NCBI GenBank assembly: GCA_964365185.1
Contig: CAYIOP010000001.1
Location: 34,675-98,674 of the forward strand
Length of the DNA stretch: 64,000 nucleotides
Source of the DNA: an uncultured Candidatus Saccharibacteria bacterium
GTDB taxonomy: Bacteria > Patescibacteriota > Minisyncoccia > UBA6257 > 2-01-FULL-56-20
Direction: 5' to 3'
Shown here: piece after piece, positions 1-64,000 of the stretch
Numbering within the stretch: position 1 is the stretch's first letter
Layout of the letters: each line of letters starts with the position of its first letter
Program-made: the position numbers and the translations under genes
The notes under the pieces: generated by a model
Database searches by the model: none
Told to the model about the DNA's origin: nothing
Seen by the model: the letters and a program-made list of their open reading frames with translations, nothing else

Positions 1-353
1 TTTTAAAAGAAGTTATCGGTTGCAGACATAAAGAGGAGTGTAATCATACCTGTAGCGGCGCTTTTAAAGTTACTGAATTTGAATTAAATTTTTATAAAGA
101 TTTTAATATTCCCTTGCCTAATCTTTGTTCAAATTGCCGGCATTTTGAACGATCAGAGGAGATGACTCCGATGAAACTTTTTAGCGGGCATTGTAATTGT
201 TTGGGTGAGAAGTCCACCGGCGGAATTTATCAAAATCAGGTCAATCATTTTCACGGCAAAGAGAAATGTCCGAATGAGTTTGAAACGAGTTATAGTCCAG
301 ATCAAGGAAAAATTGTGTATTGCAAGGAATGCTACCAGCAAGAAGTAGCATAA
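1..353 (+). CDS. Cys-rich zinc-ribbon family protein, 3' fragment (5' end lies outside window)
   Basis: The frame is open from nt 3 to the stop at 351-353. The translation GCRHKEECNHTCSGAFKVTEFELNFYKDF.IPLPNLCSNCRHFER...HFHGKEKCPNEFETSYSPDQGKIVYCKECYQQE matches the C-terminal A'-B' zinc-ribbon pair of the 13175..14977 family (LCSNCRHYERL...HCPNEFETTYAP...IIYCEECYQQEII). Confidence 0.6.
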   Translation, partial: LKEVIGCRHKEECNHTCSGAFKVTEFELNFYKDFNIPLPNLCSNCRHFERSEEMTPMKLFSGHCNCLGEKSTGGIYQNQVNHFHGKEKCPNEFETSYSPDQGKIVYCKECYQQEVA

Positions 354-356
354 AAT

Positions 357-387
357 TAGAATCTAGGATTGAGAATATAGATTATAG
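357..387. repeat. heptad-periodic TAG repeat (TAG at 357, 364, 378, 385; GAG at 371)
   Basis: Read directly in the sequence: tagaatc taggatt gagaata tagatta taggtgg, starting immediately after the stop codon of the upstream + gene. Confidence 0.5.
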
Positions 388-439
388 GTGGCGAAATTTA
401 AATTTCTTTTTCTAAATCCTATATTCTAAATTCTGTATC

Positions 440-946
440 CTAATTTTTTTTCGTGCGTTCCAGAAAATCTTTGAGTGATTTAGGGGAGCTCGCAAAATGG
501 AGTAGGATGCCGAAAGTCGCGCCTAGAGTGACTGAGAGTAAGAGGTCGTTGTGTTCTCTAATTAGAAGGTAATCAACCAAGGCGTAGAGTGAGAGCGTAG
601 TGATTAAAAGTACAGTGAGACCGATGGTTTTTAAGCCAGCCACTGTTTTTTTGGCGCTGAAAAGAATAAGAGTGATTAAACTTGAAGCAAAGGCCAACCA
701 GAGATTAAATCCCTGGAAAATTGGGTTATTAGGGAAGCCGACGCTCGTGAACATTCCGGCTTTATAAACTACGATTATCGCCACTAAAATTACTCCTCCC
801 CAAAATCCGGCTTTAATGGATTTTACCTCTTTAACAAAATCCGGATCTTTGGCGGTTTGTTTGGTGGTCAAGACAATAACTAAAAGAATAAACGGCACTA
901 TGACCCAGATGATGAGGTTGAACAAAAAATCCAGGGTTTTAGGCAT
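440..946 (-). CDS. hypothetical integral membrane protein (4-5 predicted TM helices)
   Basis: 168-aa ORF with strongly hydrophobic segments and no recognisable catalytic motif. Confidence 0.4.
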   Translation of the reverse strand: MPKTLDFLFNLIIWVIVPFILLVIVLTTKQTAKDPDFVKEVKSIKAGFWGGVILVAIIVVYKAGMFTSVGFPNNPIFQGFNLWLAFASSLITLILFSAKKTVAGLKTIGLTVLLITTLSLYALVDYLLIREHNDLLLSVTLGATFGILLHFASSPKSLKDFLERTKKN

Positions 947-1101
947 ATTTAAAAGTGTAAAATTTAAAAATCAAAGTGGAAAATAACAATGAAAAATTGA
1001 AAATGACTTCGGTTAAATTATATAACTTGAGTTAGAGTTTCGCAATATCTCACTGGTATTTCCAAGTTCCTGTTTTTAAAGTAAAATAATAGAGATTATT
1101 T

Positions 1102-2922
1102 ATGCCTAAATTAAGACCAGATGTAGTTTATTTCGCCAGAACGGATTTTAGGAATACTAAGCGGCTTTTTGGAATTAAACGTAAGGATCGTCGGCAACAC
1201 AACTATGTGGTTGGTAAGACCGGAACCGGTAAAACAGCGTTGATTCATAATATGGTGGTTCAGGATATTACCAATGGCGAGGGGGTCTGCGTGGTCGACC
1301 CTCACGGTGAGTTTGTGGAGAGTTTGCTCGCAAAAATCCCGGAAGAGCGGATTGATGATGTTATTTATTTTAATCCGGCGGATATTGACCATCCAATTGG
1401 GTTCAACCCGCTTGAATTGCCAGACCCTAAATACCGACATTTGGCCGCATCGGGGTTGATGGCGATTTTTACGAAAATTTGGTCTAATGTTTGGTCGGCT
1501 CGGATGGAATATATTTTAAACAACGCAATTTTGGCGCTTTTAGAAAACTCTAATTCAACTTTACTTGGGATAAATCGGATTTTAGTGGATAAAGATTTTC
1601 GTCAAAAGATTGTGGCGAATGTTAAAGACCCGGTGGTCAGGGCTTTTTGGATTAATGAATTTGAGGCCTGGAGAGATCAGTTTAGGAATGAGGCCATTGC
1701 TCCGATTCAAAATAAAGTGGGTCAGTTTTTGTCAACGGATTTAATTCGAAACGTGGTGGGGCAGACCAAAAGCACGATTGATGTTTTTGACATTATGAAT
1801 AATCGAAAGATTTTTCTAGTTAATGTTTCCAAAGGTAGAATTGGTGAAGACAATTCCGCGCTTCTGGGGGCGATGTTGATTACTAAAATTCAACTGGCTG
1901 CGATGGAGCGAGTTCGAATTCCGGAAGAGGAGCGGGCTGATTTTTATCTTTACGTGGACGAGTTTCAAAATTTCGCGACCGATTCTTTTGCGGGAATTTT
2001 GTCGGAAGCCAGAAAATACCGATTAAATTTAATTATTGCCCATCAATATGTCGGTCAGTTAGTGACAGATGTTTCAACTAAGGTTAGAGACGCGGTTTTC
2101 GGTAACTGTGGAACAATGATGGTTTTTAGAGTTGGCGCCACTGACGCCGAATTTTTGGAAAAAGAATTTACACCGGAATTTATGATTGAGGATTTGGTAA
2201 ATTTACCCAATTACGCAATTTACCTTAAATTAATGGTGGATGGCGTGACTTCCCGGCCTTTCTCGGCCGCGACTTTACCACCGTTTAAGATTCCAACTTC
2301 AGCCGTCACAATCGAGCGGGTAGTTGATATTTCTCGATTAAATTATACTTTGCCCAAAGAGGAGGTTGAGGAGGCGATAATTAAGTGGAGTGGCAGTATG
2401 GGCGATTCAGATTCTGGCAGTATAGAGAGGAGAGGTGAAAATGTTTTGGCGGCGGGACATAAAGTTCAGGCCACTTGTTCTTCTTGTGGTAAGCGAACTG
2501 AATTAAATTTTATTCCCACTGAGGGCCGGGCGGTTTATTGTAAAGATTGTCTCCAGAAAATTAAATCCGGAGAGATGTCTAGGGTTAAGGTGGGGAAAAT
2601 TAAAGAGTTAAGGCCGTCTGAGAAAGACCCGTCGGATTTGGCGTTTTTGGGCATTGAATTTAAACAATCGAAGCCGGAAGAAAAGAGGGAAGATGGTTTT
2701 GAACAAAAATCTGGACTGGCAGCGCCACCGACAAAAGAAACTTCTGAATTCCACGAAATTTCGCGGTCAACCGAACCAAAGATTTCCTTAAGTGAGCTTA
2801 AACAAGTGGATACAGTGCCGAGAGACAAGAAATCAGACCAAGTTAGTATTGATGAGTTGAGAAAGTCCATCGAACGGGCGCTTGAAAGCCAAAGCGAATC
2901 AAGTCAAGAGGGGAACGAATGA
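1102..2922 (+). CDS. DUF87-type P-loop NTPase (HerA/TraD/VirD4-like) with long low-complexity C-terminal tail ending in a zinc ribbon
   Basis: Walker A is [10 protein letters not shown], followed by a DPHGEF motif, a Walker-B-like [10 protein letters not shown], then AHQ. The C-terminal [25 protein letters not shown] is the B-type zinc ribbon of the Cys-rich family. The stop overlaps the trmD start (ATGA at 2919-2922). Confidence 0.7.
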
Positions 2923-3605
2923 AAATAAAAACCAAATCCGGAAAAATTCGGTTTGACGCCATTACGATTTTCCCTAAAATATTCGATTCTTATTTGAAAG
3001 AATCGCTTTTTAAGCGCGCTTTGGCGAATAAATTAATTGAATTTAAAGTTTGGAATCTTCGAGATTTTACGCAAGACAAACATCATAAAGTTGATGATCG
3101 GCCGTTTGGGGGCGGGCCGGGAATGGTTTTAAAAATTGAGCCGATATATCGGGCAGTATCGTTTTTAAGCGAAAAACGAAAAGCGAAAAGCGAAAAGTTG
3201 AAAATCAGGGTTATTTTGTTTTCAACAAGAGGAAAAAAGTTAGATGTTAAAATGGCGCGGCGACTTTTGAGTTATGATCAGTTGATTTTAATTTGTGGCC
3301 GGTATGAAGGAGTAGATGAAAGAGTGGTGAGATATGTAGTGGATGAAGAAATTTCAATCGGGGATTATGTTTTATCTGGAGGTGAATTGCCGGCTTTGGT
3401 TTTAGTGGAAACGGTAGCTCGTTTAATCCCCGGTTTTCTCGGAAAATATGAATCCCTTGAGGATGTTAAGGGATTTTATCCGGTTTACACTCGGCCCGGA
3501 GATTTTAAACCGGAGGGGAAAATAAAATTTTTGAGCGCGCCAAAAATTCTTTTGTCTGGAGACCATAAGAAAATAAAAGCGTGGCGGGATAAATTTAACA
3601 ATTAA
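2919..3605 (+). CDS. trmD: tRNA (guanine37-N1)-methyltransferase TrmD
   Basis: Contains [22 protein letters not shown] and [17 protein letters not shown], the SPOUT-fold motifs of TrmD. It also carries an in-frame KRKAKSEK insert encoded by a gaaaagc heptad repeat. Confidence 0.85.
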
Positions 3606-3644
3606 GTTTAATTAAATGGATTGGTATTGTTTATGGATAAAGCT

Positions 3645-3716
3645 ATCAAGATTTTGCAAGTAATTTTCTTCCTAGCCAAAAGGCCTAAGTCAGAAACTTA
3701 CTTGCAAAATCTTGAT
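3645..3716 (+). repeat. long stem-loop: 19-bp perfect inverted repeat (3645-3663 and 3698-3716) with 34-nt loop
   Basis: atcaagattttgcaagtaa ... ttacttgcaaaatcttgat, read directly. It sits between trmD and comEC. A T-rich stretch follows, so it may be a terminator. Confidence 0.4.
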
Positions 3717-3771
3717 TGATTGGTGTAAGTATTTTCTTCTTAGATAAAACGTCTAAATTTGATTTTATTTT

Positions 3772-5199
3772 ATGTTTAAATCGCAGATTGTGACTTTTGC
3801 GGGAGTGTTTTTACTAATCGGTATTTTTGCCGCTTCTTCAGGATGGAGTTTTTACGGGACGAGTTTTTTGATACTTATTTTTCTTTTTGCGTTTTTTTGG
3901 TATAAGAAGAGAGAAAAATTTTATAAGGGAATAGCGCTAATTTTTATTTTTTTCGCTCTCGGATTTTTTTATTATCATTTTTTTACCAATTTTTTTGAAG
4001 TTAGAACCAAAGTAATTTTTAATCAGGAAATCGAATTTGTCGGAAAAGTGGTGAGCGATCCGCGTTTTTTTGAAAATACTCAAGTGTTTGATTTAAAACT
4101 TCAAGAATCTGATCAAGGCACAGTTGTGGTTTTATTGCCTTTGTCGCCGAAATTTGAATATGGCGACCAAGTTAAATTTAATGGAAAAATTGAAAGAGGC
4201 GTGGATAGACGAACTAAACCAACAGTTTTTTTTCCGGACGCGAATTTACTTCAAAAACATCAAGGTTTTTGGGTTAAGGAAAAACTTTTGCGTTTTAAAG
4301 CAGTCCAGCTGGCTCAATTTCGGCGATTTTTATCTCGCGATCAGGCCGCGCTTTTAGCTGGTGAAACCTTTGGTTTTCGAGGAGATTTTACCGAAGAATT
4401 GAAATCGGCGATGAATTTAAGCGGCACTACGCATATCGTGGCTCTTTCTGGATATAATATCGCTATTTTGGTTTTGGCGATTCAAAAAACACTCACCAAT
4501 TTTATGTCTAGGAAAAAGCGATTTTGGCTGATTATTTTGGTAATTCTGCTTTTTTTAATTATGGTTGGGGGTGAGGCGTCGGTGGTGCGGGCGGCGCTCA
4601 TGGGTTTCCTCGTGCTTTTGGCAAGAGAAGCGGGAAGGCCTTACGATGTTTTTCGGGCGATTATTTTGGCGGCGGTATTGATGGCGATACTTAATCCCAA
4701 TATTTTACACTACGACGTTGGCTTTCAACTTTCTTTTTTGAGTTTGTTAGGGTTAGTTTATCTTGAGCCAGTAGTGTCGAAATTTTTTAAAGTCCAAGAT
4801 AAACCCCCAAGTTTTTTAAGCTGGCGGGAAAATGGAATCATTGCGCTTTCGGCCCAGTTGGCTGTGGCGCCGATTATAATTCAAAATTTCAACCAATTCT
4901 CTTTAACTTCCATTTTTAGTAATATTTTAATTTTGGAAGTCGTTCCTTTGGCCATGTTTTTCGGTTTTTTAATTGGAACTCTTGCTTCAATTTGGAGCGT
5001 GTTGGGATTTCTCGCCGCAAAATTTACGGCAGTGATTTTGGCGTATCAGATATGGGTTATTAAATTTTTTGCCGGTATACCTTGGTTTATAGGCGGTCAG
5101 TTTTTCCCTAAATTTTTTTTAATCGGATATTATTTGATTTTGGCGTCTAGCGTATTTTTCTATTATTATGGAAAAAAGAAAGGAACAGGCTTCGGTTAG
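3772..5199 (+). CDS. comEC: ComEC/Rec2 competence channel, N-terminal and competence domains
   Basis: Polytopic membrane protein with NLSGTTHIVALSGYNIAIL, the ComEC competence-domain signature. The MBL domain is encoded by the separate next ORF. Confidence 0.7.
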   Translation: MFKSQIVTFAGVFLLIGIFAASSGWSFYGTSFLILIFLFAFFWYKKREKFYKGIALIFIFFALGFFYYHFFTNFFEVRTKVIFNQEIEFVGKVVSDPRFFENTQVFDLKLQESDQGTVVVLLPLSPKFEYGDQVKFNGKIERGVDRRTKPTVFFPDANLLQKHQGFWVKEKLLRFKAVQLAQFRRFLSRDQAALLAGETFGFRGDFTEELKSAMNLSGTTHIVALSGYNIAILVLAIQKTLTNFMSRKKRFWLIILVILLFLIMVGGEASVVRAALMGFLVLLAREAGRPYDVFRAIILAAVLMAILNPNILHYDVGFQLSFLSLLGLVYLEPVVSKFFKVQDKPPSFLSWRENGIIALSAQLAVAPIIIQNFNQFSLTSIFSNILILEVVPLAMFFGFLIGTLASIWSVLGFLAAKFTAVILAYQIWVIKFFAGIPWFIGGQFFPKFFLIGYYLILASSVFFYYYGKKKGTGFG

Positions 5200-5216
5200 G
5201 CCAATTAATTTTATTT

Positions 5217-6083
5217 ATGAACCAAAAAAATAATTTAAGTTTGATAATTTTTTTAATTTTGATTGTTTTTAATTTAGGAAGTTGGTATTTAGTGTTTTTT
5301 TCAAATGCCTCAAGTGAATCCGGGATTTATTTTTTAGATGTCGGTCAGGGCGATAGCAGTTTGCTTAAATTTGGTGGAGCCGAGATTTTGATTGACGCGG
5401 GCCCAAATTCAAAAGTAATTCAGTCGTTAGGGGCGAAGATGTTGGGGGATAAGTATATTGATTTAGGAGTAATAACTCATCCGGAACTAGACCATTTCAA
5501 TGGATTTAATTATCTTTTGAGCCGATATAATTTTGGGGCTTTTATAATTAACGGTCGGAGAGGAAGGACGGCCGAGTGGTCCGAGTTTTTAGCGGCGGCC
5601 GAGACCCATCAGATTCCAGTTTTAACTTTAGGAGCTGGGGATAAAATTTCTTACAATGATAATGAATTTAAAATTATTTCTCCAAGTGTTCAAGTTTTGG
5701 GTACTGGAGCGATGAATGATACCAGTTTAGTCGGCAAATTAGAAACTAGAAATTTTGGAGCTTTATTTTTAGGCGATATTAGCGAGAGTATTGAAAAATT
5801 TCTAATTCAAAATTATGAGCTTGAATTTCTGCGGGTTGAAGTTCTTAAGATTGCCCACCATGGCTCAAAATTTTCATCCAATAACGATTTTTTAAAAACC
5901 GTAGCGCCGAAAATCGCGTTAATTGGAGTGGGGGCAAGCAATACTTATGGTCATCCGACGCCTCAGACGCTTGAGCGGCTTACTAATTTGGAAGCTAAAA
6001 TTTTTCGAACTGACTTAGATGGAACAATTGTTATTCGGGAAATTGATGACAAATTAAAGGTTTTTTTGGGCATAGAGCAATGA
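5217..6083 (+). CDS. Metallo-beta-lactamase-fold protein (ComEC C-terminal domain as separate ORF with own N-terminal TM helix)
   Basis: FLDVGQGDSSLL, ILIDAGP, HPELDHFNG, AHHGS and TYGHP are MBL motifs typical of the ComEC C-terminal domain. The ORF starts 18 nt after the comEC stop. Confidence 0.7.
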   Translation: MNQKNNLSLIIFLILIVFNLGSWYLVFFSNASSESGIYFLDVGQGDSSLLKFGGAEILIDAGPNSKVIQSLGAKMLGDKYIDLGVITHPELDHFNGFNYLLSRYNFGAFIINGRRGRTAEWSEFLAAAETHQIPVLTLGAGDKISYNDNEFKIISPSVQVLGTGAMNDTSLVGKLETRNFGALFLGDISESIEKFLIQNYELEFLRVEVLKIAHHGSKFSSNNDFLKTVAPKIALIGVGASNTYGHPTPQTLERLTNLEAKIFRTDLDGTIVIREIDDKLKVFLGIEQ

Positions 6084-6131
6084 AATCGGGGATTATTTAA
6101 TAGGGGTTTTGGCGTGTTATAATTTAAAGTA

Positions 6132-7640
6132 ATGAATCTTTTGATTAAAAACGTTCAGATTATCGGGAGCGATCAAAAATTGCCGGATAGTTTGGATGTT
6201 TTTGTAAGCGGCGAGAAAATTGCGGCTATCGGACTTTTTCCAGGGAAGAAGGCCGATACTATTATTGATGGCCGAGGTTGTTACTTAGCTCCGGGTTTTA
6301 TTGATGTTGATACTGAGTCCGACCACTATTTGAGCATTTTAAATAATCCTGGCCAGGATGATTTTTTGAAGCAGGGCGTAACCAGTATTATTGGCGGTCT
6401 TTGCGGCGCGTCACTGGCGCCACTTCTCTATGGTAGTTTGGAGTCGATTGAGGAATGGGTGGATGTGCGGAGCGTGAATGTGGATTGGCACACCATGGGC
6501 GAGTTTTTGAATTTAATTAGCCAAAAAAAACTGGGAGTTAACTTTGGAACTTTGGTGGGCCACACAACTTTGCGTCAAGCCATTATTGGCAAAACCCCAA
6601 GGAATTTAACCAAAAATGAACTGACGGTTTTAGGTGAGGTTTTAAAAAGAGCGGTATCAGAAGGCGGTTTGGGATTGTCAACTGGTTTGGGTTATGTTCA
6701 GAGTCGCGAGACGCCTTATTCGGAGTTAAAATTTTTAGTGAAGATAGTTCAGGATTTAGGCGGAGTTTACGCTACTCATCTTCGAGATGACGCGGAGGGG
6801 CTAACCGAATCACTAGCTGAGACAATTAAAATTACCGAGGAGACCGGCAGTAAAACCTTAATCAGTCATTTTGTGCCGGTTAAAGGTTATGAATCTAAAT
6901 ATGAGCAGGCACTTAGACAACTTGAGGGTTTGCCGAATAAGCTTGATTTAAATTTTAGTATTTATCCATCGGACAGCCGGATTTTAAAACTTTATACTTT
7001 TTTGCCGCCTTGGGCTCAAAAAGACGATTTAAAGGTTATGGCTTTGGGGCTTAAGGATGAGTGGTTAAGTAAAAAAATTATTCAAGATTTACCAAAAATC
7101 GATCCGAAAAAATTTGTGGTGGCTCAGGCGCCGGATAATGAATTTGTGGTTGGTTATTCACTTGAGGAACTTAGAAAAATTTATTCTTTTAAAACTTATG
7201 AGGAGGCGCTCATAAAATTAATGTTGACCACCAATTTAAAAGCCACGATATTTTATAAAAATATTGATTATGATTTGATTAAAAAAGCTATTCAAAATTC
7301 TAAGTCGTTGATTGCGTCAAACGCCGCCAGTTTTAAAGATGATTTGTGGCATAAAGCTTTGAAGCCCGAGCGGGCTGTGTCGACCTTTACTAATTTTCTG
7401 GCGTTAATTTTCAAGGATAAAATAATGTCAATTGAAGACGGCATTAAAAAAATTACTTACGAGCCGGCTCGGAAATTTGGAATGCGGGAGAGGGGAGTGA
7501 TTCGTAGCGGTTACTTCGCCGATTTAGTCGGATTTCGGGAAGATAAGATTGAGTTTGTGGTCGTAAATGGTCGGATTGCCGTTTTAAACGGCGAACGGAT
7601 TGATAATTCGGCCGGGAAAGTTTTGAAGCACAGGGCTTAA
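6132..7640 (+). CDS. Amidohydrolase-family protein (N-acyl-D-amino-acid deacylase-like), first metal-binding motif degenerate
   Basis: LIKNVQIIG...IDGRGCYLAPGFIDVDTESDHY aligns to D-aminoacylase PGFIDVHTHDD, but the HxH is replaced by DxE. The overall amidohydrolase_3 layout is kept. Confidence 0.6.
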   Translation: MNLLIKNVQIIGSDQKLPDSLDVFVSGEKIAAIGLFPGKKADTIIDGRGCYLAPGFIDVDTESDHYLSILNNPGQDDFLKQGVTSIIGGLCGASLAPLLYGSLESIEEWVDVRSVNVDWHTMGEFLNLISQKKLGVNFGTLVGHTTLRQAIIGKTPRNLTKNELTVLGEVLKRAVSEGGLGLSTGLGYVQSRETPYSELKFLVKIVQDLGGVYATHLRDDAEGLTESLAETIKITEETGSKTLISHFVPVKGYESKYEQALRQLEGLPNKLDLNFSIYPSDSRILKLYTFLPPWAQKDDLKVMALGLKDEWLSKKIIQDLPKIDPKKFVVAQAPDNEFVVGYSLEELRKIYSFKTYEEALIKLMLTTNLKATIFYKNIDYDLIKKAIQNSKSLIASNAASFKDDLWHKALKPERAVSTFTNFLALIFKDKIMSIEDGIKKITYEPARKFGMRERGVIRSGYFADLVGFREDKIEFVVVNGRIAVLNGERIDNSAGKVLKHRA

Positions 7641-7651
7641 TTTTTTTAAAT

Positions 7652-8764
7652 ATGTTTGGAGTTCGCGTTAAAACTGGACATCGCCCCGACTATTTTCTTC
7701 TGGCGGTTATTTTTCTTTTAGTTATGTTTGGTTTAGTAATGTTATCAAGCGCTTCTTCGGAATTGGGAAAAATTAAGTTTGATGATAGTTATTATTATTT
7801 AAAGCATCAACTTTTAAATGGTTTTGTAATTGGTTTGACGGGTTTTTTACTGGGTTATAAATTGAATTATCAATATTATCGAAAGTTCGCGTTGATTCTT
7901 TTTATCGCCAGTTTGGGCCTTTTGGCTTTGGTTTTTACCCCGTTGGGAGTTTCTTCTGGTGGAGCCACTCGATGGATTAAATTAGGGCCGGTGATTTTTC
8001 AGCCGGCCGAGATTTTAAAGCTGACTTTTATTATGTATTTGGCGGCTTGGCTTAATAACCCCAATGTTCAGCGAGGAAAGAATTTTCTTCAGGGTTTTGT
8101 TCCTTTTTTAGCTATTTCGGCGGTGATGGCGGTGCTTTTAATTTTGCAGCCAGCAACCAGCATGGTGGTAGTTTTAATCGGATCAGGACTAATCGTTTAT
8201 TTTTTGAGCGGCGCCAAAATCAAATTTTTGGCGATTTTGATGGCTTTAGGATTAATTGGTTTTGGCTTAGTAGTGTATTTTACTCCCTATCGATTAAAGA
8301 GAGTGGTAAGTTTTTTTCGTCCTCAAAATATTCAGGAGGAAAGTTATCATTTGAATGAGGCCTTAATTGCGCTCGGGTCGGGTGGAGTGGGCGGGGTTGG
8401 GTTTGGCGAGTCAAGAACCAAAACCAATTATTTGCCGGCAGCGGTTGACGACTCAATTTTCGCGGTGATTGGAGAGGAGCTTGGATTTATTGGTGCTGGA
8501 GGTTTGATCGCGGTTTTAGGACTCCTGACTTTCCGTCTTTTTTGGATTGCTTATAAATTAAGAGATCAGTTTGGCCGATTGCTGCTGGTTGGTTTCGGAG
8601 CTTTAATTGGAATTCAATCTATAATTAATATTGGGGCAATGTCAGGACTCTTGCCTTTAACCGGAGTGCCCTTGCCTTTTATTAGTTATGGCGGAACGGC
8701 GCTCGCGATTTTTATGGTGATGAGCGGCGTGGCTTTAAATGTTTCTAAATATTCTCAAAATTAA
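7652..8764 (+). CDS. ftsW: SEDS-family peptidoglycan glycosyltransferase FtsW/RodA
   Basis: About 10 TM segments. Motifs GGATRWIKLGP.IFQPAEILKL and PLPFISYGGTALAIF. Confidence 0.8.
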   Translation: MFGVRVKTGHRPDYFLLAVIFLLVMFGLVMLSSASSELGKIKFDDSYYYLKHQLLNGFVIGLTGFLLGYKLNYQYYRKFALILFIASLGLLALVFTPLGVSSGGATRWIKLGPVIFQPAEILKLTFIMYLAAWLNNPNVQRGKNFLQGFVPFLAISAVMAVLLILQPATSMVVVLIGSGLIVYFLSGAKIKFLAILMALGLIGFGLVVYFTPYRLKRVVSFFRPQNIQEESYHLNEALIALGSGGVGGVGFGESRTKTNYLPAAVDDSIFAVIGEELGFIGAGGLIAVLGLLTFRLFWIAYKLRDQFGRLLLVGFGALIGIQSIINIGAMSGLLPLTGVPLPFISYGGTALAIFMVMSGVALNVSKYSQN

Positions 8765-9900
8765 TGGCTAGAAAAATTATTCTTTTAACTGGAGGCGGAA
8801 CCGGTGGACATATTTATCCATTGGTGGCAGTTGCTCAAAAGCTGATTAAGGTGGGTTTTGGGAGTGGTGAATTGCAAATTAAATATTTAGGGCCAATGAA
8901 TCAGTTTAATGCTGTTCTTTCGGTTAATTACGGAGTTAGAATGCACAATCTTTTAAGTGTTAAGTTTCGGCGCTATTTTTCTCTTTTAAATTTGATTGAT
9001 ATTCCAAAATTTTTTTTGGCGCTCGCACAGGCTCTATGGAAAGTTTTTTGGATTATGCCGAATGTTATTTTTTCAAAAGGCGGAACCGGAGCTTTACCAG
9101 TGGTTTTAGCCGGTTGGTTTTATCGAGTGCCGATTGTAATCCATGAGTCAGATGCCGTGCCGGGTTTAACTAATTTGGTTTCCGGCAGATTTGCTCGAAG
9201 AATTGCCGTGGGGTTTGATTCAGGGCTTCAATATTTTGATCCCAATAAAGCGATTTTAACAGGTAATCCGGTAAGAGAAGAACTTTTAGGAGACCGATAC
9301 GCGAAAGATATTGCCAAAGAGGAGTTGGGTTTTAAGGGATTAGAGCCATTAGTGGTTTTTTTGGGGGGATCGCAGGGTTCAAAAAGGTTAAATGATTTTG
9401 TGCTTTTAAACCTTAGGGATTTGCTTTCTGAAGCGCAGATTTTGCATCAGGCGGGGTGGGATAATTTTTCGGAAATTGAGAAACTTTCAAGAGCTGCGCT
9501 ACTGGACCTGGATTTGAAAACCGAATTAGAACATCGCTACAAAGTAGTACCGTATTTTTTAGAAAATTTAAGAACGGTTTTAATCGCTGCGGATTTAGTG
9601 GTGACAAGAGCTGGCGGCGGAGCAATTTTTGAATTGGCTGCTTTTGGAAAGCCAGCACTTTTAATTCCTTTGCCGGAATCAGCCGGAGGTCATCAGCGAG
9701 TTAATGCATATGAATTTGCTAAGGCCGGCGGGGGAGTAGTGATTGAAGAAGACAATTTATTTAAGGGAATATTTTTGGGTCAATTTCGGGAAATTTTAAA
9801 AAATGAGGCCTTGAGAAAAAAAATGGAATTGTCTTCGGCTAAATTTTTTAAGCCCGAGGCGGCAGAATTGTTGGCTCAAGAATTAATAAATTTGATTTAA
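8764..9900 (+). CDS. murG: MurG, undecaprenyldiphospho-muramoylpentapeptide beta-N-acetylglucosaminyltransferase
   Basis: N-terminal LTGGGTGGHIYPLVAVA glycine-rich loop and GT28 architecture. It sits immediately downstream of ftsW. Confidence 0.85.
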   Translation: MARKIILLTGGGTGGHIYPLVAVAQKLIKVGFGSGELQIKYLGPMNQFNAVLSVNYGVRMHNLLSVKFRRYFSLLNLIDIPKFFLALAQALWKVFWIMPNVIFSKGGTGALPVVLAGWFYRVPIVIHESDAVPGLTNLVSGRFARRIAVGFDSGLQYFDPNKAILTGNPVREELLGDRYAKDIAKEELGFKGLEPLVVFLGGSQGSKRLNDFVLLNLRDLLSEAQILHQAGWDNFSEIEKLSRAALLDLDLKTELEHRYKVVPYFLENLRTVLIAADLVVTRAGGGAIFELAAFGKPALLIPLPESAGGHQRVNAYEFAKAGGGVVIEEDNLFKGIFLGQFREILKNEALRKKMELSSAKFFKPEAAELLAQELINLI

Positions 9901-9986
9901 TCTGGTAAATCGATTCGAATTTTTTCAATGATATTTCAATGGTCATGCCTTTAAAATCAAGGAAAATTGTGCTATAATTCGTTTTT

Positions 9987-11396
9987 ATGGCCTTAATTTC
10001 GAAAAAAGAGGTTCGAGTGCGGATTGCTCCGTCGCCAACTGGCCATATGCACGTGGGTTTGGCACGAACCGCGCTTTTTAACTGGCTTTTTGCGAGGCAG
10101 GCGGAGGGCGAGTTTTTGCTTAGAATTGAAGATACTGATATCGAGCGTTCGGAAAAAAAGTACGAAGATGAGATTATTCAGGGTTTGAGTTGGTTAGGTT
10201 TGAATTGGGATGGTGAGGTTTATCGCCAGAGTGACCGGAGGGAAGTTTATAAAAAATATCTTAAGAAATTAATTGAGGAGAATAAGGCCTATTATTGCTA
10301 TTGCGCCAAAGAAGAACTTGAGGCCCAGAGGCAGGAGATGATAGCCGAAGGGTTAGTGCCTAAATATAACGGTCGTTGCCGTTCCCTTGATAAAGTTGAT
10401 GCTAAAAAACCGAGTGTTATTCGACTTAAGATTCCGGAAATAAAAATTGAATTTAAGGATTTGATTCGAGGCAAGGTGGAGTTTGACGTCGGTCTTTTTG
10501 GAGATTTGGTAATTGCTAAGAACTTGGAAAATCCCCTTTATAATTTTGCGGTGGTGGTGGATGACGAGGAGATGAAAATTAGCCATGTAATCAGGGGTGA
10601 GGATCATATTTCAAATACGCCCCGGCAGATTTTAATTGGGCAGGCGCTCAGATTTCAAATGCCAATTTATGCTCACATTCCTCTAATTTTGGCGCCGGAT
10701 CGGAGTAAGTTATCCAAACGTTCAAATGAAGTATCGCTTTTAGAATACAAAGAAAGAGGATATTTGCCGGAGGCAATGGTAAATTTTTTAGGTTTTTTGG
10801 GTTGGCACCCGGAAGGAGATGACGAGATTTTGGATTTAAAGAAAATGGTTCAGCTTTTTGACATCGCTAAAATTCAGAAAGGCGGAGCGGTTTTTAATCA
10901 GGAAAAATTAGATTGGTTTAATAATCAGTATTTGCGAAAACTCTCGGCGGAGGAAATTTATGAATGCTTGAAGCCGTTTCTAAAAGAAAATAAAATTGAA
11001 TCACCCCCTAGTTTTATAAAGAAAGTTATCGAGGTCTTGAAAGAACGAATGAAAACCTTGATTGAATTTTTTGAGTTGGCCGACTTTTTCTTTAATTTAC
11101 CGGAATATGACGTGAGCTTGCTTAAGTGGAAAGATCAATCCTTGCCAGATGTTAAAATAATACTCGAGAAAATTTTTGAGGCCTTTTCCGGTGTTTCGGA
11201 TTCGGAATTTCATTCTAAGAAGTTGGGTGAGATTTTAAATTCATTAATTAATGGAACTCCTCGAGGAGAGGTGTTTTGGCCGCTTCGCGTCGCTCTTTCG
11301 GGAAAAAACGCTTCACCCGATCCTTTAATGATTACTGAAGTTTTAGCGAAAATCGAGACAGTCAGACGAATTGAACTGGCAATTGGTAAAATTTAG
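9987..11396 (+). CDS. gltX: Glutamyl-tRNA synthetase
   Basis: RIAPSPTGHMHVG (the HIGH motif variant of GluRS) and KLSKRS (the KMSKS motif). Confidence 0.9.
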   Translation: MALISKKEVRVRIAPSPTGHMHVGLARTALFNWLFARQAEGEFLLRIEDTDIERSEKKYEDEIIQGLSWLGLNWDGEVYRQSDRREVYKKYLKKLIEENKAYYCYCAKEELEAQRQEMIAEGLVPKYNGRCRSLDKVDAKKPSVIRLKIPEIKIEFKDLIRGKVEFDVGLFGDLVIAKNLENPLYNFAVVVDDEEMKISHVIRGEDHISNTPRQILIGQALRFQMPIYAHIPLILAPDRSKLSKRSNEVSLLEYKERGYLPEAMVNFLGFLGWHPEGDDEILDLKKMVQLFDIAKIQKGGAVFNQEKLDWFNNQYLRKLSAEEIYECLKPFLKENKIESPPSFIKKVIEVLKERMKTLIEFFELADFFFNLPEYDVSLLKWKDQSLPDVKIILEKIFEAFSGVSDSEFHSKKLGEILNSLINGTPRGEVFWPLRVALSGKNASPDPLMITEVLAKIETVRRIELAIGKI

Positions 11397-11407
11397 GCAA
11401 AAAAATT

Positions 11408-12688
11408 ATGATAACTTTTAAAAAAATAGTTTTAGTTTTGGGAATTTTGGTTCCGGTTTTTTTTCTGGTTAATTTTACGGTGGCGGCGGAGCCAAGCGGG
11501 GTTTCCTTGGAGAGGAGTGAACTTGAGGCGCGAATTAAAGTCCAAAACGAAGAGTTGGAAAAATTGAATCGTCAGTTAGAGGAGACACAAACTAAACTTG
11601 AAGGCACAAAAAACGAGCGGTTAACTCTACAGAAAGAGTTGAGCAATATTAAAAATTCCATTACTCAATTAAATTTAAGCATTAAAACGGATCAAGCTAC
11701 GGTCAATAAGCTGATACTTGAAATTGATTCTTTAAACTTTGATATTCAGGATATTGAGGTCTTGTCGGATTACAAGAAAAATTCGGTGGCAGAACTTCTA
11801 AAAGCCATTAATCGGAATGATCAGGTTAATTTTTTAACAGTATTTTTAAGCGGCGATAGTTTAGCAGATAGCGTTTCTGATCTTCAAGCGCTCTCTAGCA
11901 CCGGATCGCAACTTGGGACTGATATTCAAAATTTAGAGAAATTGCGAGGGGAGAAAGTTAAGAAAGCCACTGAAATTAGCAATAAGAAAGTCGAAATTTC
12001 ACGGCGGAAGGAAGATCTTGAGAGTAAAAAATTTATTATTGAAGACCAAGAGGGTGAGAAACGGTCAATTTTGGAAGAGACCAAAAATAAAGAGAGTGTT
12101 TATCAGAAGGAATTGGATGATTTAAGAAAAAAGCAGGATGAAATTGCCGAGCAGATCTCGAAATTCGAAGAAGAGTTGCGGATTAAATTTGACGTGGGGC
12201 TTTTGCCAACTAAACGCTCGGGTGTTTTTGATTGGCCGGTTAAACTTAAAAAAGATGGCGGCACGGGTATTATCACTCAGCATATGGGTGAGGTCTCCCG
12301 GCTCTATAAGGGTAAGCCGCATAATGGACTGGATATCGGTACACCAGTGGGCACGCCAGTTTTGGCGGCTGAAGACGGGACGGTAATTGCGGTGGATGAT
12401 AATGACCGGAGTCAGTGGAGAAAATATCAGTACGGAAAATATGTTCTGATCCGGCATGAAAATAATCTGACCACTCTTTACGCGCATCTTTCCAGGCAAT
12501 CAGTGGCTAAGGGTCAGACCGTGAAGAGGGGAGAGGTGATAGGTTATTCCGGTAATACCGGTTATTCAACTGGAGCGCATTTACACTTTGGAGTTTATTG
12601 GGCAGCGAGCGTGCTTATGAAGGCGGTGCCACCGGCTTTGGGTTTGGTGCCAGTCGGAGTGGTGGTGAATCCGGAGGATTATCTCTAG
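11408..12688 (+). CDS. M23-family peptidoglycan DD-metalloendopeptidase with N-terminal coiled coil (EnvC-like)
   Basis: Signal/TM segment, a long heptad coiled-coil region, then HNGLDIG...GNTGYSTGAHLHFGV, the M23 HxxxD/HxH motifs. Confidence 0.8.
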   Translation: MITFKKIVLVLGILVPVFFLVNFTVAAEPSGVSLERSELEARIKVQNEELEKLNRQLEETQTKLEGTKNERLTLQKELSNIKNSITQLNLSIKTDQATVNKLILEIDSLNFDIQDIEVLSDYKKNSVAELLKAINRNDQVNFLTVFLSGDSLADSVSDLQALSSTGSQLGTDIQNLEKLRGEKVKKATEISNKKVEISRRKEDLESKKFIIEDQEGEKRSILEETKNKESVYQKELDDLRKKQDEIAEQISKFEEELRIKFDVGLLPTKRSGVFDWPVKLKKDGGTGIITQHMGEVSRLYKGKPHNGLDIGTPVGTPVLAAEDGTVIAVDDNDRSQWRKYQYGKYVLIRHENNLTTLYAHLSRQSVAKGQTVKRGEVIGYSGNTGYSTGAHLHFGVYWAASVLMKAVPPALGLVPVGVVVNPEDYL

Positions 12689-12690
12689 AT

Positions 12691-12721
12691 TAGGTTTTAG
12701 GTTTTAGGTTATAGGTGATAG
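12691..12721. repeat. heptad-periodic TAG repeat: TAG at 12691, 12698, 12705, 12712, 12719 (exact 7-nt spacing)
   Basis: taggttt taggttt taggtta taggtga tag, read directly. It follows the TAG stop of the M23 peptidase gene and places stops in all three frames. Confidence 0.55.
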
Positions 12722-12769
12722 AGATACAATAGTAATACAATGGCGATACAATTGAGATATAATTGAAAA

Positions 12770-13129
12770 ATGAAATTATTGGCGGCTAGTATTTTATTCT
12801 TCTTAATTTTTACGGTTGTGCCGGTTAAGGCGCAAAGTGTGGAATTGATTACTGGTGGGCAGGCGCCGGAGAAGACATTCAACGAAATTGTTAATCCGGT
12901 TATTAATTTTTTCGGTAAGCTATTTAATTTTTTCCAATTAGTCCTTACTCGATTGCTGGATGTTGAGTGGATAAAACATAATTTGCTCTCGGTTTTCGGT
13001 ACAATTAATGATTGGTTTTATAAAATTTTCGGAATGGATATTGGTGAAGTTTTAGCCGCAATCGGAAATATTTTTGTGATTATTTTTAATTGGTTGATTG
13101 CATTTTTTACGAAGTTGTGGCCGTTTTAG
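12770..13129 (+). CDS. hypothetical small secreted/membrane protein
   Basis: 119 aa with an N-terminal signal-like hydrophobic segment and a C-terminal hydrophobic segment. Confidence 0.35.
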   Translation: MKLLAASILFFLIFTVVPVKAQSVELITGGQAPEKTFNEIVNPVINFFGKLFNFFQLVLTRLLDVEWIKHNLLSVFGTINDWFYKIFGMDIGEVLAAIGNIFVIIFNWLIAFFTKLWPF

Positions 13130-13174
13130 AGTTAGAATTGAGGATATAGAATGTAGGGAAGTTCAGATGAATTT

Positions 13175-14977
13175 ATGAATCGGGAAATTCGAAATTGCCA
13201 AAATTGCAAAACTAATTTTGAAATAGACGCTTCGGATTTTAAATTTTATGAAAGGATAAAGGTTCCGCCGCCGACGTGGTGTCCGGAGTGTCGGATAGTT
13301 CGGCGAATGTCGGTTCAGAATCAACGGGCTTTATATAAACGAAAATGTGATTTGTGCGGAAATGAAATGGTAACTTTTTTCTCGCCAGAGGCGCGAGATA
13401 CTGTTTATTGCCAAAAATGTTGGTGGTCGGATAATTGGGACCCGTTTCAATATGGGCTGGAATATGATTTTTCCAAACCGTTTTTCGCTCAATTTAGAGA
13501 ATTATTAGATAGAGTTCCGTGGTCAGCGCTCCAGACAGTTTATACCACGATGGTAAATAGCGAGTATTGCAATATCGCTTCCTATCTAAAGGACTGTTAT
13601 TTAATGTTTAACTCTGATTACAGCGAGGATTGTTATTATGGAACTTATGTGGAACGGAGTAAGCGTTCATTTGATCTTTATATGGCTGACTACGCGGAGA
13701 TTTGTTACGAGAGCAATAATTTAGAGAAATGTTATCACGTTTTTTATTCGAGTAACTGCAATAATTGCATCGATGTTTATTTTTCAAGAAATTTGCGAGG
13801 TTGCTCGAAGTGTTTTGGTTGCGTTAATTTATCCAATAAACAGTATTACATTTTTAATGAGCCCTATTCCAAAGAAGAGTATTTTAGAAAATTGAAACAA
13901 TTCGATTTGGGGTCAAGAAAGACGGTTTTAGAATTACGTCAGCAGATGGCCGACTTTAATCTTAAATTTCCAAGAAAATTTGCGGAAGGATTTAAGAATT
14001 TAAACGTCTCGGGAGATTATGTGTTTAATTCCAAAAATACTTATTTGAGTTATGAAATGGCCGAATCCGAAGATTGTAAATTTTGCCAATTTCTTTTTAT
14101 TGAAACCGCGAAGAATTGTCAAGATGTGACGATGTGGGGTGGGGGACTTACCAACTCTTATGATTCAATGGGTATTGGCGGAGGAGCGGACCAGATTAAA
14201 TTTTCTTTTGATTGTTGGGCAAATCTTATGAATATTGAGTACTGTTTCGATCTTTTGGTTATGAACTCAGACCTTTTTGGGTGCAGCCGATTGAAAAATA
14301 AAAAATTCTGTATTCTAAATAGGCAGTATTCTGAGAAAGAATATAATGATTTAATTCCGAAAATTAAAAAACAAATGGATGAAGTGCCTTATATCGATAA
14401 GAAGGGCCGAGTATATAAATATGGAGAGTTTTTCCCGCCTGAAATCCACTCTTTTGCTTATAATGAAACAATCGCACAGGAATATTTTCCATTGACTAAG
14501 GAAGAAGCTATAGACCAGGGTTTTCGTTGGAAAGATGCTCAAGATAAGAATTATCAAATTACGATTTCAAGCGACCAGTTGGCGGATAATATTAAGGAAG
14601 TTGAGGATGGAATTTTAGGCCAGATAATTGGCTGCGAACATTTTGGTAAGTGCAAAGATCAGTGCTCAGTGGCGTTTAAAATTACTCCTCGAGAATTGGA
14701 ATTTTATAGGGCCGAGAATATCCCAGTGCCTCGATTATGTTCGAATTGCCGGCATTACGAGCGATTAAGGAATAATAATCCTATGAGATTTTATCATCGC
14801 AGGTGTGGGTGTGAGGGGTTGCAAAGCGTAAAGAGCAAGGCGCAAAATAGTTATCAAAACGTGGCTCAACATTTTCATGGCGGCGATCATTGCCCCAATG
14901 AATTTGAAACAACTTACGCGCCGGAGAGAAGAGAAATTATTTATTGCGAGGAATGCTATCAACAAGAAATAATATAG
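13175..14977 (+). CDS. Cys-rich zinc-ribbon family protein (pseudo-symmetric A-B-core-A'-B')
   Basis: N-terminus CQNCKTNFEIDASDFKFYERIKVPPPTWCPECR (A), then KCDLCGNEMVTFFSPEARDTVYCQKC (B). The core has repeated C..C.NC and CFGCVNLSNKQYYIFNEPYSKEEY units. The C-terminus repeats A' (ITPRELEFYRAENIPVPRLCSNCR) and B' (HCPNEFETTYAPERREIIYCEECYQQE). Confidence 0.6.
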   Translation: MNREIRNCQNCKTNFEIDASDFKFYERIKVPPPTWCPECRIVRRMSVQNQRALYKRKCDLCGNEMVTFFSPEARDTVYCQKCWWSDNWDPFQYGLEYDFSKPFFAQFRELLDRVPWSALQTVYTTMVNSEYCNIASYLKDCYLMFNSDYSEDCYYGTYVERSKRSFDLYMADYAEICYESNNLEKCYHVFYSSNCNNCIDVYFSRNLRGCSKCFGCVNLSNKQYYIFNEPYSKEEYFRKLKQFDLGSRKTVLELRQQMADFNLKFPRKFAEGFKNLNVSGDYVFNSKNTYLSYEMAESEDCKFCQFLFIETAKNCQDVTMWGGGLTNSYDSMGIGGGADQIKFSFDCWANLMNIEYCFDLLVMNSDLFGCSRLKNKKFCILNRQYSEKEYNDLIPKIKKQMDEVPYIDKKGRVYKYGEFFPPEIHSFAYNETIAQEYFPLTKEEAIDQGFRWKDAQDKNYQITISSDQLADNIKEVEDGILGQIIGCEHFGKCKDQCSVAFKITPRELEFYRAENIPVPRLCSNCRHYERLRNNNPMRFYHRRCGCEGLQSVKSKAQNSYQNVAQHFHGGDHCPNEFETTYAPERREIIYCEECYQQEII

Positions 14978-15051
14978 ACAAACATTCTGAAGTCCGGCCA
15001 TAGCTTAAGCGACGGTGGACGAACAATGTTATAATGCAGAAGTAGCATAAA

Positions 15052-15088
15052 TAGAATCTAGAATTTAGAAAATAGAAGGTAGTAAGTG
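15052..15088. repeat. heptad-periodic TAG repeat (TAG at 15052, 15059, 15066, 15073, 15080)
   Basis: tagaatc tagaatt tagaaaa tagaagg tagtaag, read directly in the spacer between the Cys-rich gene and murC. Confidence 0.55.
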
Positions 15089-15146
15089 GGAAGAGGAAAT
15101 GTTATGTCGTAAAACGGATAATGTGCGACAGATGTAATATAAGATA

Positions 15147-16541
15147 ATGACTAAAAAAGAGCACTCCCCTAACTTAAATAGAGTTCATTTTGTTGGTATT
15201 GGCGGCATAGGAATGAGTGCTCTGGTACGTTGGTTTTTAGCTAAAAAATGGCTTGTATCGGGCTCTGATCTAGTAGAAAGCCAGATTACTGATAGTTTAA
15301 GAAAAGTTGGCGTAAGGGTCAAAATTGGCCATAAAAGAGTTAATTTACCTCAAAATGGCCTTAAGATGGTTGTTTATAGCCAAGCCATTCACCATGACAA
15401 CCCAGAATTGCTTGAGGCGCGAAAATTGGGCATTATTCCTCTTTCATATGGGGAGGCAGTCGGGTGTCTTACAAAGATTTATAAAACGATTGCCATTGCC
15501 GGTAGTCATGGCAAAAGTACGACTACGGCTTTAGTTGGAATTGTTCTCTCGGCGGCGAAGTTCGACCCGAATGTGATTTTAGGCACTAATCTTAAAGAAT
15601 TTCACGGAACTAATTTTAGGCAAGGACGATCAAGGTGGCTGGTTTTGGAGGCGGATGAGTGGAAGGCCTCTTTCTTAAATTATTTTCCTTTTATAACCGT
15701 GGTTACTAATATCGATAAAGAACATCTGGATTATTACAAAACCTTTGGCAACGTCAAAAAGACATTTCTTAAATTTTTAGGTAATACCGAAGATGGCGGA
15801 TTTTTGATTTTGAATCGCGACGACAAAATTTTATTTTCGCTCCAGTCCTCTATTTTAAAATTGACAAGACAGAAAAAATTGAAAGTTCATTGGTATTCAG
15901 TGAGTAAAACTCAAAGTGAAAAACGAAAAGCGAAAAGTTTAGGGAAGATTTTAAAAATTTCGGGCGAGCATAATATTTCAAATGCGATGGCGGCTTTCAC
16001 TGTGGCTAAAGTTTTGAGAATTAAAGAGTCGATTGCAACTGGGGCACTCGCTAATTTTCAAGGAGCGTGGAGAAGAATGGAGTATAAGGGCAAATGGCAA
16101 ATAGCAAATAGCAAATCAATTTTAGTGTTTGACGATTACGCTCATCATCCCACGGAGATTCGAGCAACACTTCGGGCTTTTCATGAAAAATTTTCGACTT
16201 CTCCGATTGTTTGTGTTTATCAGCCGCATCAGGCCGAACGACTTAAGAATTTATTTTCGGAGTTTGTGGACTCATTTTTAGATGCGCATGTTTTAATTTT
16301 TTTGCCGGTTTATGAAGTGGCGGGCCGCGATCGGGTGAATCGCGGTTTTACCTCAGAACGATTGGCCAAAGCGATTGCCAAGAAATATTCTCGAAAGCAC
16401 GTGTATTATCTAAAAAATCCAAAGCTTTTGAAGGGATTTTTGAGGCATATCGTGGAGCATTTTGGCTTTACCCACTCCCCTATTTTGGTGATGATGGGCG
16501 CGGGAGATATTGTTAAATATACTCCTCTCTTGTTATCATAG
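15147..16541 (+). CDS. murC: UDP-N-acetylmuramate--L-alanine ligase MurC
   Basis: VHFVGIGGIGMSAL (Mur ligase N-terminal Rossmann loop), IAGSHGKSTTT (P-loop) and HHPTE. Two in-frame heptad-repeat inserts give KRKAKS and KGKWQIANSKS. Confidence 0.8.
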   Translation: MTKKEHSPNLNRVHFVGIGGIGMSALVRWFLAKKWLVSGSDLVESQITDSLRKVGVRVKIGHKRVNLPQNGLKMVVYSQAIHHDNPELLEARKLGIIPLSYGEAVGCLTKIYKTIAIAGSHGKSTTTALVGIVLSAAKFDPNVILGTNLKEFHGTNFRQGRSRWLVLEADEWKASFLNYFPFITVVTNIDKEHLDYYKTFGNVKKTFLKFLGNTEDGGFLILNRDDKILFSLQSSILKLTRQKKLKVHWYSVSKTQSEKRKAKSLGKILKISGEHNISNAMAAFTVAKVLRIKESIATGALANFQGAWRRMEYKGKWQIANSKSILVFDDYAHHPTEIRATLRAFHEKFSTSPIVCVYQPHQAERLKNLFSEFVDSFLDAHVLIFLPVYEVAGRDRVNRGFTSERLAKAIAKKYSRKHVYYLKNPKLLKGFLRHIVEHFGFTHSPILVMMGAGDIVKYTPLLLS

Positions 16542-16547
16542 TTTTCT

Positions 16548-17318
16548 ATGGATTTTTATAAGGATGAGAATGCGTTTAAAGAGGTCTCCGGTTATACAAT
16601 TGATGGTGTTTGGTATCCCCGGGTGACCAAGATCGTAAGTATTAAGGCTAAGCCGGCCTTACTTTATTTTTATGGTGAGGCGGCAAATTATAAAGCGGGC
16701 CTGTCTTTTACTCAAAAATCCGCGGTGGAGGGAACTTTGGTTCACAATGCGATTGAAAATTTGCTTTTAAACAAACAAGAAGAAGTAGATCCTTTAATTG
16801 CGCCGGCAATTGTGGCCTTTAAGATTTTTTGGGAGAGTAAAAATATTCAAGTGACGCCAGATTTGGTTGAGCGTCGGGTGGTGAGTTTTGACCATCGTTA
16901 TGCCGGCACAGTTGACGCCATAGCTTTAATTGACGGCAAGTTAGGGGTACTGGACATTAAAACCTCACAGGCGATTTATCGTGACTATAATATTCAGACC
17001 GCGGCTTATATGGCCGCCTTAAAGAACCAATTTCAGAATCTTCAGACGCGGTGGATTTTAAGAGTGGATCAGATCCAGACCTGTCAGAGTTGCGGCTCTC
17101 GCAAGCGAACCAAGGGCGGCCGAGAGAAAATTCGACCAGTGAACGGTCAATTTACGGCGATGAGAAATTGTCCGGAGCATGAATGGTCGGAAGTTGCTGG
17201 CGAGATTGAATTTAAGGAATTCCCCTACTGGCAGACGGATTTCGAAGCTTTTCTGGCGGCTAAAAAACTTTGGGAGTGGGAGAATGAAAATTGGTTGAAT
17301 AAAATAGGTTACTTATGA
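16548..17318 (+). CDS. hypothetical PD-(D/E)XK-like nuclease-fold protein with C-terminal Cys/His cluster
   Basis: GTVDAIALIDGKLGVLDIKTS fits the D...D/ExK core. The C-terminus is CQSCGSRKRTKGG...NCPEHEW. Family assignment is weak. Confidence 0.3.
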   Translation: MDFYKDENAFKEVSGYTIDGVWYPRVTKIVSIKAKPALLYFYGEAANYKAGLSFTQKSAVEGTLVHNAIENLLLNKQEEVDPLIAPAIVAFKIFWESKNIQVTPDLVERRVVSFDHRYAGTVDAIALIDGKLGVLDIKTSQAIYRDYNIQTAAYMAALKNQFQNLQTRWILRVDQIQTCQSCGSRKRTKGGREKIRPVNGQFTAMRNCPEHEWSEVAGEIEFKEFPYWQTDFEAFLAAKKLWEWENENWLNKIGYL

Positions 17319-17336
17319 AAATATTTTTATTTTAAG

Positions 17337-17450
17337 GACCGGCGTCGTGATTGCTCCAGCGGCAATCACACGCCTGCATCTCCTTCGTTGGACTTCGCTA
17401 AAACGGAGACCGAGCTCTAACTTCAGTCCGATAGTTCCTTAAAATAAAAA
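17337..17450 (+). ncRNA. GC-rich structured element (candidate small RNA or attenuator), strand uncertain
   Basis: Sharp G+C island in an AT-rich 730-nt intergenic region. Perfect hairpin gtgattgc-tccagcg-gcaatcac, plus a second helix ggact...agtcc. The whole block is flanked by ttttaagga ... tccttaaaa complementary arms. Confidence 0.2.
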
Positions 17451-17692
17451 TATTTTCTATCGCTATTTTATTTGAGCGGCTTGGGGATAAGAAAAGTGTT
17501 TTTGATTTAAAATTTCTGTGCTATAGTAGAGGAAATGTCGGTTGATGATTCGAATTATAAAAAAGAAAGTCGCAGTTAGCGAAATTCAAGGTTAGCTTGA
17601 AGGACTCGCATAGCGGAGTTCTTTTTATTTTTCATCCGGCCGGATGAAAAATAATCCTGAGGAAATTGAAGGATTATCTTAAATTTTAACCA

Positions 17693-17833
17693 ATGAAACA
17701 GAAATATTATTGTCCTAGCTGTGAAGAGATTTTCCATGCGGATCGAGTGAATGTCAATGAGCGTCACCATTGTGGGACCATTAGTATTATTGACTGGACT
17801 TATAGGAGAGAGGAAGAAACAAGAAGTGATTAA
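17693..17833 (+). CDS. small ORF (46 aa) with C4-like zinc-binding spacing
   Basis: MKQKYYCPSCEEIFHADRVNVNERHHCGTISIID..., with CxxC ... HHC. Below the ORF-track length cutoff and has no clear RBS. Confidence 0.2.
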   Translation: MKQKYYCPSCEEIFHADRVNVNERHHCGTISIIDWTYRREEETRSD

Positions 17834-17991
17834 TTACTTTTCGGTTTGGCTACACTTTTCAATAATAATCGGCGCATGTGAGAGTTCGTGATTAGCCAGA
17901 TAACCTAAAGCAAAACTTAAGGAGGCCACCAAAAAAATAATGGCGCTAAAGACAACTTCCTTTCTGTGGTTTTGATACCAGTCCCCTACCG

Positions 17992-18021
17992 TTGACATCG
18001 CTATAGATTATATAATAGAAT
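17992..18021 (+). promoter_or_regulatory. putative sigma70-type promoter of rpmA (TTGACA-N18-TAGAAT)
   Basis: ttgaca at 17992-17997 and tagaat at 18016-18021, 33 nt upstream of the rpmA ATG. Confidence 0.3.
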
Positions 18022-18054
18022 AGTTAAAATTTTCAATAAAAAAATTAAGAAAAA

Positions 18055-18327
18055 ATGGCACATACACAATCGGGTGGATCAACAAAATTAGGGCGAGAGT
18101 CGCATTCAAAACGGCTGGGTATTAAGATTTTTGACGGGCAACCGATTAAGGTTGGCCAGATTGTGGCTAGGCAGAGAGGCACCAAGTATTTTCCCGGACG
18201 AAACGTGAAGATAGGCGGAGACGATACTCTCTTTGCCATACGAGATGGGATTGTTAAATTCTCCACTCGTTTTAAATCTAATTTTGCCGGTAAAAGACGG
18301 CGAATTACGGTTGTGAATGTAGTATAA
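18055..18327 (+). CDS. rpmA: 50S ribosomal protein L27
   Basis: [24 protein letters not shown]...[24 protein letters not shown] is the canonical L27 sequence. Confidence 0.85.
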
Positions 18328-18754
18328 CTTTTAAATTAACTTTTGTTCTGTTTTTTAAGTTAACTTCAATTAGATGTTCCCCTATTTCTTTTAAGGGGTG
18401 ATCAAGTTTAATTTCCACTCTTTCTTTGGTTATAAATTTATTGGAACGAAGCGCTTTTAAAATCATATCTTTGGTGACTGAACCAAAAGTTTTGCCGTTT
18501 TTGTCGGTTTTCATTTCAAAAATTAGGGATCTCTGTTGGATGAGTTCGGATATTTGAGTTAAGTGGCTTTCCAATTCCTTACTTTCTTTTTCTTTGGAAG
18601 ATTTGATTTGGGACAGCTTTTTTAAGGCCATGTGATTGGCGAGTTCAGCTAATTTTTTGGGAAAAAGAAAATTTTTAGCATAACCTGGCGAGACGTCTTT
18701 GATTTCGTATTTTTTTCCGATATTTTTTACGTCTTCAAGGAGGATGACTTTCAT
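18305..18754 (-). CDS. rplI: 50S ribosomal protein L9
   Basis: [36 protein letters not shown] is the L9 N-domain. Its 3' end overlaps rpmA convergently by 23 nt. Confidence 0.8.
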
Positions 18755-18759
18755 AATTT

Positions 18760-20007
18760 TTAATCGTCTAATTTAAAGAGAGTGTCGTTGTTTTTCTTGA
18801 TTTCAGATTTCAAAATCTCAATGGCCTTATCAAATTGAGGGTCTTTATCTTTATCGATGTCGTCATCGCTTAATTTGATTTCGTAGTCCGGAGTTAGGCC
18901 TTTGCCTTCGATGATTCCACCTTTAGGTAAAACCCAGTTGGCAACCGTGATTTTAATGGAAGAGCCGTCTTTTAGGGTTTCGATTTGTTGGACTGTGCCT
19001 TTGCCAAAAGTTGTTTCTCCTATAAGCTTGATTCCTCGGTGATCTCTTAGAGCTCCGGCTAAAATTTCCGAAGCCGAAGCCGAACCGCTATTAACCAAAA
19101 TGACTACCGGGAAATCTTTTAAAGAAGCGTTGCCGCTTGAGAACAATTTTTGCTCTTCTGATTTTTTAGAAACTTCTTTAACAACAAGGGTGCCGCGAGG
19201 CAAAAACCAGCCGGCAATATCAACTGCGACCTGGAGATAGCCGCCGGGATCGTTTCTTAAATCAAGTACTATGCCTTTGCTACCGTTGGATAAGACCTGA
19301 ACTATGGCTTTATAGAAAAGAAGATTGGCATTGGCGTTAAAACTATCGAGGCGGATGTAGGCGATATTTCCCTCTTTCATTTCAAATTCGAGAGTTGGGA
19401 TAACTATGTTTTCTCTGACAATCGCAAAATCGCGAGGTTTTTCCCAACCGTCGCGGAAAATAGTTAAAGTGACTTTCGATCCGATTTCTCCTCGGATAAA
19501 TCCGATGGCTTCTTCAACATTTAAATTTTCGGTTGAGGAAGTGTTGATGGCTAAAATTATATCTTTGGGTTTAAGGCCGGCTTTTTCAGCTGGGCTGCCT
19601 TTGAGTGGGGAGATAACCGTGAGGTGATCGTCTCGGGTGCCGATTTCCGCTCCAATACCGCCGAAATTTCCTTGAATATCCTCTTCAAATTTTTTTCCAT
19701 CTTCGGGATTAAAAAATTCCGTGTGAGGGTCGCCTAAAGAATGAACCAATCCTGCGATAGCGCCATAGACCCGTTTTTGATTGTCAATTTTTTCCGCATT
19801 TAGAAATTGCTCGTCGATAACGCTCCAGGCCTGCCAAAATGCGCTGAAGTCAACATCTTTTTGATTTTTTGATTCAGTACCGGAGAGGTTTTTGATAACG
19901 ATATTTTTGGGAATGTTGCGGCCGAAATCGATGCCCAAAGAAAAAACACTGGCTAAAAGCCCCAAAATCACGGCAATAAAAATGATTCTTCGGAAGTTAG
20001 TTTTCAC
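18760..20007 (-). CDS. ctpA: S41-family C-terminal processing peptidase with PDZ domain
   Basis: N-terminal TM segment, a PDZ-like region, then NSGSASASEILAGAL and ETTFGKGTVQ, the S41 catalytic Ser/Lys region. Confidence 0.8.
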   Translation of the reverse strand: MKTNFRRIIFIAVILGLLASVFSLGIDFGRNIPKNIVIKNLSGTESKNQKDVDFSAFWQAWSVIDEQFLNAEKIDNQKRVYGAIAGLVHSLGDPHTEFFNPEDGKKFEEDIQGNFGGIGAEIGTRDDHLTVISPLKGSPAEKAGLKPKDIILAINTSSTENLNVEEAIGFIRGEIGSKVTLTIFRDGWEKPRDFAIVRENIVIPTLEFEMKEGNIAYIRLDSFNANANLLFYKAIVQVLSNGSKGIVLDLRNDPGGYLQVAVDIAGWFLPRGTLVVKEVSKKSEEQKLFSSGNASLKDFPVVILVNSGSASASEILAGALRDHRGIKLIGETTFGKGTVQQIETLKDGSSIKITVANWVLPKGGIIEGKGLTPDYEIKLSDDDIDKDKDPQFDKAIEILKSEIKKNNDTLFKLDD

Positions 20008-20057
20008 TTGAATATATTTTATCGGATTTATCTTTTTTCCACAAGATAGTTTTGGGT

Positions 20058-20092
20058 TAAATAAAAGGCCGCTCTGAAGAATCAGAACGGCT
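20058..20092 (-). terminator. Rho-independent terminator candidate downstream of 20106..20696
   Basis: Hairpin ggccgctctga-aga-atcagaacggc. On the minus strand it is followed by CTTTTATTT. Confidence 0.4.
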
Positions 20093-20105
20093 TTGTTGTT
20101 TTTGA

Positions 20106-20696
20106 TTAAAACAAGGTGGGATAGTAGACAATTATGTATGATTTGAGAATTTCTCCAAGGAGTACAGCTATAATCGCAGTTGGTTGTGGATAGAAAACAC
20201 AGTGGCAGGTTCCGAATTTCGCGCCCAGGGGTATAAGTCCGAAGATTAGGAGTTTGAGGTGGCGTTTCGATTCATGAGCCAAAGGTTTTAAACCGCGACA
20301 ATCTTCGGCGGGTTTGTGGCTTAGAGTTTTAATCATGAAATTGGTGAATTTGATTATGATTCGTCCTAGCCACCTCCATCTTAATTTCTTGAGTTTTTCC
20401 TCATAACGGCGGCGTTTTTCTTTAAGTTGGGATTGCGCGGCTGATTTTAATAAGATTATTCGAAGGAGAAAAAGAGAACCCAAAAAATAAAGTATTAGAT
20501 AGATGACGATTGCGAGAAAAGTTAGTTTTTGGTGTTCGACTAGTCTTGGAGCTAGATACAAAATCACCACATCTACGGGAATAAGTCCGACGATAGCAAA
20601 TAGAATAATTCCATTTACAGCGATTTGAATTTGTCTTTGTTTCCACCATGATAACGACAGAATATTCACCAAAACCTCCTTGTTTTCGATTGACAA
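20106..20696 (-). CDS. hypothetical membrane protein
   Basis: 196 aa with several hydrophobic helices and a basic, coiled-coil-like KEKRRRYEEKLKKLRWRW segment. Confidence 0.35.
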   Translation of the reverse strand: MSIENKEVLVNILSLSWWKQRQIQIAVNGIILFAIVGLIPVDVVILYLAPRLVEHQKLTFLAIVIYLILYFLGSLFLLRIILLKSAAQSQLKEKRRRYEEKLKKLRWRWLGRIIIKFTNFMIKTLSHKPAEDCRGLKPLAHESKRHLKLLIFGLIPLGAKFGTCHCVFYPQPTAIIAVLLGEILKSYIIVYYPTLF

Positions 20697-20790
20697 TGAG
20701 CTTGAGTGATATCTAGGATACCGAATGGATTGGATAAGGTCAAATATGGCGAAATTTGAAAATGCTGGTTAAAAAAACTAGAATAGAGGG

Positions 20791-21087
20791 GTGGATCAGG
20801 ATTATTTTGAGGAATTGCGGAGGCGATCCAAGGAATCGCGGGTTTACAGCCGACATCAGCTTTTAGGGCTTGAGATAGCTAAGATTTTAGGAGATGAGAA
20901 GCATAAAGCGCTTTATATTAAACTCGCTAAAGAGAATAATCCCGAGATTTTACTTACTTTGGCTAAACGAATTTCGGAAAACGTGAAGGTTAAAAATAAA
21001 GGCGCGTATTTTATGAAGATTTTGAGCGAGGAGAAAAAAGTGCAAAAAAATCGAAATGGACGAAAAGATTCTAGTGATTCAAAATAA
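20791..21087 (+). CDS. hypothetical small basic protein
   Basis: 98-aa ORF whose 3' end overlaps the def start. No motif recognised. Confidence 0.25.
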   Translation: MDQDYFEELRRRSKESRVYSRHQLLGLEIAKILGDEKHKALYIKLAKENNPEILLTLAKRISENVKVKNKGAYFMKILSEEKKVQKNRNGRKDSSDSK

Positions 21088-21610
21088 AAAAGAAGAAAAA
21101 ATCTTGAGGCAAAGAACTCAAGATTTTAAGTTTTTGAAGAAAGGCTTGGTGATTGGCCGAGATGAATTTTCGTTTAGAGAACTTGATGATTTAATTCGAA
21201 AGATGCGGAGAATAATGAAGGAGGCCAGCGGCGTGGGGCTAAGCGCTAATCAGGTCGGTCTTCCCTATCGGATGTTTGTGGCGGAGGTTCTGGATGCTGA
21301 CGGTAATTTGAAGTTTTATGCGATTTTTAATCCTCGGCTTGAATTTTCTGGTAAGGAGAAGGCAAAGATGGAAGAGGGGTGTTTGAGCGTGCCTGGGAAA
21401 TACGGTTTTGTGGAGCGAGCTACCAGCGCGAAATTAACTGGATTAGATAAGCGTGGCCGAGCCCTTAGAATCAAGGCCTGGGGATTTTTGGCGCACGTAT
21501 TTCAGCATGAGGTGGACCATTTAGATGGTAAGCTTTTTATTGATAGAGCCAAAGAAATTTATGATATACCAAAAGTTGACGAACGTTTAGCTGCTAAATA
21601 TCGAAAATGA
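21056..21610 (+). CDS. def: Peptide deformylase
   Basis: The three PDF motifs are present: GVGLSANQVG, EGCLSVPG and HEVDHLDG. Confidence 0.85.
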   Translation: MDEKILVIQNKKEEKILRQRTQDFKFLKKGLVIGRDEFSFRELDDLIRKMRRIMKEASGVGLSANQVGLPYRMFVAEVLDADGNLKFYAIFNPRLEFSGKEKAKMEEGCLSVPGKYGFVERATSAKLTGLDKRGRALRIKAWGFLAHVFQHEVDHLDGKLFIDRAKEIYDIPKVDERLAAKYRK

Positions 21611-22470
21611 AATTTGTTTTTTTTGGAACGCCGGAATTTGCTGAAATTGTTTTAGATAAATTAATTCAAGGCGGTTATATTCCGTCGGCGGTAATTTGTA
21701 ATCCAGACAGGCCAGTTGGCAGAAAAAAGATTATCACTCCCCCGCCGGTGAAGACGCGAATTATGAATTATGAATTAGGAATTAAGAATCAAATTAAGAT
21801 TTTGCAACCAGAGAAATTAAATCCTTCATCATTCTCGATTCATGATTCTTTATTCGATTTATTTGTCGTGGCGGCTTACGCTAAGATTATTCCAGCGGAG
21901 ATCTTAAAAATTCCGCGTCTTGGGGTAATCGGGGTTCATCCATCACTCCTGCCTAAGCATCGAGGGCCATCGCCGATTCAGTCAGTGATTTTAAACGGCG
22001 ATAAGGAGACAGGCGCTGCTCTGTATTTGATGGACGCTTTGGTGGATCATGGGCCGATTTTAGAAAGTCGAAAGTTGAAAATAGAAAGTAGAATAAATTA
22101 TTTAGAACTCGAGAGGCAGCTGGCGGAGTTAGGAGGAGACTTATTGGTTGAAGTGTTGCCAAAATTTGTTGAGGGAGAAATCAAGCCCGAGATTCAAAAT
22201 GAGGATGAAGCAACTTTCACCAAGAAATTTACCACTCAAGACGCGTTTGTGAATTACAGTGATTTACTCGAGGCGGAGAATGGTGATTTCAATTTAGCTT
22301 TAATGATTGACCGAAAAATTCGGGCTTTTGTGGCGGAGCCGGGTGCCTGGACGATTCGAGATGGGAAGCGAGTTAAACTTTTGGAGGCGGAAATTGTGGG
22401 AGTGAATTTACGGCTTAAGAAAATTCAAGTTGAGGGAGAGAGGCCGAAGATGGTAGAAAATAGTAAATAG
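21607..22470 (+). CDS. fmt: Methionyl-tRNA formyltransferase
   Basis: MKFVFFGTPEFA and GVHPSLLPKHRGPSPIQ (formyltransferase SLLP motif). It follows def with a 4-nt overlap. Confidence 0.85.
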   Translation: MKFVFFGTPEFAEIVLDKLIQGGYIPSAVICNPDRPVGRKKIITPPPVKTRIMNYELGIKNQIKILQPEKLNPSSFSIHDSLFDLFVVAAYAKIIPAEILKIPRLGVIGVHPSLLPKHRGPSPIQSVILNGDKETGAALYLMDALVDHGPILESRKLKIESRINYLELERQLAELGGDLLVEVLPKFVEGEIKPEIQNEDEATFTKKFTTQDAFVNYSDLLEAENGDFNLALMIDRKIRAFVAEPGAWTIRDGKRVKLLEAEIVGVNLRLKKIQVEGERPKMVENSK

Positions 22471-22500
22471 AAAGCAGAAAATCGGACTGCAGAATGTTTT

Positions 22501-24207
22501 CTATATAATTTCTTTTAAGTAGCATTCCTTGCATAGAATTTCTTTGTAGTCCTCTAGGGTATAGCTGCTTTGGAATTTACTTTGGCATTTAAAACAGGTT
22601 CGTTCCACTAAAGTTAAATCTTTCACCCAGTCCTGGAATTTTTTTTCAATTCGGCAAAAGGGACATTCGCGCGGCAGAGGTAGATTCATTTGTTTTAGGA
22701 AGTCGAGTTCGGACTGAATGATTTTGAAGCCGCGGTCGCATTTAGCGCAACCAATAATTTCATTTAAAATATCGCGTGGAGCGTCTTTGATATGATCCGG
22801 AAGATGTTCCGATTTAATTGAGATTTGATGATTTTTGGGTTCGCTTTCTTTCCATGCGTAGCCGGCATTTAGTGTTTGTTCTTTTGTAAGCGGAAAAAAA
22901 TTATTGGCCATAGTTTCATTATAGGCCCAAGGACTCATCTCGATTGGGAAAAACTCGCCGTATTTATAAATTTGTCCGCGGCTGTTTTTATAAGGCATCT
23001 CATTCATATGATTGATAATTTTTTCACGGAGTTGCCAATATTCCTTTTCCGGATATTTTTTGTTGAAAATCACAAATTTTCCTTTCTTGAGCGATGAACA
23101 GGCAAAGTAGTTAGCGCCGCCAAGCACGGTATTGCAGTATTCGGCGTCGATTAAATTAATTCCACTTTGAGTGGAAAACTTTACTCGATGAGCTCCTTCT
23201 CCGGTTACGCTTACTTCGTAGCAGAGTTCCATATTGTTGCCCCAACTGGTGATATCATAGCAATTCTTAATGGGTGCAACGGCGAGCATAAATAAATATT
23301 TAGAATCAATCGCTCCGGCGACCTCGTAGCACTCCTTACAATTTTTGGACTCAAAAACATAATTGCCGGTACAGTTCGTCACAAATTCCGAACAATATGG
23401 CAGAGGCGGATGTTTTTGCCAATTTTCTTCACTCAATTTTTGAGCCAGTTTATAGTTTTGATACGAGCCCAAGTCGAATTCTTTTAATTTTTTAGCATAT
23501 TCCTCTGGGGTATATTTCTGATTGAAAAATACATACTTTTGATTTCTAAGATTGGTCGAGCCAAAACAATTTTGGCAATTTGCGGAGTCCCGAAGAAAAT
23601 GGCAGTTAAGCGATTCAGTAACCTGCTTACGCAGGCCAACGCACCGGTTATTTTTGAAAGAATGTTCGCAGTCGTAGCAGAGTTCGGAGTGACTAATAAG
23701 TGATGAATCGAGCGTATTTTTGGAGTTAGTGACGTAGAAGCCATAGCTGCAATCTTCACTGAAGTCGGCATGAAACAGGAGGTAGCAATTTTTGAGATTG
23801 CCAACATGATTGTTGTATTCGGAGTTGATCATCGTGGGCAAGGCATTCGAGAGTCCGATGGTCGGTACTTCCAGCCAAAATTTCTTTAATTGCTCAAAGA
23901 AGGGTTGATTAAAGTCATAGTCGCGGCTATATTCATAAGGGTCCCAGTCATCAGACCACCAACATTTAGGGCAGTAGATTTTATAAAGGGACTCTGGAGA
24001 AAACATGGAAAGAGAGTTTTTGCCGCAAAGATCGCATTTCCGCTTGTAAATTTTTAAAAGATTAAAAAAAGCCAGGCGCCTTTGAAAGCGGCACTTGGGA
24101 CAAAAAGTCGGTGGCGGGACTTCAATTTTTTGGTAGAAATTAAAGTCCTCGGGTTCGATGGTGAATTCAGATTTGCAATCTTGACAAATCTTTGTTTCTG
24201 AATTCAT
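22501..24207 (-). CDS. Cys-rich zinc-ribbon family protein (tandem array member 1)
   Basis: MNSETKICQDCKSEFTIEPEDFNFYQKIEVPPPTFCPKCRFQRR at the N-terminus. Internal NCQNCFGSTNLRNQKYVFFNQKYTPEEY, and a C-terminal CPFCR...YKEILCKECYLKEII zinc-ribbon pair. Confidence 0.6.
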   Translation of the reverse strand: MNSETKICQDCKSEFTIEPEDFNFYQKIEVPPPTFCPKCRFQRRLAFFNLLKIYKRKCDLCGKNSLSMFSPESLYKIYCPKCWWSDDWDPYEYSRDYDFNQPFFEQLKKFWLEVPTIGLSNALPTMINSEYNNHVGNLKNCYLLFHADFSEDCSYGFYVTNSKNTLDSSLISHSELCYDCEHSFKNNRCVGLRKQVTESLNCHFLRDSANCQNCFGSTNLRNQKYVFFNQKYTPEEYAKKLKEFDLGSYQNYKLAQKLSEENWQKHPPLPYCSEFVTNCTGNYVFESKNCKECYEVAGAIDSKYLFMLAVAPIKNCYDITSWGNNMELCYEVSVTGEGAHRVKFSTQSGINLIDAEYCNTVLGGANYFACSSLKKGKFVIFNKKYPEKEYWQLREKIINHMNEMPYKNSRGQIYKYGEFFPIEMSPWAYNETMANNFFPLTKEQTLNAGYAWKESEPKNHQISIKSEHLPDHIKDAPRDILNEIIGCAKCDRGFKIIQSELDFLKQMNLPLPRECPFCRIEKKFQDWVKDLTLVERTCFKCQSKFQSSYTLEDYKEILCKECYLKEII

Positions 24208-24316
24208 TTTATTTTTTCCGAAATAAATTTGAGAGGTGATTTTTAAGTAGGGTCCAAAAAGCCCCTACGATAAGCTTAATAGTTCTAATGCGTATTTTGA
24301 TACTTGGATTCATGGA

Positions 24317-26107
24317 TTATTGAATTTCACCTTGATAGCATTCGGAACAGTAAATTATTTCAGGATCATTGTTTGAGTAGCTGGTCATAAATTTATTTTG
24401 ACACTTTGTTTCGCCATGAAGATGGGCGGTTCGATTTTCGTATATTATCTCTCCAGTTGAGTTTTCTGAAGTTCTTCCGCCACACATACAAAATTTTTCA
24501 GATAGATTATAGCGTTCTCGGCCGTTATTTCTGATATGGCGTCGGCATTCGGGGCAAAGTCGCGGAAGGGCGACGTTAATCATTCGGTAGAACTCCAGTT
24601 CCTTGGGAACGATTTTGAAAGCTCTTTTGCATTGGTGGGCACAATCTCCTCTATGAGAGCAGTTGATAATTTTTTCTAATATTTTGTCGTCCGTGTTTTT
24701 TATGTTATCCGGCAGATCTTCGGGATTTATGGTGTTCGCGTAGGTTTTTAGTTCCGCGTCTCGCCACCAAAGTTTTTGTTTTTGAGCTTTTTCTTTGGTG
24801 ATCGGGAAATAGCGCTGAGCTAAGGAGTTATTGTAGGCGCAGGTTGAAAATTCCGGCGGGAAGAATTCGCCGTACTTGTAAATGTGGCCAAGTTCGTTGA
24901 TGTAGGGTGTTTGCTTCATTTGTTCTATAATCTTCGGCACTATTTTTTCATATTCTTCCTTCGTGTATTGTTTATTTAGAATGCAGTACTTTTTTTTTCT
25001 TAACCCAACGCAGCCGAAAAGATGTTCGCATGATTGGCAAGTATCGCAGTATTGTAAATCTAAGCTTTCTCTGGCGCCGTTGGTGAATCTGATGTTTTGG
25101 GAATTAAACGCGCTGCTGGCGTAGATAAGCTCGCATTTTTCGCCTCCAGCGAAGACGTCGTAGCTGTCTTTGATTCTTCGGCCGCAGATTAGGAGATATT
25201 TGCTGTTTTCCGCGCCGTCTCTAACTTCGAAGCTATGCTGACAGTTTTTGGCGTTTTCGATGTCGTTGCCGGTGCAACCAACGGTGTTTTTTTCCGCCAT
25301 ATACTTTCTTGGGATTTTCGATTTAAGTTTTTCGAATTCTTTTTTGGCATCTTTTAAAGTTTTATGACTACCGAGATTTAGCTCCGACATTTTTTTTTCA
25401 TATTCTTTTTTGGAGTAGGGTTGATTGAAAATATGATATTGTTTGTTTCGTAAACCGACGCAGCCGAAACAGTTGGAGCAATTTCGGCAGTCGTAGAGAA
25501 ATTTTGAATCTAAACATTCATTGCATTGTTCAGAAAATAAAAGATTGAAACAGCGAGTACAAGAACAGGATTCATACATGTTTTCGCAAAAAATTAATAT
25601 TGAGACGTCAATGCATTTGCGGCTTACGGCAGGCGTGTCTGAATACATGCAGTCTTCAGAGAGATAGGCTCCGGAGACGAGGTAACAATTTTTTGAGTTT
25701 GAGGCCCAGGTGCAGTAATCGCAGTTTATTGAGTTAATTGAACGTACATTCGCTAAAGGAACAGAGTTTAAGAGTTTTAGAAATTGCTCGAAAAAGGGCT
25801 TTGAAAAATCGTAGTCGAGGCCATATTCGGTCGGATCCCAGGCATCGGACCACCAATAGTCGGAATCGTATATTTTGAGTCCTCTTTCCGAAGGATATCT
25901 AGAAATGAGTTCTTCGCTGTGGCCGGGTGCCTGGCATTTGACGCGGAAGAGCGCACCTTCATTCGACCAAATGAGTTTATGCATCATTCGGCACTTAGGA
26001 CAAAAAGTCGGCGGTGGGACTTTAATTTTTTCGTAGAAAGCGAAGTCATCGGGTTCGATGGTGAAAGTTGATTTGCAGTTTTGGCAAATTCGCGAATCTT
26101 GAGTCAT
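24317..26107 (-). CDS. Cys-rich zinc-ribbon family protein (tandem array member 2)
   Basis: MTQDSRICQNCKSTFTIEPDDFAFYEKIKVPPPTFCPKCR at the N-terminus. Internal CFGCVGLRNKQYHIFNQPYSKKEY and CEHLFGCVGLRKKKYCILNKQYTKEEY, and a C-terminal CPECR...IIYCSECYQGEIQ. Confidence 0.6.
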   Translation of the reverse strand: MTQDSRICQNCKSTFTIEPDDFAFYEKIKVPPPTFCPKCRMMHKLIWSNEGALFRVKCQAPGHSEELISRYPSERGLKIYDSDYWWSDAWDPTEYGLDYDFSKPFFEQFLKLLNSVPLANVRSINSINCDYCTWASNSKNCYLVSGAYLSEDCMYSDTPAVSRKCIDVSILIFCENMYESCSCTRCFNLLFSEQCNECLDSKFLYDCRNCSNCFGCVGLRNKQYHIFNQPYSKKEYEKKMSELNLGSHKTLKDAKKEFEKLKSKIPRKYMAEKNTVGCTGNDIENAKNCQHSFEVRDGAENSKYLLICGRRIKDSYDVFAGGEKCELIYASSAFNSQNIRFTNGARESLDLQYCDTCQSCEHLFGCVGLRKKKYCILNKQYTKEEYEKIVPKIIEQMKQTPYINELGHIYKYGEFFPPEFSTCAYNNSLAQRYFPITKEKAQKQKLWWRDAELKTYANTINPEDLPDNIKNTDDKILEKIINCSHRGDCAHQCKRAFKIVPKELEFYRMINVALPRLCPECRRHIRNNGRERYNLSEKFCMCGGRTSENSTGEIIYENRTAHLHGETKCQNKFMTSYSNNDPEIIYCSECYQGEIQ

Positions 26108-26130
26108 AGATGATTTTTGTTTTTTTGATA

Positions 26131-26162
26131 CTATTCTCTAATTCGCGCGAATTAGAGAATAG
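26131..26162. repeat. 32-nt perfect palindrome between array members 2 and 3
   Basis: ctattctctaattcgc|gcgaattagagaatag, read directly. It is preceded on the + strand by a T-run. Confidence 0.5.
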
Positions 26163-26181
26163 TTGGATAGAAGCGCCTTAA

Positions 26182-27834
26182 TTATGATATTTCGGCTTGA
26201 TAACATTCAACGCAGGAAATTTTTTGAAAAGTAAGTTTGGGTGAATAGTAATGTTCAATCTCTTTTTGGCAATAGACACATTTTCCTTTTTGCGGCTCCA
26301 TCATTAGAGTTAAGGGGTGAAAGCGGTTTAGGGTTCGCCAGTCAAAATGTTGTCTTGGTAGAGGGATTTCATGCTCGCGGTAAAACTGAAGTTCTGACGG
26401 GGCAATATTATAGCTTAATTTGGTTTCTGGACAGATGATGCGTTGTTTAGTAATGTCGTCTTTAACATTATCTATTTTATCCGGTAGGTCTTCCGACCTA
26501 ACTCCAACGTATTCCGGATTTTTAGGTTCTTCCCATTTAGCTCCGAATTTTAAAGCGCCCTCTTTTGTTTCGGGAAACATAATTTGAGCGAGAGAATAGT
26601 TGTATCCAGCATAGGCGGCGCTAAGTGGAAAAAATTTTCCCCACTCCCCTCTTTGCTTCATATCTGTTTCTATCTTTTTCTTTAGCGTTTCGTATTCTTG
26701 TTGGCTATATTGTTTGTTTAAAATGCAATATTTTTTCTTTCTTAATCCCACGCAGCCAAAACAATATTCGCACTCTTCGCAGTTATCCAGATAAGCGCTG
26801 TAGCGACAATAGCCGGTATAGAGATTACAGAAATTTTCATATCCCCATTGGTCCAGGGAACTCCGGGCGCATTTTTCCGATGGGCAGCCCACCGCATCAA
26901 TGAGGTCTTTACCGTCTATTCCCCTTAAAGAATAGCGGCAATTTTCCGATCTTTCCAAAAAATAACAGCTATGGCAGTTTTTGTTTTCCAATAAAAAGTT
27001 GCCGCTGGAATTTGAAATTTGGACATTAAAATGCGCGCGGTGAATCGTGTCTTTTTGAAGATGGCTCCAAAATTCTTTTTTTAGTTTTTCGACAGCGGAA
27101 TAAGAATTGAGTTCAAAACTTTTTATTTTTTTAAAATATTCTTCTTTTGAATAAGGTTGGTTTAAAATATAATATTGTTTATTTCTCAAATTCCAGGACA
27201 TAAAACAGTTTTGACAGTTGCGGCAGTCATAGAGAAAAGCGCCTTCTATACAGTCACGTGAGTTGAAGCAGTGTCGCAGTTTGAATCCCTTAAAACAATA
27301 GAGGCAGTCATAACATTTTTCTAGTTCAAAACAATAAGTTATATCCAGAGAATTTTTCGAGGCGAAAGCCCTGTAGCCATAACTGATATCCTCGATTTTC
27401 CAAGCTGACCTGGTGAGGTAGCAATTTTTTGATTCCCAAACATCGTCGGTCCAGTCACAATTGGTGTTTCTAAGACCGGTTTGATGAGGATGAGGAACTT
27501 TGGCTTGAAGTTCCATTAATTGTTCAATAAAAGGCCGGGAGGCGTCATAATCGCGGCCGTAGGCTAAAGAATCCCAGGCGTCTGAGACAAATTCTTCCCG
27601 TTCGTAGATTGGAAAAGGCACGCTCTCGGGTAAGACGGTAATGAGCCGTTTACCGCTTAGGGCGGAATTGGTGATTCGAAAGCGGCCAAAAATCCAAAAG
27701 GACAAAAGATATTTCCATCGACAGAGTGGGCATTGGTCTGGCGTCGGCAAATCGAATCTACTATAGAATTCTTTGTCGATATCTTCTATTTGAAATTCTT
27801 TTTGGCAGTTTCGGCACGTTTTGTTTTCAGTCAT
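26182..27834 (-). CDS. Cys-rich zinc-ribbon family protein (tandem array member 3)
   Basis: Start placed at M13 (MTENKTCRNCQKEFQIEDIDKEFYSRFDLPTPDQCPLCR) to avoid a 34-nt overlap with the upstream gene. Internal CQNCFMSWNLRNKQYYILNQPYSKEEY and CEYCFGCVGLRKKKYCILNKQYSQQEY, and a C-terminal ISCVECYQAEIS. Confidence 0.55.
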   Translation of the reverse strand: MTENKTCRNCQKEFQIEDIDKEFYSRFDLPTPDQCPLCRWKYLLSFWIFGRFRITNSALSGKRLITVLPESVPFPIYEREEFVSDAWDSLAYGRDYDASRPFIEQLMELQAKVPHPHQTGLRNTNCDWTDDVWESKNCYLTRSAWKIEDISYGYRAFASKNSLDITYCFELEKCYDCLYCFKGFKLRHCFNSRDCIEGAFLYDCRNCQNCFMSWNLRNKQYYILNQPYSKEEYFKKIKSFELNSYSAVEKLKKEFWSHLQKDTIHRAHFNVQISNSSGNFLLENKNCHSCYFLERSENCRYSLRGIDGKDLIDAVGCPSEKCARSSLDQWGYENFCNLYTGYCRYSAYLDNCEECEYCFGCVGLRKKKYCILNKQYSQQEYETLKKKIETDMKQRGEWGKFFPLSAAYAGYNYSLAQIMFPETKEGALKFGAKWEEPKNPEYVGVRSEDLPDKIDNVKDDITKQRIICPETKLSYNIAPSELQFYREHEIPLPRQHFDWRTLNRFHPLTLMMEPQKGKCVYCQKEIEHYYSPKLTFQKISCVECYQAEIS

Positions 27835-27836
27835 AT

Positions 27837-29504
27837 TTAGATAACTTTTTGTTGGTAGCAACTTTCGCAAAAAATAATTTCGGGTTGGTCAGGAGCGAAA
27901 TTTGTTTTAATTGGTTTTTGACAGTTCGCGCAATTGCGATCAAATATTTTAATTGGTCCTCTTCTATTTATCCTAGCTTGGTGGCGACAGTAAAAGCAAT
28001 GCCGCGGGAGAGGTATGGACATGAGTTTATAAAACTGGAATTCAGCTTGAATGATTTTGTAGTTTCGTTTACAAGAAACGCAGGCGAGAATTTCGTCTAT
28101 AATTTTTTCTGAAATTTCGCTAATATCATCTGGAATCTTTTCTGATTTCAGAGTTTCTTTTCCGGTTGTTATTTGAAGATTATCTTCCCAGCGATAACCT
28201 TGGGCAAGGGCTTCGTCTTTAGTGAGCGGCAAGTTGTCTTGCGCAATAGTTTCGTTATAGGCGAAGAGATTAAGAGCTGGTGGGAAGAAGAGTCCATAAT
28301 CCCCCGCCTGAATAAGTTCCTGCTTGATTGTGTTCGTAATTTGCCGATATTCTTTTTCGTCGTAGCGTTTATTTAGAATTGAAAATTTGGAGTTTTTTAT
28401 GCCATCGCAACCGAAACATTCTTGGCTATTACGCGTGGCGAAGCAATAAGCGACATCTTGAGCGTTTTCCACCCACCAAGAGCTGATGACTCTGGCGCTA
28501 TAACCAGTGGCAACTGCTTCCAACAACAATTCGGAGTTGCGGCCATGGCCGATAATGTCGTAGGTGTCTTTTGCTAATTTAACCGAGAAAGAGTAGTTGA
28601 CGTTTTCACAAAAGGCTAATTCAAATGAGGAGCGACAATTTTTTGATTCAAAAATGTAGTCGCCGGTTACAGCCACACTTTTTAGATTGTTGTTTTCGCG
28701 GCGTGGGAATTTAAGAGAAAATTCATCAAAGTTTTTCGCGAATTCTTTTATGGCGCTATAGCTGCCGATAATTGGTTCGACTTTCTTTTTCCACTCTTCT
28801 TTAGAGAGCGGTTCATTTAGAAAATGGTATTTTTTATGGCGAAGATTAACACAACCGAAGCAATTTTGAAGACCGACGCAATTTAAGAGAAATGAGGAAT
28901 CGAGGCATTCGGAAACATTTTGAGACCAAGAGACGCCTTTGCTGTTGTGAATATTTACTCCTTCGTAAATGTTTTCTGATTTATCAATATTGTAGCCGTC
29001 AAAGACATTGCGGCACTGGAGCATTCCGCGAGAATAGGCGCAGTTTTCATTATTGGGTCCGGAGTTGGCGACGAGATAGCAGTCCTTGTTGCCGCCAGCA
29101 AAGTTTTCATACGGACTGTTTACGCTTTTCATTACGTCGCTGCGGTAAAGTGCACATTTAGGAACTGAATGGGTTAATTCTTTGAATTGATCGAAAAAAG
29201 GCCGATTTGAATTATAAACTCGGCCGTAAGAAAAAGAATCCCATTTATCGCTATGCCAGCAATCGGGACAATATACCGTGAAAGTTGAGGAAGGGCTATA
29301 CATTGAAATAATCGGCTCATGGCAGAGATCACAGGAACGATTATATAAAACAAATTCGTTTCGAAATTGGGCCTTTCTTTTAAAGCGGCATTCAGGACAT
29401 AAAATAGGCGCCGGAACGCCCATTTTTTTATAGAAAGTGAAGTCGTCGGGTTCGATGGTGAACCCATTTTTGCAATTCTGACAAATTCTTGAATCTTGGA
29501 TCAT
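27837..29504 (-). CDS. Cys-rich zinc-ribbon family protein (tandem array member 4)
   Basis: MIQDSRICQNCKNGFTIEPDDFTFYKKMGVPAPILCPECRFKRK at the N-terminus. Internal NCFGCVNLRHKKYHFLNEPLSKEEW, and a C-terminal CFYCRHQ...IIFCESCYQQKVI. Confidence 0.6.
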   Translation of the reverse strand: MIQDSRICQNCKNGFTIEPDDFTFYKKMGVPAPILCPECRFKRKAQFRNEFVLYNRSCDLCHEPIISMYSPSSTFTVYCPDCWHSDKWDSFSYGRVYNSNRPFFDQFKELTHSVPKCALYRSDVMKSVNSPYENFAGGNKDCYLVANSGPNNENCAYSRGMLQCRNVFDGYNIDKSENIYEGVNIHNSKGVSWSQNVSECLDSSFLLNCVGLQNCFGCVNLRHKKYHFLNEPLSKEEWKKKVEPIIGSYSAIKEFAKNFDEFSLKFPRRENNNLKSVAVTGDYIFESKNCRSSFELAFCENVNYSFSVKLAKDTYDIIGHGRNSELLLEAVATGYSARVISSWWVENAQDVAYCFATRNSQECFGCDGIKNSKFSILNKRYDEKEYRQITNTIKQELIQAGDYGLFFPPALNLFAYNETIAQDNLPLTKDEALAQGYRWEDNLQITTGKETLKSEKIPDDISEISEKIIDEILACVSCKRNYKIIQAEFQFYKLMSIPLPRHCFYCRHQARINRRGPIKIFDRNCANCQKPIKTNFAPDQPEIIFCESCYQQKVI

Positions 29505-29520
29505 GAATCGTGAAGCGAGA

Positions 29521-29790
29521 TTAAAGGATTTGATAGAGGGTTTCTATGTTATCGGTTCGTGCATCGATGTAAAACTTTCCAAATTCCTGTCTTAGAACCA
29601 GTAAGGAATATCTTTGTTCGTTCCACTTTGGATCTTCGAGCGCGAAATCCAAAAGTTCAATCCCCCGTTCAAGGGCCTCCTTAAATAATTTATCGTTTTC
29701 TGTTTGCCAAGTTTTGGCTCGCATAATTTCAGAACCAATCATAAGGAGTTGCTGGCTCTTGGAAAAAATATTCCATCTCTTTTGGGTCAT
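29521..29790 (-). CDS. hypothetical small protein
   Basis: 89-aa ORF tightly packed between the Cys-rich array and the DUF87 ATPase. No motif recognised. Confidence 0.3.
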   Translation of the reverse strand: MTQKRWNIFSKSQQLLMIGSEIMRAKTWQTENDKLFKEALERGIELLDFALEDPKWNEQRYSLLVLRQEFGKFYIDARTDNIETLYQIL

Positions 29791-30093
29791 TTAAAAAAGC
29801 AAATTTTCAACTACTTTTTTAACCTTTTCTTTGATAGCGGAGTCCTGAATTTCCATTGAGCGATTACCAATAGTCGGGCGAATATTAATCATTGAAACGT
29901 AATCAATGCGCTTTTCGAGTGGATAGATGTTTGAGCCCCATAGATTTTTGAAATTTGAGCCATCAGCTTGAAGTTCCTCGGCGCAGTCAATATGGAGTTC
30001 GCAGTTCATACTTAAAATTCTTTTTTCAATATCAACCACCACTTTTATAAATGAGATGTCTTTTGGTAAAATGGTTTTTTCGCGGACAATCAT
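29791..30093 (-). CDS. hypothetical small protein (start trimmed to M28 to avoid overlap with ATPase)
   Basis: The ORF track gives 29791..30174. The first 27 codons overlap the ATPase C-terminus, and the internal Met at 30093 abuts the ATPase stop at 30098. Confidence 0.3.
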   Translation of the reverse strand: MIVREKTILPKDISFIKVVVDIEKRILSMNCELHIDCAEELQADGSNFKNLWGSNIYPLEKRIDYVSMINIRPTIGNRSMEIQDSAIKEKVKKVVENLLF

Positions 30094-30097
30094 GATT

Positions 30098-31564
30098 TTA
30101 AATAAGTGGTTCAGGTTCTTTGGTGGCTGGAGGATTTGGTTCTTCGGAGTCAGCGGTTCGGGGCTTACCTTCAATAATGGCTTTTTCCTGAGCGCTTCTA
30201 AAAATCGTGGCTTCTTCTTCAGTAATTAGTTTTTTAGCGGCGCCAGCTGGGATAGTGTATTTAGTCCTCGATAATTCCGTAATTTTTTCTTTAAATGTTT
30301 CATGAGTGGGAGGCAAAACCTTTAACGTTTCGGCCGAGAAAGGATCATAGGTTTCACCGTCAATGGTCATTTTGATATAGAATTCCTGCATACCAAGATT
30401 AATCATATCTTTGACTTTAAAAACCGGATCCATTTCGGGTTCGAGTTTGACTGCGTCTTCGCCGCCGACGCGGAAAATAATGATAGTGCCGGTATTGCCT
30501 AAAACAGCTGCCTGAACTCGGGGAATTAACTGAGCGGCGTATTGATGGGCGACAGTAAGGCATAAACCATATTTGCGGGCTTCAGAGAGAATGTTTTCAA
30601 AGGTTTCAGTGACTAAGTTATGAAACTCGTCAACGTAAAGATAGAAATCCGTTCGGGATTCTTCGGGCATGCCAGCTCGGGCCATTCCAGCTTGCTTGAT
30701 TTTAGTAATAAACATCGCACCCAAAAAACTTGAGTTTTCTTCGCCTAGTCGTCCTTTACAGAGATTAATAAAGAGAATTTTCTTTTTTCTCATTACTTCT
30801 TCTATATCAATTTTATTTTCTTTTTGACCAAAGATGTTTCGTAGTAATGGGTCGGAGAGAAATTGGCCAAGTTTATTTACTAGTGGAATAATAGCGTCGG
30901 TGTCGAATTTTTCCGACCAATCGGCGAATTCAATGGCCCAAAAACGTTTAACCATATCGTCTTCAATATATTCCACCACTTTCTGACGATAGTTGCGGTC
31001 GGTAAGCATTGAAATCATGCCGCGCATGGTGGCGTGAGGATAGTCGAGAAGAGCCAGACAAGTGAATCTGAAAACGTGTTCTAATCGCGGAGTCCAGTTG
31101 GCGCCAAATTGCTTTTCCATGACTTCAATTAAACCTTGAGTGAGTTGATGTTTGAAGGCCGGATCAACATTGGCTAAGGGATTAAATGAAACTGGATTAT
31201 CCAAATCGGTTGGGTCGATAATAACCACATCTTCAATTCTTTCCTTTGGGATGAATTTCAGGATTTCTTCGATTACATCTCCGTGCGGGTCCATAAGACA
31301 GAGGCCGTGGCCATACGCAACATCTTGTCGAATTAATAATTCCAAAAGTTTGGATTTGCCGACACCGCTTTTGCCGATAATATACATATGTCGGCGACGG
31401 TCTTTTCTTTTGATGCCAAAAATAAATTCCTTTTTTTCAAGCGCGGCCACATAGTTAGTGCGACCGATGAAGGAAATTTCCTTCGGGTCAATACGACCGT
31501 AGATTGGAAGCTCCGGTGGAGGCGGAGCGTATTTGATAATTTGAATTTTTCCGGCTTTACTCAT
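30098..31564 (-). CDS. DUF87-type P-loop NTPase (HerA/TraD/VirD4-like), paralog 2
   Basis: [40 protein letters not shown] and AHQ. The N-terminal 250 aa are about 45% identical to the ATPase at 1102..2922. It has no zinc-ribbon tail. Confidence 0.7.
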   Translation of the reverse strand: MSKAGKIQIIKYAPPPPELPIYGRIDPKEISFIGRTNYVAALEKKEFIFGIKRKDRRRHMYIIGKSGVGKSKLLELLIRQDVAYGHGLCLMDPHGDVIEEILKFIPKERIEDVVIIDPTDLDNPVSFNPLANVDPAFKHQLTQGLIEVMEKQFGANWTPRLEHVFRFTCLALLDYPHATMRGMISMLTDRNYRQKVVEYIEDDMVKRFWAIEFADWSEKFDTDAIIPLVNKLGQFLSDPLLRNIFGQKENKIDIEEVMRKKKILFINLCKGRLGEENSSFLGAMFITKIKQAGMARAGMPEESRTDFYLYVDEFHNLVTETFENILSEARKYGLCLTVAHQYAAQLIPRVQAAVLGNTGTIIIFRVGGEDAVKLEPEMDPVFKVKDMINLGMQEFYIKMTIDGETYDPFSAETLKVLPPTHETFKEKITELSRTKYTIPAGAAKKLITEEEATIFRSAQEKAIIEGKPRTADSEEPNPPATKEPEPLI

Positions 31565-31566
31565 AT

Positions 31567-32154
31567 TTATAAGTCGGCAGGGTTTATTAATTCTAGCTCT
31601 TTTAAAATAACTTCAAAATTATGAATGGTTTTTTTAACATCACTTGAGTCGATTTCAAAATTGGGATCGTCGACTATTCTATTGTGATATTCGTGGGCTT
31701 TCATGCCGGCGCGCCTGATCCAACCCAGTTCCTCGGACATAATTTGATTGATTTTATCGCCGGTGTTCTCGCCGCTAAAGCCAACGTTAGTTAGGGCTTG
31801 GCCCACAAATTTATCAGCTTCGATGATGGCCAATTTCATCTGATCTAGATTGCCTGAAAAAGCTTTTTCTCGAATTGAGCACCAGAAATTTAGCGCGGCT
31901 TTTTTTTCAGGAGTAAGTGGAGCAGGGGGTCGTTTTTTGATATTGATATGGGGCCTGAACATTCTGGCTTTATTTAAGAGAAATAAAAAGGTGACAAAGA
32001 GGCCAATGTCAACAGCAATCCAAAGAATTTTGAAATCAAAAGCTGGTTTTCTTGGCCAAGTAGAGAGGTTTAGATAAATGGGCCAAGCTAAGAGAGAAAG
32101 GCCGATAATAAAAACTAGACCGTGCAGAAATTTTAAAAGCTTTTCGAAATTCAT
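31567..32154 (-). CDS. hypothetical membrane protein (2 TM) adjacent to ATPase
   Basis: 195 aa with two N-terminal hydrophobic helices, then a soluble domain. Its stop is 3 nt before the ATPase start. Confidence 0.4.
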   Translation of the reverse strand: MNFEKLLKFLHGLVFIIGLSLLAWPIYLNLSTWPRKPAFDFKILWIAVDIGLFVTFLFLLNKARMFRPHINIKKRPPAPLTPEKKAALNFWCSIREKAFSGNLDQMKLAIIEADKFVGQALTNVGFSGENTGDKINQIMSEELGWIRRAGMKAHEYHNRIVDDPNFEIDSSDVKKTIHNFEVILKELELINPADL

Positions 32155-32166
32155 AAATAATTTGAA

Positions 32167-33552
32167 TTATAAGAATTTTTCGATATTTTCTTCTTCGCCG
32201 AAAATAGCGAGTCCTGCTGGCGGACCGGCTTTTCGGCTCTCTACTCGTTTAATATGTGGCGCTGTGATGACAAAAGATTGAGGCGGATGAAAGAGGGTGG
32301 CTAGCGCCTCGATATTTAAAGTGATTTTCTTGGAGGCAAAATTAAAGTTTAAGGGATGGGCGGATAATAGTTTTGCCCAAAAAGTTTTTTGAGGTTGTTT
32401 CCAGTGTCTGTAATTATAGAGCAGGCGTTGTTTACGATAGCGATTTCTGACTTTATGAAAAAGAAACGGCCAGTTCCAGAAAGTGAGCCGAGTGGAAACC
32501 TTGGCATTTTGACGGAAAGAATTGAGGTCTAAGCTGCTGTATTGATTAAAAGAACCAACAATGCCGCGGCGCGCAAAACTGTCATAAAACATTAGCTTGG
32601 GTGAGAAGTAGATGAATCGAATGGTAGTTTTGAAAGCGGACTTTGAAGTATATTGCTCAACAGCTTTTAGAATGTCGGTTTCGCCGGGCGATCGGGTAAG
32701 TGATTTGGCGAATAATTCTAGTTCGTTGGATTTAGGCGTTTCAGTGGTGAAAGTCGGCAAGGGTCCGCCGCCGGGAAATTCCGCTTTATTGGCTGATTTT
32801 AAATTGGCAATGGCATCGCGTTTGTTTTGGGACTCTTTTAATTCAGAGATTAAATGATTCCAATGGTCTTTCCAGTCTGGCGTGGCGGCTTCAATTAGAA
32901 ATTGAATACCGACCATTTCTTGTTTTTTAACTTTTCCAAAGACCTCTAAAAAGGCGGAAATTGGGTCGTATTCTTTTTCTTCTTCCATGGATTCAAAATG
33001 CGGGTAGGTTTTAATTGGGTAGGCCTCTTCCCTGTTTAGAATCATTTCACTACCCCAAAGCTCATAGTTTTTGTCTAGCATATCTTCAATATTTTCAGGA
33101 AATCGGTTTAAATAATCATCAACTTCGGCTAGTTCAAGGTCTGGGTAGTAGGCGTAAAAAGCGGCTTCAACTAAACTTCGATATTTATAATAGAGCCGGA
33201 TATAAAGATGAATTTCACCGCCAAAACTGGCCATTTCCAGCGAAAACCAGCGAGTGACTTCGCCGTCTCGATAATACTCCTGCAGGTCATAAGGAGCGTT
33301 TCTTAGTCCGTGAAGGGCGGCTAAAATTTGTTCCATAGCTTGCGGATTTTTTTTGGTTTCTCGAGGAATCACGATTTCTAGAAGTATCCATTTGAGGTAT
33401 TTTTTGTAACTTTCATGTCGCCAAAAAAGTAGCGTCTTTTCGGCGATGTTAAATAAAATAACCGCTAACACAAATAAACCGACCAGCGTGGCAATTTCTT
33501 GAAACAACGGCGAAGAAAAATTTGTAAGTTCAGCCGTTAAGTCCGCTCCCAT
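32167..33552 (-). CDS. hypothetical membrane-anchored protein (461 aa)
   Basis: Two N-terminal TM helices, then a large soluble region rich in aromatic residues. No recognised catalytic motif. Co-directional with the ATPase module. Confidence 0.35.
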   Translation of the reverse strand: MGADLTAELTNFSSPLFQEIATLVGLFVLAVILFNIAEKTLLFWRHESYKKYLKWILLEIVIPRETKKNPQAMEQILAALHGLRNAPYDLQEYYRDGEVTRWFSLEMASFGGEIHLYIRLYYKYRSLVEAAFYAYYPDLELAEVDDYLNRFPENIEDMLDKNYELWGSEMILNREEAYPIKTYPHFESMEEEKEYDPISAFLEVFGKVKKQEMVGIQFLIEAATPDWKDHWNHLISELKESQNKRDAIANLKSANKAEFPGGGPLPTFTTETPKSNELELFAKSLTRSPGETDILKAVEQYTSKSAFKTTIRFIYFSPKLMFYDSFARRGIVGSFNQYSSLDLNSFRQNAKVSTRLTFWNWPFLFHKVRNRYRKQRLLYNYRHWKQPQKTFWAKLLSAHPLNFNFASKKITLNIEALATLFHPPQSFVITAPHIKRVESRKAGPPAGLAIFGEEENIEKFL

Positions 33553-33599
33553 ATATTTAATTATAAACTGACTACTGTTTTGACGCTAGTATTTCGATA

Positions 33600-34628
33600 T
33601 TAGTCCTGTCGAATTCGGTAGGCGCCGTTTTCGAGTCGTTCAAAAAACTTACGATTTTGAAGATTAACAAGAATTGTGTTGGGCTTGACGATTTTTTCTT
33701 TGGCAATAGCCAAGGAAATTTCTTTAGTTTTCATTGGGCCGCTTTGCTGTAAAATTCTTTGAATCACCTCTTGAACTGTTCCTGGACGATAGCCTTGTTC
33801 GCTTAGTCCATAGATGCCTCGGCCGACCAAAACAAAACGTTGGTCTTTAATGAGCTCGTTATGAACCGTTGGCGAAAGCGCGGTTCGGCTATCAAATTTA
33901 ATCTTGTTGATTTCGGCGGCAATTTCATTGAAGTGCAAGGGTTTCCCTATTTTTTTTAGAACTAGATAAATTTTATCCTTAATGTTAACCGGTTTGATTT
34001 CAGGCCACTCAAGCAACCCAACATCACCTAAGGGGTTAGTGTGAATTTTTTTAGAAACCGCAATATAATTTTTTGCGTAGTTTTCGTTCAATTTCTGCTC
34101 TTTAATGAATTCTTTCTGAAATTGAGTGTAGTTGCCAGCTAAAACCGGATCTTTATTGGAGCGCATAAATTTTACTAATTGCGCTGTCATTTTTTGAAGC
34201 TCGACTAATTTTTCTTTATTAGAATAATAAAAAGACCAGAAATTTTTATCTTCGGGGTAGAAATTAAAAGCTCGGGTAGTATCTAAAAGCAAGGCCAGAT
34301 GATTGCGGTTAATGTCCGGAAAATTTTGATTGAGTTCGCCAATCATGCCCATTTCTTTAACTACTCCGCCTGCGGCCTGAAGATGTTTTTGGGCTTTAGC
34401 TAAAATAGCTTGGCATTCTGGATTGGATTTGATTTTTTCCTTAAGAATACCCAGCCCAACGTTTTCGATTTGCCGAATCCTCTCGCGCGTAAGATCGTAT
34501 TTTTTGCCAATGGCGGCTAGGGTTTGAGGTTTTTGGTTTTCAATGCCAAAGCGGCCCACGATGATTTCCTTTTGGCGAGGGTTTAGATGTTCCAGTAACG
34601 GATCAATGGCTTTTCTGATTTTTGTCAT
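33600..34628 (-). CDS. DNA-binding protein with sigma70 region-4-like HTH at N-terminus
   Basis: LNPRQKEIIVGRFGIENQKPQTLAAIGKKYDLTRERIRQIENVGLGILK resembles the sigma-70 region 4 helix-turn-helix. The C-terminal 250 aa are unassigned. Confidence 0.4.
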   Translation of the reverse strand: MTKIRKAIDPLLEHLNPRQKEIIVGRFGIENQKPQTLAAIGKKYDLTRERIRQIENVGLGILKEKIKSNPECQAILAKAQKHLQAAGGVVKEMGMIGELNQNFPDINRNHLALLLDTTRAFNFYPEDKNFWSFYYSNKEKLVELQKMTAQLVKFMRSNKDPVLAGNYTQFQKEFIKEQKLNENYAKNYIAVSKKIHTNPLGDVGLLEWPEIKPVNIKDKIYLVLKKIGKPLHFNEIAAEINKIKFDSRTALSPTVHNELIKDQRFVLVGRGIYGLSEQGYRPGTVQEVIQRILQQSGPMKTKEISLAIAKEKIVKPNTILVNLQNRKFFERLENGAYRIRQD

Positions 34629-34715
34629 AGTTTAGAATTCATTATATCATATAGAATTTATTAGTCAACTGTGGACAAGTCCCTCGCTTTTTAGTCAAAG
34701 AATGAGGGATGAAGA

Positions 34716-35630
34716 TCAGGGATTAGCTTTCGACTTTTGGGTGAAGTTGTGCCAAATATATAGAAGCGGGCTGGCGACAAAGATTGAAGAATAAACTCCG
34801 GTTGAGACGCCGACTAGAAGAGTCAGAATAAAATATTTGAGGGTAATGGGGCCGGCTATATAAAGCGCGAGTAAAACTAAGATTAGAGTTAAAGAAGTAT
34901 TGATTGATCGGGCGATGGTTTGATTGATACTCTTACCGATAATTTCTTTAAATTCTACTTTGCCGTGTGAGATGCTAAGATTTTCTCGAATGCGGTCGAA
35001 AACAACAATGGTGTCATGGACCGAGAAGCCCATAATCACCAAAAGGGCTACAATAAAATTGCCGTCGATTTCAACTCCGGCGGTTTTGCCGAGGATGGCA
35101 ATTAACCCGGCGGGGAGGGCGATGTCATGAAATAAAGTGACCATGGTTACAGCGCCGTATTTCCAGGAGCTAATGGGTTTAGAAACTTTTCTGAAGGCAA
35201 ATGAAATATAGAGCGAGACAATAATCAGCGATAGAATAATCGCGGTAATTGAATTCTTCCTTAGTTTTTGTCCGATGGATGGACCAATGGATTGAAAACT
35301 TAATTCTTCAAAAGAAGGATATTTTTGAATAAGGGATGATTGAATTTGTTGGTGGTCATTTTCGGTTAGGGGTTGGGTGCGTAGAATAAAATTTTTGGAG
35401 GTTAAACTGTAATTTAAGTGGAACTCCCCTACTTCTTCAAATTTTGCTTGGAAAAAGGTTTGCAGTTCTTCTGAGGTGGGAGCTTGTTCTTTAATTTCAA
35501 ATTGCCAGAGTGTGCCGCCTTTGAAATCTACAGATTCTTTGAGGCCGAAAAAAATAATACTTAAAATCGCCGCTAGGATTAAGAGGGATGAAATTACTAA
35601 ATATATTTTTCGGTGATTGATGATGTTCAT
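34716..35630 (-). CDS. secF: Protein translocase subunit SecF
   Basis: Start set at MNIINHRKIY (35630). The ORF-track extension to 35903 only reads through the heptad repeat and overlaps secD. Six TM helices with the SecD/F periplasmic and TM layout. Confidence 0.75.
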   Translation of the reverse strand: MNIINHRKIYLVISSLLILAAILSIIFFGLKESVDFKGGTLWQFEIKEQAPTSEELQTFFQAKFEEVGEFHLNYSLTSKNFILRTQPLTENDHQQIQSSLIQKYPSFEELSFQSIGPSIGQKLRKNSITAIILSLIIVSLYISFAFRKVSKPISSWKYGAVTMVTLFHDIALPAGLIAILGKTAGVEIDGNFIVALLVIMGFSVHDTIVVFDRIRENLSISHGKVEFKEIIGKSINQTIARSINTSLTLILVLLALYIAGPITLKYFILTLLVGVSTGVYSSIFVASPLLYIWHNFTQKSKANP

Positions 35631-35636
35631 GGAGAT

Positions 35637-35667
35637 TAGGTGATAGGTTTTAGGTTTTAGGTGGCAG
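35637..35667. repeat. heptad-periodic (T)AGG repeat between secD and secF
   Basis: tagg tgatagg ttttagg ttttagg tggcagg, with TAG at 35637, 35644, 35651 and 35658. Confidence 0.5.
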
Positions 35668-36913
35668 GTGTTTGGGGTTTTGGGGCTGCCTGTTTTTTGG
35701 CTAGCACTTTTAAAAGCAGGCGGGTGGTGGTGATGGCAGAGAACATACTGATTAAAACTCCAATTAGAAGGGTGATAGCAAAGCCGCGAATAAAGCTTGA
35801 GGTTAAGAAATAAAGAATTAAAGCGGTGATGATGGTGGAGATATTTGAGTCGCGGATTGAAGGCCATGCGCGCCTGAAACCTTCTTCCATGGCGTTTATC
35901 CAAGAGAGACCCCTTTTAGTTTCTTCTTTAATGCGTTCAAAAATAAGAATATTGGCGTCGACGGCCATGCCGATGGTGAGGATAAAACCAGCCAATCCCG
36001 CGAGGGTCATGGTAATAGAGAAAAGTTTGAAAACGCCTAAAGTTAAGGCGATATATATAAGTAGGGCTAGGACGGCGAAAATACCAAGATAGCGATAATA
36101 GAGAACCATAAAAATCATCACCAAAAGCGCTCCAATTAATCCGGCAACTAGGGCTCGATGAAGTGAGTCCGCGCCAAGTGTGGGACTGATAGTTTGTTGA
36201 TTGATTAAGGTGATAGGCGCGGGCAGAGCGCCGGCATTAAATCGTTCGACTAACTGTTTAGCTTCGGCAAGAGTAAATTTTCCGCTAATCACGGCTTTAC
36301 CGCCAGTAATTTTTTCTTGAACCACGGGCGCCTCAATTAAAACATTGTCTAGAAAAATAGCGATGGGTTTGCCGATATTAGCTTCGGTTAATCTTTCAAA
36401 AATTCCTCCGCCTTCTTCGTTAAATTCAATCGCGACTTCGGGTTGGCCGGTGGTGGGATCAAAATTTAGTTGGGCGCTTTTAACGTAGCGGCCGTTTAGA
36501 TTAGTCATAATAAAACTAGTGGTGCTGGCGTTTTGTTCCACTTCGCGGAAATCAAGAAAGGGGGTGGTGCCGATTTGAGCAATGGCCTCGTTGATATTTT
36601 TAACACCAGCCAGCTCGACAATTAAATTATTACTGTCAGCTGTTTTAGATATAAAAACCTGGGGTTCACTCACGCCAAAGAGGTTAACTCGGCGCTCAAT
36701 AACGTCTCTTAAGCCGTTTAGAACCGAATCTTGGTCTGAAGTAGGGACTTGGGAGAGATCAATTTGATAAATTAAGTAGCTGCCACCAACTAAATCTAGC
36801 CCAAGGCGCCAGGGTTGTTTTTTAAGGCCAAAACCAGCCGGGTAAATAAAAACCGCGGCGAGGATGGTGATAATGATGATTAAAAATAAAAAGAGACCGG
36901 GGTGATGTTTCAT
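35657..36913 (-). CDS. secD: Protein translocase subunit SecD
   Basis: N-terminal TM helix, a periplasmic domain, then a C-terminal 5-TM bundle (LAGLAGFILTIGMAVDANILIFERIKEE is the SecD/F signature). Confidence 0.8.
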   Translation of the reverse strand: MKHHPGLFLFLIIIITILAAVFIYPAGFGLKKQPWRLGLDLVGGSYLIYQIDLSQVPTSDQDSVLNGLRDVIERRVNLFGVSEPQVFISKTADSNNLIVELAGVKNINEAIAQIGTTPFLDFREVEQNASTTSFIMTNLNGRYVKSAQLNFDPTTGQPEVAIEFNEEGGGIFERLTEANIGKPIAIFLDNVLIEAPVVQEKITGGKAVISGKFTLAEAKQLVERFNAGALPAPITLINQQTISPTLGADSLHRALVAGLIGALLVMIFMVLYYRYLGIFAVLALLIYIALTLGVFKLFSITMTLAGLAGFILTIGMAVDANILIFERIKEETKRGLSWINAMEEGFRRAWPSIRDSNISTIITALILYFLTSSFIRGFAITLLIGVLISMFSAITTTRLLLKVLAKKQAAPKPQTPAT

Positions 36914-37207
36914 TGAGATTAGGTTTAAGGTGGCAGGTTATGGGTGATAGGTTGCTACGAAAGTTGGAATTTATTAACGATACGATTATAAAGGAAGGCG
37001 CTTAAATTGTAAACTCCTCTGAATAAGAGTTTTGTGAGTAATTTTTTTCTAGAGAGAAAGGTCTAAGTTAGAAAATTATTTATAAAACTTGATCGTTTTA
37101 TTTTTCGAATAGTGCCATTTTTATTTGAGTGGAATGAAATAAAAAAACGGGATGTAAATTTCTTTACATCCCGCAATATAATGAATGTGGTTTGTCGTCC
37201 GTGGGCG

Positions 37208-37507
37208 TTAGTTCTTTCGGATGATCCAGCCGCTGTGTTTTAAGTTTAAACCAGTGCATGTTCTCCCAAAATCCAGAAAGGACTCACGCTTTTTTACGCG
37301 CATTATTATACCTTTGACGGCCGCGTACTTTGTTTCAACTGCGCCGATGTATTGTGCGTAACATTCATCCTCTTTCTTATCAGAGTAAGACAAGTAATAT
37401 GGATCGATATGCGTGATACTTTTGAGTCGAGGTTTTACTTTGAATATCTTCATCATCGCAGCCAAAACTTTTTTCATTTTTGTTCTGATTAAGCCTCCGT
37501 GTATCAT
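37208..37507 (-). CDS. hypothetical small protein with strong Shine-Dalgarno
   Basis: 99-aa ORF preceded on the minus strand by GAAGGAGGAATAAATG. Confidence 0.4.
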   Translation of the reverse strand: MIHGGLIRTKMKKVLAAMMKIFKVKPRLKSITHIDPYYLSYSDKKEDECYAQYIGAVETKYAAVKGIIMRVKKRESFLDFGRTCTGLNLKHSGWIIRKN

Positions 37508-37607
37508 TTATTCCTCCTTCGGTGATATTTTGATTTCAAGATTTTAACTAATTACAATATATAAAATCGGGCAATATAGTCAATAGCCCTGCTTTAAAGA
37601 GCAATGT

Positions 37608-37647
37608 GCCTCCGCGCCACTATGACATGTCATAGTGGCGCGGAGGC
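37608..37647. repeat. 40-nt perfect palindrome (20+20, no loop) in GC-rich intergenic block
   Basis: gcctccgcgccactatgaca|tgtcatagtggcgcggaggc, read directly. It is followed by a second hairpin, gaccgc-atatatc-gcggtc, at 37649-37667. Confidence 0.6.
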
Positions 37648-37711
37648 CGACCGCATATATCGCGGTCTAAAAAGGTCGGGGCTTGTGGCACTGGGGAGTC
37701 CTAAATTGACA

Positions 37712-37745
37712 GAAAAAATGGCCTAGCATTATTGCAGGGCCATTT
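37712..37745 (-). terminator. Rho-independent terminator downstream of 37763..38209
   Basis: On the minus strand: AATGGCC-ctgcaataatgcta-GGCCATT followed by TTTTTT. Confidence 0.45.
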
Positions 37746-37762
37746 TCGAGGTTGATGAGATT

Positions 37763-38209
37763 TTACTTGTCTGTGCCGAAGATTCTGGCGTAATTTCCGT
37801 CTATTCCCCAGGGCAATTCTTTTTCTTCTTGTTCCCGAAAAGATCCGTAGAATGGGTAGGTGAAAACTTGGCCATTCGGACGGATTCGACAATTTCTCCA
37901 TCCGTATTTTTCGCGAAATTGAAGCTCGATTGTGCGGTCCACGTTGACTTCGAAATCGAGCGTCCCTATCGGTACATTTACCGTGTCATAAGGACTGATT
38001 CCCATAGGTGTATTGTCTAGGTAGTAGTCGATGGCGTAGCAAAGAGCAGCTGTTTGTTGGCGTTGGAATCGAAGTTCCTTTTTGAAGTGAAAAGCCGCAA
38101 TTGCAGTAACAATAAATGCACCGATTATCACAGCTCCCAGAAAAACAAATAATGAACGCATAAAACCTCCAATTATTAAGTTACATTTGAACAGATTTAA
38201 TTTTAGCAT
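37763..38209 (-). CDS. hypothetical membrane-anchored protein
   Basis: 148 aa with one N-terminal TM helix. No motif recognised. Confidence 0.35.
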   Translation of the reverse strand: MLKLNLFKCNLIIGGFMRSLFVFLGAVIIGAFIVTAIAAFHFKKELRFQRQQTAALCYAIDYYLDNTPMGISPYDTVNVPIGTLDFEVNVDRTIELQFREKYGWRNCRIRPNGQVFTYPFYGSFREQEEKELPWGIDGNYARIFGTDK

Positions 38210-39020
38210 TATAATAATTATTATGTCAAGGATTGGAGCTAGCGATTTGAATTTAAAGAATGGCGAGCGGGCGTTGGTGGTGGTGGCGCATCCGGATGAT
38301 GAGACAATTTGGATGGGTGGGACGATTTTAAAATTTCCGAGGGCGAAGTGGACGATTTTTTCGCTTTGTCGTGGTGATGATAGAGATCGGGCGCCAAAAT
38401 TTAAGCGAGTTTGCCGATTTTTAAGCGCGAAGGGAGTGATTTCGGATTTGGAGGACGAGGAGGTTTTGAGCTTGAAAGAGAGTTTGCCTGAAATACGCTT
38501 ACGTTTGAGAAATTTCTTATTTGCCTCTCAGAACCGCGGTTCAATCCGTTCCAGCGGCGGCTTGTCCACTACCTCTCGACGCGATGAGTCCCGGCTCGGC
38601 GGGACACCAAGCTCATCGCGTCTCCGAGAGTTTCTTCGAGACAAACAAAAAATTTCTCCCCCCCCGATTACATCCCTTCACAAATTCAATGAGAGAGGAG
38701 GAGGGATGGAGTTTGATTATGTTTTTACGCACGGGTATAATGGAGAGTACGGACATCCGCGACACAAAGGTGTGCATCGCGCGGTTGCGGAGATGATTCG
38801 GGCGGGGGAGATCCGGACGAAACATTTTTTTAATTTCAGTTATGAGTTTCTTGAGCGAAAGAATGTTTGTCGGCCTAAAAAGGCGGAATTTTTTTTAGAG
38901 TTATCCCCGACTGTTTTTAAAAAAAAGCAGAAAATTATCAATGAATTCTATGGATTTAGAAAATCGACTTTTGAGTATCGGACTTTATCAAATGTGGAGT
39001 CGTTTAAGTTAATAAAATAG
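38187..39020 (+). CDS. PIG-L/LmbE-family N-acetylglucosaminyl deacetylase with internal low-complexity insertion
   Basis: LVVVAHPDDETIWMGGTIL (PIG-L AHPDDE motif) and a distal HGYNGEYGHPRHKGVH (HxxH zinc motif). A Ser/Arg/Gly-rich stretch of about 55 aa, encoded by a GC-rich segment, lies between them. Confidence 0.5.
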   Translation: MNRFNFSIIIIIMSRIGASDLNLKNGERALVVVAHPDDETIWMGGTILKFPRAKWTIFSLCRGDDRDRAPKFKRVCRFLSAKGVISDLEDEEVLSLKESLPEIRLRLRNFLFASQNRGSIRSSGGLSTTSRRDESRLGGTPSSSRLREFLRDKQKISPPPITSLHKFNERGGGMEFDYVFTHGYNGEYGHPRHKGVHRAVAEMIRAGEIRTKHFFNFSYEFLERKNVCRPKKAEFFLELSPTVFKKKQKIINEFYGFRKSTFEYRTLSNVESFKLIK

Positions 39021-39490
39021 TGGCTATGCGACTTACGACGCTTTGTTTTTTACTTAAAGATAATGAAATACTACTGGCGATGAAAAAAACTGGATTTGGA
39101 ACTGGTAAATGGAATGGAGTGGGCGGGAAAGTTGAGGTTGGCGAGACGATCTCACAGGCAGCCGCTCGAGAATTAAACGAGGAGATCGGGGTGAGAGTCA
39201 ACCCTGAAGGTTTGGAGAATGCGGGAAATATTAAGTTTTATTTTCCCGAGAATCCGGGTTTTGACCAACATATGCATATTTTTTTGGCGCGAGATTGGGA
39301 TGGCGAACCCGTTGAAACTGCGGAAATGAAACCGCAATGGTTTGGATTTGGCGACATTCCCTATTCTTCGATGTGGGTGGATGATGAGTATTGGTTGCCG
39401 AAAGTTTTACTTGGCAAGAAAATTGAGGCCAGTTTTTATTTTAAAGGCGGCGGGGAGAGTTTTGATAAACACGAAGTTAAAGAAATTTAA
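39020..39490 (+). CDS. NUDIX hydrolase (MutT-like)
   Basis: Nudix box GGKVEVGETISQAAARELNEEIGV. Confidence 0.75.
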   Translation: MAMRLTTLCFLLKDNEILLAMKKTGFGTGKWNGVGGKVEVGETISQAAARELNEEIGVRVNPEGLENAGNIKFYFPENPGFDQHMHIFLARDWDGEPVETAEMKPQWFGFGDIPYSSMWVDDEYWLPKVLLGKKIEASFYFKGGGESFDKHEVKEI

Positions 39491-39492
39491 AA

Positions 39493-40641
39493 ATGAAATC
39501 CGTAATTCTATACGCATATCCGCCGGAGCCGGATGGACTTTCGCAACAGGGTGATATGCTCTATCGGGGACTCAAAGAAATTGGCGAGGAGATACTCCCC
39601 TGCCACCTCTCGAGCGAATTTCAGAAGGAGTGGATTTATAAATTTTTAAAGCCCGACGTGGCCATCGGTGTTGGATTTTGGGGACACACCCAGGATATTA
39701 TTTTGCATCCGCAGAAATTCGGTATTCAGCCAGTGCCGTGGCTACTCGCGGATGGCTGGGTGGCGAATTACCACAAAGAAATCGGCGAGTTGCCACTTGT
39801 ATTTACCACGAGTGATTGGGTGGCTCGAACTTTTGCTCGGGATGGGGTGGATACTAAAAATTTTCAAACGCTCTATATTGGGCTTGATACTGAACTTTTT
39901 AAACCCATTCCACGCAGTGACCCGAGAGTGAAATTGATTCGAGAGATGATTGGAGTACGTGAGGATGAAGTGATGATTATGACTGCTGGAGGCGATGTGA
40001 CTTCTAAAGGCGCGCAGGAGGTTTTTAGGGCCTTAAAAAGAGTGGATGCCGAGTTTAAAAATTGGAAGTATGTTTGTAAAATTTGGGGCGGAGCAAGCGC
40101 GGATGACCACTACGACGACGAGATGGCTTTGATTGAGGAGTTAGGCGAGGAGGCGAAAGAAAAAATAATTTACCTTGAAGGTTCAATGTCTCGTGAGTTT
40201 ATGCCTTTACTTTTAAACGCCTGCGATATTTACGCGGCGCCTTCGCGGCTGGAGGGATTTGGAATGATACAAGTAGAGGCAATGGCGTGTGGTAAGCCAG
40301 TGATTTCAATTGACGAGATGGGGCCAAAGGAGACGATATTGCATGGCGAGACGGGTTTCTTGGCTAAAGTGGCTTCAACTGTGGATTTAACCGAGGAGTG
40401 GGCCTATGTGGGCTGGGGATTTGAGGAGGATCATAAAATTCAGTTTGAAAAACCCAAGACGTTTGCTTATCGGGCTGACGCAGACCAGATTGCGGAGTAT
40501 TTGCTTAAATTACTTACAGATAAAGATTTGAGAGAAAAAATGGGTGCTCGGGCTCGTGAACACGCGGTAGAAAAATTTGAGTACCGAAAAATCGCCAAGC
40601 AGATGACGGATGTGATTAAGGAGAAGTTTAATTTGAACTAG
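39493..40641 (+). CDS. GT4-family glycosyltransferase
   Basis: C-terminal EGFGMIQVEAMACGKPVIS, the GT-B E-x7-E motif region. Confidence 0.7.
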   Translation: MKSVILYAYPPEPDGLSQQGDMLYRGLKEIGEEILPCHLSSEFQKEWIYKFLKPDVAIGVGFWGHTQDIILHPQKFGIQPVPWLLADGWVANYHKEIGELPLVFTTSDWVARTFARDGVDTKNFQTLYIGLDTELFKPIPRSDPRVKLIREMIGVREDEVMIMTAGGDVTSKGAQEVFRALKRVDAEFKNWKYVCKIWGGASADDHYDDEMALIEELGEEAKEKIIYLEGSMSREFMPLLLNACDIYAAPSRLEGFGMIQVEAMACGKPVISIDEMGPKETILHGETGFLAKVASTVDLTEEWAYVGWGFEEDHKIQFEKPKTFAYRADADQIAEYLLKLLTDKDLREKMGARAREHAVEKFEYRKIAKQMTDVIKEKFNLN

Positions 40642-40662
40642 GATTCTAATTGGAAAATTTTT

Positions 40663-41673
40663 ATGGATAAAGGAATTTTTACTCAGCTTCCCGGAAAAAT
40701 AGTGGAATTAGATTCTCGATTTAAATATGTAATGGCGCTGGCTTTGAATTCTCGCTCGAATTATATGAATGGAATTATTCGATGTATTACTAAACGAGAT
40801 GGAGATTTGCAAATTAAGGGATACGCAGATCGAAGTGTTTTGTATCAAGTTAGGGGTGATTCTCTTAAAAATTTCTATATAGAAAACAAATTGAACATTA
40901 ATGGAGAAGAAGAATTAATTAATCAATTTAGTGGTGATGATTGGGATTTTATGGGTTTTGAAGACCCTGATATTTGGATTGATGATATGGATGATTTTAC
41001 GCATGTTTATTTTACAATTTCGCTCTGGAATAAAAAGCAGCGGCATACGTTCTGTCATTTGGGACATGCCGAAGGCGCAAATTTAGATTCATTAGAAATG
41101 ACAGAACCGGTGCTTATTGTTGATGAAAAAATTCGGAGGGCCAAGGAACCCTCGATTGCTCCGGTGAATAAAGGAGGGTTTCGATATAATTTAATCGAAT
41201 CTCGGTCAGATAAAGGACAATTTTCCTATTCTACAGTAAGGGTTGCAATTACTGAAAATATGGGCGAACCCTGGAAATTTGGTGAGACGGTATTGCATCC
41301 GGCCGAAAATAATATTCCGTGGATTGGCGGACACGCTTCACCTGGACCTCTACTGTCTCAAAATTTTATAGATGTTGGAGATGGAAAGTGTTTAGGTTTT
41401 TTAAATGGGCGAGAAGTTAATCAAAAAATTGGAGAAAATGTGCGGTATGGAACATTCTCTATTGGCCTTTTCATATATGACTACGAGAATGGAAAAATTG
41501 ATTGGGTCTCATCTAAACCTTTTATTCAGGATAGTGAGGCGAAAACTATAACTTTTGCCAGCCAATTTGTTCAAACTGGTGAGAATGACGGAATTTTATA
41601 CGCCCACGTTGATGATTCTTTTGTTCGGGCTTATGAAATTAGAGCAAATTTAATTAAACCTCTGTTGATTTAA
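40663..41673 (+). CDS. hypothetical protein, possible beta-propeller glycosidase-like (weak)
   Basis: 336 aa with an acidic DWDFMGFEDPDIWIDD stretch reminiscent of GH32/43/130-type propellers. It is flanked by 51-nt direct repeats derived from the GT4 3' end. Confidence 0.25.
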   Translation: MDKGIFTQLPGKIVELDSRFKYVMALALNSRSNYMNGIIRCITKRDGDLQIKGYADRSVLYQVRGDSLKNFYIENKLNINGEEELINQFSGDDWDFMGFEDPDIWIDDMDDFTHVYFTISLWNKKQRHTFCHLGHAEGANLDSLEMTEPVLIVDEKIRRAKEPSIAPVNKGGFRYNLIESRSDKGQFSYSTVRVAITENMGEPWKFGETVLHPAENNIPWIGGHASPGPLLSQNFIDVGDGKCLGFLNGREVNQKIGENVRYGTFSIGLFIYDYENGKIDWVSSKPFIQDSEAKTITFASQFVQTGENDGILYAHVDDSFVRAYEIRANLIKPLLI

Positions 41674-41680
41674 CTTGATT

Positions 41681-41731
41681 ATCGCCAAACAAATGGCGGA
41701 TAAGATTAAGGAGAAGTTTAATTTGAACTAG
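41681..41731 (+). repeat. 51-nt duplicate of the 3' end of the GT4 gene (direct repeat partner of 40591..40641)
   Basis: atcgccaaacaaatggcggataagattaaggagaagtttaatttgaactag versus atcgccaagcagatgacggatgtgattaaggagaagtttaatttgaactag. The last 30 nt are identical, and the copy encodes ...IKEKFNLN*. Confidence 0.6.
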
Positions 41732-41770
41732 TTTATTTGGTGCATTGGTAATAACTGGAAACGTTCATTT

Positions 41771-41804
41771 TATACACTACTCTGCGATCGTAAAGTAGTG
41801 TATA
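41771..41804. repeat. hairpin repeat copy A (tatacactact-ctgcgatcgtaa-agtagtgtata)
   Basis: 11-bp perfect stem with a loop containing gcgatcg. A near-identical copy lies at 42431..42469. Confidence 0.55.
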
Positions 41805-41828
41805 AATAAAACATCAGTATTAAGTATT

Positions 41829-42419
41829 ATGTTAAAAACTAGAAGTTTGACGTCTAAAATTTTGGAAGTTGTAAGCGAGGGTGTAATCTCAACTTTTGAT
41901 GTTATCGGCGCGATTTTAGAGTCCGGTTACGGCGCTTCTTATGCGAAACTTGATGCTAGTGTTCGACGCTCTGAGGCGAGGCGTCATAATCGTGAATTGG
42001 AGCTTCGCAATAGACAGAGATTTAGTAATTTAATTTCTAAATTGAAACGGGACGGTTTAATTACTGGCGATAAGCGATCTTTAAAGATCACCGAGGCCGG
42101 ACGTAAGAAATTTTTAAAAATTCGGGAAATTGAGCGAAGTAGAGTTATTCACTCTCCTTTTGGATATCAAGCTAAAGTAAGTCGAAATCTTACAATCGTT
42201 ATTTTTGATATCCCGGAGAAGGAAAAGGTTAAAAGAAATTGGCTGCGAGCGGTTTTACTAAATCTCGGTTTTAAATTGCTTCAGAAGAGTGTTTGGATCG
42301 GTCGAGTTATTATTCCTCGGGAGTTTTTGAAAGATCTTCGAAATATGAGAATTTTGGAGTACATTCACATATTTTCTGTATCTCGATCGGGGACAATTGA
42401 AAATGATAAGGATGGATAG
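41829..42419 (+). CDS. hypothetical protein with winged-helix-like N-terminus; C-terminal region loosely Cas2/VapD-like (speculative)
   Basis: 196 aa. RFSNLISKLKRDGLITGDKRSLKITEAGRKKF looks like an HTH wing. TIVIFDIPEKEKVKRNWLRAVLLNLGFKLLQKSVWIG resembles the beta-alpha-beta core of the Cas2 fold. The gene is flanked by hairpin repeats A and B. Confidence 0.3.
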   Translation: MLKTRSLTSKILEVVSEGVISTFDVIGAILESGYGASYAKLDASVRRSEARRHNRELELRNRQRFSNLISKLKRDGLITGDKRSLKITEAGRKKFLKIREIERSRVIHSPFGYQAKVSRNLTIVIFDIPEKEKVKRNWLRAVLLNLGFKLLQKSVWIGRVIIPREFLKDLRNMRILEYIHIFSVSRSGTIENDKDG

Positions 42420-42430
42420 TTTCCCTTATA

Positions 42431-42469
42431 AATATACACTACTATGCGATCGTAGATTGGTGTATATTT
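42431..42469. repeat. hairpin repeat copy B (aatatacac-tactatgcgatcgtagattg-gtgtatatt)
   Basis: Shares tatacactact[c/a]tgcgatcgta with copy A, in direct orientation and 660 nt apart. Confidence 0.55.
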
Positions 42470-42590
42470 ATGATGAAAATGGAAATTGATTTAGATTACT
42501 AATAGCTAAGCAGCAACTGGAATCCGCGGCGCCGTAATAGACCATAAGCCCTCCATTCTTTAGAACTGCTCCTTCGGGGTTTGAGCATTT
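42468..42590 (-). pseudogene. GH130 C-terminal gene fragment (40 codons) duplicating the 3' end of 44849..45823
   Basis: The minus-strand translation KCSNPEGAVLKNGGLMVYYGAADSSCCLAISNLNQFPFSS* matches FPEGAVIKNGKLMVYYGAADSSCCLAIYNFNNFLK*. An in-frame stop lies upstream of the fragment. A 24-nt stretch, tccgcggcgccgtaatagaccat, is identical in the two copies. Confidence 0.55.
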
Positions 42591-42609
42591 CTAGTATCGC
42601 ATCTCCATT

Positions 42610-43056
42610 TTATACTCTCCTATTTTTTAAATACTCAGGAAAAGTTTTTCGTTTATCTTTTTCGGTTTCGTCCGTTTTTTCTTCCAATATTGCCTTCAGA
42701 TATCCAAGTGGATCAGCTGGATCAATGTCACTCACATTAAATTCTTTTACAACCTTAAAATATTCTGGTTTGTACATTTCCGAAGGATGTTGTCTTCGGG
42801 GACCTTCATATATTTCTAGCATCGCATCTCCATTTTCAAAAAATACTAACATTGCAAAATTCTTAAGTTCTTTATCTTCCCCTATCTTAAGATACGCCGG
42901 ATCACGTCCTTGATGGAGGAATATCTCTTTGTTAGCGCTACCTCCCTCGCTATATTTATCTATACTTTTAAAATATTCATAAAGAGTTTCTGGCGTAAAT
43001 TTTTTGCTTTCTGATTCTTTAATTTGTTCCGATTCTTCTGGGTTTTCGTACTTCAT
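42610..43056 (-). CDS. hypothetical acidic protein
   Basis: 148-aa ORF, E/K-rich, with no motif recognised. A 22-nt internal segment (42813-42836) is duplicated just downstream of its stop (42590-42612). Confidence 0.3.
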   Translation of the reverse strand: MKYENPEESEQIKESESKKFTPETLYEYFKSIDKYSEGGSANKEIFLHQGRDPAYLKIGEDKELKNFAMLVFFENGDAMLEIYEGPRRQHPSEMYKPEYFKVVKEFNVSDIDPADPLGYLKAILEEKTDETEKDKRKTFPEYLKNRRV

Positions 43057-43153
43057 GATTATAATTATTTCTGATTATTATTTTTTGTCAATTTTTGTCT
43101 GTTTAGTACTATTTGTAAAACGTACTAACGCGAGAAAATTTGTACGCCAAAAG

Positions 43154-43181
43154 TTGACAAACAGGGGAATTATGCTATAAT
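43154..43181 (+). promoter_or_regulatory. sigma70-type promoter TTGACA-N16-TATAAT with upstream inverted-repeat operator candidate
   Basis: ttgaca at 43154-43159 and tataat at 43176-43181. Upstream, ttagtac-N12-gtactaa forms an inverted repeat at about 43104-43130. Confidence 0.45.
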
Positions 43182-43271
43182 CCCCTTGTTCTTGTCTCTC
43201 TTGTTATTTGATAAGTGAATAGCCGCTGTCTATGGGATAATCCATGGTCAGCGCAGTATTAACCATTTTTT

Positions 43272-44408
43272 TTGGCTATACGCCAAGAAAGGAAGTCCAC
43301 GATGACGGTTTCGACCAACATCGCTAGTTCTGCAAATATCTACTTCGGAGGTGAGTTGGTTCCGACCAACTCAGCTGGAGATATGGTATTTGCGATTGCT
43401 GGGACGCTGAGTAACGAAGTTATCAGTCGTCTGTCCAGGAAACTTTCGCGGAAACCAATGAGTTTCCAAGAACTTATTTATTCTTGTGACTACGAACTAT
43501 TGAGGCACTTGGCGACGGATGTCTATCTGCTTGTGATCCAACCAGGTCATGAAAAGCAATTCACGAATGAGGTAAGGGCTTTGGAATTGTGGAGGCAGGG
43601 CGCCCAGCGAGTACTTCTTATCCGCGGAGGTGCGTTGATTCTGGCAGAAAAAATGTCTGAATACACCCGTCGTAAGATTACGTCAAATTTGCCATCAAAC
43701 CGCATCTTGAAATGCCTTTGTGCTTTCGACGGTGTATCTATTCCAGGTCTGACAGGATTTGATCTTACTTCCGCATTTTCTGCGATTGCACTTGCACTGG
43801 AGCAGGTTGTGGAGGAAAAGGTTAAGGTACTACTCAAACTGGCTATCGTTGACACACTGATCAACGGACGTCGCCTTGAAGACTGCGTACCGATTGCGCT
43901 TCCCGGCCAGACCGCCTATCTCATTGGTGGTCTGTCGACTACCTCGCCCGATTCTCAGTCGTTTATACTAGGAACCAACCTTACTCGCGATGCATTTGAG
44001 CGTCTCTTGGGATTAGTGAATCCGGCGTCGGAGTTTCGTGAGCTAATCGCTGGCATCAAGCCGATTCTTGACCACATCATTACTGACACGTATGCCTTAG
44101 TGCATAATCGTGGAGGTGAGACGAAAGTCAAGGCGGTGGTCCTATGTAGTCATGGTGACCGGAAACTCCTCCTCACTCGCGGAGGCAGTATGCCTATTGT
44201 GAGAGAGGAGAGTGGAGCATTCTTTGTCCTCGACAACTTTGTCGACGAGATGTCCGACCAATACCCAGGTTTCAAACTTGGCGAAGCTTTGTACTCTGTC
44301 CGACAGCAGATCGCCAACGTTATCAGGATAAGAGCTGAGGTGCTCGGCGTGCTTGCTAATGCGTCACAGATGATTTCAACCATTTGGGCCGGAGGTAAGC
44401 AGTCATGA
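43272..44408 (+). CDS. hypothetical protein of GC-rich island (likely true start ATG 43302 with AGGAAG RBS)
   Basis: 378-aa ORF with clearly higher G+C and different codon choice (ctg, cgt, acc) than the flanks. No recognisable motif. Its stop overlaps the next start (ATGA). Confidence 0.45.
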   Translation: MAIRQERKSTMTVSTNIASSANIYFGGELVPTNSAGDMVFAIAGTLSNEVISRLSRKLSRKPMSFQELIYSCDYELLRHLATDVYLLVIQPGHEKQFTNEVRALELWRQGAQRVLLIRGGALILAEKMSEYTRRKITSNLPSNRILKCLCAFDGVSIPGLTGFDLTSAFSAIALALEQVVEEKVKVLLKLAIVDTLINGRRLEDCVPIALPGQTAYLIGGLSTTSPDSQSFILGTNLTRDAFERLLGLVNPASEFRELIAGIKPILDHIITDTYALVHNRGGETKVKAVVLCSHGDRKLLLTRGGSMPIVREESGAFFVLDNFVDEMSDQYPGFKLGEALYSVRQQIANVIRIRAEVLGVLANASQMISTIWAGGKQS

Positions 44409-44692
44409 TGATGGAATACAGAATTATGCTGATTGTTATCTTTATGATGGCATGCCTATGCTTTTTTGGGAGCATTCGACGTCTCGTAAGCACCGACAAA
44501 GAAAAGTACATTACTTTCGGAATCTTCTTCCTGTTTGTGGGGATAGCGTCAGCCATTGCAATTAGCCTCGAAGGGCAATACTATGCCGAAGGGCAATACT
44601 CTACTTTTTCAGGCGTCGACTATTCCATCCAATTCTTCGTGTTGGTTCTAGAGTCTGGATATCTCTTCCATGTCACCAAATGGGGAGAGTAA
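44405..44692 (+). CDS. small membrane protein (95 aa, 2-3 TM) translationally coupled to upstream island gene
   Basis: MMMEYRIMLIVIFMMACLCFFGS...FGIFFLFVGIASAIAISL hydrophobic helices, with an ATGA overlap at 44405-44408. Confidence 0.45.
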   Translation: MMMEYRIMLIVIFMMACLCFFGSIRRLVSTDKEKYITFGIFFLFVGIASAIAISLEGQYYAEGQYSTFSGVDYSIQFFVLVLESGYLFHVTKWGE

Positions 44693-44816
44693 GCAGACCC
44701 GTCTTTCTGAATGACGGATTGATACGTCCTTCATCTGGGATGCTGACTCTTTCCGCCAGCAGTATGAAGCGCTCCTGACGAGACCACAAAAATAGCAATT
44801 TTTCAGAAACCTATAA

Positions 44817-44850
44817 CCGGCTCCGAGACAATGTCTTGGAGCCGCTTTTT
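44817..44850 (+). terminator. Rho-independent terminator of island operon
   Basis: ccggctccgagac-aat-gtcttggagccg followed by cttttt. The T-run overlaps the stop of the convergent GH130 gene. Confidence 0.45.
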
Positions 44851-45823
44851 ACTTTAGAAAATTATTGAAGTTGTAGATAGCTAGACAGCAGCTGGAGTCC
44901 GCGGCGCCGTAATAGACCATTAGCTTTCCATTTTTTATCACCGCGCCTTCTGGAAAAGTGACATTATTTACAATCCCCTTTCTTTCATAAAGTTTTTGAG
45001 GTTCTAGGATTGGTCTTTCAGATTGCCACAAAACTTCTCGTGGATTTTTTAAGTCCAAAAGCGCGGCGTGGATGGGCCACACTTTTTTTCCTATAGCAGG
45101 ACCACAATAAATTAAAAGCCAGCCCTTGCTAGTTTTGATTGGTGGTGCGCCTAGCTCTGGACCGCGCAGAGCGCCGCGGGGAGGCAGGAGCACGGCGTGT
45201 TTATCAAAGTTGGTGAAAATTTTACCCCAATAATTCTTGGGAGGATGGAACAGTTCTTTTGTGTCCTTAAATTCAGTGTAGAGAATAGAGGAGTCCACTT
45301 TGTCGGGATGCCAGGTGAATAACATTCCGATTTTTCCGTTAATTTTCGCTGGGAAAATTGCCGCAGCTTTGGCTCGGACTTGGTCTGGTTTTGGCCCAAT
45401 AAAGCCATGCTTCTGAATTTTCTTAAAATCTTTGGTTGTGGCTAGAGCGATTCCGGGTACTTCCTTTTTGGAATATGCCGGTTTTGACATGGCTGTGTAG
45501 AAAATGTAATAGGTGTCACCGAGTTTGGTTATTCGAGGGTCTTCGCAGCCGAATTGATTCCAGGGGTGATCTGGTTTTATAAGGGGTTTTGCCGAGCGGG
45601 AAAAATTTATGCCATCCTTACTAGTGGCGTAGCCGATGGAAGAAATGTAATTAGTATAACCACCGGCAGGTCTTGGCTTGAATCCGGCTCGAACCGCGCG
45701 ATAGACCATATGGAAAATTCCATTTTCATAGACCACGGATGGATTAAAAACCGAACCGGCTTCCCAAAAGTTTTTGGGGTTGGGTTTTAAAATTGGATTT
45801 CTTGGGTAGCGGATAAGTTTCAT
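44849..45823 (-). CDS. GH130-family glycoside hydrolase/phosphorylase (5-bladed beta-propeller)
   Basis: NPIL.P....WE..SVFNPSVVYENGIFHMVYRAV, GYATSKDG and GCEDPRITKLGDTYYIFYTA are hallmark GH130 motifs. Confidence 0.7.
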   Translation of the reverse strand: MKLIRYPRNPILKPNPKNFWEAGSVFNPSVVYENGIFHMVYRAVRAGFKPRPAGGYTNYISSIGYATSKDGINFSRSAKPLIKPDHPWNQFGCEDPRITKLGDTYYIFYTAMSKPAYSKKEVPGIALATTKDFKKIQKHGFIGPKPDQVRAKAAAIFPAKINGKIGMLFTWHPDKVDSSILYTEFKDTKELFHPPKNYWGKIFTNFDKHAVLLPPRGALRGPELGAPPIKTSKGWLLIYCGPAIGKKVWPIHAALLDLKNPREVLWQSERPILEPQKLYERKGIVNNVTFPEGAVIKNGKLMVYYGAADSSCCLAIYNFNNFLK

Positions 45824-46881
45824 AAACCGGGATTCTGCTTAAGAGTTTCGATAAGTTCAGCTAAATTTACTTTAGCGACCGCAATTAAATGGTCGGCGGC
45901 GCCGTAGTAGATGTAGAGATTATTGTCGAAAATAGCGGTGCCGGTTGGGAAAACAACATTGCTGACATCGCCGACTTTTTCCCAAGATTCATCTGGACCA
46001 AAGAAAGGTTCTTTTAAACGGCCGAGGACTTTTTGGGGATTTTCCAAATCTAAGAGTGCGGCGCTCGCTCGATAGATGCGACCGTGATTGGTTTCTTCAA
46101 CGGAATGAAGCAGAAAAAGCCAGCCATCTTTGGTTTTGATGGGTGGGGCTCCGCCGCCGATGTGGCGGGTTTCAAACCAATATCGGTTTTCTAGCACAAC
46201 AAAATCTGGAAGATGGTTTAAATAATTCACCCAAAAATCTCTAGATTTTAATTGTTTAAAATTATCAAAATAAACAATCTGAATATCCGGCAGAATTCGG
46301 TGTAATAGAGCAAATTTTCCTCCAATTTTTTCGGGAAATAAAACCGCATCCTTTTCCCAAAGCAGGATGTCCTTGCCGCCGAATTCTTCGTAGAAGGATT
46401 CAAACATCGCGTATTGGTCTTTGAGATGCTCGGCACGCAGGATTTCGCCGACTTCATCATAAGTTAATTGGGGACTGATAATTCCATCTTTTTTCCAGTT
46501 TTTTAAGTCCGCGCTTGTGGCAAGCGCGACAACCGCGTTTTTGCCGTCGTGGGCCGTATACGTCATATAGAACGTGTTTTCGATTTTGACGATACGCGGA
46601 TCTTCTACTCCCATTACTTCATACATCGCCTCGCGTTCAATCAGAGGTTTATCGAGGCGTTCGATGACCTCGGTTGGGCCTTTGAGTTTGGCATAGCCGA
46701 TTCTGGATTTAGTATTTTCATTTGTGTCCATCTTATCTTGACCGATGGCCCGATAAAAAATATGGACGTATTCGTCGTCTTGATAAACAGCTGGATTTAA
46801 AACCGCTTTATTTTCAAAAATATTTTCCGTGGGTTTTAGAATTGGTCCGAGTTTTTCAACTTTCATTGTAAATTTTGACAA
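45820..46881 (-). CDS. GH130-family glycoside hydrolase/phosphorylase, paralog
   Basis: NPAVYQDDEYVHIFYRAIG and GVEDPRIVKIENTFYMTYTAHDG. The gene has 4-nt overlaps with both neighbours. Confidence 0.7.
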   Translation of the reverse strand: MSKFTMKVEKLGPILKPTENIFENKAVLNPAVYQDDEYVHIFYRAIGQDKMDTNENTKSRIGYAKLKGPTEVIERLDKPLIEREAMYEVMGVEDPRIVKIENTFYMTYTAHDGKNAVVALATSADLKNWKKDGIISPQLTYDEVGEILRAEHLKDQYAMFESFYEEFGGKDILLWEKDAVLFPEKIGGKFALLHRILPDIQIVYFDNFKQLKSRDFWVNYLNHLPDFVVLENRYWFETRHIGGGAPPIKTKDGWLFLLHSVEETNHGRIYRASAALLDLENPQKVLGRLKEPFFGPDESWEKVGDVSNVVFPTGTAIFDNNLYIYYGAADHLIAVAKVNLAELIETLKQNPGL

Positions 46882-48068
46882 AAATTATGCGCATAGAGAT
46901 ACGCGCCGGCGCTCCAGGCCTGGAAAGGCGAGGCGGAACCAGTGACTTTGCCGGTTTTGCCGCCTAGCCATTCGGCGAAGCCGAACTGTGATTTTTTGAT
47001 AGCGGCGATTTTTTTCCAATCATTACTGGTTTGTTGATTGGCCTTGGCTAAGAGTTCTAGTTCTTTTGTGGCTTTGCGGGAGTCCCCTGCCTTGGCTAAA
47101 GCGGCCACGTAAAATCCGCCGATCATTGGCCAGATGCCGCCGTTTAAGTAGTGGTAGGGTTCGCGAGCTTCGCATTCATCGAAGTACGAATGCCACGCCG
47201 TCGCTGAAGCTTTGACGCGCGAAGTATTCCCTTTTGGTTTTATAATTGGCGGGTAAATTGATTTGCAGGGAAAGGGTCGGTTGATTTTATTTTTTTCGAT
47301 GTATTGAAGGATGTTCTTGGCGATTTTGGGAGTAGCTAAGCCGCTTACAATCGCAAGGAGATTTCCCAAGGTATCGAACCACTCTTCGCTTTCGCGGGTT
47401 TTGGGACTGTGAGTTTTCCAAACCCAAGGACGATAGTAGCCGAGTTTGGTGTCATAAAGTGAAAGATATTTCTTGATTTCGCCGTTGACTACTTTTTTTA
47501 GATGAGCGGCTTGTTTATTTTTCCCGTAGAGCGTGAGCGCCCAAAAATAGAGGGCTTCGGTGTTAATCACGCGGCCGTATTTGTGGGGGAAAGCATCTTC
47601 CCAGTCCATAGTTGGCTGTTGGACTAAAAGAGTATCTTCGTTCGGATCTTGGTATTCGAGCCAGGTGAAAGCGGAGTTGATATTTTGGCGGTATTTTTTA
47701 AGCAGAGATTTATCTTTGTAGTTAGTCGCATAAGTTTGGTGACCGATTAGATACCAAAGAGTTGAATCAATGGAATTAAAAGTAACATCCGAACGGCGTT
47801 CGGTATTCCATGAGCCCACGGCGTTAGGAATCTGGCCGTGACGGGATTGGTTTTTTGAGAGTAATTCAATACTTTTCTGAAAAGGAATTTTAAATTTATC
47901 GTTGATAGTTGAGGCGCCAAGGCCAGTAATCATACTGTCGCGCGCCCAGGTGGCTTCGTAACCGCCGGGCAGACCCGAGGCATAGAAGCCGGTTTTTTTA
48001 GCGCAGTGTTCCAGGACTTTGATGGCTTTTTGGGAGGCGAGATTTACTATGATCGATTTGTTCGACAT
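46863..48068 (-). CDS. (alpha/alpha)6-barrel glycoside hydrolase (GH15/GH63/GH125-like; family uncertain)
   Basis: YEATWARDSMITGLG (a Y..W.RD motif), an NGGIWP loop, and a repeated aromatic-rich helical hairpin pattern. It sits in a cluster with GH130 genes. Confidence 0.45.
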   Translation of the reverse strand: MSNKSIIVNLASQKAIKVLEHCAKKTGFYASGLPGGYEATWARDSMITGLGASTINDKFKIPFQKSIELLSKNQSRHGQIPNAVGSWNTERRSDVTFNSIDSTLWYLIGHQTYATNYKDKSLLKKYRQNINSAFTWLEYQDPNEDTLLVQQPTMDWEDAFPHKYGRVINTEALYFWALTLYGKNKQAAHLKKVVNGEIKKYLSLYDTKLGYYRPWVWKTHSPKTRESEEWFDTLGNLLAIVSGLATPKIAKNILQYIEKNKINRPFPCKSIYPPIIKPKGNTSRVKASATAWHSYFDECEAREPYHYLNGGIWPMIGGFYVAALAKAGDSRKATKELELLAKANQQTSNDWKKIAAIKKSQFGFAEWLGGKTGKVTGSASPFQAWSAGAYLYAHNFCQNLQ

Positions 48069-48158
48069 GCTCGAAATGTTAGAATTGTGGGTTAATTATA
48101 TCATTAAAAATAAAAATTTCTCTTTAGTAAGCCGTCAGAGTAAGAAAGATAAATAGAG

Positions 48159-48551
48159 TTACTCTGGTTTAACTCTTTTTCTATCTACTAGAATTAGTAT
48201 CCCAGCGATAATCAACATAATTTTTGGCATACTGATTAATGTTGGTGCAAGTAGACCAATACCAATTGCTATAATTGCTCCTAATTTGCGTGTCGTTTCT
48301 AGACTAATACGAAGCCAACTCCAATTAAGATCAAGTACGCCATTAATTAGAAATAATGTTATAAAACTTACTATTCCGCCCGTAAGTTCCATAAAACCTA
48401 TTACTTCCTGGTTAAAAGCAGTCAAAATTCCAGTCGTAGCATAACTAGCATCAAATATTAAAAAATACAGACCATGCAAAACTAGGAGAGTGGCGGAGAT
48501 TATTATGAGTATAAAACCTATTTTTGTAAGCTTTTCCATTTTACAGTTCAA
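48159..48551 (-). CDS. hypothetical small membrane protein (4 TM)
   Basis: 130 aa and almost entirely hydrophobic. Its start overlaps the upstream gene's stop. Confidence 0.35.
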   Translation of the reverse strand: MNCKMEKLTKIGFILIIISATLLVLHGLYFLIFDASYATTGILTAFNQEVIGFMELTGGIVSFITLFLINGVLDLNWSWLRISLETTRKLGAIIAIGIGLLAPTLISMPKIMLIIAGILILVDRKRVKPE

Positions 48552-50761
48552 TTTTCTTTAATTTCCTCAATCGCGAGGCGGGCTAAAAGATAAGAAATAG
48601 TGGATTCGGCGCCTTGGTTCAAATTAATCGCGTATTGGCCTACGCCGTCGTAACAGCCACCGGTCGATTCGTCATAAACCATTTGGCCTAAGTGATTTTT
48701 GCCTAAAAACCAGTTAAAGACCCGATAAGCATCATCTAGATATTCTTTCTCGCTGGTGATTTTGTGGGCAATGATTAGGGTCTCGGCCATAGTGGCGGTT
48801 TCTTCGGGTTGCTGATCAAAGTAGGCTCGCTGTTTATTTCTGAAATACCAGCCGTTTTGACCAATCGGCATAAAGTGGTCTTTTTCAAAAGTGATTTGGC
48901 GCAAAAAATCCAAAGTTTTTTTGGCGACCTCGAGATAGTTTTTATTTTTAGTTAAGTCAAAAGCATAAAATAGGGATTCCGGAAGTTTGCTATTGGAATA
49001 AGTGAGCTGATTTTCAAACCAATGCCAATTTTCGGAAGCATATTCGTTATAGGTTGCGAGTTGATAGCGGGCCAGTTTTTCAAATTCTTTTAGGAGTTTA
49101 GAGTTAGGCTGTTCTTTGAGGTAATAATAAAGTCCTGTCATGGCAAAGCCGATTGCGCGTGGCGATTTTATCTTAGGTAAAATTTTGGTGGCTGTGATAA
49201 ATAGTTTACGGGCCAGAGTAATTGTTTCTTCGGGCAAAGAATTTTGCGCGGCGATAAACCCAAGCGCCCAGATGGCCCGGCCTTGCACGTCTTCGTCGCT
49301 TGTACCGTCTTTAACTTTTTGATATGAGACAATATTGGCAAAAGTGCCGGATGGTCGCTGGGTGAATTTGATGAAATTCAAATAGGTTTTGATTAATTTT
49401 TTTAAGTCTTCTGATGGCGCAATTAGATAACTTTTAGCGGCGACAATCAGCGCTCGAGTGTTATCGTCTAAACTGTAGCCGTAGCGTTTTTCGGGTTTGG
49501 AATACTTGGCAAAGTGCATTACCCCGAAGTCATCGGTGAGCCGCATAAGGTGGTCAAGTTTAAACTCCGGAAATTTATTATCTTCAGCTTCTAAATCAGA
49601 GAACTGTTTATAGAGTTTAAAATAAGATGTTGCCACATTGGACCAGGTCATGGGACGGGTTGATTCGTAGGCTTCACGACCCATGGCTTTAATTCGTTTT
49701 TCATCGGCTAAAAGAGTTAGAAGTGATTTGGTAATAGCTTGAGGATTGCGAGATGGAACCAAGAGACCATTTTTATCATTAATAAGGTATCGGGCGTAGG
49801 AGGTGGCGGTCGAGATTACCGGGCGGCCGCAACCTAAGGCATAAGAGAGGGTGCCGCTTACTGATTGACCTTCATCGACGGTGGGTGAAACGTAAATGTC
49901 GGTGGCTTTAAGGTGAGTGAGGAGTTCGTCGAGGTTAAGATACTTATTGTAAAACTTGACGTGATTTTCTAGGCCTAATTTTTGGGTCTCCTGTTCGAGT
50001 GAATTTCGATAGGTCTCGCCTTTATGGCGGATGATATTGGGATGAGTGGCGCCGATAATAAGATAAATTAGATTGGGGAATTTTTGAACTACTTCGGGCA
50101 GAGCTCGAATAGCATATTGAACACCTTTGTTGGGACTTAAAAAGCCAAAAGTTGAGAGCACTATTTTGTCACCTAATCCGAGTTCGGATTTAAATTTCTC
50201 AGATGCTTCAAGTGAGGTTTGGGGAATACCATGCGGGATGATAACGACTTTTGAAGCTGGCACTCGATAATCGGAAAGTAAAACATTCTTGGAGAGTTTA
50301 TTCATCACGACCAGCGCCACAGCTTTTTCTGCTATGGCCTTAACCACGCTTAAAAGTTCTTCGTCTGGATTTTCCAAAACCGAATGGAAAGTAATAATCA
50401 CCGGTTTTTCTATAACTTGAATAAATGGGATAATATAATCGCCCCAATTGCCGCCGAAGAGGCCAAATTCGTGCTGAATATTGATGATTTTGACGTCATT
50501 TCGTTCATTTAGCTCTTTGGCTAAGCTTACGTAGTAGCTGATCTCGTTAACATTTATTTCCTTTAAAATTTTCTTGCTGTTGTAGTTGTAAATGCTGGTC
50601 GGATTTTCGTTTAAGGCAATGATTCGGGATTTAACCGCGGGGTTAAATTTATTATCAAAGGCCGCGGTGATGTCTTGAGTAAAAGTGGCAATGCCGCATT
50701 CTCGGGGCGGATAAGAACTGATGTGAACAATATAGGTATTTTCCTTATCTTTTATTTTCAT
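48548..50761 (-). CDS. GT4 glycosyltransferase fused to C-terminal alpha-helical toroid domain
   Basis: The N-terminal 400 aa form a GT-B glycosyltransferase (EGQSVSGTLSYALGCGRPVIST). The C-terminal 330 aa are an aromatic-rich helical-repeat domain resembling six-hairpin glycosidases. Confidence 0.5.
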   Translation of the reverse strand: MKIKDKENTYIVHISSYPPRECGIATFTQDITAAFDNKFNPAVKSRIIALNENPTSIYNYNSKKILKEINVNEISYYVSLAKELNERNDVKIINIQHEFGLFGGNWGDYIIPFIQVIEKPVIITFHSVLENPDEELLSVVKAIAEKAVALVVMNKLSKNVLLSDYRVPASKVVIIPHGIPQTSLEASEKFKSELGLGDKIVLSTFGFLSPNKGVQYAIRALPEVVQKFPNLIYLIIGATHPNIIRHKGETYRNSLEQETQKLGLENHVKFYNKYLNLDELLTHLKATDIYVSPTVDEGQSVSGTLSYALGCGRPVISTATSYARYLINDKNGLLVPSRNPQAITKSLLTLLADEKRIKAMGREAYESTRPMTWSNVATSYFKLYKQFSDLEAEDNKFPEFKLDHLMRLTDDFGVMHFAKYSKPEKRYGYSLDDNTRALIVAAKSYLIAPSEDLKKLIKTYLNFIKFTQRPSGTFANIVSYQKVKDGTSDEDVQGRAIWALGFIAAQNSLPEETITLARKLFITATKILPKIKSPRAIGFAMTGLYYYLKEQPNSKLLKEFEKLARYQLATYNEYASENWHWFENQLTYSNSKLPESLFYAFDLTKNKNYLEVAKKTLDFLRQITFEKDHFMPIGQNGWYFRNKQRAYFDQQPEETATMAETLIIAHKITSEKEYLDDAYRVFNWFLGKNHLGQMVYDESTGGCYDGVGQYAINLNQGAESTISYLLARLAIEEIKEN

Positions 50762-50766
50762 GGTCT

Positions 50767-51816
50767 TCAGCCAGTTCGGCTATCGCGATAATTGCGCTTA
50801 AGTTCATCTAAGAGTGGTTGGAGTTCGACTTTAGCAACGGCAATAAATTTATCGGCGGCTCCGTAGTAGATATATAAATCTTTGCCAAAAATGGCGGTGC
50901 CGGTTGGAAAGGTGACATTTGAAACGAAACCGCTTTTTTCCCAGTCCAGATCCGGAGAGAAAAGTGGATAAGTTAGTCGGCCAATAACCTTCATGGGATT
51001 TTTTTTGTCCAGTAGCGCGGCGGCGGCGTGATAAATTCTGGCTTTGTTTAATTCTTCGACCGCATGATAAATTAAAAGCCAGCCATCTTTGGTTTCAATC
51101 GGTGGCGCGCCGCCGCCAATATTTCGCGACTCAAACCAAAATTTATTTTCGAGTAAAACATATTTCGGTAAATTTTTAAGGTATTTTTTCCAAAAAGAAT
51201 TTTTTTGGATTTCTTTGAAACTTTTAAAAAAAATAATTTGGATGTCGGGAAGGATTCGGTGAATAAGAGCAAAACGGCCTTTAAATTTTTTTGGAAAAAG
51301 GAAGGCGTCTTTCTCCCAAAGATAAACTTCTTTGCCAGAGTATTCTTCATAATACGACTCGAACATAAAATATCGATCCTTCAGTTTTTCTTTGGCAAAG
51401 ATTCGACCGATCGTGTCGTATCTCATTTTGGGACTGATAATTCCCTTGCGGTCAAAATTTTTCAAATCCGAACTAGTGGCGTAAGCGCAGAGAGCGTTTT
51501 TTCCGTCGTGGGCGACGTAGGTCATATAAAAAGTGTCGCCAATTTTAACGATTCGAGGGTCTTCAACCCCTTTTTTCTCGTAGAGATGCGTGCCGGTTAG
51601 AATTGGTCGGTCCCAACGCTCCACTACTTTAGTTGGTCCATTAAGTTTGGCGTAGCCAATGCTGGAATTTAATTTTTTATCGATGGCTCGATAGAAAACG
51701 TGAACTGTTTCGCCATCTTGATAAATTCCCGGATTTAAAACCGATCGGGTTTCAAATTTATTTTCTGTTGGTGCAAGAACAATGCCCAACTTTTGGACTT
51801 TTAATTTTCCTTTCAT
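50767..51816 (-). CDS. GH130-family glycoside hydrolase/phosphorylase, paralog
   Basis: NPGIYQDGETVHVFYRAID and GVEDPRIVKIGDTFYMTYVAHDG. Co-linear with 45820..46881 over its whole length. Confidence 0.7.
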   Translation of the reverse strand: MKGKLKVQKLGIVLAPTENKFETRSVLNPGIYQDGETVHVFYRAIDKKLNSSIGYAKLNGPTKVVERWDRPILTGTHLYEKKGVEDPRIVKIGDTFYMTYVAHDGKNALCAYATSSDLKNFDRKGIISPKMRYDTIGRIFAKEKLKDRYFMFESYYEEYSGKEVYLWEKDAFLFPKKFKGRFALIHRILPDIQIIFFKSFKEIQKNSFWKKYLKNLPKYVLLENKFWFESRNIGGGAPPIETKDGWLLIYHAVEELNKARIYHAAAALLDKKNPMKVIGRLTYPLFSPDLDWEKSGFVSNVTFPTGTAIFGKDLYIYYGAADKFIAVAKVELQPLLDELKRNYRDSRTG

Positions 51817-51948
51817 TCAGATCGCTTTTATTTTAACTCTTTCCCATGCGTTTTGAAACAGCTGAGGGTGTTGATAAGCGGTTGAGCTTGCGTCGGCGTA
51901 GCTTAGGTGATATAAAATTAGCAGATTCTTGATTAGAGGAGGCCTCGG

Positions 51949-52110
51949 ATGTTGGTTGCAGTACTCTTTGTTGCGTTGATTAGCTCCGTAGTTTCAGCGC
52001 CTAGACCCTTACTGTTGAGCATTGTCGGAATCGTAGGCTTGATTTTAGGTTTTATGATTGCATTGGCAATTTACGGCGCAGCGATCTTCCTAAGGCGTGA
52101 ATACGATTGA
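51949..52110 (+). CDS. small membrane protein (53 aa, 2 TM) with canonical SD
   Basis: AGGAGG lies 6 nt before the ATG. MLVAVLFVALISSVVS...IVGLILGFMIALAIYGAAIF. An intrinsic terminator follows. Confidence 0.35.
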   Translation: MLVAVLFVALISSVVSAPRPLLLSIVGIVGLILGFMIALAIYGAAIFLRREYD

Positions 52111-52137
52111 TCGGTTTGTAGGCGCGCGGTTAAAATA

Positions 52138-52174
52138 AACACCTCTTATTTATAAGGGGTGTTACTTTTTTTTA
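52138..52174 (+). terminator. Rho-independent terminator
   Basis: aacacctcttat-ttat-aaggggtgtt followed by acttttttt. Confidence 0.5.
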
Positions 52175-52232
52175 TTCTTAGCGTTGTTATTAAAAATCAA
52201 GCCTTTATTACTGGGTCAAGATTTTTTAATCG

Positions 52233-52306
52233 TACGCCCACCAGGATTTGAACCTGGGACCATCTCCTTAAAAGGGAGCTGCTCTACCGGGCTGAGCTAT
52301 GGGCGC
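52233..52306 (-). tRNA. tRNA-Lys (anticodon UUU)
   Basis: Minus-strand cloverleaf: acceptor GCGCCCA/TGGGCGT, D-arm GCTC-AGCCCGGTA-GAGC, anticodon stem-loop GCTCC-CTTTTAA-GGAGA (U33, TTT, A37), T-arm CCAGG-TTCAAAT-CCTGG, discriminator A. CCA is not encoded. Confidence 0.7.
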
Positions 52307-52323
52307 GTACAAATCGAAGATTA

Positions 52324-53409
52324 TTATACCTGATTCTTATAATCTTCCAAGAGCTTTTTGAGTTTAGAGTCAATTTTCTTCGGGGTTTTGATGTTAAAAT
52401 CAATCAATAAGTCCCCGCGACTTGAGCTGCCAAAACGTGGCATACCCTCGTTTTTAATCTTAAGATTTTCTTTTAGATTAGTTTGAGCGGGAATTTCAAT
52501 TTTTAACTTTCCGCCAGCGATGGTTGGAATTTCAATTTTTTCGCCCAAAAGAATATCTAAGATATCGATCTCTTTTTTGATAACTAGATCATCTCCTCTG
52601 CGCTCGAAAATTGAGTGCGGCTTGATTTTGATGCGAACATAGAGGTCGCCGCTCTCGGCGCCTCGTTCGCCGGCTTCTCCGGAATTTTTAATTTGGATAA
52701 GCTGATCATTGTTAATGCCTGATAAAATTTCCACTTTAATTTCTTTTTCGGTTTGTTTACGGCCAGAGCCATTGCAAGCGGCGCAAATTTTATTCGGGAT
52801 TTGGCCGGCACCACGGCAATTTTTACAGGGTTTAACTTGGTAGAAACTTCCAAAGAAAGTTTGGCTTTGTTCCTTGATTTCGCCTTGTCCGGCACAAACT
52901 TGGCAAGTGGTAAAGCCGGATGCAGAATCCGCGCCTTGTCCTTGGCAAGCGGCACAGGTGATAAAAGTTCTAATCTTGAGATGCTTAGTTATTCCTCGAA
53001 AGGCTTCTTCGAGCGTGATTTCGACTAAAATTTCTAAGTCAGAGCCACGTTGATAAGTTTTACGTTTAGGGCGCACACCCATGCCTTCAAAAAAACTTTC
53101 AAAGATGTCGTTTAAGTCGCCGAAATCACCATAAAATCTTGAATCAAAGTCGCCAAAGTTAGACGAATTGGGCATGCCTCCGCTCCAACCGCCGCCGGGA
53201 AAGGGTTCGGCGGTACCAAAGCGGTCGTAGTTGGATCGTTTGTTTTTATCCGAAAGTATTTGATAGGCCTCGTTGATTTCTTTGAATTTTGTTTCGTTTC
53301 CGCCGGCTTTATCCGGATGATATTTATGAGCGAGTTTGCGATAGGCCTTTTTAATGTCCTCTTCGCCCGCGTTTTTTTCAACGCCTAAAATTTTGTAATA
53401 GTCCTTCAT
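52324..53409 (-). CDS. dnaJ: Chaperone DnaJ
   Basis: J-domain MKDYYKILGV...YHPDK, a G/F-rich linker, four CxxCxGxG zinc-finger repeats and a C-terminal substrate-binding domain. Confidence 0.85.
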   Translation of the reverse strand: MKDYYKILGVEKNAGEEDIKKAYRKLAHKYHPDKAGGNETKFKEINEAYQILSDKNKRSNYDRFGTAEPFPGGGWSGGMPNSSNFGDFDSRFYGDFGDLNDIFESFFEGMGVRPKRKTYQRGSDLEILVEITLEEAFRGITKHLKIRTFITCAACQGQGADSASGFTTCQVCAGQGEIKEQSQTFFGSFYQVKPCKNCRGAGQIPNKICAACNGSGRKQTEKEIKVEILSGINNDQLIQIKNSGEAGERGAESGDLYVRIKIKPHSIFERRGDDLVIKKEIDILDILLGEKIEIPTIAGGKLKIEIPAQTNLKENLKIKNEGMPRFGSSSRGDLLIDFNIKTPKKIDSKLKKLLEDYKNQV

Positions 53410-53447
53410 GAAAAGATGGGTTAATTAGATCAGGATACGCAAAAAAT

Positions 53448-54476
53448 TTACAATGTCAAAGATTCCTTGGTTCTTGTTTCGCCGGCGACAAAAACAAAAT
53501 TGGCGGCCAGAAAAATTTGAATAATAAAGAAAATTAAGATGGAAATGATGGGTATTAAAATTAAGCCAATGCCTTTCCCTATTAAAAATAATAAAATAGC
53601 CCACGCAACCGAAAATTCCTGAAAATGCTCATCTCGGATTTTTTTAGCTTTCAATTCAGTGAAATTATAGAGAACATTTTTCACTTCGTCGCCGCCAGCT
53701 AATTGGGTTTTAAGACCGAGCCAACCCTCGAATTGTTTTTTTCTCTCTTGAATCAGAGATTGTTTTAAGAGTTCTTGGGCTGGAATCGGCATTTCGTAGT
53801 AAAGAGAATTTTTCTTAATTTCATAGCGGGCTAAAGTTTCGAGTAAATTATCAATCGTTCCCTGAAATTGAATTTCAGGATAGAGTCGTTTCATGGTGCC
53901 GGCGCTCCAGTTAAATAAAGAACCGAAAGTTTCTTGGGGAATAATCTGATCGGCGTTTTGAATTTTTGGGAAATACATAAAAATTGCCACCAAAATTAGG
54001 CCAGTCATTATTTTTGTTCCAGTTACTCTTGAGACGCGGAAATAGCTGGGTTTTAAGACCTGCGAGGCCTCCCGACGGCCCTGAATTTCTCCTAAAATTA
54101 TAAAGAAGGCGGCAGACCCAACAGCTAGAAGAAGAAATTTCAACGGCAAGGTGTAGAAAAAAGCAAAGAGAGCAAAAATTTCAACTAAAATTAAAAGCGC
54201 CCGACGCCTAACGCTTTTGGTTAGGATAGTTTCAAAGCTGGAAAAAATTACCAACAAAACAAACATAATTAAAACAATCGAAAGACCAGTCAATCGATTT
54301 AGAAATAAATGATAGGTGTAGCTTAGACCGAGAGCGGAAGCGATAGTGAGGCCGTTTAAGACAATAAGTTTGTAAGCTCCGCGAGGAAGAATCCTTTTCT
54401 CTAAAGGAACTTTATTCAAGAAATTTTCCGAACTAGAATTAATTCGGAAGTCCTCCTGCTTTATTTCGTTGGCCAT
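53448..54476 (-). CDS. hypothetical polytopic membrane protein inserted between dnaK and dnaJ
   Basis: 342 aa with about 8 TM helices and no recognised motif. Confidence 0.4.
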   Translation of the reverse strand: MANEIKQEDFRINSSSENFLNKVPLEKRILPRGAYKLIVLNGLTIASALGLSYTYHLFLNRLTGLSIVLIMFVLLVIFSSFETILTKSVRRRALLILVEIFALFAFFYTLPLKFLLLAVGSAAFFIILGEIQGRREASQVLKPSYFRVSRVTGTKIMTGLILVAIFMYFPKIQNADQIIPQETFGSLFNWSAGTMKRLYPEIQFQGTIDNLLETLARYEIKKNSLYYEMPIPAQELLKQSLIQERKKQFEGWLGLKTQLAGGDEVKNVLYNFTELKAKKIRDEHFQEFSVAWAILLFLIGKGIGLILIPIISILIFFIIQIFLAANFVFVAGETRTKESLTL

Positions 54477-54493
54477 CTTTTTGATTTAGAAGT

Positions 54494-56371
54494 TCAGGCG
54501 CCCGTGGGTTCGTCTTGATTTTTGGTGTCGTTGTTTTTATCTTCAGGCTCTTTGGGAGAATTATACAATATTTGTCCAATTTTTTGTATCTCCAGAGAAA
54601 GAGCGGCAGAGGCGTTTTTGATGTCTTCGAGATTGTCACCGGCAATTGATTTTTTTAGCGCCTCGATTTTTTCGCTGATTGACGCCTTAGTGTCGGCCGG
54701 CACTTTATCGCCTGCGTCTTTGATTGCTTTTTCGGAGGAGTAAATTAAGGTCTCAGCGTGATTTTTAGCTTCTATGAGTTCTTTTTTTTGTCCATCTTCA
54801 GCTGCGTGTTCGGCCGCCTCCTTTTTTAGTTTTTCGATTTCGTCTTTAGAAAGATTAGTGGTGGCTTCAACTTTAACGGATTGAGTTTTGCCGGTGGCTT
54901 TATCTTTAGCCGAGACGCTTAAAATACCATTGACATCAATGTCAAAAGTGACTTCAACTTGAGGAATTCCTCGCGAGGCCGGTGCAACTCCGTCTAAAAG
55001 AAAATTGGCTAAAGTTTTATTATCAGCGGCCATGGGGCGCTCACCTTGCAAGACATGAACTTCAACTGAGGTTTGATTGTCAGCTGCGGTTGAGAAAATT
55101 TGTGTTTTTGAAGTTGGGATAGTTGTATTTTTGGAGATCATCGGAGTGGCCACGCTACCTAATGTTTCAATACTTAGAGTAAGCGGAGTGACATCTAAAA
55201 GCAGAATATCTTTAACATCTCCCTGTAGTATGCCAGCTTGAATAGCGGCGCCGATGGCAACAACTTCGTCGGGATTAATGCCTTGATGGGGTTCTTTGCC
55301 AAAAAGTTTTTTAACTTTTTCTTGGAGGGCTGGCATTCGAGTTTGTCCGCCAACTAAAATTACTTCATTAATTTCGGACAGTTTAAAATCGGCGCCTTTA
55401 GGTGGAGCCGAAGTAACTGTTTCCTCGGTAAGTTTAATCGCGCGGTCAATAAATTCACTGACCAGTTCCTCGAGTTTAGCTCTCGTTAATTTAGTGGAAA
55501 AATGTTTGGGTCCGGAAGCGTCGGAAGTGATATAGGGAAGATTAATTTCGGTTTCAAGCACGGTGGAAAGTTCGTGTTTAGCTCGCTCGGCAGCTTCTTT
55601 TAGACGTTGAATGGCAAGTGGGTCTTTGGAGATATCAATCCCCTCTCTTTTTTTGTATTCCTCAACCAAATACTGGTTAATTTTTTTGTCGAGATCATCG
55701 CCGCCTAAATGTGTGTCACCGCCAGTGGCTTTAACTTCGACAGTGTCGTCGGCGATTTCCAAAACCGAGATGTCGAATGTACCGCCGCCAAAATCAAAAA
55801 CCACAATTTTTTCGTTTTTCTTTTTGTCTAATCCATAAGCTAGCGCTGCGGCCGTGGGTTCGTTGATAATGCGGCGGACAGTTAAGCCCGCAATTTCACC
55901 CGCGTTTTTAGTGGCTTGCCTTTGGGAATCATCAAAATAGGCTGGAACAGTGATAACAGCTTCGTCGATTTTTTCTCCGAGCTTAGCTTCGGCGTCAGCT
56001 TTGAGTTTGGCGAGAATCATGGCTGAAATTTCTTCGGGCTTATGCCAGCGGTCAGACATTTTTACCTCTACGCTGCCGGTGTCCGATTTTTTGAGTTCAA
56101 ACGGAGCCCAATTTTTATCTTGAGTTACTTCTGGGTCCTCAAATTTTCGGCCGATGAATCTTTTAACTGAAAAAATCGTGTTTTTAGGATTGGTGACGGA
56201 TTGTCGTTTAGCGAGCAGTCCAACTAGACGCTCATTATTTTTGCTTACCGCGACTATTGAAGGCGTGGTGCGATTGCCTTCGGTATTTTCCAAAATCTTA
56301 GCTTCTCCGCCTTGCATCACAGCCACGGCGGAGTTGGTCGTTCCTAAATCAATGCCAATTATTTTACCCAT
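54494..56371 (-). CDS. dnaK: Chaperone DnaK (Hsp70)
   Basis: [25 protein letters not shown], and an acidic C-terminus. Confidence 0.9.
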
Positions 56372-56478
56372 AATAGTTAGTTTAAAATTAAAATATCAAA
56401 ATTCAAAATGACAATGTAAAGTTTAAAGTTCCAAATTGCCTTTTTAGCTTTTTAATTTGTTATTTTTGTTGACCTTTT

Positions 56479-56979
56479 TTATTTATTTATTGCTTTGGAA
56501 ATTTTTACTCGAGCGGGCCTTAAAATCTTATCGTGGAGTTTATAGCCGGTTTCAATAATCTCTAAAATTATTCCCGGCTGTTTCTCTGATTCCCCTTCGC
56601 TGATGGCTTCAGCTACGCTCGGATTAAATTCTTCTCCGATTTTAATATCTAATTTTTCAAGACCTCTTTTTTTTAAGATATCCAGGATTTGTGACCGAAT
56701 GATATAAATTCCTTTTTCAACTGGCCCGGATTTTTCTAGAGCGGATAAGCCGAGATCGAAGTTATCTAAAATTGTGATTAATTCTCGGACTAGATTCTCA
56801 TTGCCATACTTGGCGATTTCTTCAAATCGCATCAGTTCCTCTTTTCGATAATTTAAGAAATCGGCTTTAGCTCTTTGCCAGCCGGCGAGATACTCGTCGC
56901 GCTGCTTTTTAATTTCTTCGGCACCTTCCTTCGGCGTATCTTTGGCTAAATTATTCTCGCTATTTTGATCTTCAGACAT
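56479..56979 (-). CDS. grpE: Nucleotide exchange factor GrpE
   Basis: Coiled-coil N-terminus plus the GrpE C-terminal beta domain (FNPSVAEAI...ETGYKLHDKILRPARVKISK). Confidence 0.8.
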   Translation of the reverse strand: MSEDQNSENNLAKDTPKEGAEEIKKQRDEYLAGWQRAKADFLNYRKEELMRFEEIAKYGNENLVRELITILDNFDLGLSALEKSGPVEKGIYIIRSQILDILKKRGLEKLDIKIGEEFNPSVAEAISEGESEKQPGIILEIIETGYKLHDKILRPARVKISKAINK

Positions 56980-57664
56980 TGATTTCTTTTATGCCTCTTA
57001 TGATTTTTACGACTTTTTTGTAATTCATTCTTTTTGGCCCAATCGCCAAAAGAAGTATTTCTTCATCTTGATTCCGAAACCAATTCGCCACAATCGACAA
57101 CTCCGGACTATCGGTAATCGGGCTTTTCTTGCCGATGAAAATTTGAAGGGATGATTCTGGTTCGATTTCTTTTTTTAAATAAGTCATTCGCTCATCCAGT
57201 TCTTCAAAGTCCCTAATAATTAATTGGACGATGTTTTGGTTTTCAATACTAATTTGGCTGATTAAATTTTCTAAGCCGGATTTGTAAACTCGATCTTCTT
57301 CTAGGGGTTCCAAAACGCCTAAAATTCCCAAACGATCCGAAAAAAGATGAAGAAATTTTATCCATTCTTTTTTAGCAAAGCAGTTGGCGATTTCATTATC
57401 TAAGGTGACGCCTAATTCCTGATTTAAAATTTGATCAGCAAAAAATTCATAACCTTTGTCGCTTGGAATTCGGCCGGAAGAATAATAGGGTTGGTTTAAA
57501 TAACCAACGTCAGTTAATCTCTCGAGCTCGTGACGAATCATGGCCGGTTTAATGCCGAAACTGTATCTTTTGTAAAGCAGTCCAGAAGAGACCGGCACGC
57601 CGGTTTTGATAAAATTTTCAATGACCGCGTTTAAAATTTCTTCTGATCTTTTTTCGAGAACCAT
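56972..57664 (-). CDS. hrcA: Heat-inducible transcription repressor HrcA (short form)
   Basis: N-terminal winged helix VIENFIKTGVPVSSGLL...IRHELERLTDVGYLNQPYYSSGRIPSDKGYEFF matches the HrcA signature. The gene leads the grpE-dnaK-dnaJ operon. Confidence 0.6.
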   Translation of the reverse strand: MVLEKRSEEILNAVIENFIKTGVPVSSGLLYKRYSFGIKPAMIRHELERLTDVGYLNQPYYSSGRIPSDKGYEFFADQILNQELGVTLDNEIANCFAKKEWIKFLHLFSDRLGILGVLEPLEEDRVYKSGLENLISQISIENQNIVQLIIRDFEELDERMTYLKKEIEPESSLQIFIGKKSPITDSPELSIVANWFRNQDEEILLLAIGPKRMNYKKVVKIIRGIKEINV

Positions 57665-57671
57665 AAGATTT

Positions 57672-57710
57672 ATTTTAGGTATATTAGCAGAGTTGTCAAG
57701 AGATTGCTAA
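57672..57710 (-). promoter_or_regulatory. hrcA promoter (TTGACA-N16-TAAAAT on minus strand) overlapping degenerate CIRCE-like inverted repeat
   Basis: Plus-strand ttagcagag-ttgtcaaga-gattgctaa (57684-57710) has the 9-9-9 CIRCE geometry (TTAGCACTC-N9-GAGTGCTAA) with the outer TTAGCA/TGCTAA conserved. The -35 sits in the spacer and the -10 at 57672-57677. The -10 ends about 7 nt from the ATG, so the transcript would be leaderless. Confidence 0.45.
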
Positions 57711-57717
57711 TACAGTA

Positions 57718-57748
57718 TCAAGTATCAGGTATCAGGTATCAGGTATTA
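57718..57748 (-). repeat. heptad repeat (tatcagg)n giving TGA x4 then TAA at 7-nt spacing on the minus strand
   Basis: Plus strand atcaggt atcaggt atcaggt att. The minus-strand stops are at 57720, 57727, 57734, 57741 and 57748. It lies downstream of the minus gene 57825..58130. Confidence 0.5.
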
Positions 57749-57824
57749 AGTTGCATATTAAGGGTGAGGGCTAAAAAAAGCCGTGATACCTGGCGGGTAA
57801 AGCGGCTTATGTTTTGTTTTTTGT

Positions 57825-58130
57825 TCATGCGGAACAGCTAGGGGCTCGTTTATTTTTTCGGCGAAGCGGTAAAATTAATTCCTCATAGGTCATCCATAAG
57901 AGTGAAATTGATTCAAGAATTCCCCATAAAGCACCCTTGGTGATAGGCCAGATGATCAAAATGAACGGCCAGAATATGCCGGCTGCCACTGTCTTGATTT
58001 TTTTGAATCTGACTTTTTCTTTGTAGGTTCTGATTTTTTTATCTATTATTGCGTACATCAAGCGGGCTGCTCCAAGACCGATTAGTAGATAAAGAAAAGA
58101 AAAAACGAGAATCCAAATAAGGATGGACAT
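57825..58130 (-). CDS. hypothetical small membrane protein
   Basis: 101 aa with two hydrophobic helices. Confidence 0.35.
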   Translation of the reverse strand: MSILIWILVFSFLYLLIGLGAARLMYAIIDKKIRTYKEKVRFKKIKTVAAGIFWPFILIIWPITKGALWGILESISLLWMTYEELILPLRRKNKRAPSCSA

Positions 58131-58214
58131 AAAATCTCCTTTCTAGTTGTTCGAGTTACTAATTTTATTTTACTTTTTATTGTTTAAATTGTCAAATGAC
58201 TTTATACTTCATGA

Positions 58215-59666
58215 ATGGAGATTCGCTTATATAACACGCTTTCCGGCAGGGTTGAGAAATTAGGCGTTGCTGGAAAAAAACCGATTAAATTCTTTGTTTG
58301 TGGACCTACAGTTTATGACTATCCTCATATTGGCAACGCTAGAACCTTTGTGTTTTTTGACTCGCTGGTTAAATTTTTGCGCTCAACCGGACTTAAAGTT
58401 TTCTATTTGCAGAATATTACGGACGTGGATGACAAGATTATTGACCGCGCGGTTTCGGAACGAAAAGAAGCATTAGAAGTGGCGAATAATTTTTTAAAAA
58501 TTTATTTGAGGGATATGCGAGATTTAGGGGTGACGGCGGTTACTAAGTACGCTCGCGCCACTTACCACATCTTGCAAATTATTGAACAGATTAAGGTCTT
58601 ATTTAAGAATAAAAATGCCTATGAAATTGAAGGTGATGGCATTTATTTTGATGTGGCGACTTTTAAAGAATATGGGAAGTTATCGCGGCGAACTACCTAT
58701 CAAGCTGAAGACGGAGTCAGCCGAATTGATGAAAATGTTAAAAAAAGAAACAAGGCGGACTTTGCCTTGTGGAAATTCGTTGACACTTTAAATATGCCTG
58801 TGTCTAAGTCGTACGGAGTTGCGCTTAATTTTAGCAAAGTAATTAAGCAGGAACCGGCGTGGTCCTCGCCGTGGGGGTGGGGCCGGCCGGGCTGGCACAT
58901 AGAAGACACGGCTATCACCGAGAAATATTTTGGGTCACAATACGATATTCACGGGGGAGCCGTTGATTTAAAATTTCCGCACCATGAGGCCGAGATTGCC
59001 CAACAGGAATCAGTTTCAAAAAAAAGGCCTTTTGTGAAAATTTGGATTCACAGTGGTTTTCTAACTATCGGTGGCAAAAAAATGTCCAAGAGTTTAGGAA
59101 ATTTTATTACCGTTCGCGACATACTAAAACATGTTCAGCCGGAAGTTTTTCGATTATTGGTTTTAACTCATTCCTATCGTTCCCCTCTTGATTATAGCCA
59201 GAGTTTAGTTAGAGAAAATCAGGTTCGGTGGTTTGGAATTCTGGAGTTTTTGGCAAAACTTAAATTAATTTCGGGGAGCAAAAATAAAGGAATTTTGAAT
59301 TTTGTCTCCCAGCTTCGAAAATTTGAGGAAGGATTTGCCGAAAATCTGGCTGATGATTTTAATACTCCCAAAGCCCTAGCGGCTCTCTCGAGTTTTAGGA
59401 GCGAACTAAATCCAAAGATTTGGAATTTGAGTTCAGTAGAAACCAAAAGGATATTTTTAGTTTTGAAGCGCTCACTAGGTAATTTAGGCTTCAAACTCGA
59501 TTTTCCTAAGATTCCCGTTAAAATCAAAAAAATGGCTTCAAAACGTTCAGAATTAAGAAGAAATCAACAATTTATGCAGTCCGACACCTTGAGAAAAAAA
59601 ATCAATGGGCTAGGATTCTCTATAGAAGACATTCCGAAGGGCATATTTATTTGGCCAAAAATCTAA
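58215..59666 (+). CDS. cysS: Cysteinyl-tRNA synthetase
   Basis: CGPTVYDYPHIGNARTF (HIGH), KMSKSLGN (KMSKS), and the Cys-binding WGWGRPGWH region. Confidence 0.85.
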   Translation: MEIRLYNTLSGRVEKLGVAGKKPIKFFVCGPTVYDYPHIGNARTFVFFDSLVKFLRSTGLKVFYLQNITDVDDKIIDRAVSERKEALEVANNFLKIYLRDMRDLGVTAVTKYARATYHILQIIEQIKVLFKNKNAYEIEGDGIYFDVATFKEYGKLSRRTTYQAEDGVSRIDENVKKRNKADFALWKFVDTLNMPVSKSYGVALNFSKVIKQEPAWSSPWGWGRPGWHIEDTAITEKYFGSQYDIHGGAVDLKFPHHEAEIAQQESVSKKRPFVKIWIHSGFLTIGGKKMSKSLGNFITVRDILKHVQPEVFRLLVLTHSYRSPLDYSQSLVRENQVRWFGILEFLAKLKLISGSKNKGILNFVSQLRKFEEGFAENLADDFNTPKALAALSSFRSELNPKIWNLSSVETKRIFLVLKRSLGNLGFKLDFPKIPVKIKKMASKRSELRRNQQFMQSDTLRKKINGLGFSIEDIPKGIFIWPKI

Positions 59667-59744
59667 GGGGGAAAGGTAAAGTGTAAATATCAAAATGCAA
59701 AATTTAGGTGTCCCTAAGCGGGATGATAGAAATTTTAAAATAAC

Positions 59745-61115
59745 ATGGTGAAAAAACAATTACTTAAACTTCCGCCCCATAACCTTGAAGCCGAGCAATC
59801 GGTTTTAGGTTCAATTTTAATTGATAAAGACGCTATCACTAAAATAGCGGATACTTTAGTGGCTGAAGATTTTTATCAACCCAGTCACGAAAAAATTTAT
59901 GAGGCGATGATTGAGTTATTTGAGCGGCGACAACCACTGGATGTTTTAAGCGTTAGTAATCGGCTTAAAGAACGCGGAATTTTAAAAGAGATTGGAAGTT
60001 CTAGTTACTTGGCAGAATTAACTAACCAAGTTCCAACCGCTTCCCATATCGCGGCTTACGCGAAAATTGTTAAGGAAAAAAAGATTTTGCGAGATTTAAT
60101 TCGCGCCTCAGCCGAAATAACCGAGGATATTTTTAGAGACCCAGGCGAAGTGGAAGATCTATTGGATAATGTTGAACAGAAAATATTGGCTATATCCCAA
60201 CGTTCCGTTTCACAAAATTTAATTCATATCCGTGATGAATTAAAAAATGCTTACGACAGGATCGAGCGCCTTCATCGAGGTGAGAGTCCGTTTAGAGGGG
60301 TGCCAACTGGGTTTGACGGCTTAGACGGCTTACTTTCCGGTCTTCAAAAATCCGATTTAATTGTTCTTGGTGCTCGGCCGTCACTTGGGAAAACATCTTT
60401 GGCGCTTGATATCGCGCGCAATGTTGGACTTCATTCCAAGTTGCCGGTCGGCTTTTTTTCACTTGAAATGTCTCGAGAGCAAATTGTGGATAGATTAATT
60501 TCATCGGAATCACAGGTGCCTCTTTGGCGACTGCGAACCGGCAAAATCCATAATGATGCTGAATTTGAGATGATTCAATATGCCCTGGATCGACTGGCGG
60601 TGGCGCCAATTTTTATTGATGACACGCCGTCGCCAAATATTATGCAGATTAGATCTATGGCGCGCCGTCTTCAAATTGAGCACGGTCTAGAACTTTTAGT
60701 GGTTGATTATCTTCAATTAATTCAGCCGCGATCAGGTTTAGAAAATATGGTTCAGCAAGTGACCGAGATATCGCGTGGGCTTAAGGCGCTGGCCCGTGAA
60801 TTAAAGGTGCCGGTACTAGCCCTTTCTCAACTTTCAAGAGCAGTGGACCAAAGAGATAATAAACAGCCGCGCTTATCAGATTTACGCGATTCGGGTAGTA
60901 TTGAACAAGATAGCGATGTGGTTTTATTCATCCATCGAAAAGAATCGAATCGATTGGACGCTCCCTTGGAAGACCAAAATGTTACCCAAGTTATTATATC
61001 TAAACATCGTAATGGGCCTCTGGGAAGCGTGGAGCTCAAATTCGATACCGAGCGAGCAAGTTTTAAAAATATCGAGCGAAAATTTGAGGAGTCACAAGTG
61101 GGAGCCGGACTATGA
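59745..61115 (+). CDS. dnaB: Replicative DNA helicase DnaB
   Basis: LPPHNLEAEQSVLGSILID N-terminal domain, Walker A GARPSLGKTSLAL, and ALSQLSR. Confidence 0.85.
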   Translation: MVKKQLLKLPPHNLEAEQSVLGSILIDKDAITKIADTLVAEDFYQPSHEKIYEAMIELFERRQPLDVLSVSNRLKERGILKEIGSSSYLAELTNQVPTASHIAAYAKIVKEKKILRDLIRASAEITEDIFRDPGEVEDLLDNVEQKILAISQRSVSQNLIHIRDELKNAYDRIERLHRGESPFRGVPTGFDGLDGLLSGLQKSDLIVLGARPSLGKTSLALDIARNVGLHSKLPVGFFSLEMSREQIVDRLISSESQVPLWRLRTGKIHNDAEFEMIQYALDRLAVAPIFIDDTPSPNIMQIRSMARRLQIEHGLELLVVDYLQLIQPRSGLENMVQQVTEISRGLKALARELKVPVLALSQLSRAVDQRDNKQPRLSDLRDSGSIEQDSDVVLFIHRKESNRLDAPLEDQNVTQVIISKHRNGPLGSVELKFDTERASFKNIERKFEESQVGAGL

Positions 61116-61714
61116 ATTTGCCGCCGCCGATTTATAAAATTATTCAGCAATTAGAAAAATTGCCCTCTATTGGTCCGCGCCAAGCCATGCGACTGGCTTT
61201 TTATTTAATTGCGCAGGGACAAAATGAAATTAAATCCTTCGCTCAAGATTTAAATTCACTTTTGAGCGTTAAGAATTGCGCTCAGTGTTTTTTTGTTCAT
61301 CAGAATCCCGATAATCTTTGCGATATTTGTGGAAACAAATCGCGAAAAAAAGAATTAATCGCGGTTTTAGAAAAGGAGACAGATTTGATTTCTATTGAGA
61401 GAACCAAAAAATTTCATGGCCGGTATTTTATTTTAGGGCCAATTGCCAAAACCGGAATCTTGGAGGAATGGCAAAAACTGCGGCTACAAAATTTAAAGAG
61501 TTTTATTCAAAAAGAATTAAATGGCCAGGCCGAGGAAATTATTTTGGCTTTTAGTCCGACAGCTAACGGCGATTTTAATGTTTCTCTTTTAATTAAGGAA
61601 CTTGCGCCTTTAGCTAAAAAAATAAGCCGGCTGGGAAGAGGACTTCCAACCGGCGGCGAGATTGAATTCGCGGACGACGAAACCTTGGGCGAGGCCTTGA
61701 ATAATCGGGGTTGA
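61112..61714 (+). CDS. recR: Recombination protein RecR
   Basis: LPSIGPRQAMRLAFYL (HhH), C4 zinc finger CAQC...CDIC, and a Toprim region. ATGA overlap with dnaB. Confidence 0.85.
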   Translation: MNLPPPIYKIIQQLEKLPSIGPRQAMRLAFYLIAQGQNEIKSFAQDLNSLLSVKNCAQCFFVHQNPDNLCDICGNKSRKKELIAVLEKETDLISIERTKKFHGRYFILGPIAKTGILEEWQKLRLQNLKSFIQKELNGQAEEIILAFSPTANGDFNVSLLIKELAPLAKKISRLGRGLPTGGEIEFADDETLGEALNNRG

Positions 61715-61759
61715 TTTATTATATTTATTTTAGTTCTTAACTAAAGGAAGGAGTAGGAC

Positions 61760-61939
61760 GTGATTAATTGGAACTCTGTCCCCATCCGAAATTTTTTTGA
61801 AATTACTTGGAGGTGCTTTTTAATTCCTCTGGTGATTTTACTAGTAATTGCTTTTTGCGGATTTGTTTTGATTGTGTCAGTGTTAGGTGAAATCGAATCT
61901 TGGTCGGAAAAAAGACTAAAGAAATTTCGAAGTAGCTAG
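61760..61939 (+). CDS. small membrane protein candidate (59 aa, GTG start with GGAAGGAG RBS)
   Basis: Hydrophobic core IPLVILLVIAFCGFVLIVSVLG. It is followed directly by an intrinsic terminator. Confidence 0.3.
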   Translation: MINWNSVPIRNFFEITWRCFLIPLVILLVIAFCGFVLIVSVLGEIESWSEKRLKKFRSS

Positions 61940-61963
61940 GCGTCTTATTAGACGCCTTTTCTC
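61940..61963 (+). terminator. Rho-independent terminator
   Basis: ggcgtct-tatt-agacgcc followed by ttttctc. Confidence 0.45.
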
Positions 61964-61968
61964 TATCA

Positions 61969-62964
61969 CTAACCATGTCTAATAACTAGCACATCACCAT
62001 CTACTACAATATATTCTTTGCCTTCAAGGCGAATCCATCCTTTCTGCTTAGCTTTATTCCAATCATTGGCTTCAAGCAGTTTTTGCCAGTTAATAACTTC
62101 CGCGCGAATAAATTTGTTTTCAAAATCCGTGTGGATGACGCCAGCGGCCTCGGGCGCTTTAGCCCCTTTTTTGATGGTCCAGGCGCGGGTTTCATCTTCA
62201 CCGGTAGTTAAGAAGCTGATTAAATCTAAAATTTGATAAGATTTTTTAATCAGTTCGCCTGCATCGATATTGCCCGACAAATCACCGACTACATAATCCC
62301 CTGCCAGATTTTTGATTTTGGCGAGAATTTCATCTTTTAAATCTTCTTTTGTGCCATTCAAAAAATAGATTTGTTTTTTTGAAGTTAGAAGCTGGAGTTC
62401 TTTGATTATTTCTTCGCCGGAAAATTGATGGATTAAATTACCTTTTTCAAGTTCGGTTTTTACTGATTTTAGAATTTCCAGGTTTTTTAACGCGGATTTC
62501 TCGCCTCTTTTAACTTTGGACTCAAGTGAGTTGAGGCGTTTATTTACAGTGTCTAAATCCTTAAGCGCCAGTTCGGTATTGATGATTTCCAAATCCCGAA
62601 TGGGATTTACAGTTTGCTCGACGTGAATGATTTCGGGATTTTGAAAAGTTCGCAGGACGATCACAATCGCTTGGGTCTCTCGGATGTGGGCCAGAAATTG
62701 ATTACCTAGGCCTTCGCCGGTGTTCGCGCCTTTAACCAGTCCGGCAATGTCGTAGAATTCAATTACCGCGGGAATGATTTTTTTTGAGTGGCTCAAGGCG
62801 GCTAGTTTCTCAAGCCGCTCATCGGGAACCGGAACAATGCCGACGTTGGGGTCAATGGTGGCAAAGGGATAATTGGCAATATGCACCTCATTTTTAGTGA
62901 GGGCTTTAAAAAGAGTGGATTTACCGACATTGGGTAGGCCCACGATGCCAATGGAGAGTTTCAT
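61969..62964 (-). CDS. ychF: Ribosome-binding ATPase YchF (Obg-family GTPase)
   Basis: G1 motif GIVGLPNVGKSTLF, NVGV, and C-terminal TGS-like DFENKFIRAEVI...EGKEYIVVDGDV. Confidence 0.8.
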   Translation of the reverse strand: MKLSIGIVGLPNVGKSTLFKALTKNEVHIANYPFATIDPNVGIVPVPDERLEKLAALSHSKKIIPAVIEFYDIAGLVKGANTGEGLGNQFLAHIRETQAIVIVLRTFQNPEIIHVEQTVNPIRDLEIINTELALKDLDTVNKRLNSLESKVKRGEKSALKNLEILKSVKTELEKGNLIHQFSGEEIIKELQLLTSKKQIYFLNGTKEDLKDEILAKIKNLAGDYVVGDLSGNIDAGELIKKSYQILDLISFLTTGEDETRAWTIKKGAKAPEAAGVIHTDFENKFIRAEVINWQKLLEANDWNKAKQKGWIRLEGKEYIVVDGDVLVIRHG

Positions 62965-63163
62965 GTTTAAAATGTTTCCGCCGGAGGCGGATCTTTCTCC
63001 GGAGGACGAGATGATCGAATATTTAATTCGTCGTGCGAAAGATTTTAACTTTAATTCTAGCTTTAGTAAAGAAAAACTGGAGTTTTACATCCGGTTTGAT
63101 TAAACTTAAAAAAATAACCCCTCTTTGCAATTGCAAAGAGGGGTCGAATGTTCAAGAGGTGAC

Positions 63164-63691
63164 TTATTTGTAAGAAAATACCCATCCACCAGCCTTCCAT
63201 TCGTGCTCGTTTAATCGGAAGGCATTGATTACCCAGTTACTGTAACCCCAGTGGATTATCACCACTCGGAGTACACCTTCGCGGTCACGAACATAAAAAA
63301 TGTTCGCCTGACCTTCAGCTTGTAGTGTGCCCCACTCGTATTCTTGTCGACACAGGAGCCGCCATATGTCGGCTAACTTTACCTCTGCTTTTTCTTCCCC
63401 CCCGAGATTATCTATTATCTCTTGATCACTGACCTTCTCGTAGGTGATCATTAGTGGAGTAATTATTCTCCATGCATCTTCTTCTTTCTTGCTTCCGAAC
63501 CAGTCATCGAATTGGAGATTAATTCCCTCGGATGAAAAGTCCGGCGAAAAGAAGGTAGAATCAGAATAAAAAATCACCGAACCGAGAATTTTGGAATGTT
63601 TACCGGTGGTGTCTGTCGCTATTGCCCGATTCGCCACCGAAACCTGGAAATGTGCCAATACGAACAACGTCAATATAAATCGTGCAGTCAT
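63164..63691 (-). CDS. hypothetical secreted protein
   Basis: 175 aa with an N-terminal signal-peptide-like segment (MTARFILTLFVLAHFQVSVA). Confidence 0.35.
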   Translation of the reverse strand: MTARFILTLFVLAHFQVSVANRAIATDTTGKHSKILGSVIFYSDSTFFSPDFSSEGINLQFDDWFGSKKEEDAWRIITPLMITYEKVSDQEIIDNLGGEEKAEVKLADIWRLLCRQEYEWGTLQAEGQANIFYVRDREGVLRVVIIHWGYSNWVINAFRLNEHEWKAGGWVFSYK

Positions 63692-63804
63692 GATTGTTCT
63701 CCTTCCTGACTGTGTTTTGAATGTTCTGTTTGGAATTATACAGCATACTGGTCTATTTTGTCAATAGTTTACTCCCCGCCCTATTTTCTTTGCTATGTAT
63801 ACAA

Positions 63805-64000
63805 TCAGCGTTCGTAAATGCCGATGAGTTCGGTTTGTTCAATAATATGGCCCGACATAGCGGATTCTAATTTGGCTTTGTTGGAGCCAGCTTCTAGATT
63901 TAATAGAGTGTCCAGGGCATAGAGTTTGAAGAAATAACGATGCGGTTTTTTGTCCGGTGGGCAGGGGCCGATGTATCCTTCGCGGCTGGTGTCATTTTCA
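63805..64000 (-). CDS. PEBP/YbhB-YbcL family protein, C-terminal part (gene continues beyond window end)
   Basis: Minus-strand translation ...GYIGPCPPDKKPHRYFFKLYALDTLL...AMSGHIIEQTELIGIYER*. The HRY.F.LYALD motif is typical of bacterial PEBP proteins. Confidence 0.6.
   Translation of the reverse strand, partial: ENDTSREGYIGPCPPDKKPHRYFFKLYALDTLLNLEAGSNKAKLESAMSGHIIEQTELIGIYER

Follow-up and report, generated by a model that had tools for sequence, protein, structure and literature searches.

The DNA downstream of an M23-peptidase gene in the 64,000-nt stretch analysed here (the window) raises the question why runs of a 7-nt unit carrying TAG, which bring stop codons into successive reading frames, should recur between bacterial genes. 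The TAG stop codon of this gene (11408–12688) continues straight into such an array, which reads TAG ATTAGGT TTTAGGT TTTAGGT TATAGGT GATAG and holds stops in all three frames of each strand, as TAG on the plus and as TAA on the minus strand. The 81-nt spacer that follows the gene is made up of this array and an adjoining array of period 11, and of nothing else:

12686–12721, plus strand: focal 7-mer array, (TTAGGTT) about 4.5 times
12721–12766, plus strand: period-11 array, GAGATACAATn four times

The period-11 array contains -10-like boxes (TACAAT three times and TATAAT), the final one lying 9 nt 5' of the ATG at 12770. Scanned for promoters and terminators, the surroundings of the focal array yielded two weak promoter-like sites only, both downstream of the array, and no terminator-like site. 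In the relatives L012 and L013, the orthologous spacer lacks the array. By the names of its homologues, the host is an ultra-small groundwater bacterium of the Paceibacteria (CPR). The contigs belong to a low-coverage MAG (coverage 3–8) obtained from Hainich groundwater.

A preliminary description of this DNA had listed six intergenic spots of this kind and had read them as possible frame insulation, protein-binding sites or the footprint of a slippage-prone 7-mer process, an interpretation that, taken as a whole, is partly supported by our analysis. The arrays are a DNA-level period-7 phenomenon, and we think it probable that they form a lineage-wide class of short heptanucleotide simple sequence repeats (SSRs), in which stop codons are a consequence and not a selected function.

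Period-7 arrays in the window

All six spots are present and 7-nt periodic. Besides the focal array, they read TAGAATC TAGGATT GAGAATA TAGATTA TAG (357–387), TAGAATC TAGAATT TAGAAAA TAGAAGG TAGTAAG (15052–15088), TAGGTGA TAGGTTT TAGGTTT TAGGTGG (35637–35667) and, on the minus strand, TGATACC three times, TGATACT and TAATACC (57718–57748), while 36920–36951 is weaker, with an AGG core and 15/25 matches at offset 7. Counting 21-nt segments with at least 18 matches, we obtained 48 positions for period 7 and none for the other periods from 2 to 15, except for period 11 (one) and period 14 (four). At a threshold of 16 the window holds 10 period-7 arrays, compared to 0.27 after global dinucleotide shuffling and 0.45 after shuffling in 300-nt blocks, with a maximum of three in any shuffle. 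TRF and offset-7 scans revealed at least three head-to-tail copies of a 7-nt unit, and, as for long SSRs, length and frequency exceed the expectation from composition specifically at period 7. Only arrays of at least 2.5 units are in excess, perfect two-unit duplicates at offset 7 are not, and no array in the window is longer than eight units. The supposedly invariant (T)AG is the commonest core in the close clade but is accompanied by many others; among the 36 period-7 trinucleotide runs in the window, AAA accounts for seven, GAA for four and TAG for three. Compared to Rfam at gathering score, the window yields tRNA-Lys as its sole match, and the arrays match no family. Apart from the focal array, the intergenic and gene-edge arrays are:

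357–387, plus strand: TAGAATC/TAGGATT array of five units, 3' of a Cys-rich gene fragment ending at 353
410–441, minus strand: inverted partner, AGGATAC AGAATTT AGAATAT AGGATTT on the minus strand, overlapping the stop codon of gene 440–946 (minus strand)
15049–15088, plus strand: TAGAATC/TAGAAAA array of five units, 71 nt 3' of the Cys-rich gene 13175–14977 and 59 nt 5' of murC
29485–29520, minus strand: GATTCAA-type array of five units, spanning the start codon of the Cys-rich gene 27837–29504
35633–35690, minus strand: (nnACCTA) eight times, secD end and secD–secF spacer
36916–36951, minus strand: (nACCTnn) five times, directly 5' of the secD ATG
56384–56409, minus strand: (ATTTTGA) 3.7 times, 12 nt 5' of the dnaK start codon
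57710–57755, minus strand: (CCTGATA) 5.4 times, upstream of hrcA, between the terminator of gene 57825–58130 and the CIRCE-like operator and promoter of hrcA

The spots at 357 and 15052 had been counted as separate cases, yet they are not independent: the flank GAAGTAGCATAAA, left over from the end of a paralogous gene, is common to both, and the two arrays are homologous by descent. The array at 357–387 is also the left arm of an inverted pair, which together with 410–441 forms a long hairpin followed by U8 (-29.3 kcal/mol). When fold energies of the array regions were scored as z values against shuffles, region 345–460 around this pair was the sole one to fold better than its shuffles in itself (z = -4.3). 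A consensus terminator scanner made no call at the pair, owing to its A/U-rich stem and long loop; in its predicted fold, the pair looks like a bidirectional terminator hairpin. The value of the hrcA-upstream region (z = -3.35) is owed mainly to its terminator and CIRCE stems, and excess folding was absent from the focal and 15049 arrays, from the end of fmt and from the leaders of secF and secD (z from -1.2 to +1.2).

At the secD–secF junction, the array makes up all of the 26-nt spacer as far as 6 nt from the secF ATG, its degenerate part encodes the C-terminal tail of SecD, and the secD stop codon is array-derived. This spacer is predicted to be unstructured RNA devoid of a Shine–Dalgarno sequence (SD). 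The His-rich N-terminus of secF, suspected from the outset to be a false extension of the reading frame made by the repeat, is indeed one, with secF starting at the ATG at 35630. An orthologous array (CCTAAAT) occupies the same position in L015, and the array at 29485–29520, which encodes MIQDSRI, has an orthologous array in L178. The secD-upstream array and the secF copy share the junction AACCTAATCTC(A/C)ATG, and the junction AACCTAATCT is common to three arrays, where about 0.03 exact copies are expected by chance. Several arrays end 1–14 nt short of a start codon, and most genes lack an SD. Arrays stand directly 5' of secF, secD and dnaK in the window and of L27 and fmt in L181, and such upstream arrays are found in both orientations.

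Coding arrays, stop codons and relatives

The arrays had been regarded as intergenic, but they are not only that: trmD, murC and fmt contain at least seven of them in frame:

3167–3205, plus strand: (GAAAAGC) about five times, in frame in trmD, 12 residues of a variable segment
15913–15937, plus strand: (GAAAAGC) 3.6 times, murC site 1
16082–16116, plus strand: (GGCAAAT/AGCAAAT) four times, murC site 2, between WRRMEYKG and DDYAHHP
21758–21792, plus strand: (GAATTAT) five times, fmt site 1, encoding RIMNYELGIKNQ
21821–21858, plus strand: (GATTCnT) five times, fmt site 2
22061–22093, plus strand: (TAGAAAG/TCGAAAG) 4.7 times, fmt site 3
22454–22482, plus strand: (TAGAAAA) four times, spanning the fmt end

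The trmD array and murC site 1 have the 20-nt string GAAAAACGAAAAGCGAAAAG in common. In Fmt, RIMNYELGIKNQ is a 6-aa insertion compared to L013 and L098, and the Fmt insertion RIMNYE(L/S)GI is conserved; site 3 is open because two of its units lack TAG, and the terminal array encodes the stop codon (22468–22470) together with the final residues. In the predicted Fmt structure (mean pLDDT 91), site 2 is the segment of lowest confidence, and sites 1 and 3 fall into a confident helix and strand, so that on this model a reading in which the Fmt arrays occupy disordered loops only can be discarded.

MurC site 2 carries arrays in about 12 relatives, with units that differ by genome (GCAAATA, GTATCAT, AATACnn, AATTTTC, AAGATAC, GCTAAAC, GAATTCA, AATTCCT, AACTAAA, AATTTCC, TTGAAAA, AAGTTCA). 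The Fmt sites near nt 150, 210 and 455 hold arrays in the window, L179, L180 and L181, and the segment at site 2 is of equal length in these four. In both proteins, the heptamer units differ across genomes while the segment length is often unchanged, and the units that related genomes carry at a given site often differ by one or two changes. The MurC arrays of the window and L181 agree in 25/27 nt, although MurC is only 54% identical, and relatives closer than L181 have other arrays at that position. L179 carries CATCTCT arrays in murC as well as in fmt. A transfer of the Fmt site 1 array between the window and L180 was first suspected from their near-identity and then rejected, since identity is likewise about 80% in the flanks and many homologues conserve the peptide, as expected from ordinary vertical inheritance.

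Stops had been deduced from the relation 7 mod 3 = 1, by which three consecutive units reach every frame. The arithmetic holds, but all frames are closed on the gene strand in three of the six spots only (12686, 15052 and 57718). Spot 357, whose third unit begins with GAG, closes two of three, the secD/secF copies close two of three on the minus strand, through TAA, and the frames left open include that of secF itself. Applying the test that the preliminary description had suggested, we scanned 107 gene-downstream regions of the close clade for NNNNTAG runs of at least three units and found heptamer runs, above all those with TAG, to be strongly enriched after genes, with 8 runs at period 7 compared to 0.04 in shuffles and 0–1 runs at periods 6 and 8. 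A preference for the orientation of the gene could not be substantiated, the bias of 8 sense to 4 antisense runs being non-significant. Stop-bearing units occur in 20/23 intergenic arrays on the sense and in 17/23 on the antisense strand, while 15.7 and 13.2 are expected when the bases within the units are permuted (p about 0.007 and 0.02, respectively). With observed values this near to expectation, stop content is mostly a matter of composition, and the excess that each strand shows is mild.

Reading frames of conserved genes remain open across the arrays. In the CPR set, 23/39 coding arrays have a consensus unit that itself contains a stop; would-be stops are altered in 27/27 in-frame copies and intact in 47/67 out-of-frame copies. 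Coding arrays thus stay open because the in-frame stop copies are altered, as in L180 tsaD, where (TTTTAGG)5 is kept open by one TTTTGGG unit. Stops as the purpose of the arrays are therefore unsupported, given the mixed cores, the arrays within ORFs, the effect of composition and the lack of a clear strand preference. Since the TAG repeats are part of a far larger heptamer class, three-frame stops look mainly like a by-product.

The period-7 excess recurs in related genomes, a comparison the preliminary description had recommended. Patescibacteria loci totalling 492 kb yielded 42 arrays of period 7 (8.5 per 100 kb), and every other period stayed at or below about 2 per 100 kb, while in 1.8 Mb of unrelated MurC loci period 7 (2.6 per 100 kb) does not rise above periods 6, 8 and 9. 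The close clade contains about 2.6 arrays per 10 kb, roughly one per 4 kb, amounting to about 5% of intergenic DNA. Array density there is 13.4 per 10 kb in intergenic and 1.5 per 10 kb in coding DNA, a ratio of about 9, and coding sequence, in conserved essential genes, accounts for about half of the arrays. Arrays comprise 3.5–8 units or about 25–60 nt (most 25–46 nt), and none above about six perfect units was seen among the Patescibacteria relatives. The dominant clade family is TAGRWWN / TTAGGTT, with TAGRWWN making up about 40% of close-clade arrays, yet TAG is depleted genome-wide to 0.63 of expectation. Orthologous spacers of close relatives are often array-free, and inverted array pairs are present in L181, L134 and L077 in addition to the pair at 357/410. 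In the protein collection, identity to relatives does not exceed 63–67%. Array pairs within one genome share at least 12 nt at 2.5 times the rate of all pairs (p = 0.002), as determined by a longest-shared-string test on a larger set than that of the consensus-unit distance test for a genome-specific unit repertoire, which gave no within-genome excess (p = 0.32).

The arrays are identical in covering contigs of independent replicates from the Hainich wells H43 and H41 and from Logan. When 15 further H43/H41 and Logan contigs were aligned, which cover the arrays 357–441, 12690, 15049, 15913 and 16082, no indels relative to the window were observed at the arrays at the level of assembly consensus. 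A phase-variable contingency locus was rejected, as copy number does not vary among replicate assemblies; arrays of 3.5–8 units at trmD, murC, fmt, secDF and dnaK are also unlike such loci by place.

Origin and consequences of the arrays

As members of a short SSR class, the arrays would arise and re-homogenise through copying in 7-nt register, by slipped-strand misalignment possibly combined with templated correction without change of length, and would persist wherever selection tolerates them. Three-frame stops would then follow from A/T-rich, TAG-containing units and the 7 mod 3 arithmetic. This comes close to the slippage footprint among the possibilities originally named. Some arrays may have been co-opted secondarily, in fmt and secD as stop codon and C-terminal tail, before secF as the whole unstructured, SD-less spacer and at 357/410 as a terminator-like hairpin. 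Ongoing slippage is hypothetical, since no copy-number polymorphism is visible among the replicate assemblies, and unit-by-unit slippage would frameshift essential genes, so that the coding arrays call for a putative saltatory or length-preserving process. The missing excess of perfect two-unit duplicates and the mild surplus of stop-bearing units likewise count against this reading. Nor are the arrays random seeds, since the TAG bias, the within-genome sharing, the L181 MurC array and the AACCTAATCT junction may point to dispersal, to a sequence-specific generator or to selection. An undescribed mutational process of Paceibacteria, rewriting tracts of ~30 nt in 7-nt register at constant length by templated conversion at offset 7, seems unlikely to us. 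Its targets would be intergenic spacers and tolerant stretches of essential genes, and it would account for lineage-specific perfect arrays of constant length in MurC and Fmt, for stop units in ORFs that are patched only in frame and for unit families common within a genome.

Insulation of reading frames is, in our estimation, improbable. Arrays would end ribosomes in every frame after genes and before starts, which in a mostly SD-less organism would catch read-through or frameshift products or position terminating ribosomes for re-initiation at the next start. The TAG runs downstream of genes, the sense-strand stop excess, the arrays ending shortly before start codons, the rarity of SDs and the like properties of the Beggiatoaceae TAACTGA repeats (PMC4679880) would all suit such a role, but the antisense excess is nearly equal, four of the TAG runs are antisense, half of the six spots leave a frame open on the gene strand, like units occur inside ORFs and orthologous spacers often lack the array. 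A protein of the OB-fold, Csp-like or S1-like kind could read 7-nt registers on DNA or RNA and thereby modulate transcription, the stability of mRNA or SD-independent initiation; CspB, of which one protein binds per heptamer, offers a precedent (reviewed in PMC4679880). While the restricted unit repertoire within and between genomes, the arrays directly 5' of secF, secD and dnaK (L27 and fmt in L181) and the unstructured leader RNA fit periodic binding sites, the many unrelated units, the use of both orientations upstream of start codons, the half of the arrays located in coding sequence and the lack of a conserved position relative to promoters render them quite improbable, and a candidate protein was not identified in this analysis.

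Preformed cassettes of 30–40 nt, spread by MITE-like insertion or ectopic conversion instead of growing in place, would explain the three AACCTAATCT copies, the 20 nt common to trmD and murC, the CATCTCT arrays of L179, the similarity of the window and L181 MurC arrays, the significant within-genome sharing and the inverted pairs, which recall terminal inverted repeats. We nevertheless consider such mini-elements decidedly unlikely: target-site duplications and fixed ends were not found, the arrays have no associated transposase, most of them stand alone as direct repeats whose edges are degenerate, the units of a given site often differ by one or two changes, which fits evolution in place, and the first, consensus-unit test gave no within-genome excess. 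Chance or an assembly artefact is scarcely conceivable, being refuted by the shuffle nulls, the other-period controls and the identity across independent assemblies and studies, and an artefact also by the frames kept open in essential genes.

For the short SSR class that we favour, some consequences are practical. The arrays create false ORF extensions, as at secF, supply real genes with their stop codons and C-terminal tails and mark hypervariable segments in otherwise conserved enzymes. CPR genomes generally have a reduced repertoire of replication and repair genes, and this clade probably does as well, so that a comparison of array-bearing and array-free lineages could point to the responsible enzyme. 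If length-preserving rewriting were true, a new route would lead from simple repeats to protein sequence, and heptamer arrays would be a regular source of it, as in Fmt RIMNYE(L/S)GI, not merely junk.

Comparison with known heptamer systems

The preference of prokaryotic genomes for tandem units of 7 nt has been a matter of inquiry since 1990, and once more from 2007 onwards, and we know of no experimental answer; the CPR clade studied here is a compact, high-density case. The STRR sequences of heterocystous cyanobacteria, reportedly described by Mazel et al. in 1990 (cited in PMC4692102), are dispersed, mostly intergenic tandem heptamers whose arrays are often longer than those of the window. 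The arrays found here are likewise scattered through the genome and mostly intergenic, but their host is, by homologue names, one of the Paceibacteria, and the STRR units CCCCAGT, TTGGTCA and CAACAGT have no tandem copies here.

According to Mrazek, Guo and Shah (2007; summarised in PMC4679880 and PMC4692102), heptamers outnumber every other class of long SSR in many prokaryotes, and polymerase slippage was proposed as their source. With those SSRs, as portrayed there, our arrays share head-to-tail 7-nt units, a period 7 above neighbouring periods, mostly intergenic placement and a lineage-dependent distribution, while the CPR host, the short and numerous arrays and the location of about half of them in conserved essential genes set them apart. 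The phase-variable heptanucleotide SSRs in the Haemophilus influenzae hmw1A/hmw2A promoters are also tandem 7-nt units 5' of genes, but act as long, hypervariable contingency switches on surface genes (PMC8262952), unlike the short arrays at housekeeping genes observed here, which are identical in replicate assemblies.

The GGGAATC and GGGGA(T/C)T repeats of Xanthomonas and Nostoc (Rehm et al. 2015, PMC4692102) resemble our arrays in being heptameric and intergenic, in occasional inverted pairs able to form stem-loops and in a position that is kept between related genomes while length and sequence vary. Their units are, however, G-rich and quadruplex-forming (PMC4692102), whereas those described here are A/T-rich, GGGAATC or GGGGATT tandems are absent and no run of three to four G recurs per unit. 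MacGregor (2015, PMC4679880) described TAACTGA direct repeats in marine Beggiatoaceae, some cyanobacteria and Bacteroidetes, which occur as 2–6 intergenic copies, often a few nt 5' of SD-less starts, stop all three frames in forward orientation and in some copies lie in ORFs or overlap ORF ends. TAACTGA itself is present in the window as seven single copies and never in tandem, and arrays a few nt 5' of SD-less starts are found at secF, secD, dnaK and in several relatives, with many arrays located elsewhere. The TAACTGA system is built on one dominant unit (PMC4679880), whereas the arrays of this clade use many units in mixed orientation and recur in segments of essential genes.

Seven-nucleotide arrays in the window

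Runs with a 7-nt period were confirmed by reading the sequence at all six spots of the preliminary description (357–387, 12691–12721, 15052–15088, 35637–35667, 36920–36951 and, on the minus strand, 57718–57748). The focal array (12686–12721) opens at the TAG that terminates an M23-peptidase gene (11408–12688), runs on as ATTAGGT TTTAGGT TTTAGGT TATAGGT GATAG, and is called by TRF as TTAGGTT x3.9 with 95% matches. The spots at 357 and 15052 share the relic of a paralogous gene end and therefore represent one lineage. Scanning periods 2–15 in a 21-nt window with at least 18 matches at the given offset, we obtained 48 positions for period 7, four for period 14, one for period 11 and none for the remaining periods. 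At a threshold of 16/21 the window holds 10 arrays, compared to 0.27 in dinucleotide shuffles and 0.45 in 300-nt block shuffles (maximum 3). Allowing any invariant trinucleotide core, 36 period-7 runs of at least four units were found versus 0–3 at periods 5, 6, 8 and 9; TAG is present as a core but not the sole one, accounting for three of the 36 runs, compared to seven for AAA and four for GAA.

With the same offset scan, arrays of period 7 number about 15 across the window. Intergenic placement, as initially described, is not a general rule, since at least seven arrays lie within trmD, murC and fmt, where the segments concerned vary or differ by small indels from homologues of solved structure. 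Arrays inside or across genes are:

trmD, with a second copy in murC: (GAAAAGC)n, in frame
murC: (GCAAATA)n, in frame
fmt: (GAATTAT)n, (GATTCnT)n and (TAGAAAG)n, in frame
fmt end: (TAGAAAA)n, holding the stop codon and last residues
secD end: (nnACCTA)n, eight units, holding the stop codon and C-terminal tail and forming the whole 26-nt secD–secF spacer
one Cys-rich gene: array across the start codon

The window belongs to a MAG recovered from Hainich groundwater (well H43, ENA ERZ1292629), and its fmt product is found on a 248.5-kb NCBI contig. Fifteen further contigs (other samples or assemblies and Logan) are 99.5–100% identical to the window without a single gap, including in the arrays they cover; we therefore reject an assembly artefact, and the arrays are likewise not hypervariable at consensus level. 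Named homologues of the window proteins belong to Liptonbacteria, Wolfebacteria, Jorgensenbacteria, Colwellbacteria and Paceibacterota, none of those found being closer than 63–67% identity.

Relatives and coding hot spots

For comparison, loci around murC were collected from GTDB genomes and metagenomes. Patescibacteria loci (492 kb, TRF, at least three copies) contain 42 period-7 arrays, or 8.5 per 100 kb, with every other period at about 2 per 100 kb or below, whereas in unrelated loci (1.8 Mb) period 7 reaches 2.6 per 100 kb and does not exceed periods 6, 8 and 9. The window and its closest relatives (157 kb) hold 41 arrays, at 13.4 per 10 kb in intergenic and 1.5 per 10 kb in coding DNA. 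Some other lineages also carry heptamer arrays, inverted pairs among them, consistent with the literature. Examples are loci of Desulfobacterales, other deltaproteobacterial MAGs and Desantisbacteria (L039 6020–6200; GGGTTCT arrays in L040, L041 and L055; L134 11353–11457; L077 394–503), where some arrays are long (~25 units of GTCAGAT) and some form inverted pairs directly 3' of murC.

The MurC segment between WRRME.G and DDYAHHP is array-encoded in the window and about 12 relatives, using different units, namely GCAAATA, GTATCAT together with AGGATAC, AATACnn, AATTTTC, AAGATAC, GCTAAAC, GAATTCA, AATTCCT, AACTAAA, AATTTCC, TTGAAAA, AAGTTCA and CATCTCT, often at equal segment length (81 nt in L012, L178 and L179; 87 nt in L015 and L017). 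Three sites of fmt likewise carry arrays in the window and in L179, L180 and L181; the units at site 2 are GATTCnT, CATCTCT, AAATCTT and AATTCTC, and the four genomes align there without a gap. Site 1 encodes RIMNYE(L/S)GI(K/R)N, a peptide that many Fmt proteins of Paceibacteria share and others lack as a 6-residue block; an old array is thus now fixed protein sequence. The Fmt structure model (mean pLDDT 91) is least confident at site 2, with sites 1 and 3 being confident helix and strand; the arrays thus mark sequence-variable segments and not disordered ones alone. The tsaD gene of L180 (19890–20861) contains five separate heptamer arrays within one essential gene.

Stop codons and gene boundaries

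Insulation against read-through or frameshifts was one of the possible roles initially named for the TAG arrays. In 107 regions downstream of genes, taken from the window and its nearest relatives, eight period-7 runs of at least three NNNNTAG units were found, against 0.04 in shuffles and 0–1 at periods 6 and 8, so that the predicted enrichment is present. Three-frame closure on the gene's strand holds for three of the six spots, but the array at 357 and both sec copies (secD–secF spacer and upstream of secD) close two frames only. A random intergenic heptamer, once tandemised, would carry a sense stop with probability 0.40. Of 23 intergenic arrays, 20 carry a stop in sense and 17 in antisense (15.7 and 13.2 predicted when the bases of each unit are permuted), and TAG runs 3' of genes number eight in sense and four in antisense; a strand-specific design is therefore not convincing. 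The abundance of stops in the unit pool follows from its richness in A/T and TAG. Of the 39 consensus units of coding arrays, 23 would also contain a stop (20.9 expected); where such a stop would fall in frame it has been changed in every case (27 of 27), while out of frame 47 of 67 persist unaltered. Selection here only repairs the reading frame: the (TTTTAGG)5 array in tsaD of L180, with the focal array's unit, stays open thanks to one TTTTGGG unit.

Most window genes have no Shine-Dalgarno sequence and many show TATAAT 5–15 nt before ATG (6132, 9987, 12770, 31567–32154, 32167–33552, 33600–34628 and 37763–38209 exemplify such starts), with AAGGAG(G) at few genes only (37208, 57825, 63164). 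This sequence pattern suggests leaderless or very short-leader mRNAs as the rule in the window. A period-11 array, GAGATACAATn x4 (12721–12766), holds four -10-like boxes (three TACAAT and one TATAAT), the last 9 nt before the ATG at 12770, and together with the focal array makes up the entire 81-nt spacer. Ahead of secF and secD the arrays contain little G and are predicted to lack structure. The pair 357–387/410–441, located between convergent genes, folds as a long hairpin with z = -4.3 and U8 after it, for which a simple terminator scanner made no call; comparable inverted pairs were seen in L181, L134, L077 and within murC of L013. Further elements were observed on the minus strand (57683–57709 and 57775–57800), namely a CIRCE-like inverted repeat, TTAGCAGAG-N9-GATTGCTAA, overlapping a promoter box (TTGACA) that precedes hrcA-grpE-dnaK, and just upstream a classical terminator of the preceding gene (GC stem and U7). 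A tandem repeat of period 14–16/28 (43056–43116, TRF score 64) occupies part of the spacer upstream of the gene at 42610–43056.

Six paralogous Cys-rich proteins of ~555–600 aa (3–353, 13175–14977, 22501–24207, 24317–26107, 26182–27834, 27837–29504), with N-terminus M(T/I)QDSRICQNC and C-terminus CxxCYQ.E.., mostly ending EII, have no Pfam hits on record. Their genes cluster beside VirD4/TraG-like coupling proteins (30098–31564, 1102–2922), an arrangement kept in L013 and L178. In L013 a ~600-nt insertion (9370–9990) between a Cys-rich gene and murC appears, by eye, to contain a LAGLIDADG homing endonuclease-like ORF; the window has a gene-end relic and a heptamer array at this place.

Origin of the arrays and known heptamer repeats

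The arrays must arise from a DNA-level process in 7-nt register, since selection acting on the protein could not produce such a period. In intergenic DNA, simple in-place slippage would be the undemanding part. Within essential genes, adding or removing one unit at a time would shift the frame, and several sites have switched unit at unchanged length; both points speak for slipped-strand misalignment corrected from a template, or for occasional events spanning several units, with selection acting as a filter. No excess of perfect two-unit duplicates at offset 7 was found.

Dispersal of preformed cassettes is possible, as is binding of the arrays by a protein reading heptamer registers, and either would explain the shared unit families. 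At least 12 nt are common to 5.5% of array pairs within a genome versus 2.2% overall (p = 0.002); AACCTAATCT occurs in three window arrays beside a start or stop codon, and 20 nt are common to the arrays of trmD and murC. At the second array-bearing site of murC, 25 of 27 nt are common to the window and L181, compared to 54% identity for MurC and, estimated from reading the alignment, ~55–60% for the flanks; relatives closer to the window than L181 carry other arrays there. TAG is depleted genome-wide (0.63 of expectation), and TAG-containing units occur in 19 of 48 close-clade arrays versus 12.2 expected from permuted units, GAA-containing units in 30 versus 15.8. Slippage with templated correction or multi-unit events, followed by selection, is the reading we favour.

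A 2007 proposal, summarised in PMC4679880 and PMC4692102, already had heptamers as the most frequent class of long SSR and polymerase slippage as their explanation. The arrays described here belong to this known kind. Specific cases are STRR, TAACTGA and GGGAATC, none of whose units is tandem in the window, and the literature searched held no paper tying heptamer repeats to CPR or Patescibacteria. New here are the lineage, the unit families, the high density of short arrays and their recurrence in the same essential-gene segments with patched stops.

What the first reader, a model, noticed from the sequence alone, without database searches (positions are those of the whole stretch)
13175..14977. 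Pseudo-symmetric domain organisation of the Cys-rich proteins (A-B-core-A'-B') and a solo copy in the cell-wall gene cluster
The N-terminal ribbon pair is A (C..C...F.I...DF.FY..I.VP.PT.CP.CR) followed by B (C.LCG......F.PE.RD..YC..CW). It recurs at the C-terminus as A' (F.I.P.E.EFYR...IP.PR.CS.CR) and B' (HCP.EFET.Y.P....IIYC.ECYQ). The central region itself contains two tandem CFGC...NK.Y...N..YS.EEY units. Such internal duplication hints at a clamp-like or dimer-mimicking fold. This solo copy sits between the M23 peptidase and murC inside the ftsW-murG-murC neighbourhood.
Basis: seen in the sequence. Interest (0 to 1): 0.55.

Follow-up and report, generated by a model that had tools for sequence, protein, structure and literature searches.

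The report
Zinc-ribbon-capped double beta-solenoid protein family
This gene encodes one member of a very large, unnamed protein family of the ultra-small Patescibacteria, built from two nested internal duplications (four zinc ribbons around two cysteine-ladder beta-solenoids), whose genes usually sit in tandem arrays next to an orphan VirD4-like ATPase of unknown role.

Summary
ORF 13175-14977 (+) encodes a 600-aa soluble protein with 35 Cys and 8 His. The window holds four more full paralogs and one cut copy. Profile-profile tests confirm both duplications. The N-terminal ribbon pair matches the C-terminal pair (E=4e-19). The central repeat is two ~145-aa units (E=5e-28), not just two 24-aa motifs.

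AlphaFold gives a confident model (pLDDT 88, pTM 0.89) with no solved or viral structural relative. Coevolution and the predicted strand pattern show 12-residue coils with Cys/Ser at every third position, topologically like the beetle antifreeze protein. Ribbon cysteines are lost as complete sets, as metal sites are. Solenoid cysteines are swapped one at a time for serine, so they are packing residues.

The family has over 5,000 clusters at 50% identity, all in Patescibacteria, with no Pfam model. The M23-murC setting recurs only in a few genomes. The widespread partner is a soluble VirD4/TrwB-like ATPase:
- 39 of 45 ATPase genes lie within two genes of a family copy, 38 of those 39 on the same strand.
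- 29 of 38 loci anchored on the ATPase contain a family copy.
- One ATPase type carries the same CxxC-x17-CxxC ribbon.

Function is inferred, not shown: probably an adaptor or cargo of that ATPase.

The parts
13175..13318 (+). Ribbon A (aa 1-48), CxxC-x24-CxxC with ligands C8, C11, C36, C39. Net basic. Resembles Pfam zf_Tbcl (PF13451).
   Evidence: Ligands are 95-97% conserved in 435 homologs. A vs A' hhalign E=8e-15. 4 of 31 members hit PF13451 below threshold.
13319..13450 (+). Ribbon B (aa 49-92), CxxC-x17-CxxC with ligands C58, C61, C79, C82.
   Evidence: Sub-threshold hits to PF23477 zf_Tbcl_2 (21.7 bits, cut-off 27) and TIGR04272. The ligand set is all-or-none across the family, phi 0.97-0.99, and complete in 241 of 435. 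Strongest DCA pairs are 61-79 and 61-82.
13451..13531 (+). Linker with a helix (aa 93-119) that couples to the C-terminal cap of solenoid 2.
   Evidence: AF2 helix 103-113. DCA pairs 99-400, 97-397, 104-381, 116-358.
13532..13870 (+). Beta-solenoid 1 (aa 120-232). 12-residue coils, inward Cys/Ser at every third residue, C-terminal cap C210-x2-CFGC-x4-NK-x-Y-x3-N-x2-YSKEEY.
   Evidence: core1 vs core2 hhalign E=5e-28. Many |i-j|=12 couplings. Beta bridges every 6 residues in the AF2 model. Coil consensus C-Y-x-S-x-N-C-x-x-C-x-D.
13871..13969 (+). Helical connector h1 (aa 233-265).
   Evidence: AF2 helices 233-242 and 248-262. DCA pairs 247-471 and 248-520 link it to the mid region and to A'.
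13970..14329 (+). Beta-solenoid 2 (aa 266-385), homologous to solenoid 1. Cap LFGC370-x4-NK-x-F-C379-ILN-x2-YSEKEY.
   Evidence: hhalign. Couplings with period 12-14. C370 is 96% and C379 90% conserved.
14330..14623 (+). Helix h2 plus the mid region (aa 386-483). Includes one of the most conserved stretches of the family, PYxDxxGRxYKYGEFFPPExSPFAYNETxAQxYFPLTK (aa 405-445).
   Evidence: Entropy 1.48 bits for 405-445 against 2.5-2.6 for the solenoid bodies. Eight DCA pairs link it to ribbon A.
14624..14779 (+). Ribbon A' (aa 484-535). Ligands C487, C497, C522, C525. Optional extra pair H489/C493. Net basic.
   Evidence: hhalign vs A. C497-C525 phi 0.92. H489/C493 are present in 53% of members, phi 0.96.
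14780..14977 (+). Ribbon B' (aa 536-600, plus the stop codon). Ligands C544, C573, C591, C594. Its first knuckle is split by an insert that carries C546, H566 and H568.
   Evidence: Ligands are 98-99% conserved. The insert set is present in 72% of members, phi 0.93-0.97. Short paralogs have a plain CxxC-x17-CxxC.
22501..29504 (-). Tandem array of four paralogs: 22501-24207 (568 aa), 24317-26107 (596 aa), 26182-27870 (562 aa), 27837-29504 (555 aa).
   Evidence: tblastn E=1e-67 to 9e-155. ORFs. Alignment.
3..347 (+). C-terminal part of a sixth copy, cut by the window edge.
   Evidence: tblastn: 50% identity to aa 481-599, E=2e-33.
30098..31564 (-). Type-1 soluble VirD4/TrwB-like ATPase (488 aa) at the head of the array.
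   Evidence: Pfam TrwB_AAD_bind, T4SS-DNA_transf and TraG-D_C. 74-86% identical homologs across lineages. Recurrent co-directional neighbour of the family.
1102..2922 (+). Type-2 VirD4/TrwB-like ATPase (606 aa) with a C-terminal CxxC-x17-CxxC ribbon. It follows the cut copy at the window start.
   Evidence: Pfam TrwB_AAD_bind plus zf_Tbcl_2, E=5.8e-12. Tail ribbon vs ribbon B hhalign Prob 96.4, E=1.3e-9.
31567..33552 (-). Conserved upstream module: a 195-aa membrane protein (31567-32154) and a DUF8128-type protein (32170-33552).
   Evidence: They cluster with the same neighbours in 7 and 11 loci, in the order DUF8128 - membrane protein - ATPase - family copies.
11408..13129 (+). Immediate upstream neighbours of the solo copy: M23 peptidase (11408-12688) and a 119-aa ORF with no Pfam match (12770-13129).
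   Evidence: Pfam Peptidase_M23 E=3e-31. The same order is seen in L002 and L046.
15147..16541 (+). murC, the downstream neighbour.
   Evidence: The three Mur ligase Pfam domains.

Best explanation
The gene encodes a soluble cytoplasmic protein built as ribbon A, ribbon B, beta-solenoid 1, beta-solenoid 2, a conserved mid region, ribbon A' and ribbon B'.

Shown here:
- Two separate internal duplications made this layout: AB to A'B', and core1 to core2.
- The four ribbons carry Cys4 sites with zinc-type spacing. Their ligands are kept or lost as whole sets.
- The two solenoids have 12-residue coils. The inward positions, every third residue, are filled by Cys or Ser that are exchanged one at a time, so they are packing residues and not metal ligands.
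- The conserved parts are ribbon A, the two solenoid caps, residues 405-445 and ribbon B'. The solenoid bodies vary, both across the family and among the paralogs in this window.
- Family genes form co-directional tandem arrays. The arrays are headed or bracketed by two paralogous soluble VirD4/TrwB-like ATPases, one of which carries the same CxxC-x17-CxxC ribbon.

Inferred:
- The conserved ribbon and mid-region face is a docking unit for that ATPase or its membrane partners (DUF8128 and a small membrane protein).
- The variable solenoid surfaces give each paralog its own specificity.
- The family would then act as exchangeable adaptors, or as cargo, of a VirD4-like translocase that Patescibacteria have put to another use.
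- The copy at 13175 is a long-form member that has become separated from the array. It lies in a housekeeping block about 10 kb downstream of the type-2 ATPase.
For: Architecture:
- hhalign E=4e-19 for N vs C and 5e-28 for core1 vs core2, against controls of 0.009-0.45.
- AF2 pLDDT 88.2, pTM 0.89.
- |i-j|=12 couplings and the interdomain coupling map.
- Coil consensus.

Metal sites:
- Ligand conservation and all-or-none loss.
- CxxC-x17-CxxC proteins of M. mazei bind zinc by ICP-MS (PMC12704099).
- No TM segment: highest 19-residue hydropathy is 0.87.

Conserved versus variable parts.

Linkage to the ATPase:
- 30 of 82 family-anchored genome loci hold the ATPase within 10 kb; by a second count, 27 of 83 hold it within two genes.
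- 39 of 45 ATPase genes lie within 2 genes of a family copy, and 38 of those 39 are on the same strand.
- Reciprocal test on metagenome loci of at least 8 kb: 29 of 38 anchored on close ATPase homologs contain a family copy, against 1 of 17 anchored on distant homologs. Fisher p=9e-7, not corrected for phylogeny.
- Background: about two VirD4 homologs per Patescibacteria genome (5,713 in 2,918), and only 148 are near virB4 (PMC12102498).
- Shared ribbon: ATPase tail vs ribbon B, Prob 96.4, E=1.3e-9.
Against: - No experiment bears on the function.
- Gene adjacency is not interaction. Many loci come from related lineages, so the counts are not independent.
- About two thirds of family-anchored loci show no ATPase within 10 kb. 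The copy in question is itself about 10 kb from the nearest one.
- The family also recurs next to dnaK/dnaJ and ftsW-murC blocks. That could simply mean constitutive housekeeping expression.
- The domain packing comes from coevolution at modest depth (Meff about 420), not from coordinates.
- The t4cp homolog of the one Patescibacterium with a fitness screen was reported as non-essential (PMC12102498).
Confidence: 0.45

Rival explanations
1. A nucleic-acid-binding factor that works on its own, for example in transcription, translation or DNA handling. The basic ribbons A and A' would grip DNA or RNA and the solenoid would be a spacer. The ATPase neighbourhood would be incidental or only indirectly related.
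For: Ribbons A and A' carry net charge +2.0 and +4.7 on average, while the rest of the protein is acidic. One member is labelled 'Zn ribbon nucleic-acid-binding protein' by JGI. Zinc ribbons often bind nucleic acid (general knowledge). The genes sit among housekeeping genes such as trmD, truB, rpoB, gltX and dnaK.
Against: The protein as a whole is acidic, net -5.6. No known nucleic-acid-binding family matched. Five to nine divergent paralogs per locus would be unusual for a core factor. The strong, strand-consistent linkage to one ATPase subfamily is left unexplained.
Confidence: 0.17
2. A cell-wall or cell-division scaffold, a cytoskeletal beta-helix in the manner of bactofilin or MinC, as the M23-X-murC position suggests.
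Confidence: 0.1
3. A translocated effector: diversified paralogs are handed by the coupling-protein-like ATPase to the Patescibacteria type IV secretion system and delivered to the host cell.
For: The genes form arrays of divergent paralogs next to VirD4-like genes, with variable surfaces on a conserved frame. Patescibacteria carry a type IV secretion system that seems specialised for something other than conjugation (PMC12102498).
Against: Only 148 of 5,713 Patescibacteria T4CP genes lie near virB4. These ATPases have no N-terminal membrane domain in the window sequences. A fold pinned by four or more zinc sites would have to be unfolded for transit. The C-terminus is a conserved ribbon, not a typical disordered signal. 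The embedding in housekeeping operons points to a cell-internal role.
Confidence: 0.1
4. A metal-buffering or redox protein: the 35 cysteines would store zinc or carry Fe-S clusters, for example through C210-x2-C213-x2-C216.
For: The Cys content is high at 5.8%. There is a CxxCxxC string at 210-216, conserved 85-97%. A CutA1-like gene lies between the ATPase and the first family copy in 8 loci.
Against: Solenoid cysteines are replaced one at a time, mainly by Ser, with co-occurrence phi of 0.43 or less. Window paralogs keep only two of the three CxxCxxC cysteines. The second solenoid keeps only one equivalent. No ferredoxin or radical-SAM family matched.
Confidence: 0.05

Closest known systems
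Tenebrio molitor antifreeze protein (TmAFP, PDB 1ezg), a 12-residue-coil Cys-ladder beta-helix
CxxC-x17-CxxC domain (TIGR04272, Pfam PF23477 zf_Tbcl_2), e.g. small zinc proteins of Methanosarcina mazei
   Same: Ribbons B and B' have exactly this spacing and the [FY]xPxxxRxhYCxxC signature. There are sub-threshold HMM hits here and in 8 of 31 members. The same domain scores above threshold in the neighbouring ATPase tail. Zinc binding was shown for the archaeal proteins (PMC12704099).
   Different: Here it is one module of a 600-aa protein and occurs twice. The B copy has lost its ligands in about 44% of members. The first knuckle of B' is split by a 20-30-residue insert with its own C/H/H set.
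Pfam PF13451 zf_Tbcl (probable treble-clef domain) and small phage 'zinc-ribbon domain proteins'
   Same: Ribbons A and A' have CxxC...F.I...[DE]..FY...P.P..C..CR, and 4 of 31 members hit PF13451 at E<0.01. Small phage zinc-ribbon proteins superpose on a ribbon at rmsd 0.6-0.7 over 42-44 columns.
   Different: The matches are below Pfam's cut-off and absent for this protein. The BFVD E-values are not significant for the whole chain. The function of PF13451 is itself unknown.
Other beta-solenoids: left-handed beta-helix acyltransferases (LpxA, LpxD, GlmU), bactofilin, curli CsgA, pentapeptide-repeat proteins
Substrate receptors and adaptors of type IV coupling proteins (VirD4, TraD, TrwB systems)
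   Same: The family genes sit directly beside VirD4/TrwB-like ATPase genes, co-directional, as relaxosome and adaptor genes do in conjugative systems (general knowledge of T4CP loci).
   Different: No relaxase, virB4 or other secretion genes were noticed in these loci. The ATPases lack a membrane anchor. The family has no similarity to any known T4CP partner. The relation is inferred from gene order only.

Membership tests
CxxC-x17-CxxC domain (TIGR04272 / PF23477 zf_Tbcl_2) - ribbons B and B' | Two CxxC knuckles separated by 17 residues | tested here: met
   C58-x2-C61-x17-C79-x2-C82. In B', C573-x17-C591-x2-C594. Short paralogs show a plain CxxC-x17-CxxC.
CxxC-x17-CxxC domain (TIGR04272 / PF23477 zf_Tbcl_2) - ribbons B and B' | HMM score at or above the curated cut-off | tested here: not met
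   PF23477 scores 21.7 bits against a cut-off of 27. TIGR04272 scores 20.2 against 36. 8 of 31 family members hit at E<0.01, all sub-threshold. The profile-level link to the ATPase tail, which does pass, is E=1.3e-9.
CxxC-x17-CxxC domain (TIGR04272 / PF23477 zf_Tbcl_2) - ribbons B and B' | Binds one zinc ion through the four cysteines | not testable with these tools
   Indirect only: the ligands are lost all-or-none, and the archaeal domain binds Zn (PMC12704099).
PF13451 zf_Tbcl - ribbons A and A' | HMM match above the gathering score | tested here: not met
   No hit for this protein at E up to 10. 4 of 31 members hit at E<0.01, best 7e-4.
TmAFP-type 12-residue beta-helix | 12-residue coil with inward small residues at every third position | tested here: met
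   More than 20 of the top 120 DCA pairs have |i-j|=12. AF2 shows beta bridges every 6 residues. Cys/Ser columns lie at spacing 3.
TmAFP-type 12-residue beta-helix | Intra-coil disulfide pairs (Cys i / i+6) that are co-conserved | tested here: not met
   Co-occurrence of solenoid Cys pairs is phi 0.43 or less. Cys is replaced singly by Ser.
TmAFP-type 12-residue beta-helix | Flat TxT ice-binding ladder | tested here: not met
   The coil consensus C-Y-x-S-x-N-C-x-x-C-x-D has no TxT.
TmAFP-type 12-residue beta-helix | Significant structural superposition | tested here: inconclusive
Left-handed beta-helix (hexapeptide-repeat) acyltransferases | 18-residue triangular coil with the hexapeptide signature, and a significant fold match | tested here: not met
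Bactofilin / MinC C-terminal beta-helix | Pfam match or a significant fold match | tested here: not met
4Fe-4S ferredoxin-type or radical-SAM cluster proteins | A conserved, co-occurring Cys triad or tetrad with the family signature | tested here: not met
   C210/C213/C216 are not all kept in the window paralogs. There is no family hit. Co-occurrence of the core Cys is weak.
Known anti-phage defence proteins (PADLOC) and phage proteins | HMM or tblastn match | tested here: not met
   No PADLOC family for two paralogs. No tblastn hit in 50,697 phage records.

The most novel reading that the evidence does not exclude
The thousands of 'orphan' VirD4-like ATPases of Patescibacteria, together with DUF8128 and a small membrane protein, form a lineage-specific translocation machine. 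The zinc-ribbon/double-solenoid proteins would be its exchangeable specificity subunits. A conserved ribbon and mid-region face would dock on the ATPase, possibly through the shared CxxC-x17-CxxC ribbon. The variable solenoid surfaces of the 5-9 paralogs would each select a different DNA or protein substrate.
Probability: 0.25. Interest if true: 0.8.

Novelty: new variant of a known kind. Interest (0 to 1): 0.6.

Why it matters
Patescibacteria are a large share of bacterial diversity and have tiny genomes. This window alone spends about 10 kb on six copies of one uncharacterised protein, and related genomes carry up to nine in a row. The family has no Pfam model, no name and no solved relative, so its architecture is new information. 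That architecture is four zinc ribbons from a nested duplication plus two antifreeze-like Cys/Ser-ladder solenoids in a cytoplasmic protein.

A recent survey found 5,713 VirD4-like genes in 2,918 Patescibacteria genomes, almost all away from virB4, and left their role open (PMC12102498). The tight, strand-consistent linkage found here gives those ATPases a concrete candidate partner. That makes the question testable by co-purification, co-folding or genetics.

Tried and rejected
- Sequence families: Pfam, NCBIfam, PADLOC and PDB sequence searches gave only sub-threshold ribbon hits.
- The AFDB library was not available, so annotated AlphaFold relatives could not be checked.
- Model coordinates are not exposed, so ribbon packing could not be read directly. 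I replaced this with a mean-field DCA on 435 sequences.
- A single fifth zinc site bridging the two inserts (H489/C493 with C546/H566/H568) was considered and dropped. The two sets are only loosely co-present (phi 0.38) and show no direct coupling.
- Zinc or disulfide ladders inside the solenoid were considered and rejected because co-occurrence is weak and Cys is replaced singly by Ser.
- Promoter and terminator scans around the gene did not exceed the shuffled expectation.
- Four literature searches found no description of the family.
- Cluster look-up gave no source names or accessions.
Full report
**1. What is there**

ORF 13175-14977 (+) encodes a 600-aa protein with 35 Cys and 8 His. Homologs align from the first residues, so the start codon is right. 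No 19-residue window exceeds a Kyte-Doolittle mean of 0.87, so there is no membrane segment or signal peptide.

The window holds four more full-length paralogs in tandem on the minus strand: 22501-24207, 24317-26107, 26182-27870 and 27837-29504, at 30-41% identity. A sixth copy is cut by the window start at 3-347.

- M23 peptidase at 11408-12688.
- A 119-aa ORF at 12770-13129.
- murC at 15147-16541.
- ftsW, murG and gltX upstream.

**2. The internal repeats are real and larger than described**

I sliced a 31-sequence family alignment (A1) and compared the slices as profiles.

| Comparison | Result |
|---|---|
| N(1-92) vs C(480-600) | Prob 99.1, E=4.1e-19, 80 columns |
| A vs A' | E=8e-15 |
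| B vs B' | E=4.5e-8 |
| Six unrelated pairings (controls) | E=0.009-0.45 |
| core1(93-250) vs core2(251-400) | Prob 99.8, E=5e-28, 136 columns |

They are not adjacent units.

A single-sequence check agrees. Residues 9-86 of this protein hit the C-terminus of the cut paralog at E=2.5e-5.

The order AB-core-core-A'B' is neither a tandem copy of one unit nor a mirror image. It needs two separate duplications.

**3. Ribbons**

The spacings are:
- A: C8-x2-C11-x24-C36-x2-C39.
- A': C497-x24-C522-x2-C525, with C487 as the first ligand.
- B: C58-x2-C61-x17-C79-x2-C82.
- B': C544...C573-x17-C591-x2-C594.

Conservation in 435 near-full-length homologs:
- A ligands are kept in 95-97%.
- B' ligands are kept in 98-99%.
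- A' ligands are kept in 84-99%.
- B has C58 in 81% and C61/C79/C82 in only 56-57%, lost strictly together (phi 0.97-0.99). The full set is present in 241 members, only C58 remains in 110, and none remain in 78.

All-or-none loss is the behaviour of a true metal site.

B and B' match the CxxC-x17-CxxC domain (TIGR04272, PF23477) below threshold. Members of that domain from Methanosarcina mazei bind zinc by ICP-MS (PMC12704099). A and A' resemble PF13451, again below threshold.

Long forms, including this copy, carry two optional ligand sets:
- H489/C493, present in 53%, phi 0.96.
- C546/H566/H568, present in 72%, phi 0.93-0.97. This set sits in an insert that splits the first knuckle of B'.

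The two sets are only loosely co-present and are not coupled to each other. They may form one or two extra sites, and this is unresolved.

The cysteine tally for this protein is 16 in the four canonical sites, 2 in the optional sets and 17 in the solenoids.

**4. Solenoids**

AlphaFold2 with a 116-sequence alignment gives pLDDT 88.2 and pTM 0.89. Beta bridges recur every six residues through 154-214, and the second repeat has short strands.

A mean-field DCA (Meff about 422) is dominated by |i-j|=12 pairs through 125-227 and by 12-14 pairs through 279-377. The coils are therefore 12 residues long. Columns rich in Cys lie three residues apart. The coil consensus is C-Y-x-S-x-N-C-x-x-C-x-D.

Apart from C141, C210, C213, C216, C370 and C379 (83-97% conserved), these cysteines are kept in only 30-70% of members. 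They are replaced mainly by Ser and co-occur weakly (phi 0.43 or less). They are inward packing residues, not ligand sets or obligate disulfide pairs.

**5. Domain packing**

Coordinates are not exposed, so I used the coupling map.
- Ribbon A couples to the mid region 416-440 (8 pairs) and to solenoid 2, residues 303-330 (5 pairs).
- The linker helix couples to the cap of solenoid 2 and to the following helix.
- Residues 462-480 couple to A' (14 pairs).
- The helix after solenoid 1 couples to residue 471 and to residue 520 in A'.
- Solenoid 1 couples to A' (5 pairs).
- The two solenoids couple at 130-279, 146-306 and 147-307.
- Direct couplings between the N and C ribbon pairs are few and scattered (5 pairs).

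The ribbon pairs therefore seem to dock on different parts of one compact body rather than on each other. A pseudo-dimeric body is plausible, but its geometry is not settled.

**6. Family and distribution**

A word-indexed search found more than 7,400 clusters at 90% identity. The named ones are all 'hypothetical protein' from Patescibacteria, and almost none has a Pfam domain. An exhaustive profile search found 5,385 clusters at 50% identity with E of 1e-3 or better, and 2,261 with E of 1e-30 or better. Nearly all of the best 150 are 550-600 aa and full length.

A genome scan returned 79 loci. All but one come from MAGs labelled as Patescibacteria lineages or as unclassified bacteria, and one carries a Gammaproteobacteria label. 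The window's sequence also occurs on a Hainich groundwater contig. There are no phage or defence-system matches.

**7. Genomic context**

With my own ORF calls and a family HMM, 225 family ORFs lie in the 84 loci held at that point plus the window. About 50 of these hold two or more copies, and some hold up to nine. Arrays are the rule and solo copies the exception.

Clustering the neighbours shows that the commonest is a soluble VirD4/TrwB-like ATPase, present in 30 of 82 loci.
- Of 45 such genes, 39 lie within two genes of a family copy.
- 38 of those 39 are on the same strand.

The recurring order is secD/F, a sigma70_r4/HARE-HTH protein, DUF8128, a small membrane protein, the ATPase, sometimes CutA1, several family copies, and a second ATPase. 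The window shows exactly this order on its minus strand from 35903 to 22501. At its start it has a family copy, one opposite-strand ORF, the type-2 ATPase and trmD.

There are two ATPase types:
- Type 1 is about 488 aa and 74-86% identical across lineages.
- Type 2 is 600-830 aa and ends in a CxxC-x17-CxxC ribbon. That ribbon matches ribbon B at Prob 96.4, E=1.3e-9.

The reciprocal test used 80 metagenome loci anchored on the ATPase. Among loci of at least 8 kb, 29 of 38 with close homologs (52% identity or more) contain a family copy, against 1 of 17 in the set of distant homologs. The one exception, L146, is itself a cut close homolog (79% identity). Fisher p=9e-7, uncorrected for phylogeny.

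For scale, a published survey counts about two VirD4 homologs per Patescibacteria genome (5,713 in 2,918). Only 148 lie near virB4, and their role is left open (PMC12102498). By my own estimate for a ~1 Mb genome, that gives only a few percent chance of one falling within 10 kb of a random gene.

Other recurrent settings:
- ATPase, two family copies and a second ATPase inserted between dnaK and dnaJ (8 loci).
- Positions around ftsW-murG-gltX-M23-murC (8 loci), including this copy.

The orthologue in the closest genome, 67% identical, is fully syntenic.

**8. Conserved and variable parts**

Mean column entropy across the family:

| Part | Entropy (bits) |
|---|---|
| Solenoid 2 cap | 1.32 |
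| Solenoid 1 cap | 1.62 |
| B' | 1.44 |
| Residues 405-445 | 1.48 |
| A | 1.56 |
| Solenoid bodies | 2.5-2.6 |

Among the window's paralogs, identity is 48-54% in the caps, residues 405-445 and ribbon A, 42% in B', and 26-30% in the solenoid bodies. A conserved frame with variable surfaces, multiplied in tandem, is the pattern of a family of specificity modules.

**9. Interpretation**

The architecture, the zinc-type sites and the gene linkage are shown. The function is inferred.

I think these proteins most likely work with the VirD4-like ATPase as exchangeable adaptors or as cargo. The conserved ribbon and mid-region face would be the docking unit, and the solenoid surfaces would give specificity.

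Rivals:
- An autonomous nucleic-acid-binding factor. The basic ribbons A and A' favour it.
- A division or cell-wall scaffold. Only the local context and weak fold matches favour it.
- A secreted effector.
- A metal or redox protein. The substitution pattern of the solenoid cysteines argues against it.

**10. Verdict**

The structural reading is partly supported. The 'cell-wall cluster' framing is incidental.

The family is not described in the libraries or papers searched. Its parts are of known kinds, zinc ribbons and a beta-solenoid, but the combination and the partnership with the orphan ATPases are new.

Noticed in passing
window 1102-2922 (+) and 30098-31564 (-): Two paralogous soluble VirD4/TrwB-like ATPases, 42% identical. 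The shorter type is 74-86% identical across distant Patescibacteria lineages. The longer type ends in a CxxC-x17-CxxC ribbon followed by a 'KIKSGE'-like motif.
   Followed up: yes
L019, L024, L031, L062, L064, L070, L080, L083: In eight loci the block ATPase - family copies - ATPase is inserted, co-directionally, between dnaK and dnaJ, which are normally adjacent.
   Followed up: partly
window 31567-33552 (-); L003 3522-5707: A DUF8128-type protein and a small membrane protein of about 170-195 aa precede the type-1 ATPase in 7-11 loci. They may be its membrane anchor. Neither has a known function.
   Followed up: partly
window 29791-30174 (-); e.g. L007 6454-6801: The slot between the ATPase and the first family copy holds a DUF5674 gene in the window. 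In eight other loci it holds a CutA1-like (divalent-ion tolerance) gene.
   Followed up: partly
window 26182-27870 (-) and 24317-26107 (-): Two array paralogs have lost ribbon ligands. The first lacks the Cys sets of B and A'. The second keeps only C58 of B. Both stay full length and alignable.
   Followed up: partly
window 16548-17318 (+): A 256-aa PD-(D/E)XK nuclease-like gene directly after murC. It is a conserved neighbour in related genomes (cluster c29).
   Followed up: no
window 12770-13129 (+): A 119-aa ORF with a hydrophobic N-terminus and no Pfam match lies between the M23 peptidase and the solo copy. It is conserved at the same place in L002 and L046.
   Followed up: no
window 3772-6083 (+): A ComEC-like competence gene followed by a separate metallo-beta-lactamase-fold gene, as in the syntenic relative L002.
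   Followed up: no
whole window: GC skew is positive in nearly every 2-kb bin, and the cumulative skew rises almost monotonically whatever the gene strand.
   Followed up: no
L050 (contig CAYJLM010000079.1): One locus with two family copies comes from a MAG labelled 'uncultured Gammaproteobacteria', unlike the other genome loci. This is probably a binning or labelling error.
   Followed up: no

What the first reader, a model, noticed from the sequence alone, without database searches (positions are those of the whole stretch)
22501..29504. Tandem array of four divergent paralogs of a large Cys-rich zinc-ribbon protein family (six copies in window)
Four co-directional genes of 555-596 aa share a conserved architecture and terminal motifs, but their central regions are strongly diverged, at roughly 30-45% identity by eye. 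A fifth full copy lies at 13175..14977 and a sixth is the 3' fragment at 1..353. All copies begin M.QDSRICQNCK..F.IEP.DF.FY.KI.VPPPT.CP.CR, end ...IIYC.ECYQ.E, and contain repeated C..C.NCFGCV.LRNK.Y.I.N.PYSKEEY units. None has a signal peptide. A family this large is unusual in a compact genome and suggests diversifying selection, as seen for effector, toxin or surface-interaction repertoires. I cannot assign it to a named domain family.
Basis: seen in the sequence. Interest (0 to 1): 0.85.

Follow-up and report, generated by a model that had tools for sequence, protein, structure and literature searches.

The report
Zinc-finger beta-solenoid paralogs beside VirD4-like ATPases
The six genes belong to a very large, unnamed protein family of Parcubacteria-type ultrasmall bacteria (zinc-finger pairs flanking two beta-solenoids), kept as ancient paralog arrays in operons with orphan type-IV-secretion-like ATPases, so they are more likely conserved partners or cargo of that motor than a fast-evolving toxin repertoire.

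Summary
There are five full copies of 550-600 aa and one 3' fragment, 30-41% identical to each other. The four-gene array lies on the minus strand.

The family has no Pfam, NCBIfam, PADLOC or PDB match, yet it is very large: 5,261 clusters at 50% identity, in Parcubacteria-group Patescibacteria.

The AlphaFold2 model (pLDDT 86) and HHalign give an internally duplicated plan: Zn-finger pair, beta-solenoid, beta-solenoid, Zn-finger pair. The solenoid coils are about 12 residues long and carry ladders of cysteines. The proteins have no signal peptide or transmembrane segment.

The "diversifying selection" reading is not supported:
- Each copy has 55-74% orthologs in other genomes.
- None of 157 same-array pairs elsewhere exceeds 53% identity.
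- Orthologs are as conserved as neighbouring housekeeping genes.
- Divergence is even along the protein.

The main new result is the gene context. The commonest neighbour is a soluble VirD4/TrwB-like ATPase. It is almost always co-directional and usually within 1 kb.

My best explanation is that these proteins are clients (cargo or adaptors) of a T4SS-derived ATPase module. This rests on gene context only. Function has not been tested.

The parts
22501..24207 (-). Family copy A (568 aa), last gene of the array
   Evidence: ORF. It is 37-40% identical to copies B, D and E. Its orthologs reach 71% (L021) and 56% (L079).
24317..26107 (-). Family copy B (596 aa), the modelled copy. It lacks the second N-terminal finger.
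   Evidence: AF2 model with pLDDT 86.4 and pTM 0.87. An exact database match comes from a Hainich groundwater contig. An ortholog at 59% identity is found in Liptonbacteria.
26182..27834 (-). Family copy C (550 aa from the ATG), the most diverged copy. It has lost several C-terminal Cys.
   Evidence: the public gene call gives 550 aa. Orthologs are 74% (L053) and 63% (L073) identical. Only 2 nt separate it from the stop codon of copy D.
27837..29504 (-). Family copy D (555 aa), first gene of the array
   Evidence: It gives sub-threshold PF13451 and PF23477 hits at residues 6-46 and 520-553. Orthologs are 57% and 55% identical.
13175..14977 (+). Family copy E (600 aa), a solitary copy between an M23 peptidase/119-aa ORF and MurC
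   Evidence: Its ortholog in L059 is 55% identical and sits in the same M23...MurC context.
3..353 (+). Family copy F, a C-terminal 116-aa fragment cut by the window edge
   Evidence: Translated in frame 3, it aligns to the C-terminal finger pair. It is 50% identical to copy E.
1102..2922 (+). Long VirD4/TrwB-like ATPase (606 aa) with a C-terminal CxxC-x17-CxxC finger. It has no TM segment.
   Evidence: PF10412 scores 54 bits and PF23477 scores 45.6 bits, both above their cut-offs. No hydrophobic segment is found. The finger is conserved in this ATPase subtype.
440..946 (-). 168-aa multi-TM protein between copy F and the long ATPase. It is a recurrent neighbour.
   Evidence: Hydrophobicity. 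Homologs occupy the same kind of position in L079, L088 and L093.
30098..31564 (-). Short VirD4/TrwB-like ATPase (488 aa), soluble, with Walker A and Walker B motifs intact
   Evidence: PF10412 scores 44 bits and PF02534 scores 30.5 bits. The invariant residues G64..GK70S and D312-E313 are present. There is no TM segment. This is the commonest neighbour of the family.
29791..30093 (-). DUF5674 protein (100 aa)
   Evidence: PF18924 scores 89.5 bits. It appears as an occasional passenger in the same clusters in 6 other loci.
29521..29790 (-). 89-aa ORF abutting DUF5674, 16 nt upstream of copy D
   Evidence: Homologs lie next to DUF5674 in L102 and L137.
31567..32154 (-). 195-aa protein with two N-terminal TM helices
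   Evidence: It is syntenic between DUF8128 and the ATPase in many loci.
32167..33552 (-). DUF8128 protein (461 aa, one N-terminal TM helix) with a VirB4-like fold
33600..34628 (-). Sigma-70 region 4 + HARE-HTH protein (342 aa, pI 9.8), first gene of the conserved cluster
   Evidence: PF04545 and PF05066. The order sig, DUF8128, ATPase is conserved even where the family is absent.
34641..34668 (-). Best sigma-70-like promoter match in the region (11 of 12 positions, extended -10), just upstream of the sig gene
   Evidence: This is a consensus match only. The total number of promoter-like sites is not above expectation from shuffled sequence.

Best explanation
The six genes encode members of a very large, unnamed family of cytoplasmic proteins of about 550-600 aa. 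The family is found in Parcubacteria-group Patescibacteria.

Each protein follows an internally duplicated plan: a pair of CxxC zinc fingers, a narrow beta-solenoid of about 12 residues per coil with cysteine ladders, a second such solenoid, and a second finger pair.

The copies are ancient, individually conserved paralogs rather than recent duplicates. They are kept in arrays that are co-transcribed with soluble VirD4/TrwB-like (type IV coupling protein-like) ATPases. In this window the ATPase follows a VirB4-fold membrane protein (DUF8128) and a small 2-TM protein, which probably anchor it to the membrane.

The most likely role of the family is as the client set of this T4SS-derived ATPase module. 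The proteins would be either cargo handed to the motor or adaptor/receptor subunits. The terminal finger pairs would serve as the common docking module, since one finger type is shared with the long ATPase. The paralogs would provide distinct, long-fixed specificities.

Shown here: architecture, family size, age of the paralogs, and operonic linkage. Inferred: physical interaction with the ATPase, metal binding, and any translocation.
For: Architecture:
- The AF2 model of copy B has pLDDT 86.4 and pTM 0.87.
- HHalign of solenoid 1 against solenoid 2 gives probability 99.9% and E 9e-38. The N-terminal finger pair against the C-terminal pair gives 99.6% and E 2e-23. Control comparisons give less than 2%.
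- Periodicity of 12 residues.
- Conserved Cys4-type sites.

Linkage, forward test (loci fetched with the family):
- In an unbiased clustering of ORFs from 81 family loci, the ATPase is the top neighbour, in 30 of 81 loci. The next family appears in only 12.
- 40 of 42 ATPase genes are on the same strand as the nearest family gene. 36 of 42 are within 1 kb and 22 of 42 within 300 bp.

Linkage, reverse test (loci fetched with the ATPase):
- 28 of 47 loci of at least 10 kb carry the family. In 24 of them it lies within 1 kb of the ATPase.

This window:
- Gaps of 2-110 nt separate array genes. The stretch from the sig gene to copy A has no gap above 110 nt once the 89-aa ORF is counted.

Other support:
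- The long ATPase carries a PF23477 finger (45.6 bits). The family's second and fourth fingers hit the same Pfam family weakly.
- PMC12102498 reports 5,713 VirD4-like T4CPs in 2,918 Patescibacteria genomes, only 148 of them near virB4. [quoted passage not shown]
Against: - No experiment or interaction prediction links the proteins. Gene adjacency is the only functional evidence.
- 34 of 81 family loci show a single copy within 10 kb, and 51 of 81 show no ATPase within 10 kb. Copy E in this window is one such case.
- More distant ATPase loci keep sig, DUF8128 and the ATPase but have no family member nearby. The motor therefore does not need the family.
- The proteins end in a folded finger only 4-6 residues after the last Cys. 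Many T4SS substrates instead carry a disordered, charged C-terminal tail.
- The window contains no VirB4 or channel gene.
- Metal binding is inferred only from Cys patterns and sub-threshold Pfam hits.
Confidence: 0.45

Rival explanations
1. One reading: a rapidly diversifying effector, toxin or surface-interaction repertoire. The repertoire would be expanded in this genome by an arms race, and the proteins would be delivered to host cells.
For: - The family is multi-copy and has no Sec signal.
- It lies next to VirD4-like coupling ATPases, whose known role is substrate recruitment.
- Zinc-finger proteins could refold in a host cytoplasm.
Against: - The paralogs are ancient and each is conserved: 55-74% orthologs against 30-41% paralogs.
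- No same-array pair exceeds 53% identity among 157 pairs.
- Orthologs are as conserved as fmt, def and MurC in the same genome pair.
- Lengths are uniform and there are no domain fusions or swaps.
- Divergence is even along the protein.
- There is no toxin domain or immunity gene, no PADLOC hit, and no presence in phage or plasmid records.
Confidence: 0.1
2. Nucleic-acid handling. The finger pairs bind DNA or RNA, and the proteins act as relaxosome-like or pilot factors for a DNA-translocating T4CP-like motor. They would work together with the sigma-r4/HARE-HTH protein, for example in DNA uptake or export in nucleotide-auxotrophic Patescibacteria.
For: - Each protein has three or four CxxC fingers of treble-clef/zinc-ribbon type.
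- T4CPs are relatives of the FtsK/HerA DNA translocases, and there are weak CedD and TraD hits.
- A basic HTH protein (pI 9.8) heads the operon.
Against: - The family proteins are near neutral, with pI 5.8-8.1.
- No nuclease, HUH or Rep motif is present. The H-x-H at residues 562/564 is replaced by CxxC in other paralogs, so it looks like a metal ligand.
- There is no Pfam nucleic-acid-binding domain above threshold.
Confidence: 0.2
3. Autonomous metal or redox protein, such as an Fe-S or zinc-handling protein or a thiol buffer. Its adjacency to the ATPase would be inherited synteny without a functional link.
For: - Cys content is 5-7%.
- A conserved CxxCxxCxxC sits at the cap of solenoid 1, present in 83-97% of members.
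- Weak hits include BsaP.
Against: - There is no match to any Fe-S or oxidoreductase family in Pfam, NCBIfam or the PDB.
- Solenoid cysteines are variably lost among paralogs.
- The ATPase linkage recurs in different chromosomal contexts, downstream of SecDF-sig-DUF8128 or between dnaK and dnaJ. This argues against mere inherited synteny.
Confidence: 0.1
4. Structural heteropolymer. The conserved paralogs would be subunits of one beta-solenoid fibre or scaffold, like bactofilin, curli or minor and major pilins. The ATPase would assemble or extrude it.
For: - Sets of ancient paralogs kept together are typical of hetero-oligomers.
- Membrane partners are encoded in the operon.
Against: - The model is compact (pTM 0.87), with capped solenoids and finger domains at both ends.
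- Copy number per locus varies from 1 to 6.
- No polymerisation evidence exists.
Confidence: 0.1
5. Anti-phage defence module. The paralogous sensors would be coupled to a HerA/FtsK-like ATPase.
For: The ATPases give weak PADLOC hits to mad8 and HerA, and the sig protein hits MzaA region 4.
Against: - The family has no PADLOC hit.
- It is conserved clade-wide with stable orthologs.
- It is flanked by housekeeping genes rather than a defence island.
- The PADLOC hits cover only generic P-loop and sigma-r4 regions.
Confidence: 0.05

Closest known systems
Type IV coupling protein (VirD4/TrwB/TraD) modules and their substrates, e.g. Xanthomonas X-Tfe effectors with the XVIPCD docking domain (PMC8740702) and Dot/Icm effectors
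   Same: - The family is encoded directly beside VirD4-like ATPases that pass the Pfam PF10412 threshold.
- It is multi-copy and has no Sec signal.
- A shared conserved terminal module could serve as a docking domain.
   Different: - The ATPases lack the N-terminal TM domain.
- There are no virB4 or channel genes nearby.
- The family is ancient, uniformly conserved and of fixed architecture.
- It has no disordered C-terminal signal and no toxin/immunity pairing.
- Translocation is untested.
Type VII (ESX) secretion loci: the EccC FtsK-like ATPase, the EccE membrane subunit, and arrays of paralogous substrates (Esx, PE/PPE)
   Same: - The logic of the locus is the same: membrane accessory protein, then P-loop translocase, then a tandem array of paralogous signal-less proteins.
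   Different: - There is no sequence homology.
- The substrates here are about 580-aa zinc-finger/solenoid proteins, not about 100-aa helical hairpins.
- The ATPase is VirD4-like, not EccC-like.
Tenebrio molitor antifreeze protein (PDB 1EZG), a 12-residue Cys-rich right-handed beta-helix
   Same: - It shares the 12-residue coil period and regularly spaced Cys.
   Different: - The scores are not significant and there is no TCT ice-binding face.
- TmAFP is secreted and disulfide-bonded.
- These proteins are signal-less, flanked by zinc fingers and seven times larger.
Treble-clef / CxxC-x17-CxxC finger families: Pfam PF13451 (zf_Tbcl), PF23477 (zf_Tbcl_2) and TIGR04272
   Same: - The spacing and local motifs match: CxxC-x24-CxxC for fingers 1 and 3, and CxxC-x17-CxxC for fingers 2 and 4.
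- The long ATPase passes the PF23477 and TIGR04272 thresholds.
   Different: - In the family itself all hits are below the curated cut-offs: 14.9-21.7 bits against 27, and 19.6 bits against 24.
- These Pfam families have no assigned function.
TrsD / VirB4 N-terminal-domain proteins of monoderm T4SS (PMC12102498)
   Same: - TrsD is described as remotely homologous to the VirB4 N-terminal part and as abundant in Patescibacteria.
   Different: - This comparison concerns the neighbour, not the family itself.
- DUF8128 here sits beside a VirD4-like ATPase rather than virB4.
- Equivalence to TrsD was not tested.

Membership tests
Pfam PF23477 zf_Tbcl_2 / TIGR04272 (CxxC-x17-CxxC finger) | Score at or above the curated cut-off (27 bits for Pfam, 36 bits for TIGR04272) | tested here: not met
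   The family copies score 14.9-21.7 bits in Pfam and 11.8-20.2 bits in TIGR04272. Only 2 of 68 members reach E<=0.01. The neighbouring long ATPase does pass, at 45.6 and 45.4 bits.
Pfam PF23477 zf_Tbcl_2 / TIGR04272 (CxxC-x17-CxxC finger) | CxxC-x17-CxxC cysteine pattern | tested here: met
   Finger 2 (C58, C61, C79, C82) is present in copies A, D and E. Finger 4 is present in copies A and D as CxxC-x17-CxxC. In copies B, E and F, finger 4 takes the form C-x-C...H-x-H...C-x17-CxxC.
Pfam PF13451 zf_Tbcl | Score at or above the 24-bit cut-off | tested here: not met
   The best score is 19.6 bits, for copy D residues 6-46. 11 of 68 members reach E<=0.01.
T4SS translocated substrate / effector | T4CP- and T4SS-dependent translocation | not testable with these tools
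   This needs a secretion or translocation assay.
T4SS translocated substrate / effector | Genomic association with a coupling protein | tested here: met
   30 of 81 family loci carry the ATPase. 40 of 42 ATPase genes are co-directional and 36 of 42 lie within 1 kb. In the reverse test, 28 of 47 ATPase loci carry the family.
T4SS translocated substrate / effector | Unstructured or charged C-terminal secretion signal, or a known docking domain such as XVIPCD | tested here: not met
   The proteins end 4-6 residues after the last Cys of a conserved, confidently modelled finger. The pLDDT of the last blocks is 87-91. No Pfam docking domain is found.
Type IV coupling protein (for the neighbouring ATPases) | TrwB/VirD4 nucleotide-binding domain above the Pfam threshold, with Walker A and Walker B motifs | tested here: met
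   PF10412 scores 44 and 54 bits against a cut-off of 20.5. The invariant GxxGxGKS and DE residues are present.
Type IV coupling protein (for the neighbouring ATPases) | N-terminal transmembrane domain | tested here: not met
   The domain match starts at residue 28 or 54, and no hydrophobic 19-mer scores above 1.3.
   [not shown]
[not shown]
   [not shown]
Insect TmAFP-type antifreeze beta-helix | Significant sequence or structure match | tested here: inconclusive
   [not shown]
Known anti-phage defence systems (PADLOC) | Match to a defence-system model | tested here: not met
   The family gives no hit. The ATPases give only generic mad8/HerA P-loop hits.

The most novel reading that the evidence does not exclude
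The arrays encode the missing clients of the thousands of "orphan" VirD4-like ATPases of Patescibacteria. They would be a conserved set of metal-stapled beta-solenoid/zinc-finger proteins. A split, T4SS-derived motor (DUF8128 with a VirB4-like fold, a 2-TM protein and a soluble VirD4-like ATPase) would recruit them and export or inject them into the host cell, where they would refold with zinc. This would define a previously unrecognised secretion or host-manipulation pathway at the core of Parcubacteria episymbiosis.
Probability: 0.15. Interest if true: 0.85.

Novelty: new variant of a known kind. Interest (0 to 1): 0.6.

Why it matters
Patescibacteria make up a large share of bacterial diversity, and most of their clade-specific proteins are unannotated.

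This family is one of the larger such blocks. It spans more than 5,000 clusters at 50% identity and has up to six copies within about 20 kb of a sub-megabase genome. It still has no Pfam or NCBIfam model and no structure.

A 2025 survey (PMC12102498) found about two VirD4-like coupling proteins per Patescibacteria genome, almost never next to the T4SS. It left their role open.

The operonic coupling shown here gives those orphan ATPases a concrete and testable partner set: the HTH protein, the VirB4-fold DUF8128 protein, the 2-TM protein and this family. If the partnership is real, it identifies a T4SS-derived machine with a defined candidate client family in organisms where host interaction is the central unsolved problem.

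The predicted architecture is also of structural interest. It combines 12-residue coils, cysteine ladders and a CxxCxxCxxC cap in a signal-less protein.

Tried and rejected
- **Family and sequence searches.** Pfam, NCBIfam and PADLOC scans of all copies and of 68 homologs gave only sub-threshold finger hits. A profile search of PDB sequences found nothing significant.
- **Mobile-element origin rejected.** There is no hit in 50,697 phage records or 72,556 plasmids. IMG/VR gave one fragment.
- **Fe-S enzyme rejected.** No match was found, and the solenoid Cys are variably lost among paralogs.
- **HUH nuclease idea rejected.** The H-x-H at residues 562/564 is replaced by CxxC in paralogs A, C and D. 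It behaves as a metal ligand.
- **dN/dS not computed.** The closest orthologs available are 55-74% identical, so dS would be saturated. I used conservation relative to flanking housekeeping genes instead.
- **Literature.** Searches for DUF5674, DUF8128, the Pfam accessions, and for Cys-rich, zinc or beta-helix families in Patescibacteria returned nothing on this family. PMC10936435 was read and is not relevant.
- **Promoter/terminator scan.** Counts were not above shuffled expectation. Only the position of the best site is suggestive.

Full report
**1. Observation**

ORF listing and translation confirm four co-directional genes on the minus strand. They lie at 22501..24207 (copy A, 568 aa), 24317..26107 (B, 596 aa), 26182..27834 (C) and 27837..29504 (D, 555 aa).

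Copy C is 550 aa from the ATG, which is the start used by the public gene call. The 562-aa TTG start overlaps copy D.

A fifth copy, E, lies at 13175..14977 on the plus strand (600 aa). A sixth, F, is a C-terminal fragment at 3..353 on the plus strand in frame 3, cut by the window edge.

tblastn of all copies against the window finds exactly these six. Paralog identities are 30-41% with E-values of 1e-67 to 1e-155.

The unit FGC.xL[RK]xK.Y.I.N..Y..EEY occurs exactly twice in each protein.

Cysteine makes up 5.2-6.7% of residues. There is no hydrophobic segment that could be a signal peptide or TM helix.

It is not a pattern of conserved ends and a hypervariable centre.

**2. What the protein is**

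Pfam and NCBIfam give only sub-threshold hits. These are to treble-clef/CxxC finger families (PF13451, PF23477, TIGR04272) at the two termini. Nothing matches the central 400 residues.

A word-indexed search found more than 7,000 homologs. All are "hypothetical protein" and none has a precomputed Pfam domain. They come from Liptonbacteria, Jorgensenbacteria, Nomurabacteria, Niyogibacteria, Pacebacteria and "Patescibacteria group" bins. An exact match comes from a Hainich groundwater assembly.

An exhaustive profile search of 1.84 billion cluster representatives found 5,261 clusters at E<=1e-3 and 2,268 at E<=1e-30. Lengths are tightly 520-620 aa and there are no domain fusions.

AlphaFold2 with a 68-sequence alignment gave a confident model, with pLDDT 86.4 and pTM 0.87. 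Its parts, in order, are:
- an N-terminal finger region;
- a helix;
- a run of very short strands with 12-residue spacing (residues 120-230);
- helices;
- a second beta region (residues 272-376);
- a helix;
- a loop-rich conserved segment;
- C-terminal fingers.

Profile-profile comparison shows the plan is internally duplicated. Solenoid module 1 against module 2 gives probability 99.9% and E 9e-38. The N-terminal finger pair against the C-terminal pair gives 99.6% and E 2e-23. Cross-controls give less than 2%.

Family-wide autocorrelation gives a hydrophobic period of 12 and Cys lags of 3, 9 and 12.

Conserved cysteines across 167 full-length members (copy B numbering) are:
- finger 1: C8, C11, C36, C39 (98%);
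- finger 2: about 44% of members, absent in copies B and C;
- a CxxCxxCxxC cap on solenoid 1: C207, C210, C213, C216 (83-97%);
- C366 and C375 on solenoid 2;
- finger 3: C483 (100%), C493, C518, C521;
- finger 4: C540, C569, C587, C590, with H562/H564 or a second CxxC depending on the paralog.

Metal binding is inferred, not shown.

The fold class is therefore a beta-solenoid with no solved relative. The afdb50 library was unavailable.

**3. Age of the paralogs**

Each window copy has closer relatives in other genomes than in its own. Copy A reaches 71%, B 59%, C 74%, D 57% and E 55%. Sister copies are only 30-41% identical.

In 80 loci from one-genome-per-species contigs, copies within +-10 kb numbered as follows: one copy in 34 loci, two in 18, three in 13, four in 10, five in 3 and six in 3.

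The 157 same-locus pairs range from 30% to 53% identity, with a median of 40%, and none exceeds 60%. In 129 of 133 proteins, the nearest relative lies in another genome.

In the genome pair window/L021, the copy A ortholog (71%) is more conserved than fmt (60%), def (69%) and MurC (60%).

Arrays are therefore old, stable and under purifying selection. This contradicts a recent expansion driven by diversifying selection.

The family is absent from phage and plasmid collections. IMG/VR holds a single fragment.

**4. Context**

In the window, the array is the distal part of a tightly packed minus-strand gene string:

| Coordinates | Gene product |
|---|---|
| 33600..34628 | sigma-70 region 4 + HARE-HTH protein |
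| 32167..33552 | DUF8128, one TM helix |
| 31567..32154 | 195-aa protein with two TM helices |
| 30098..31564 | VirD4/TrwB-like ATPase, soluble |
| 29791..30093 | DUF5674 |
| 29521..29790 | 89-aa ORF |
| 22501..29504 | copies D, C, B, A |

The best promoter-like site in the region sits just upstream of the first gene. This is a consensus match only.

Fragment F is followed by a 168-aa membrane protein and a second, longer VirD4-like ATPase. This ATPase carries a CxxC-x17-CxxC finger that passes the PF23477 and TIGR04272 thresholds.

An unbiased clustering of all ORFs in the 81 family loci shows this ATPase family is by far the commonest neighbour. It has 42 genes in 30 loci, while the next families (DnaJ, DnaK, a permease) appear in 12.

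Of the 42 ATPase genes, 40 are co-directional with the nearest family gene. 36 lie within 1 kb and 22 within 300 bp.

Two recurrent layouts appear:
- SecD, SecF, sig, DUF8128, 2-TM protein, ATPase, family array;
- DnaK, long ATPase, family, family, short ATPase, DnaJ.

The ATPase/family unit keeps together while its chromosomal address changes. This argues for a functional link rather than inherited synteny.

I also ran the reverse test. Eighty metagenome loci were fetched with the ATPase profile. Among the 47 loci of at least 10 kb, 28 contain the family, and in 24 it lies within 1 kb of the ATPase.

Close ATPase relatives nearly always have the family next to them. More distant ATPases (44-54% identity) keep sig, DUF8128 and the ATPase but have no family member nearby. 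The sig-DUF8128-ATPase triad is therefore the older core. The family is an add-on in Parcubacteria-type lineages.

**5. The neighbour DUF8128**

I modelled DUF8128 with 44 homologs, giving pLDDT 81.5.

A VirB4-fold membrane protein, a small 2-TM protein and a TM-less VirD4-like ATPase together look like a split, T4SS-derived membrane motor.

PMC12102498 reports 5,713 VirD4-like T4CPs in 2,918 Patescibacteria genomes. Only 148 of them are near virB4. The t4cp gene is non-essential in Ca. [quoted passage not shown]

That paper analysed virB4 neighbourhoods, not t4cp neighbourhoods. It mentions no Cys-rich family.

**6. Mechanism**

The best-supported reading is that the family members are clients of this ATPase module, either cargo or cargo-adaptor/receptor subunits. 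I put this at about 0.45.

Under this reading, the duplicated terminal finger pairs act as the common handle. One finger type is shared with the long ATPase. The ancient paralogs would provide fixed, distinct specificities.

Architecture, family size, paralog age and operonic linkage are shown. Interaction, metal binding and any translocation are inferred.

Points against this reading:
- Many family loci lack an ATPase within 10 kb, including copy E here.
- The ATPase core exists without the family in other lineages.
- The proteins end in a folded finger rather than a disordered secretion signal.
- No T4SS channel genes are in the window.

Rival explanations are:
- nucleic-acid-handling partners of a DNA-translocating motor (0.2);
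- an autonomous metal or redox protein (0.1);
- a structural heteropolymer (0.1);
- anti-phage defence (0.05).

**7. Novelty and verdict**

I found no curated family, structure or paper that describes these proteins. Meheust et al. 2019 only note Parcubacteria-enriched hypothetical families.

The components are known kinds: zinc fingers, a beta-solenoid and a T4CP-like ATPase. The family itself, its duplicated architecture and its systematic coupling to orphan T4CP-like ATPases and a VirB4-fold DUF appear undescribed. I rate it a new variant of a known kind (a T4SS-derived ATPase module with a new client family), interest 0.6.

The most novel reading not excluded is that these are the exported or injected clients of a previously unrecognised Parcubacteria secretion pathway. 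I give this a probability of about 0.15.

Noticed in passing
[not shown]
   Followed up: yes
window 29521..30093 (-): A DUF5674 gene and an abutting 89-aa helical ORF sit between the ATPase and the array. The stop codon of one and the ATG of the other are adjacent. The pair recurs inside the same clusters in a few other loci (L102, L137; DUF5674 alone in L030, L043, L072, L110). It could be a small two-gene passenger module.
   Followed up: partly
window 440..946 (-); also L079, L088, L093: A 168-aa multi-TM protein is encoded on the opposite strand between family copies and a VirD4-like ATPase. It recurs at equivalent positions in related genomes.
   Followed up: partly
window 52324..56371 (-) and loci L004, L014, L034, L035, L043, L060, L069, L072, L078: Here dnaK, a 342-aa unknown gene and dnaJ are contiguous. 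In a group of other Parcubacteria, the ATPase/family cluster is inserted between dnaK and dnaJ (order: DnaK, long ATPase, family, family, short ATPase, DnaJ, then CysRS and a permease). A link to proteostasis is possible but untested.
   Followed up: partly
window 33600..34628 (-): A protein combining sigma-70 region 4 with a HARE-HTH domain (pI 9.8) heads the conserved cluster. It stays linked to DUF8128 and the ATPase even in lineages that lack the Cys-rich family. The strongest promoter-like site in the region (34641..34668) lies just upstream.
   Followed up: partly
window 44849..51816 (-): A carbohydrate cluster with three GH130 (mannoside phosphorylase-type) paralogs, a 737-aa GT1-domain protein and a GDE_C/GH100-like protein. 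This is another case of paralog multiplicity in a small genome.
   Followed up: no
window 1..64000: GC skew is positive in nearly every 2-kb bin and cumulative skew rises monotonically to 4.6. This holds although long stretches of genes (22-37 kb and 44-57 kb) are on the minus strand.
   Followed up: no
L038, L052, L060 (records titled Gammaproteobacteria, Bacteroidales, Burkholderiales MAGs): Family members also occur on contigs binned to non-Patescibacteria MAGs. L060 carries the full ATPase/family cluster, so these look like mis-binned Patescibacteria contigs rather than true occurrences outside the clade. Many TPA records are labelled Saccharibacteria, which I could not verify.
   Followed up: no
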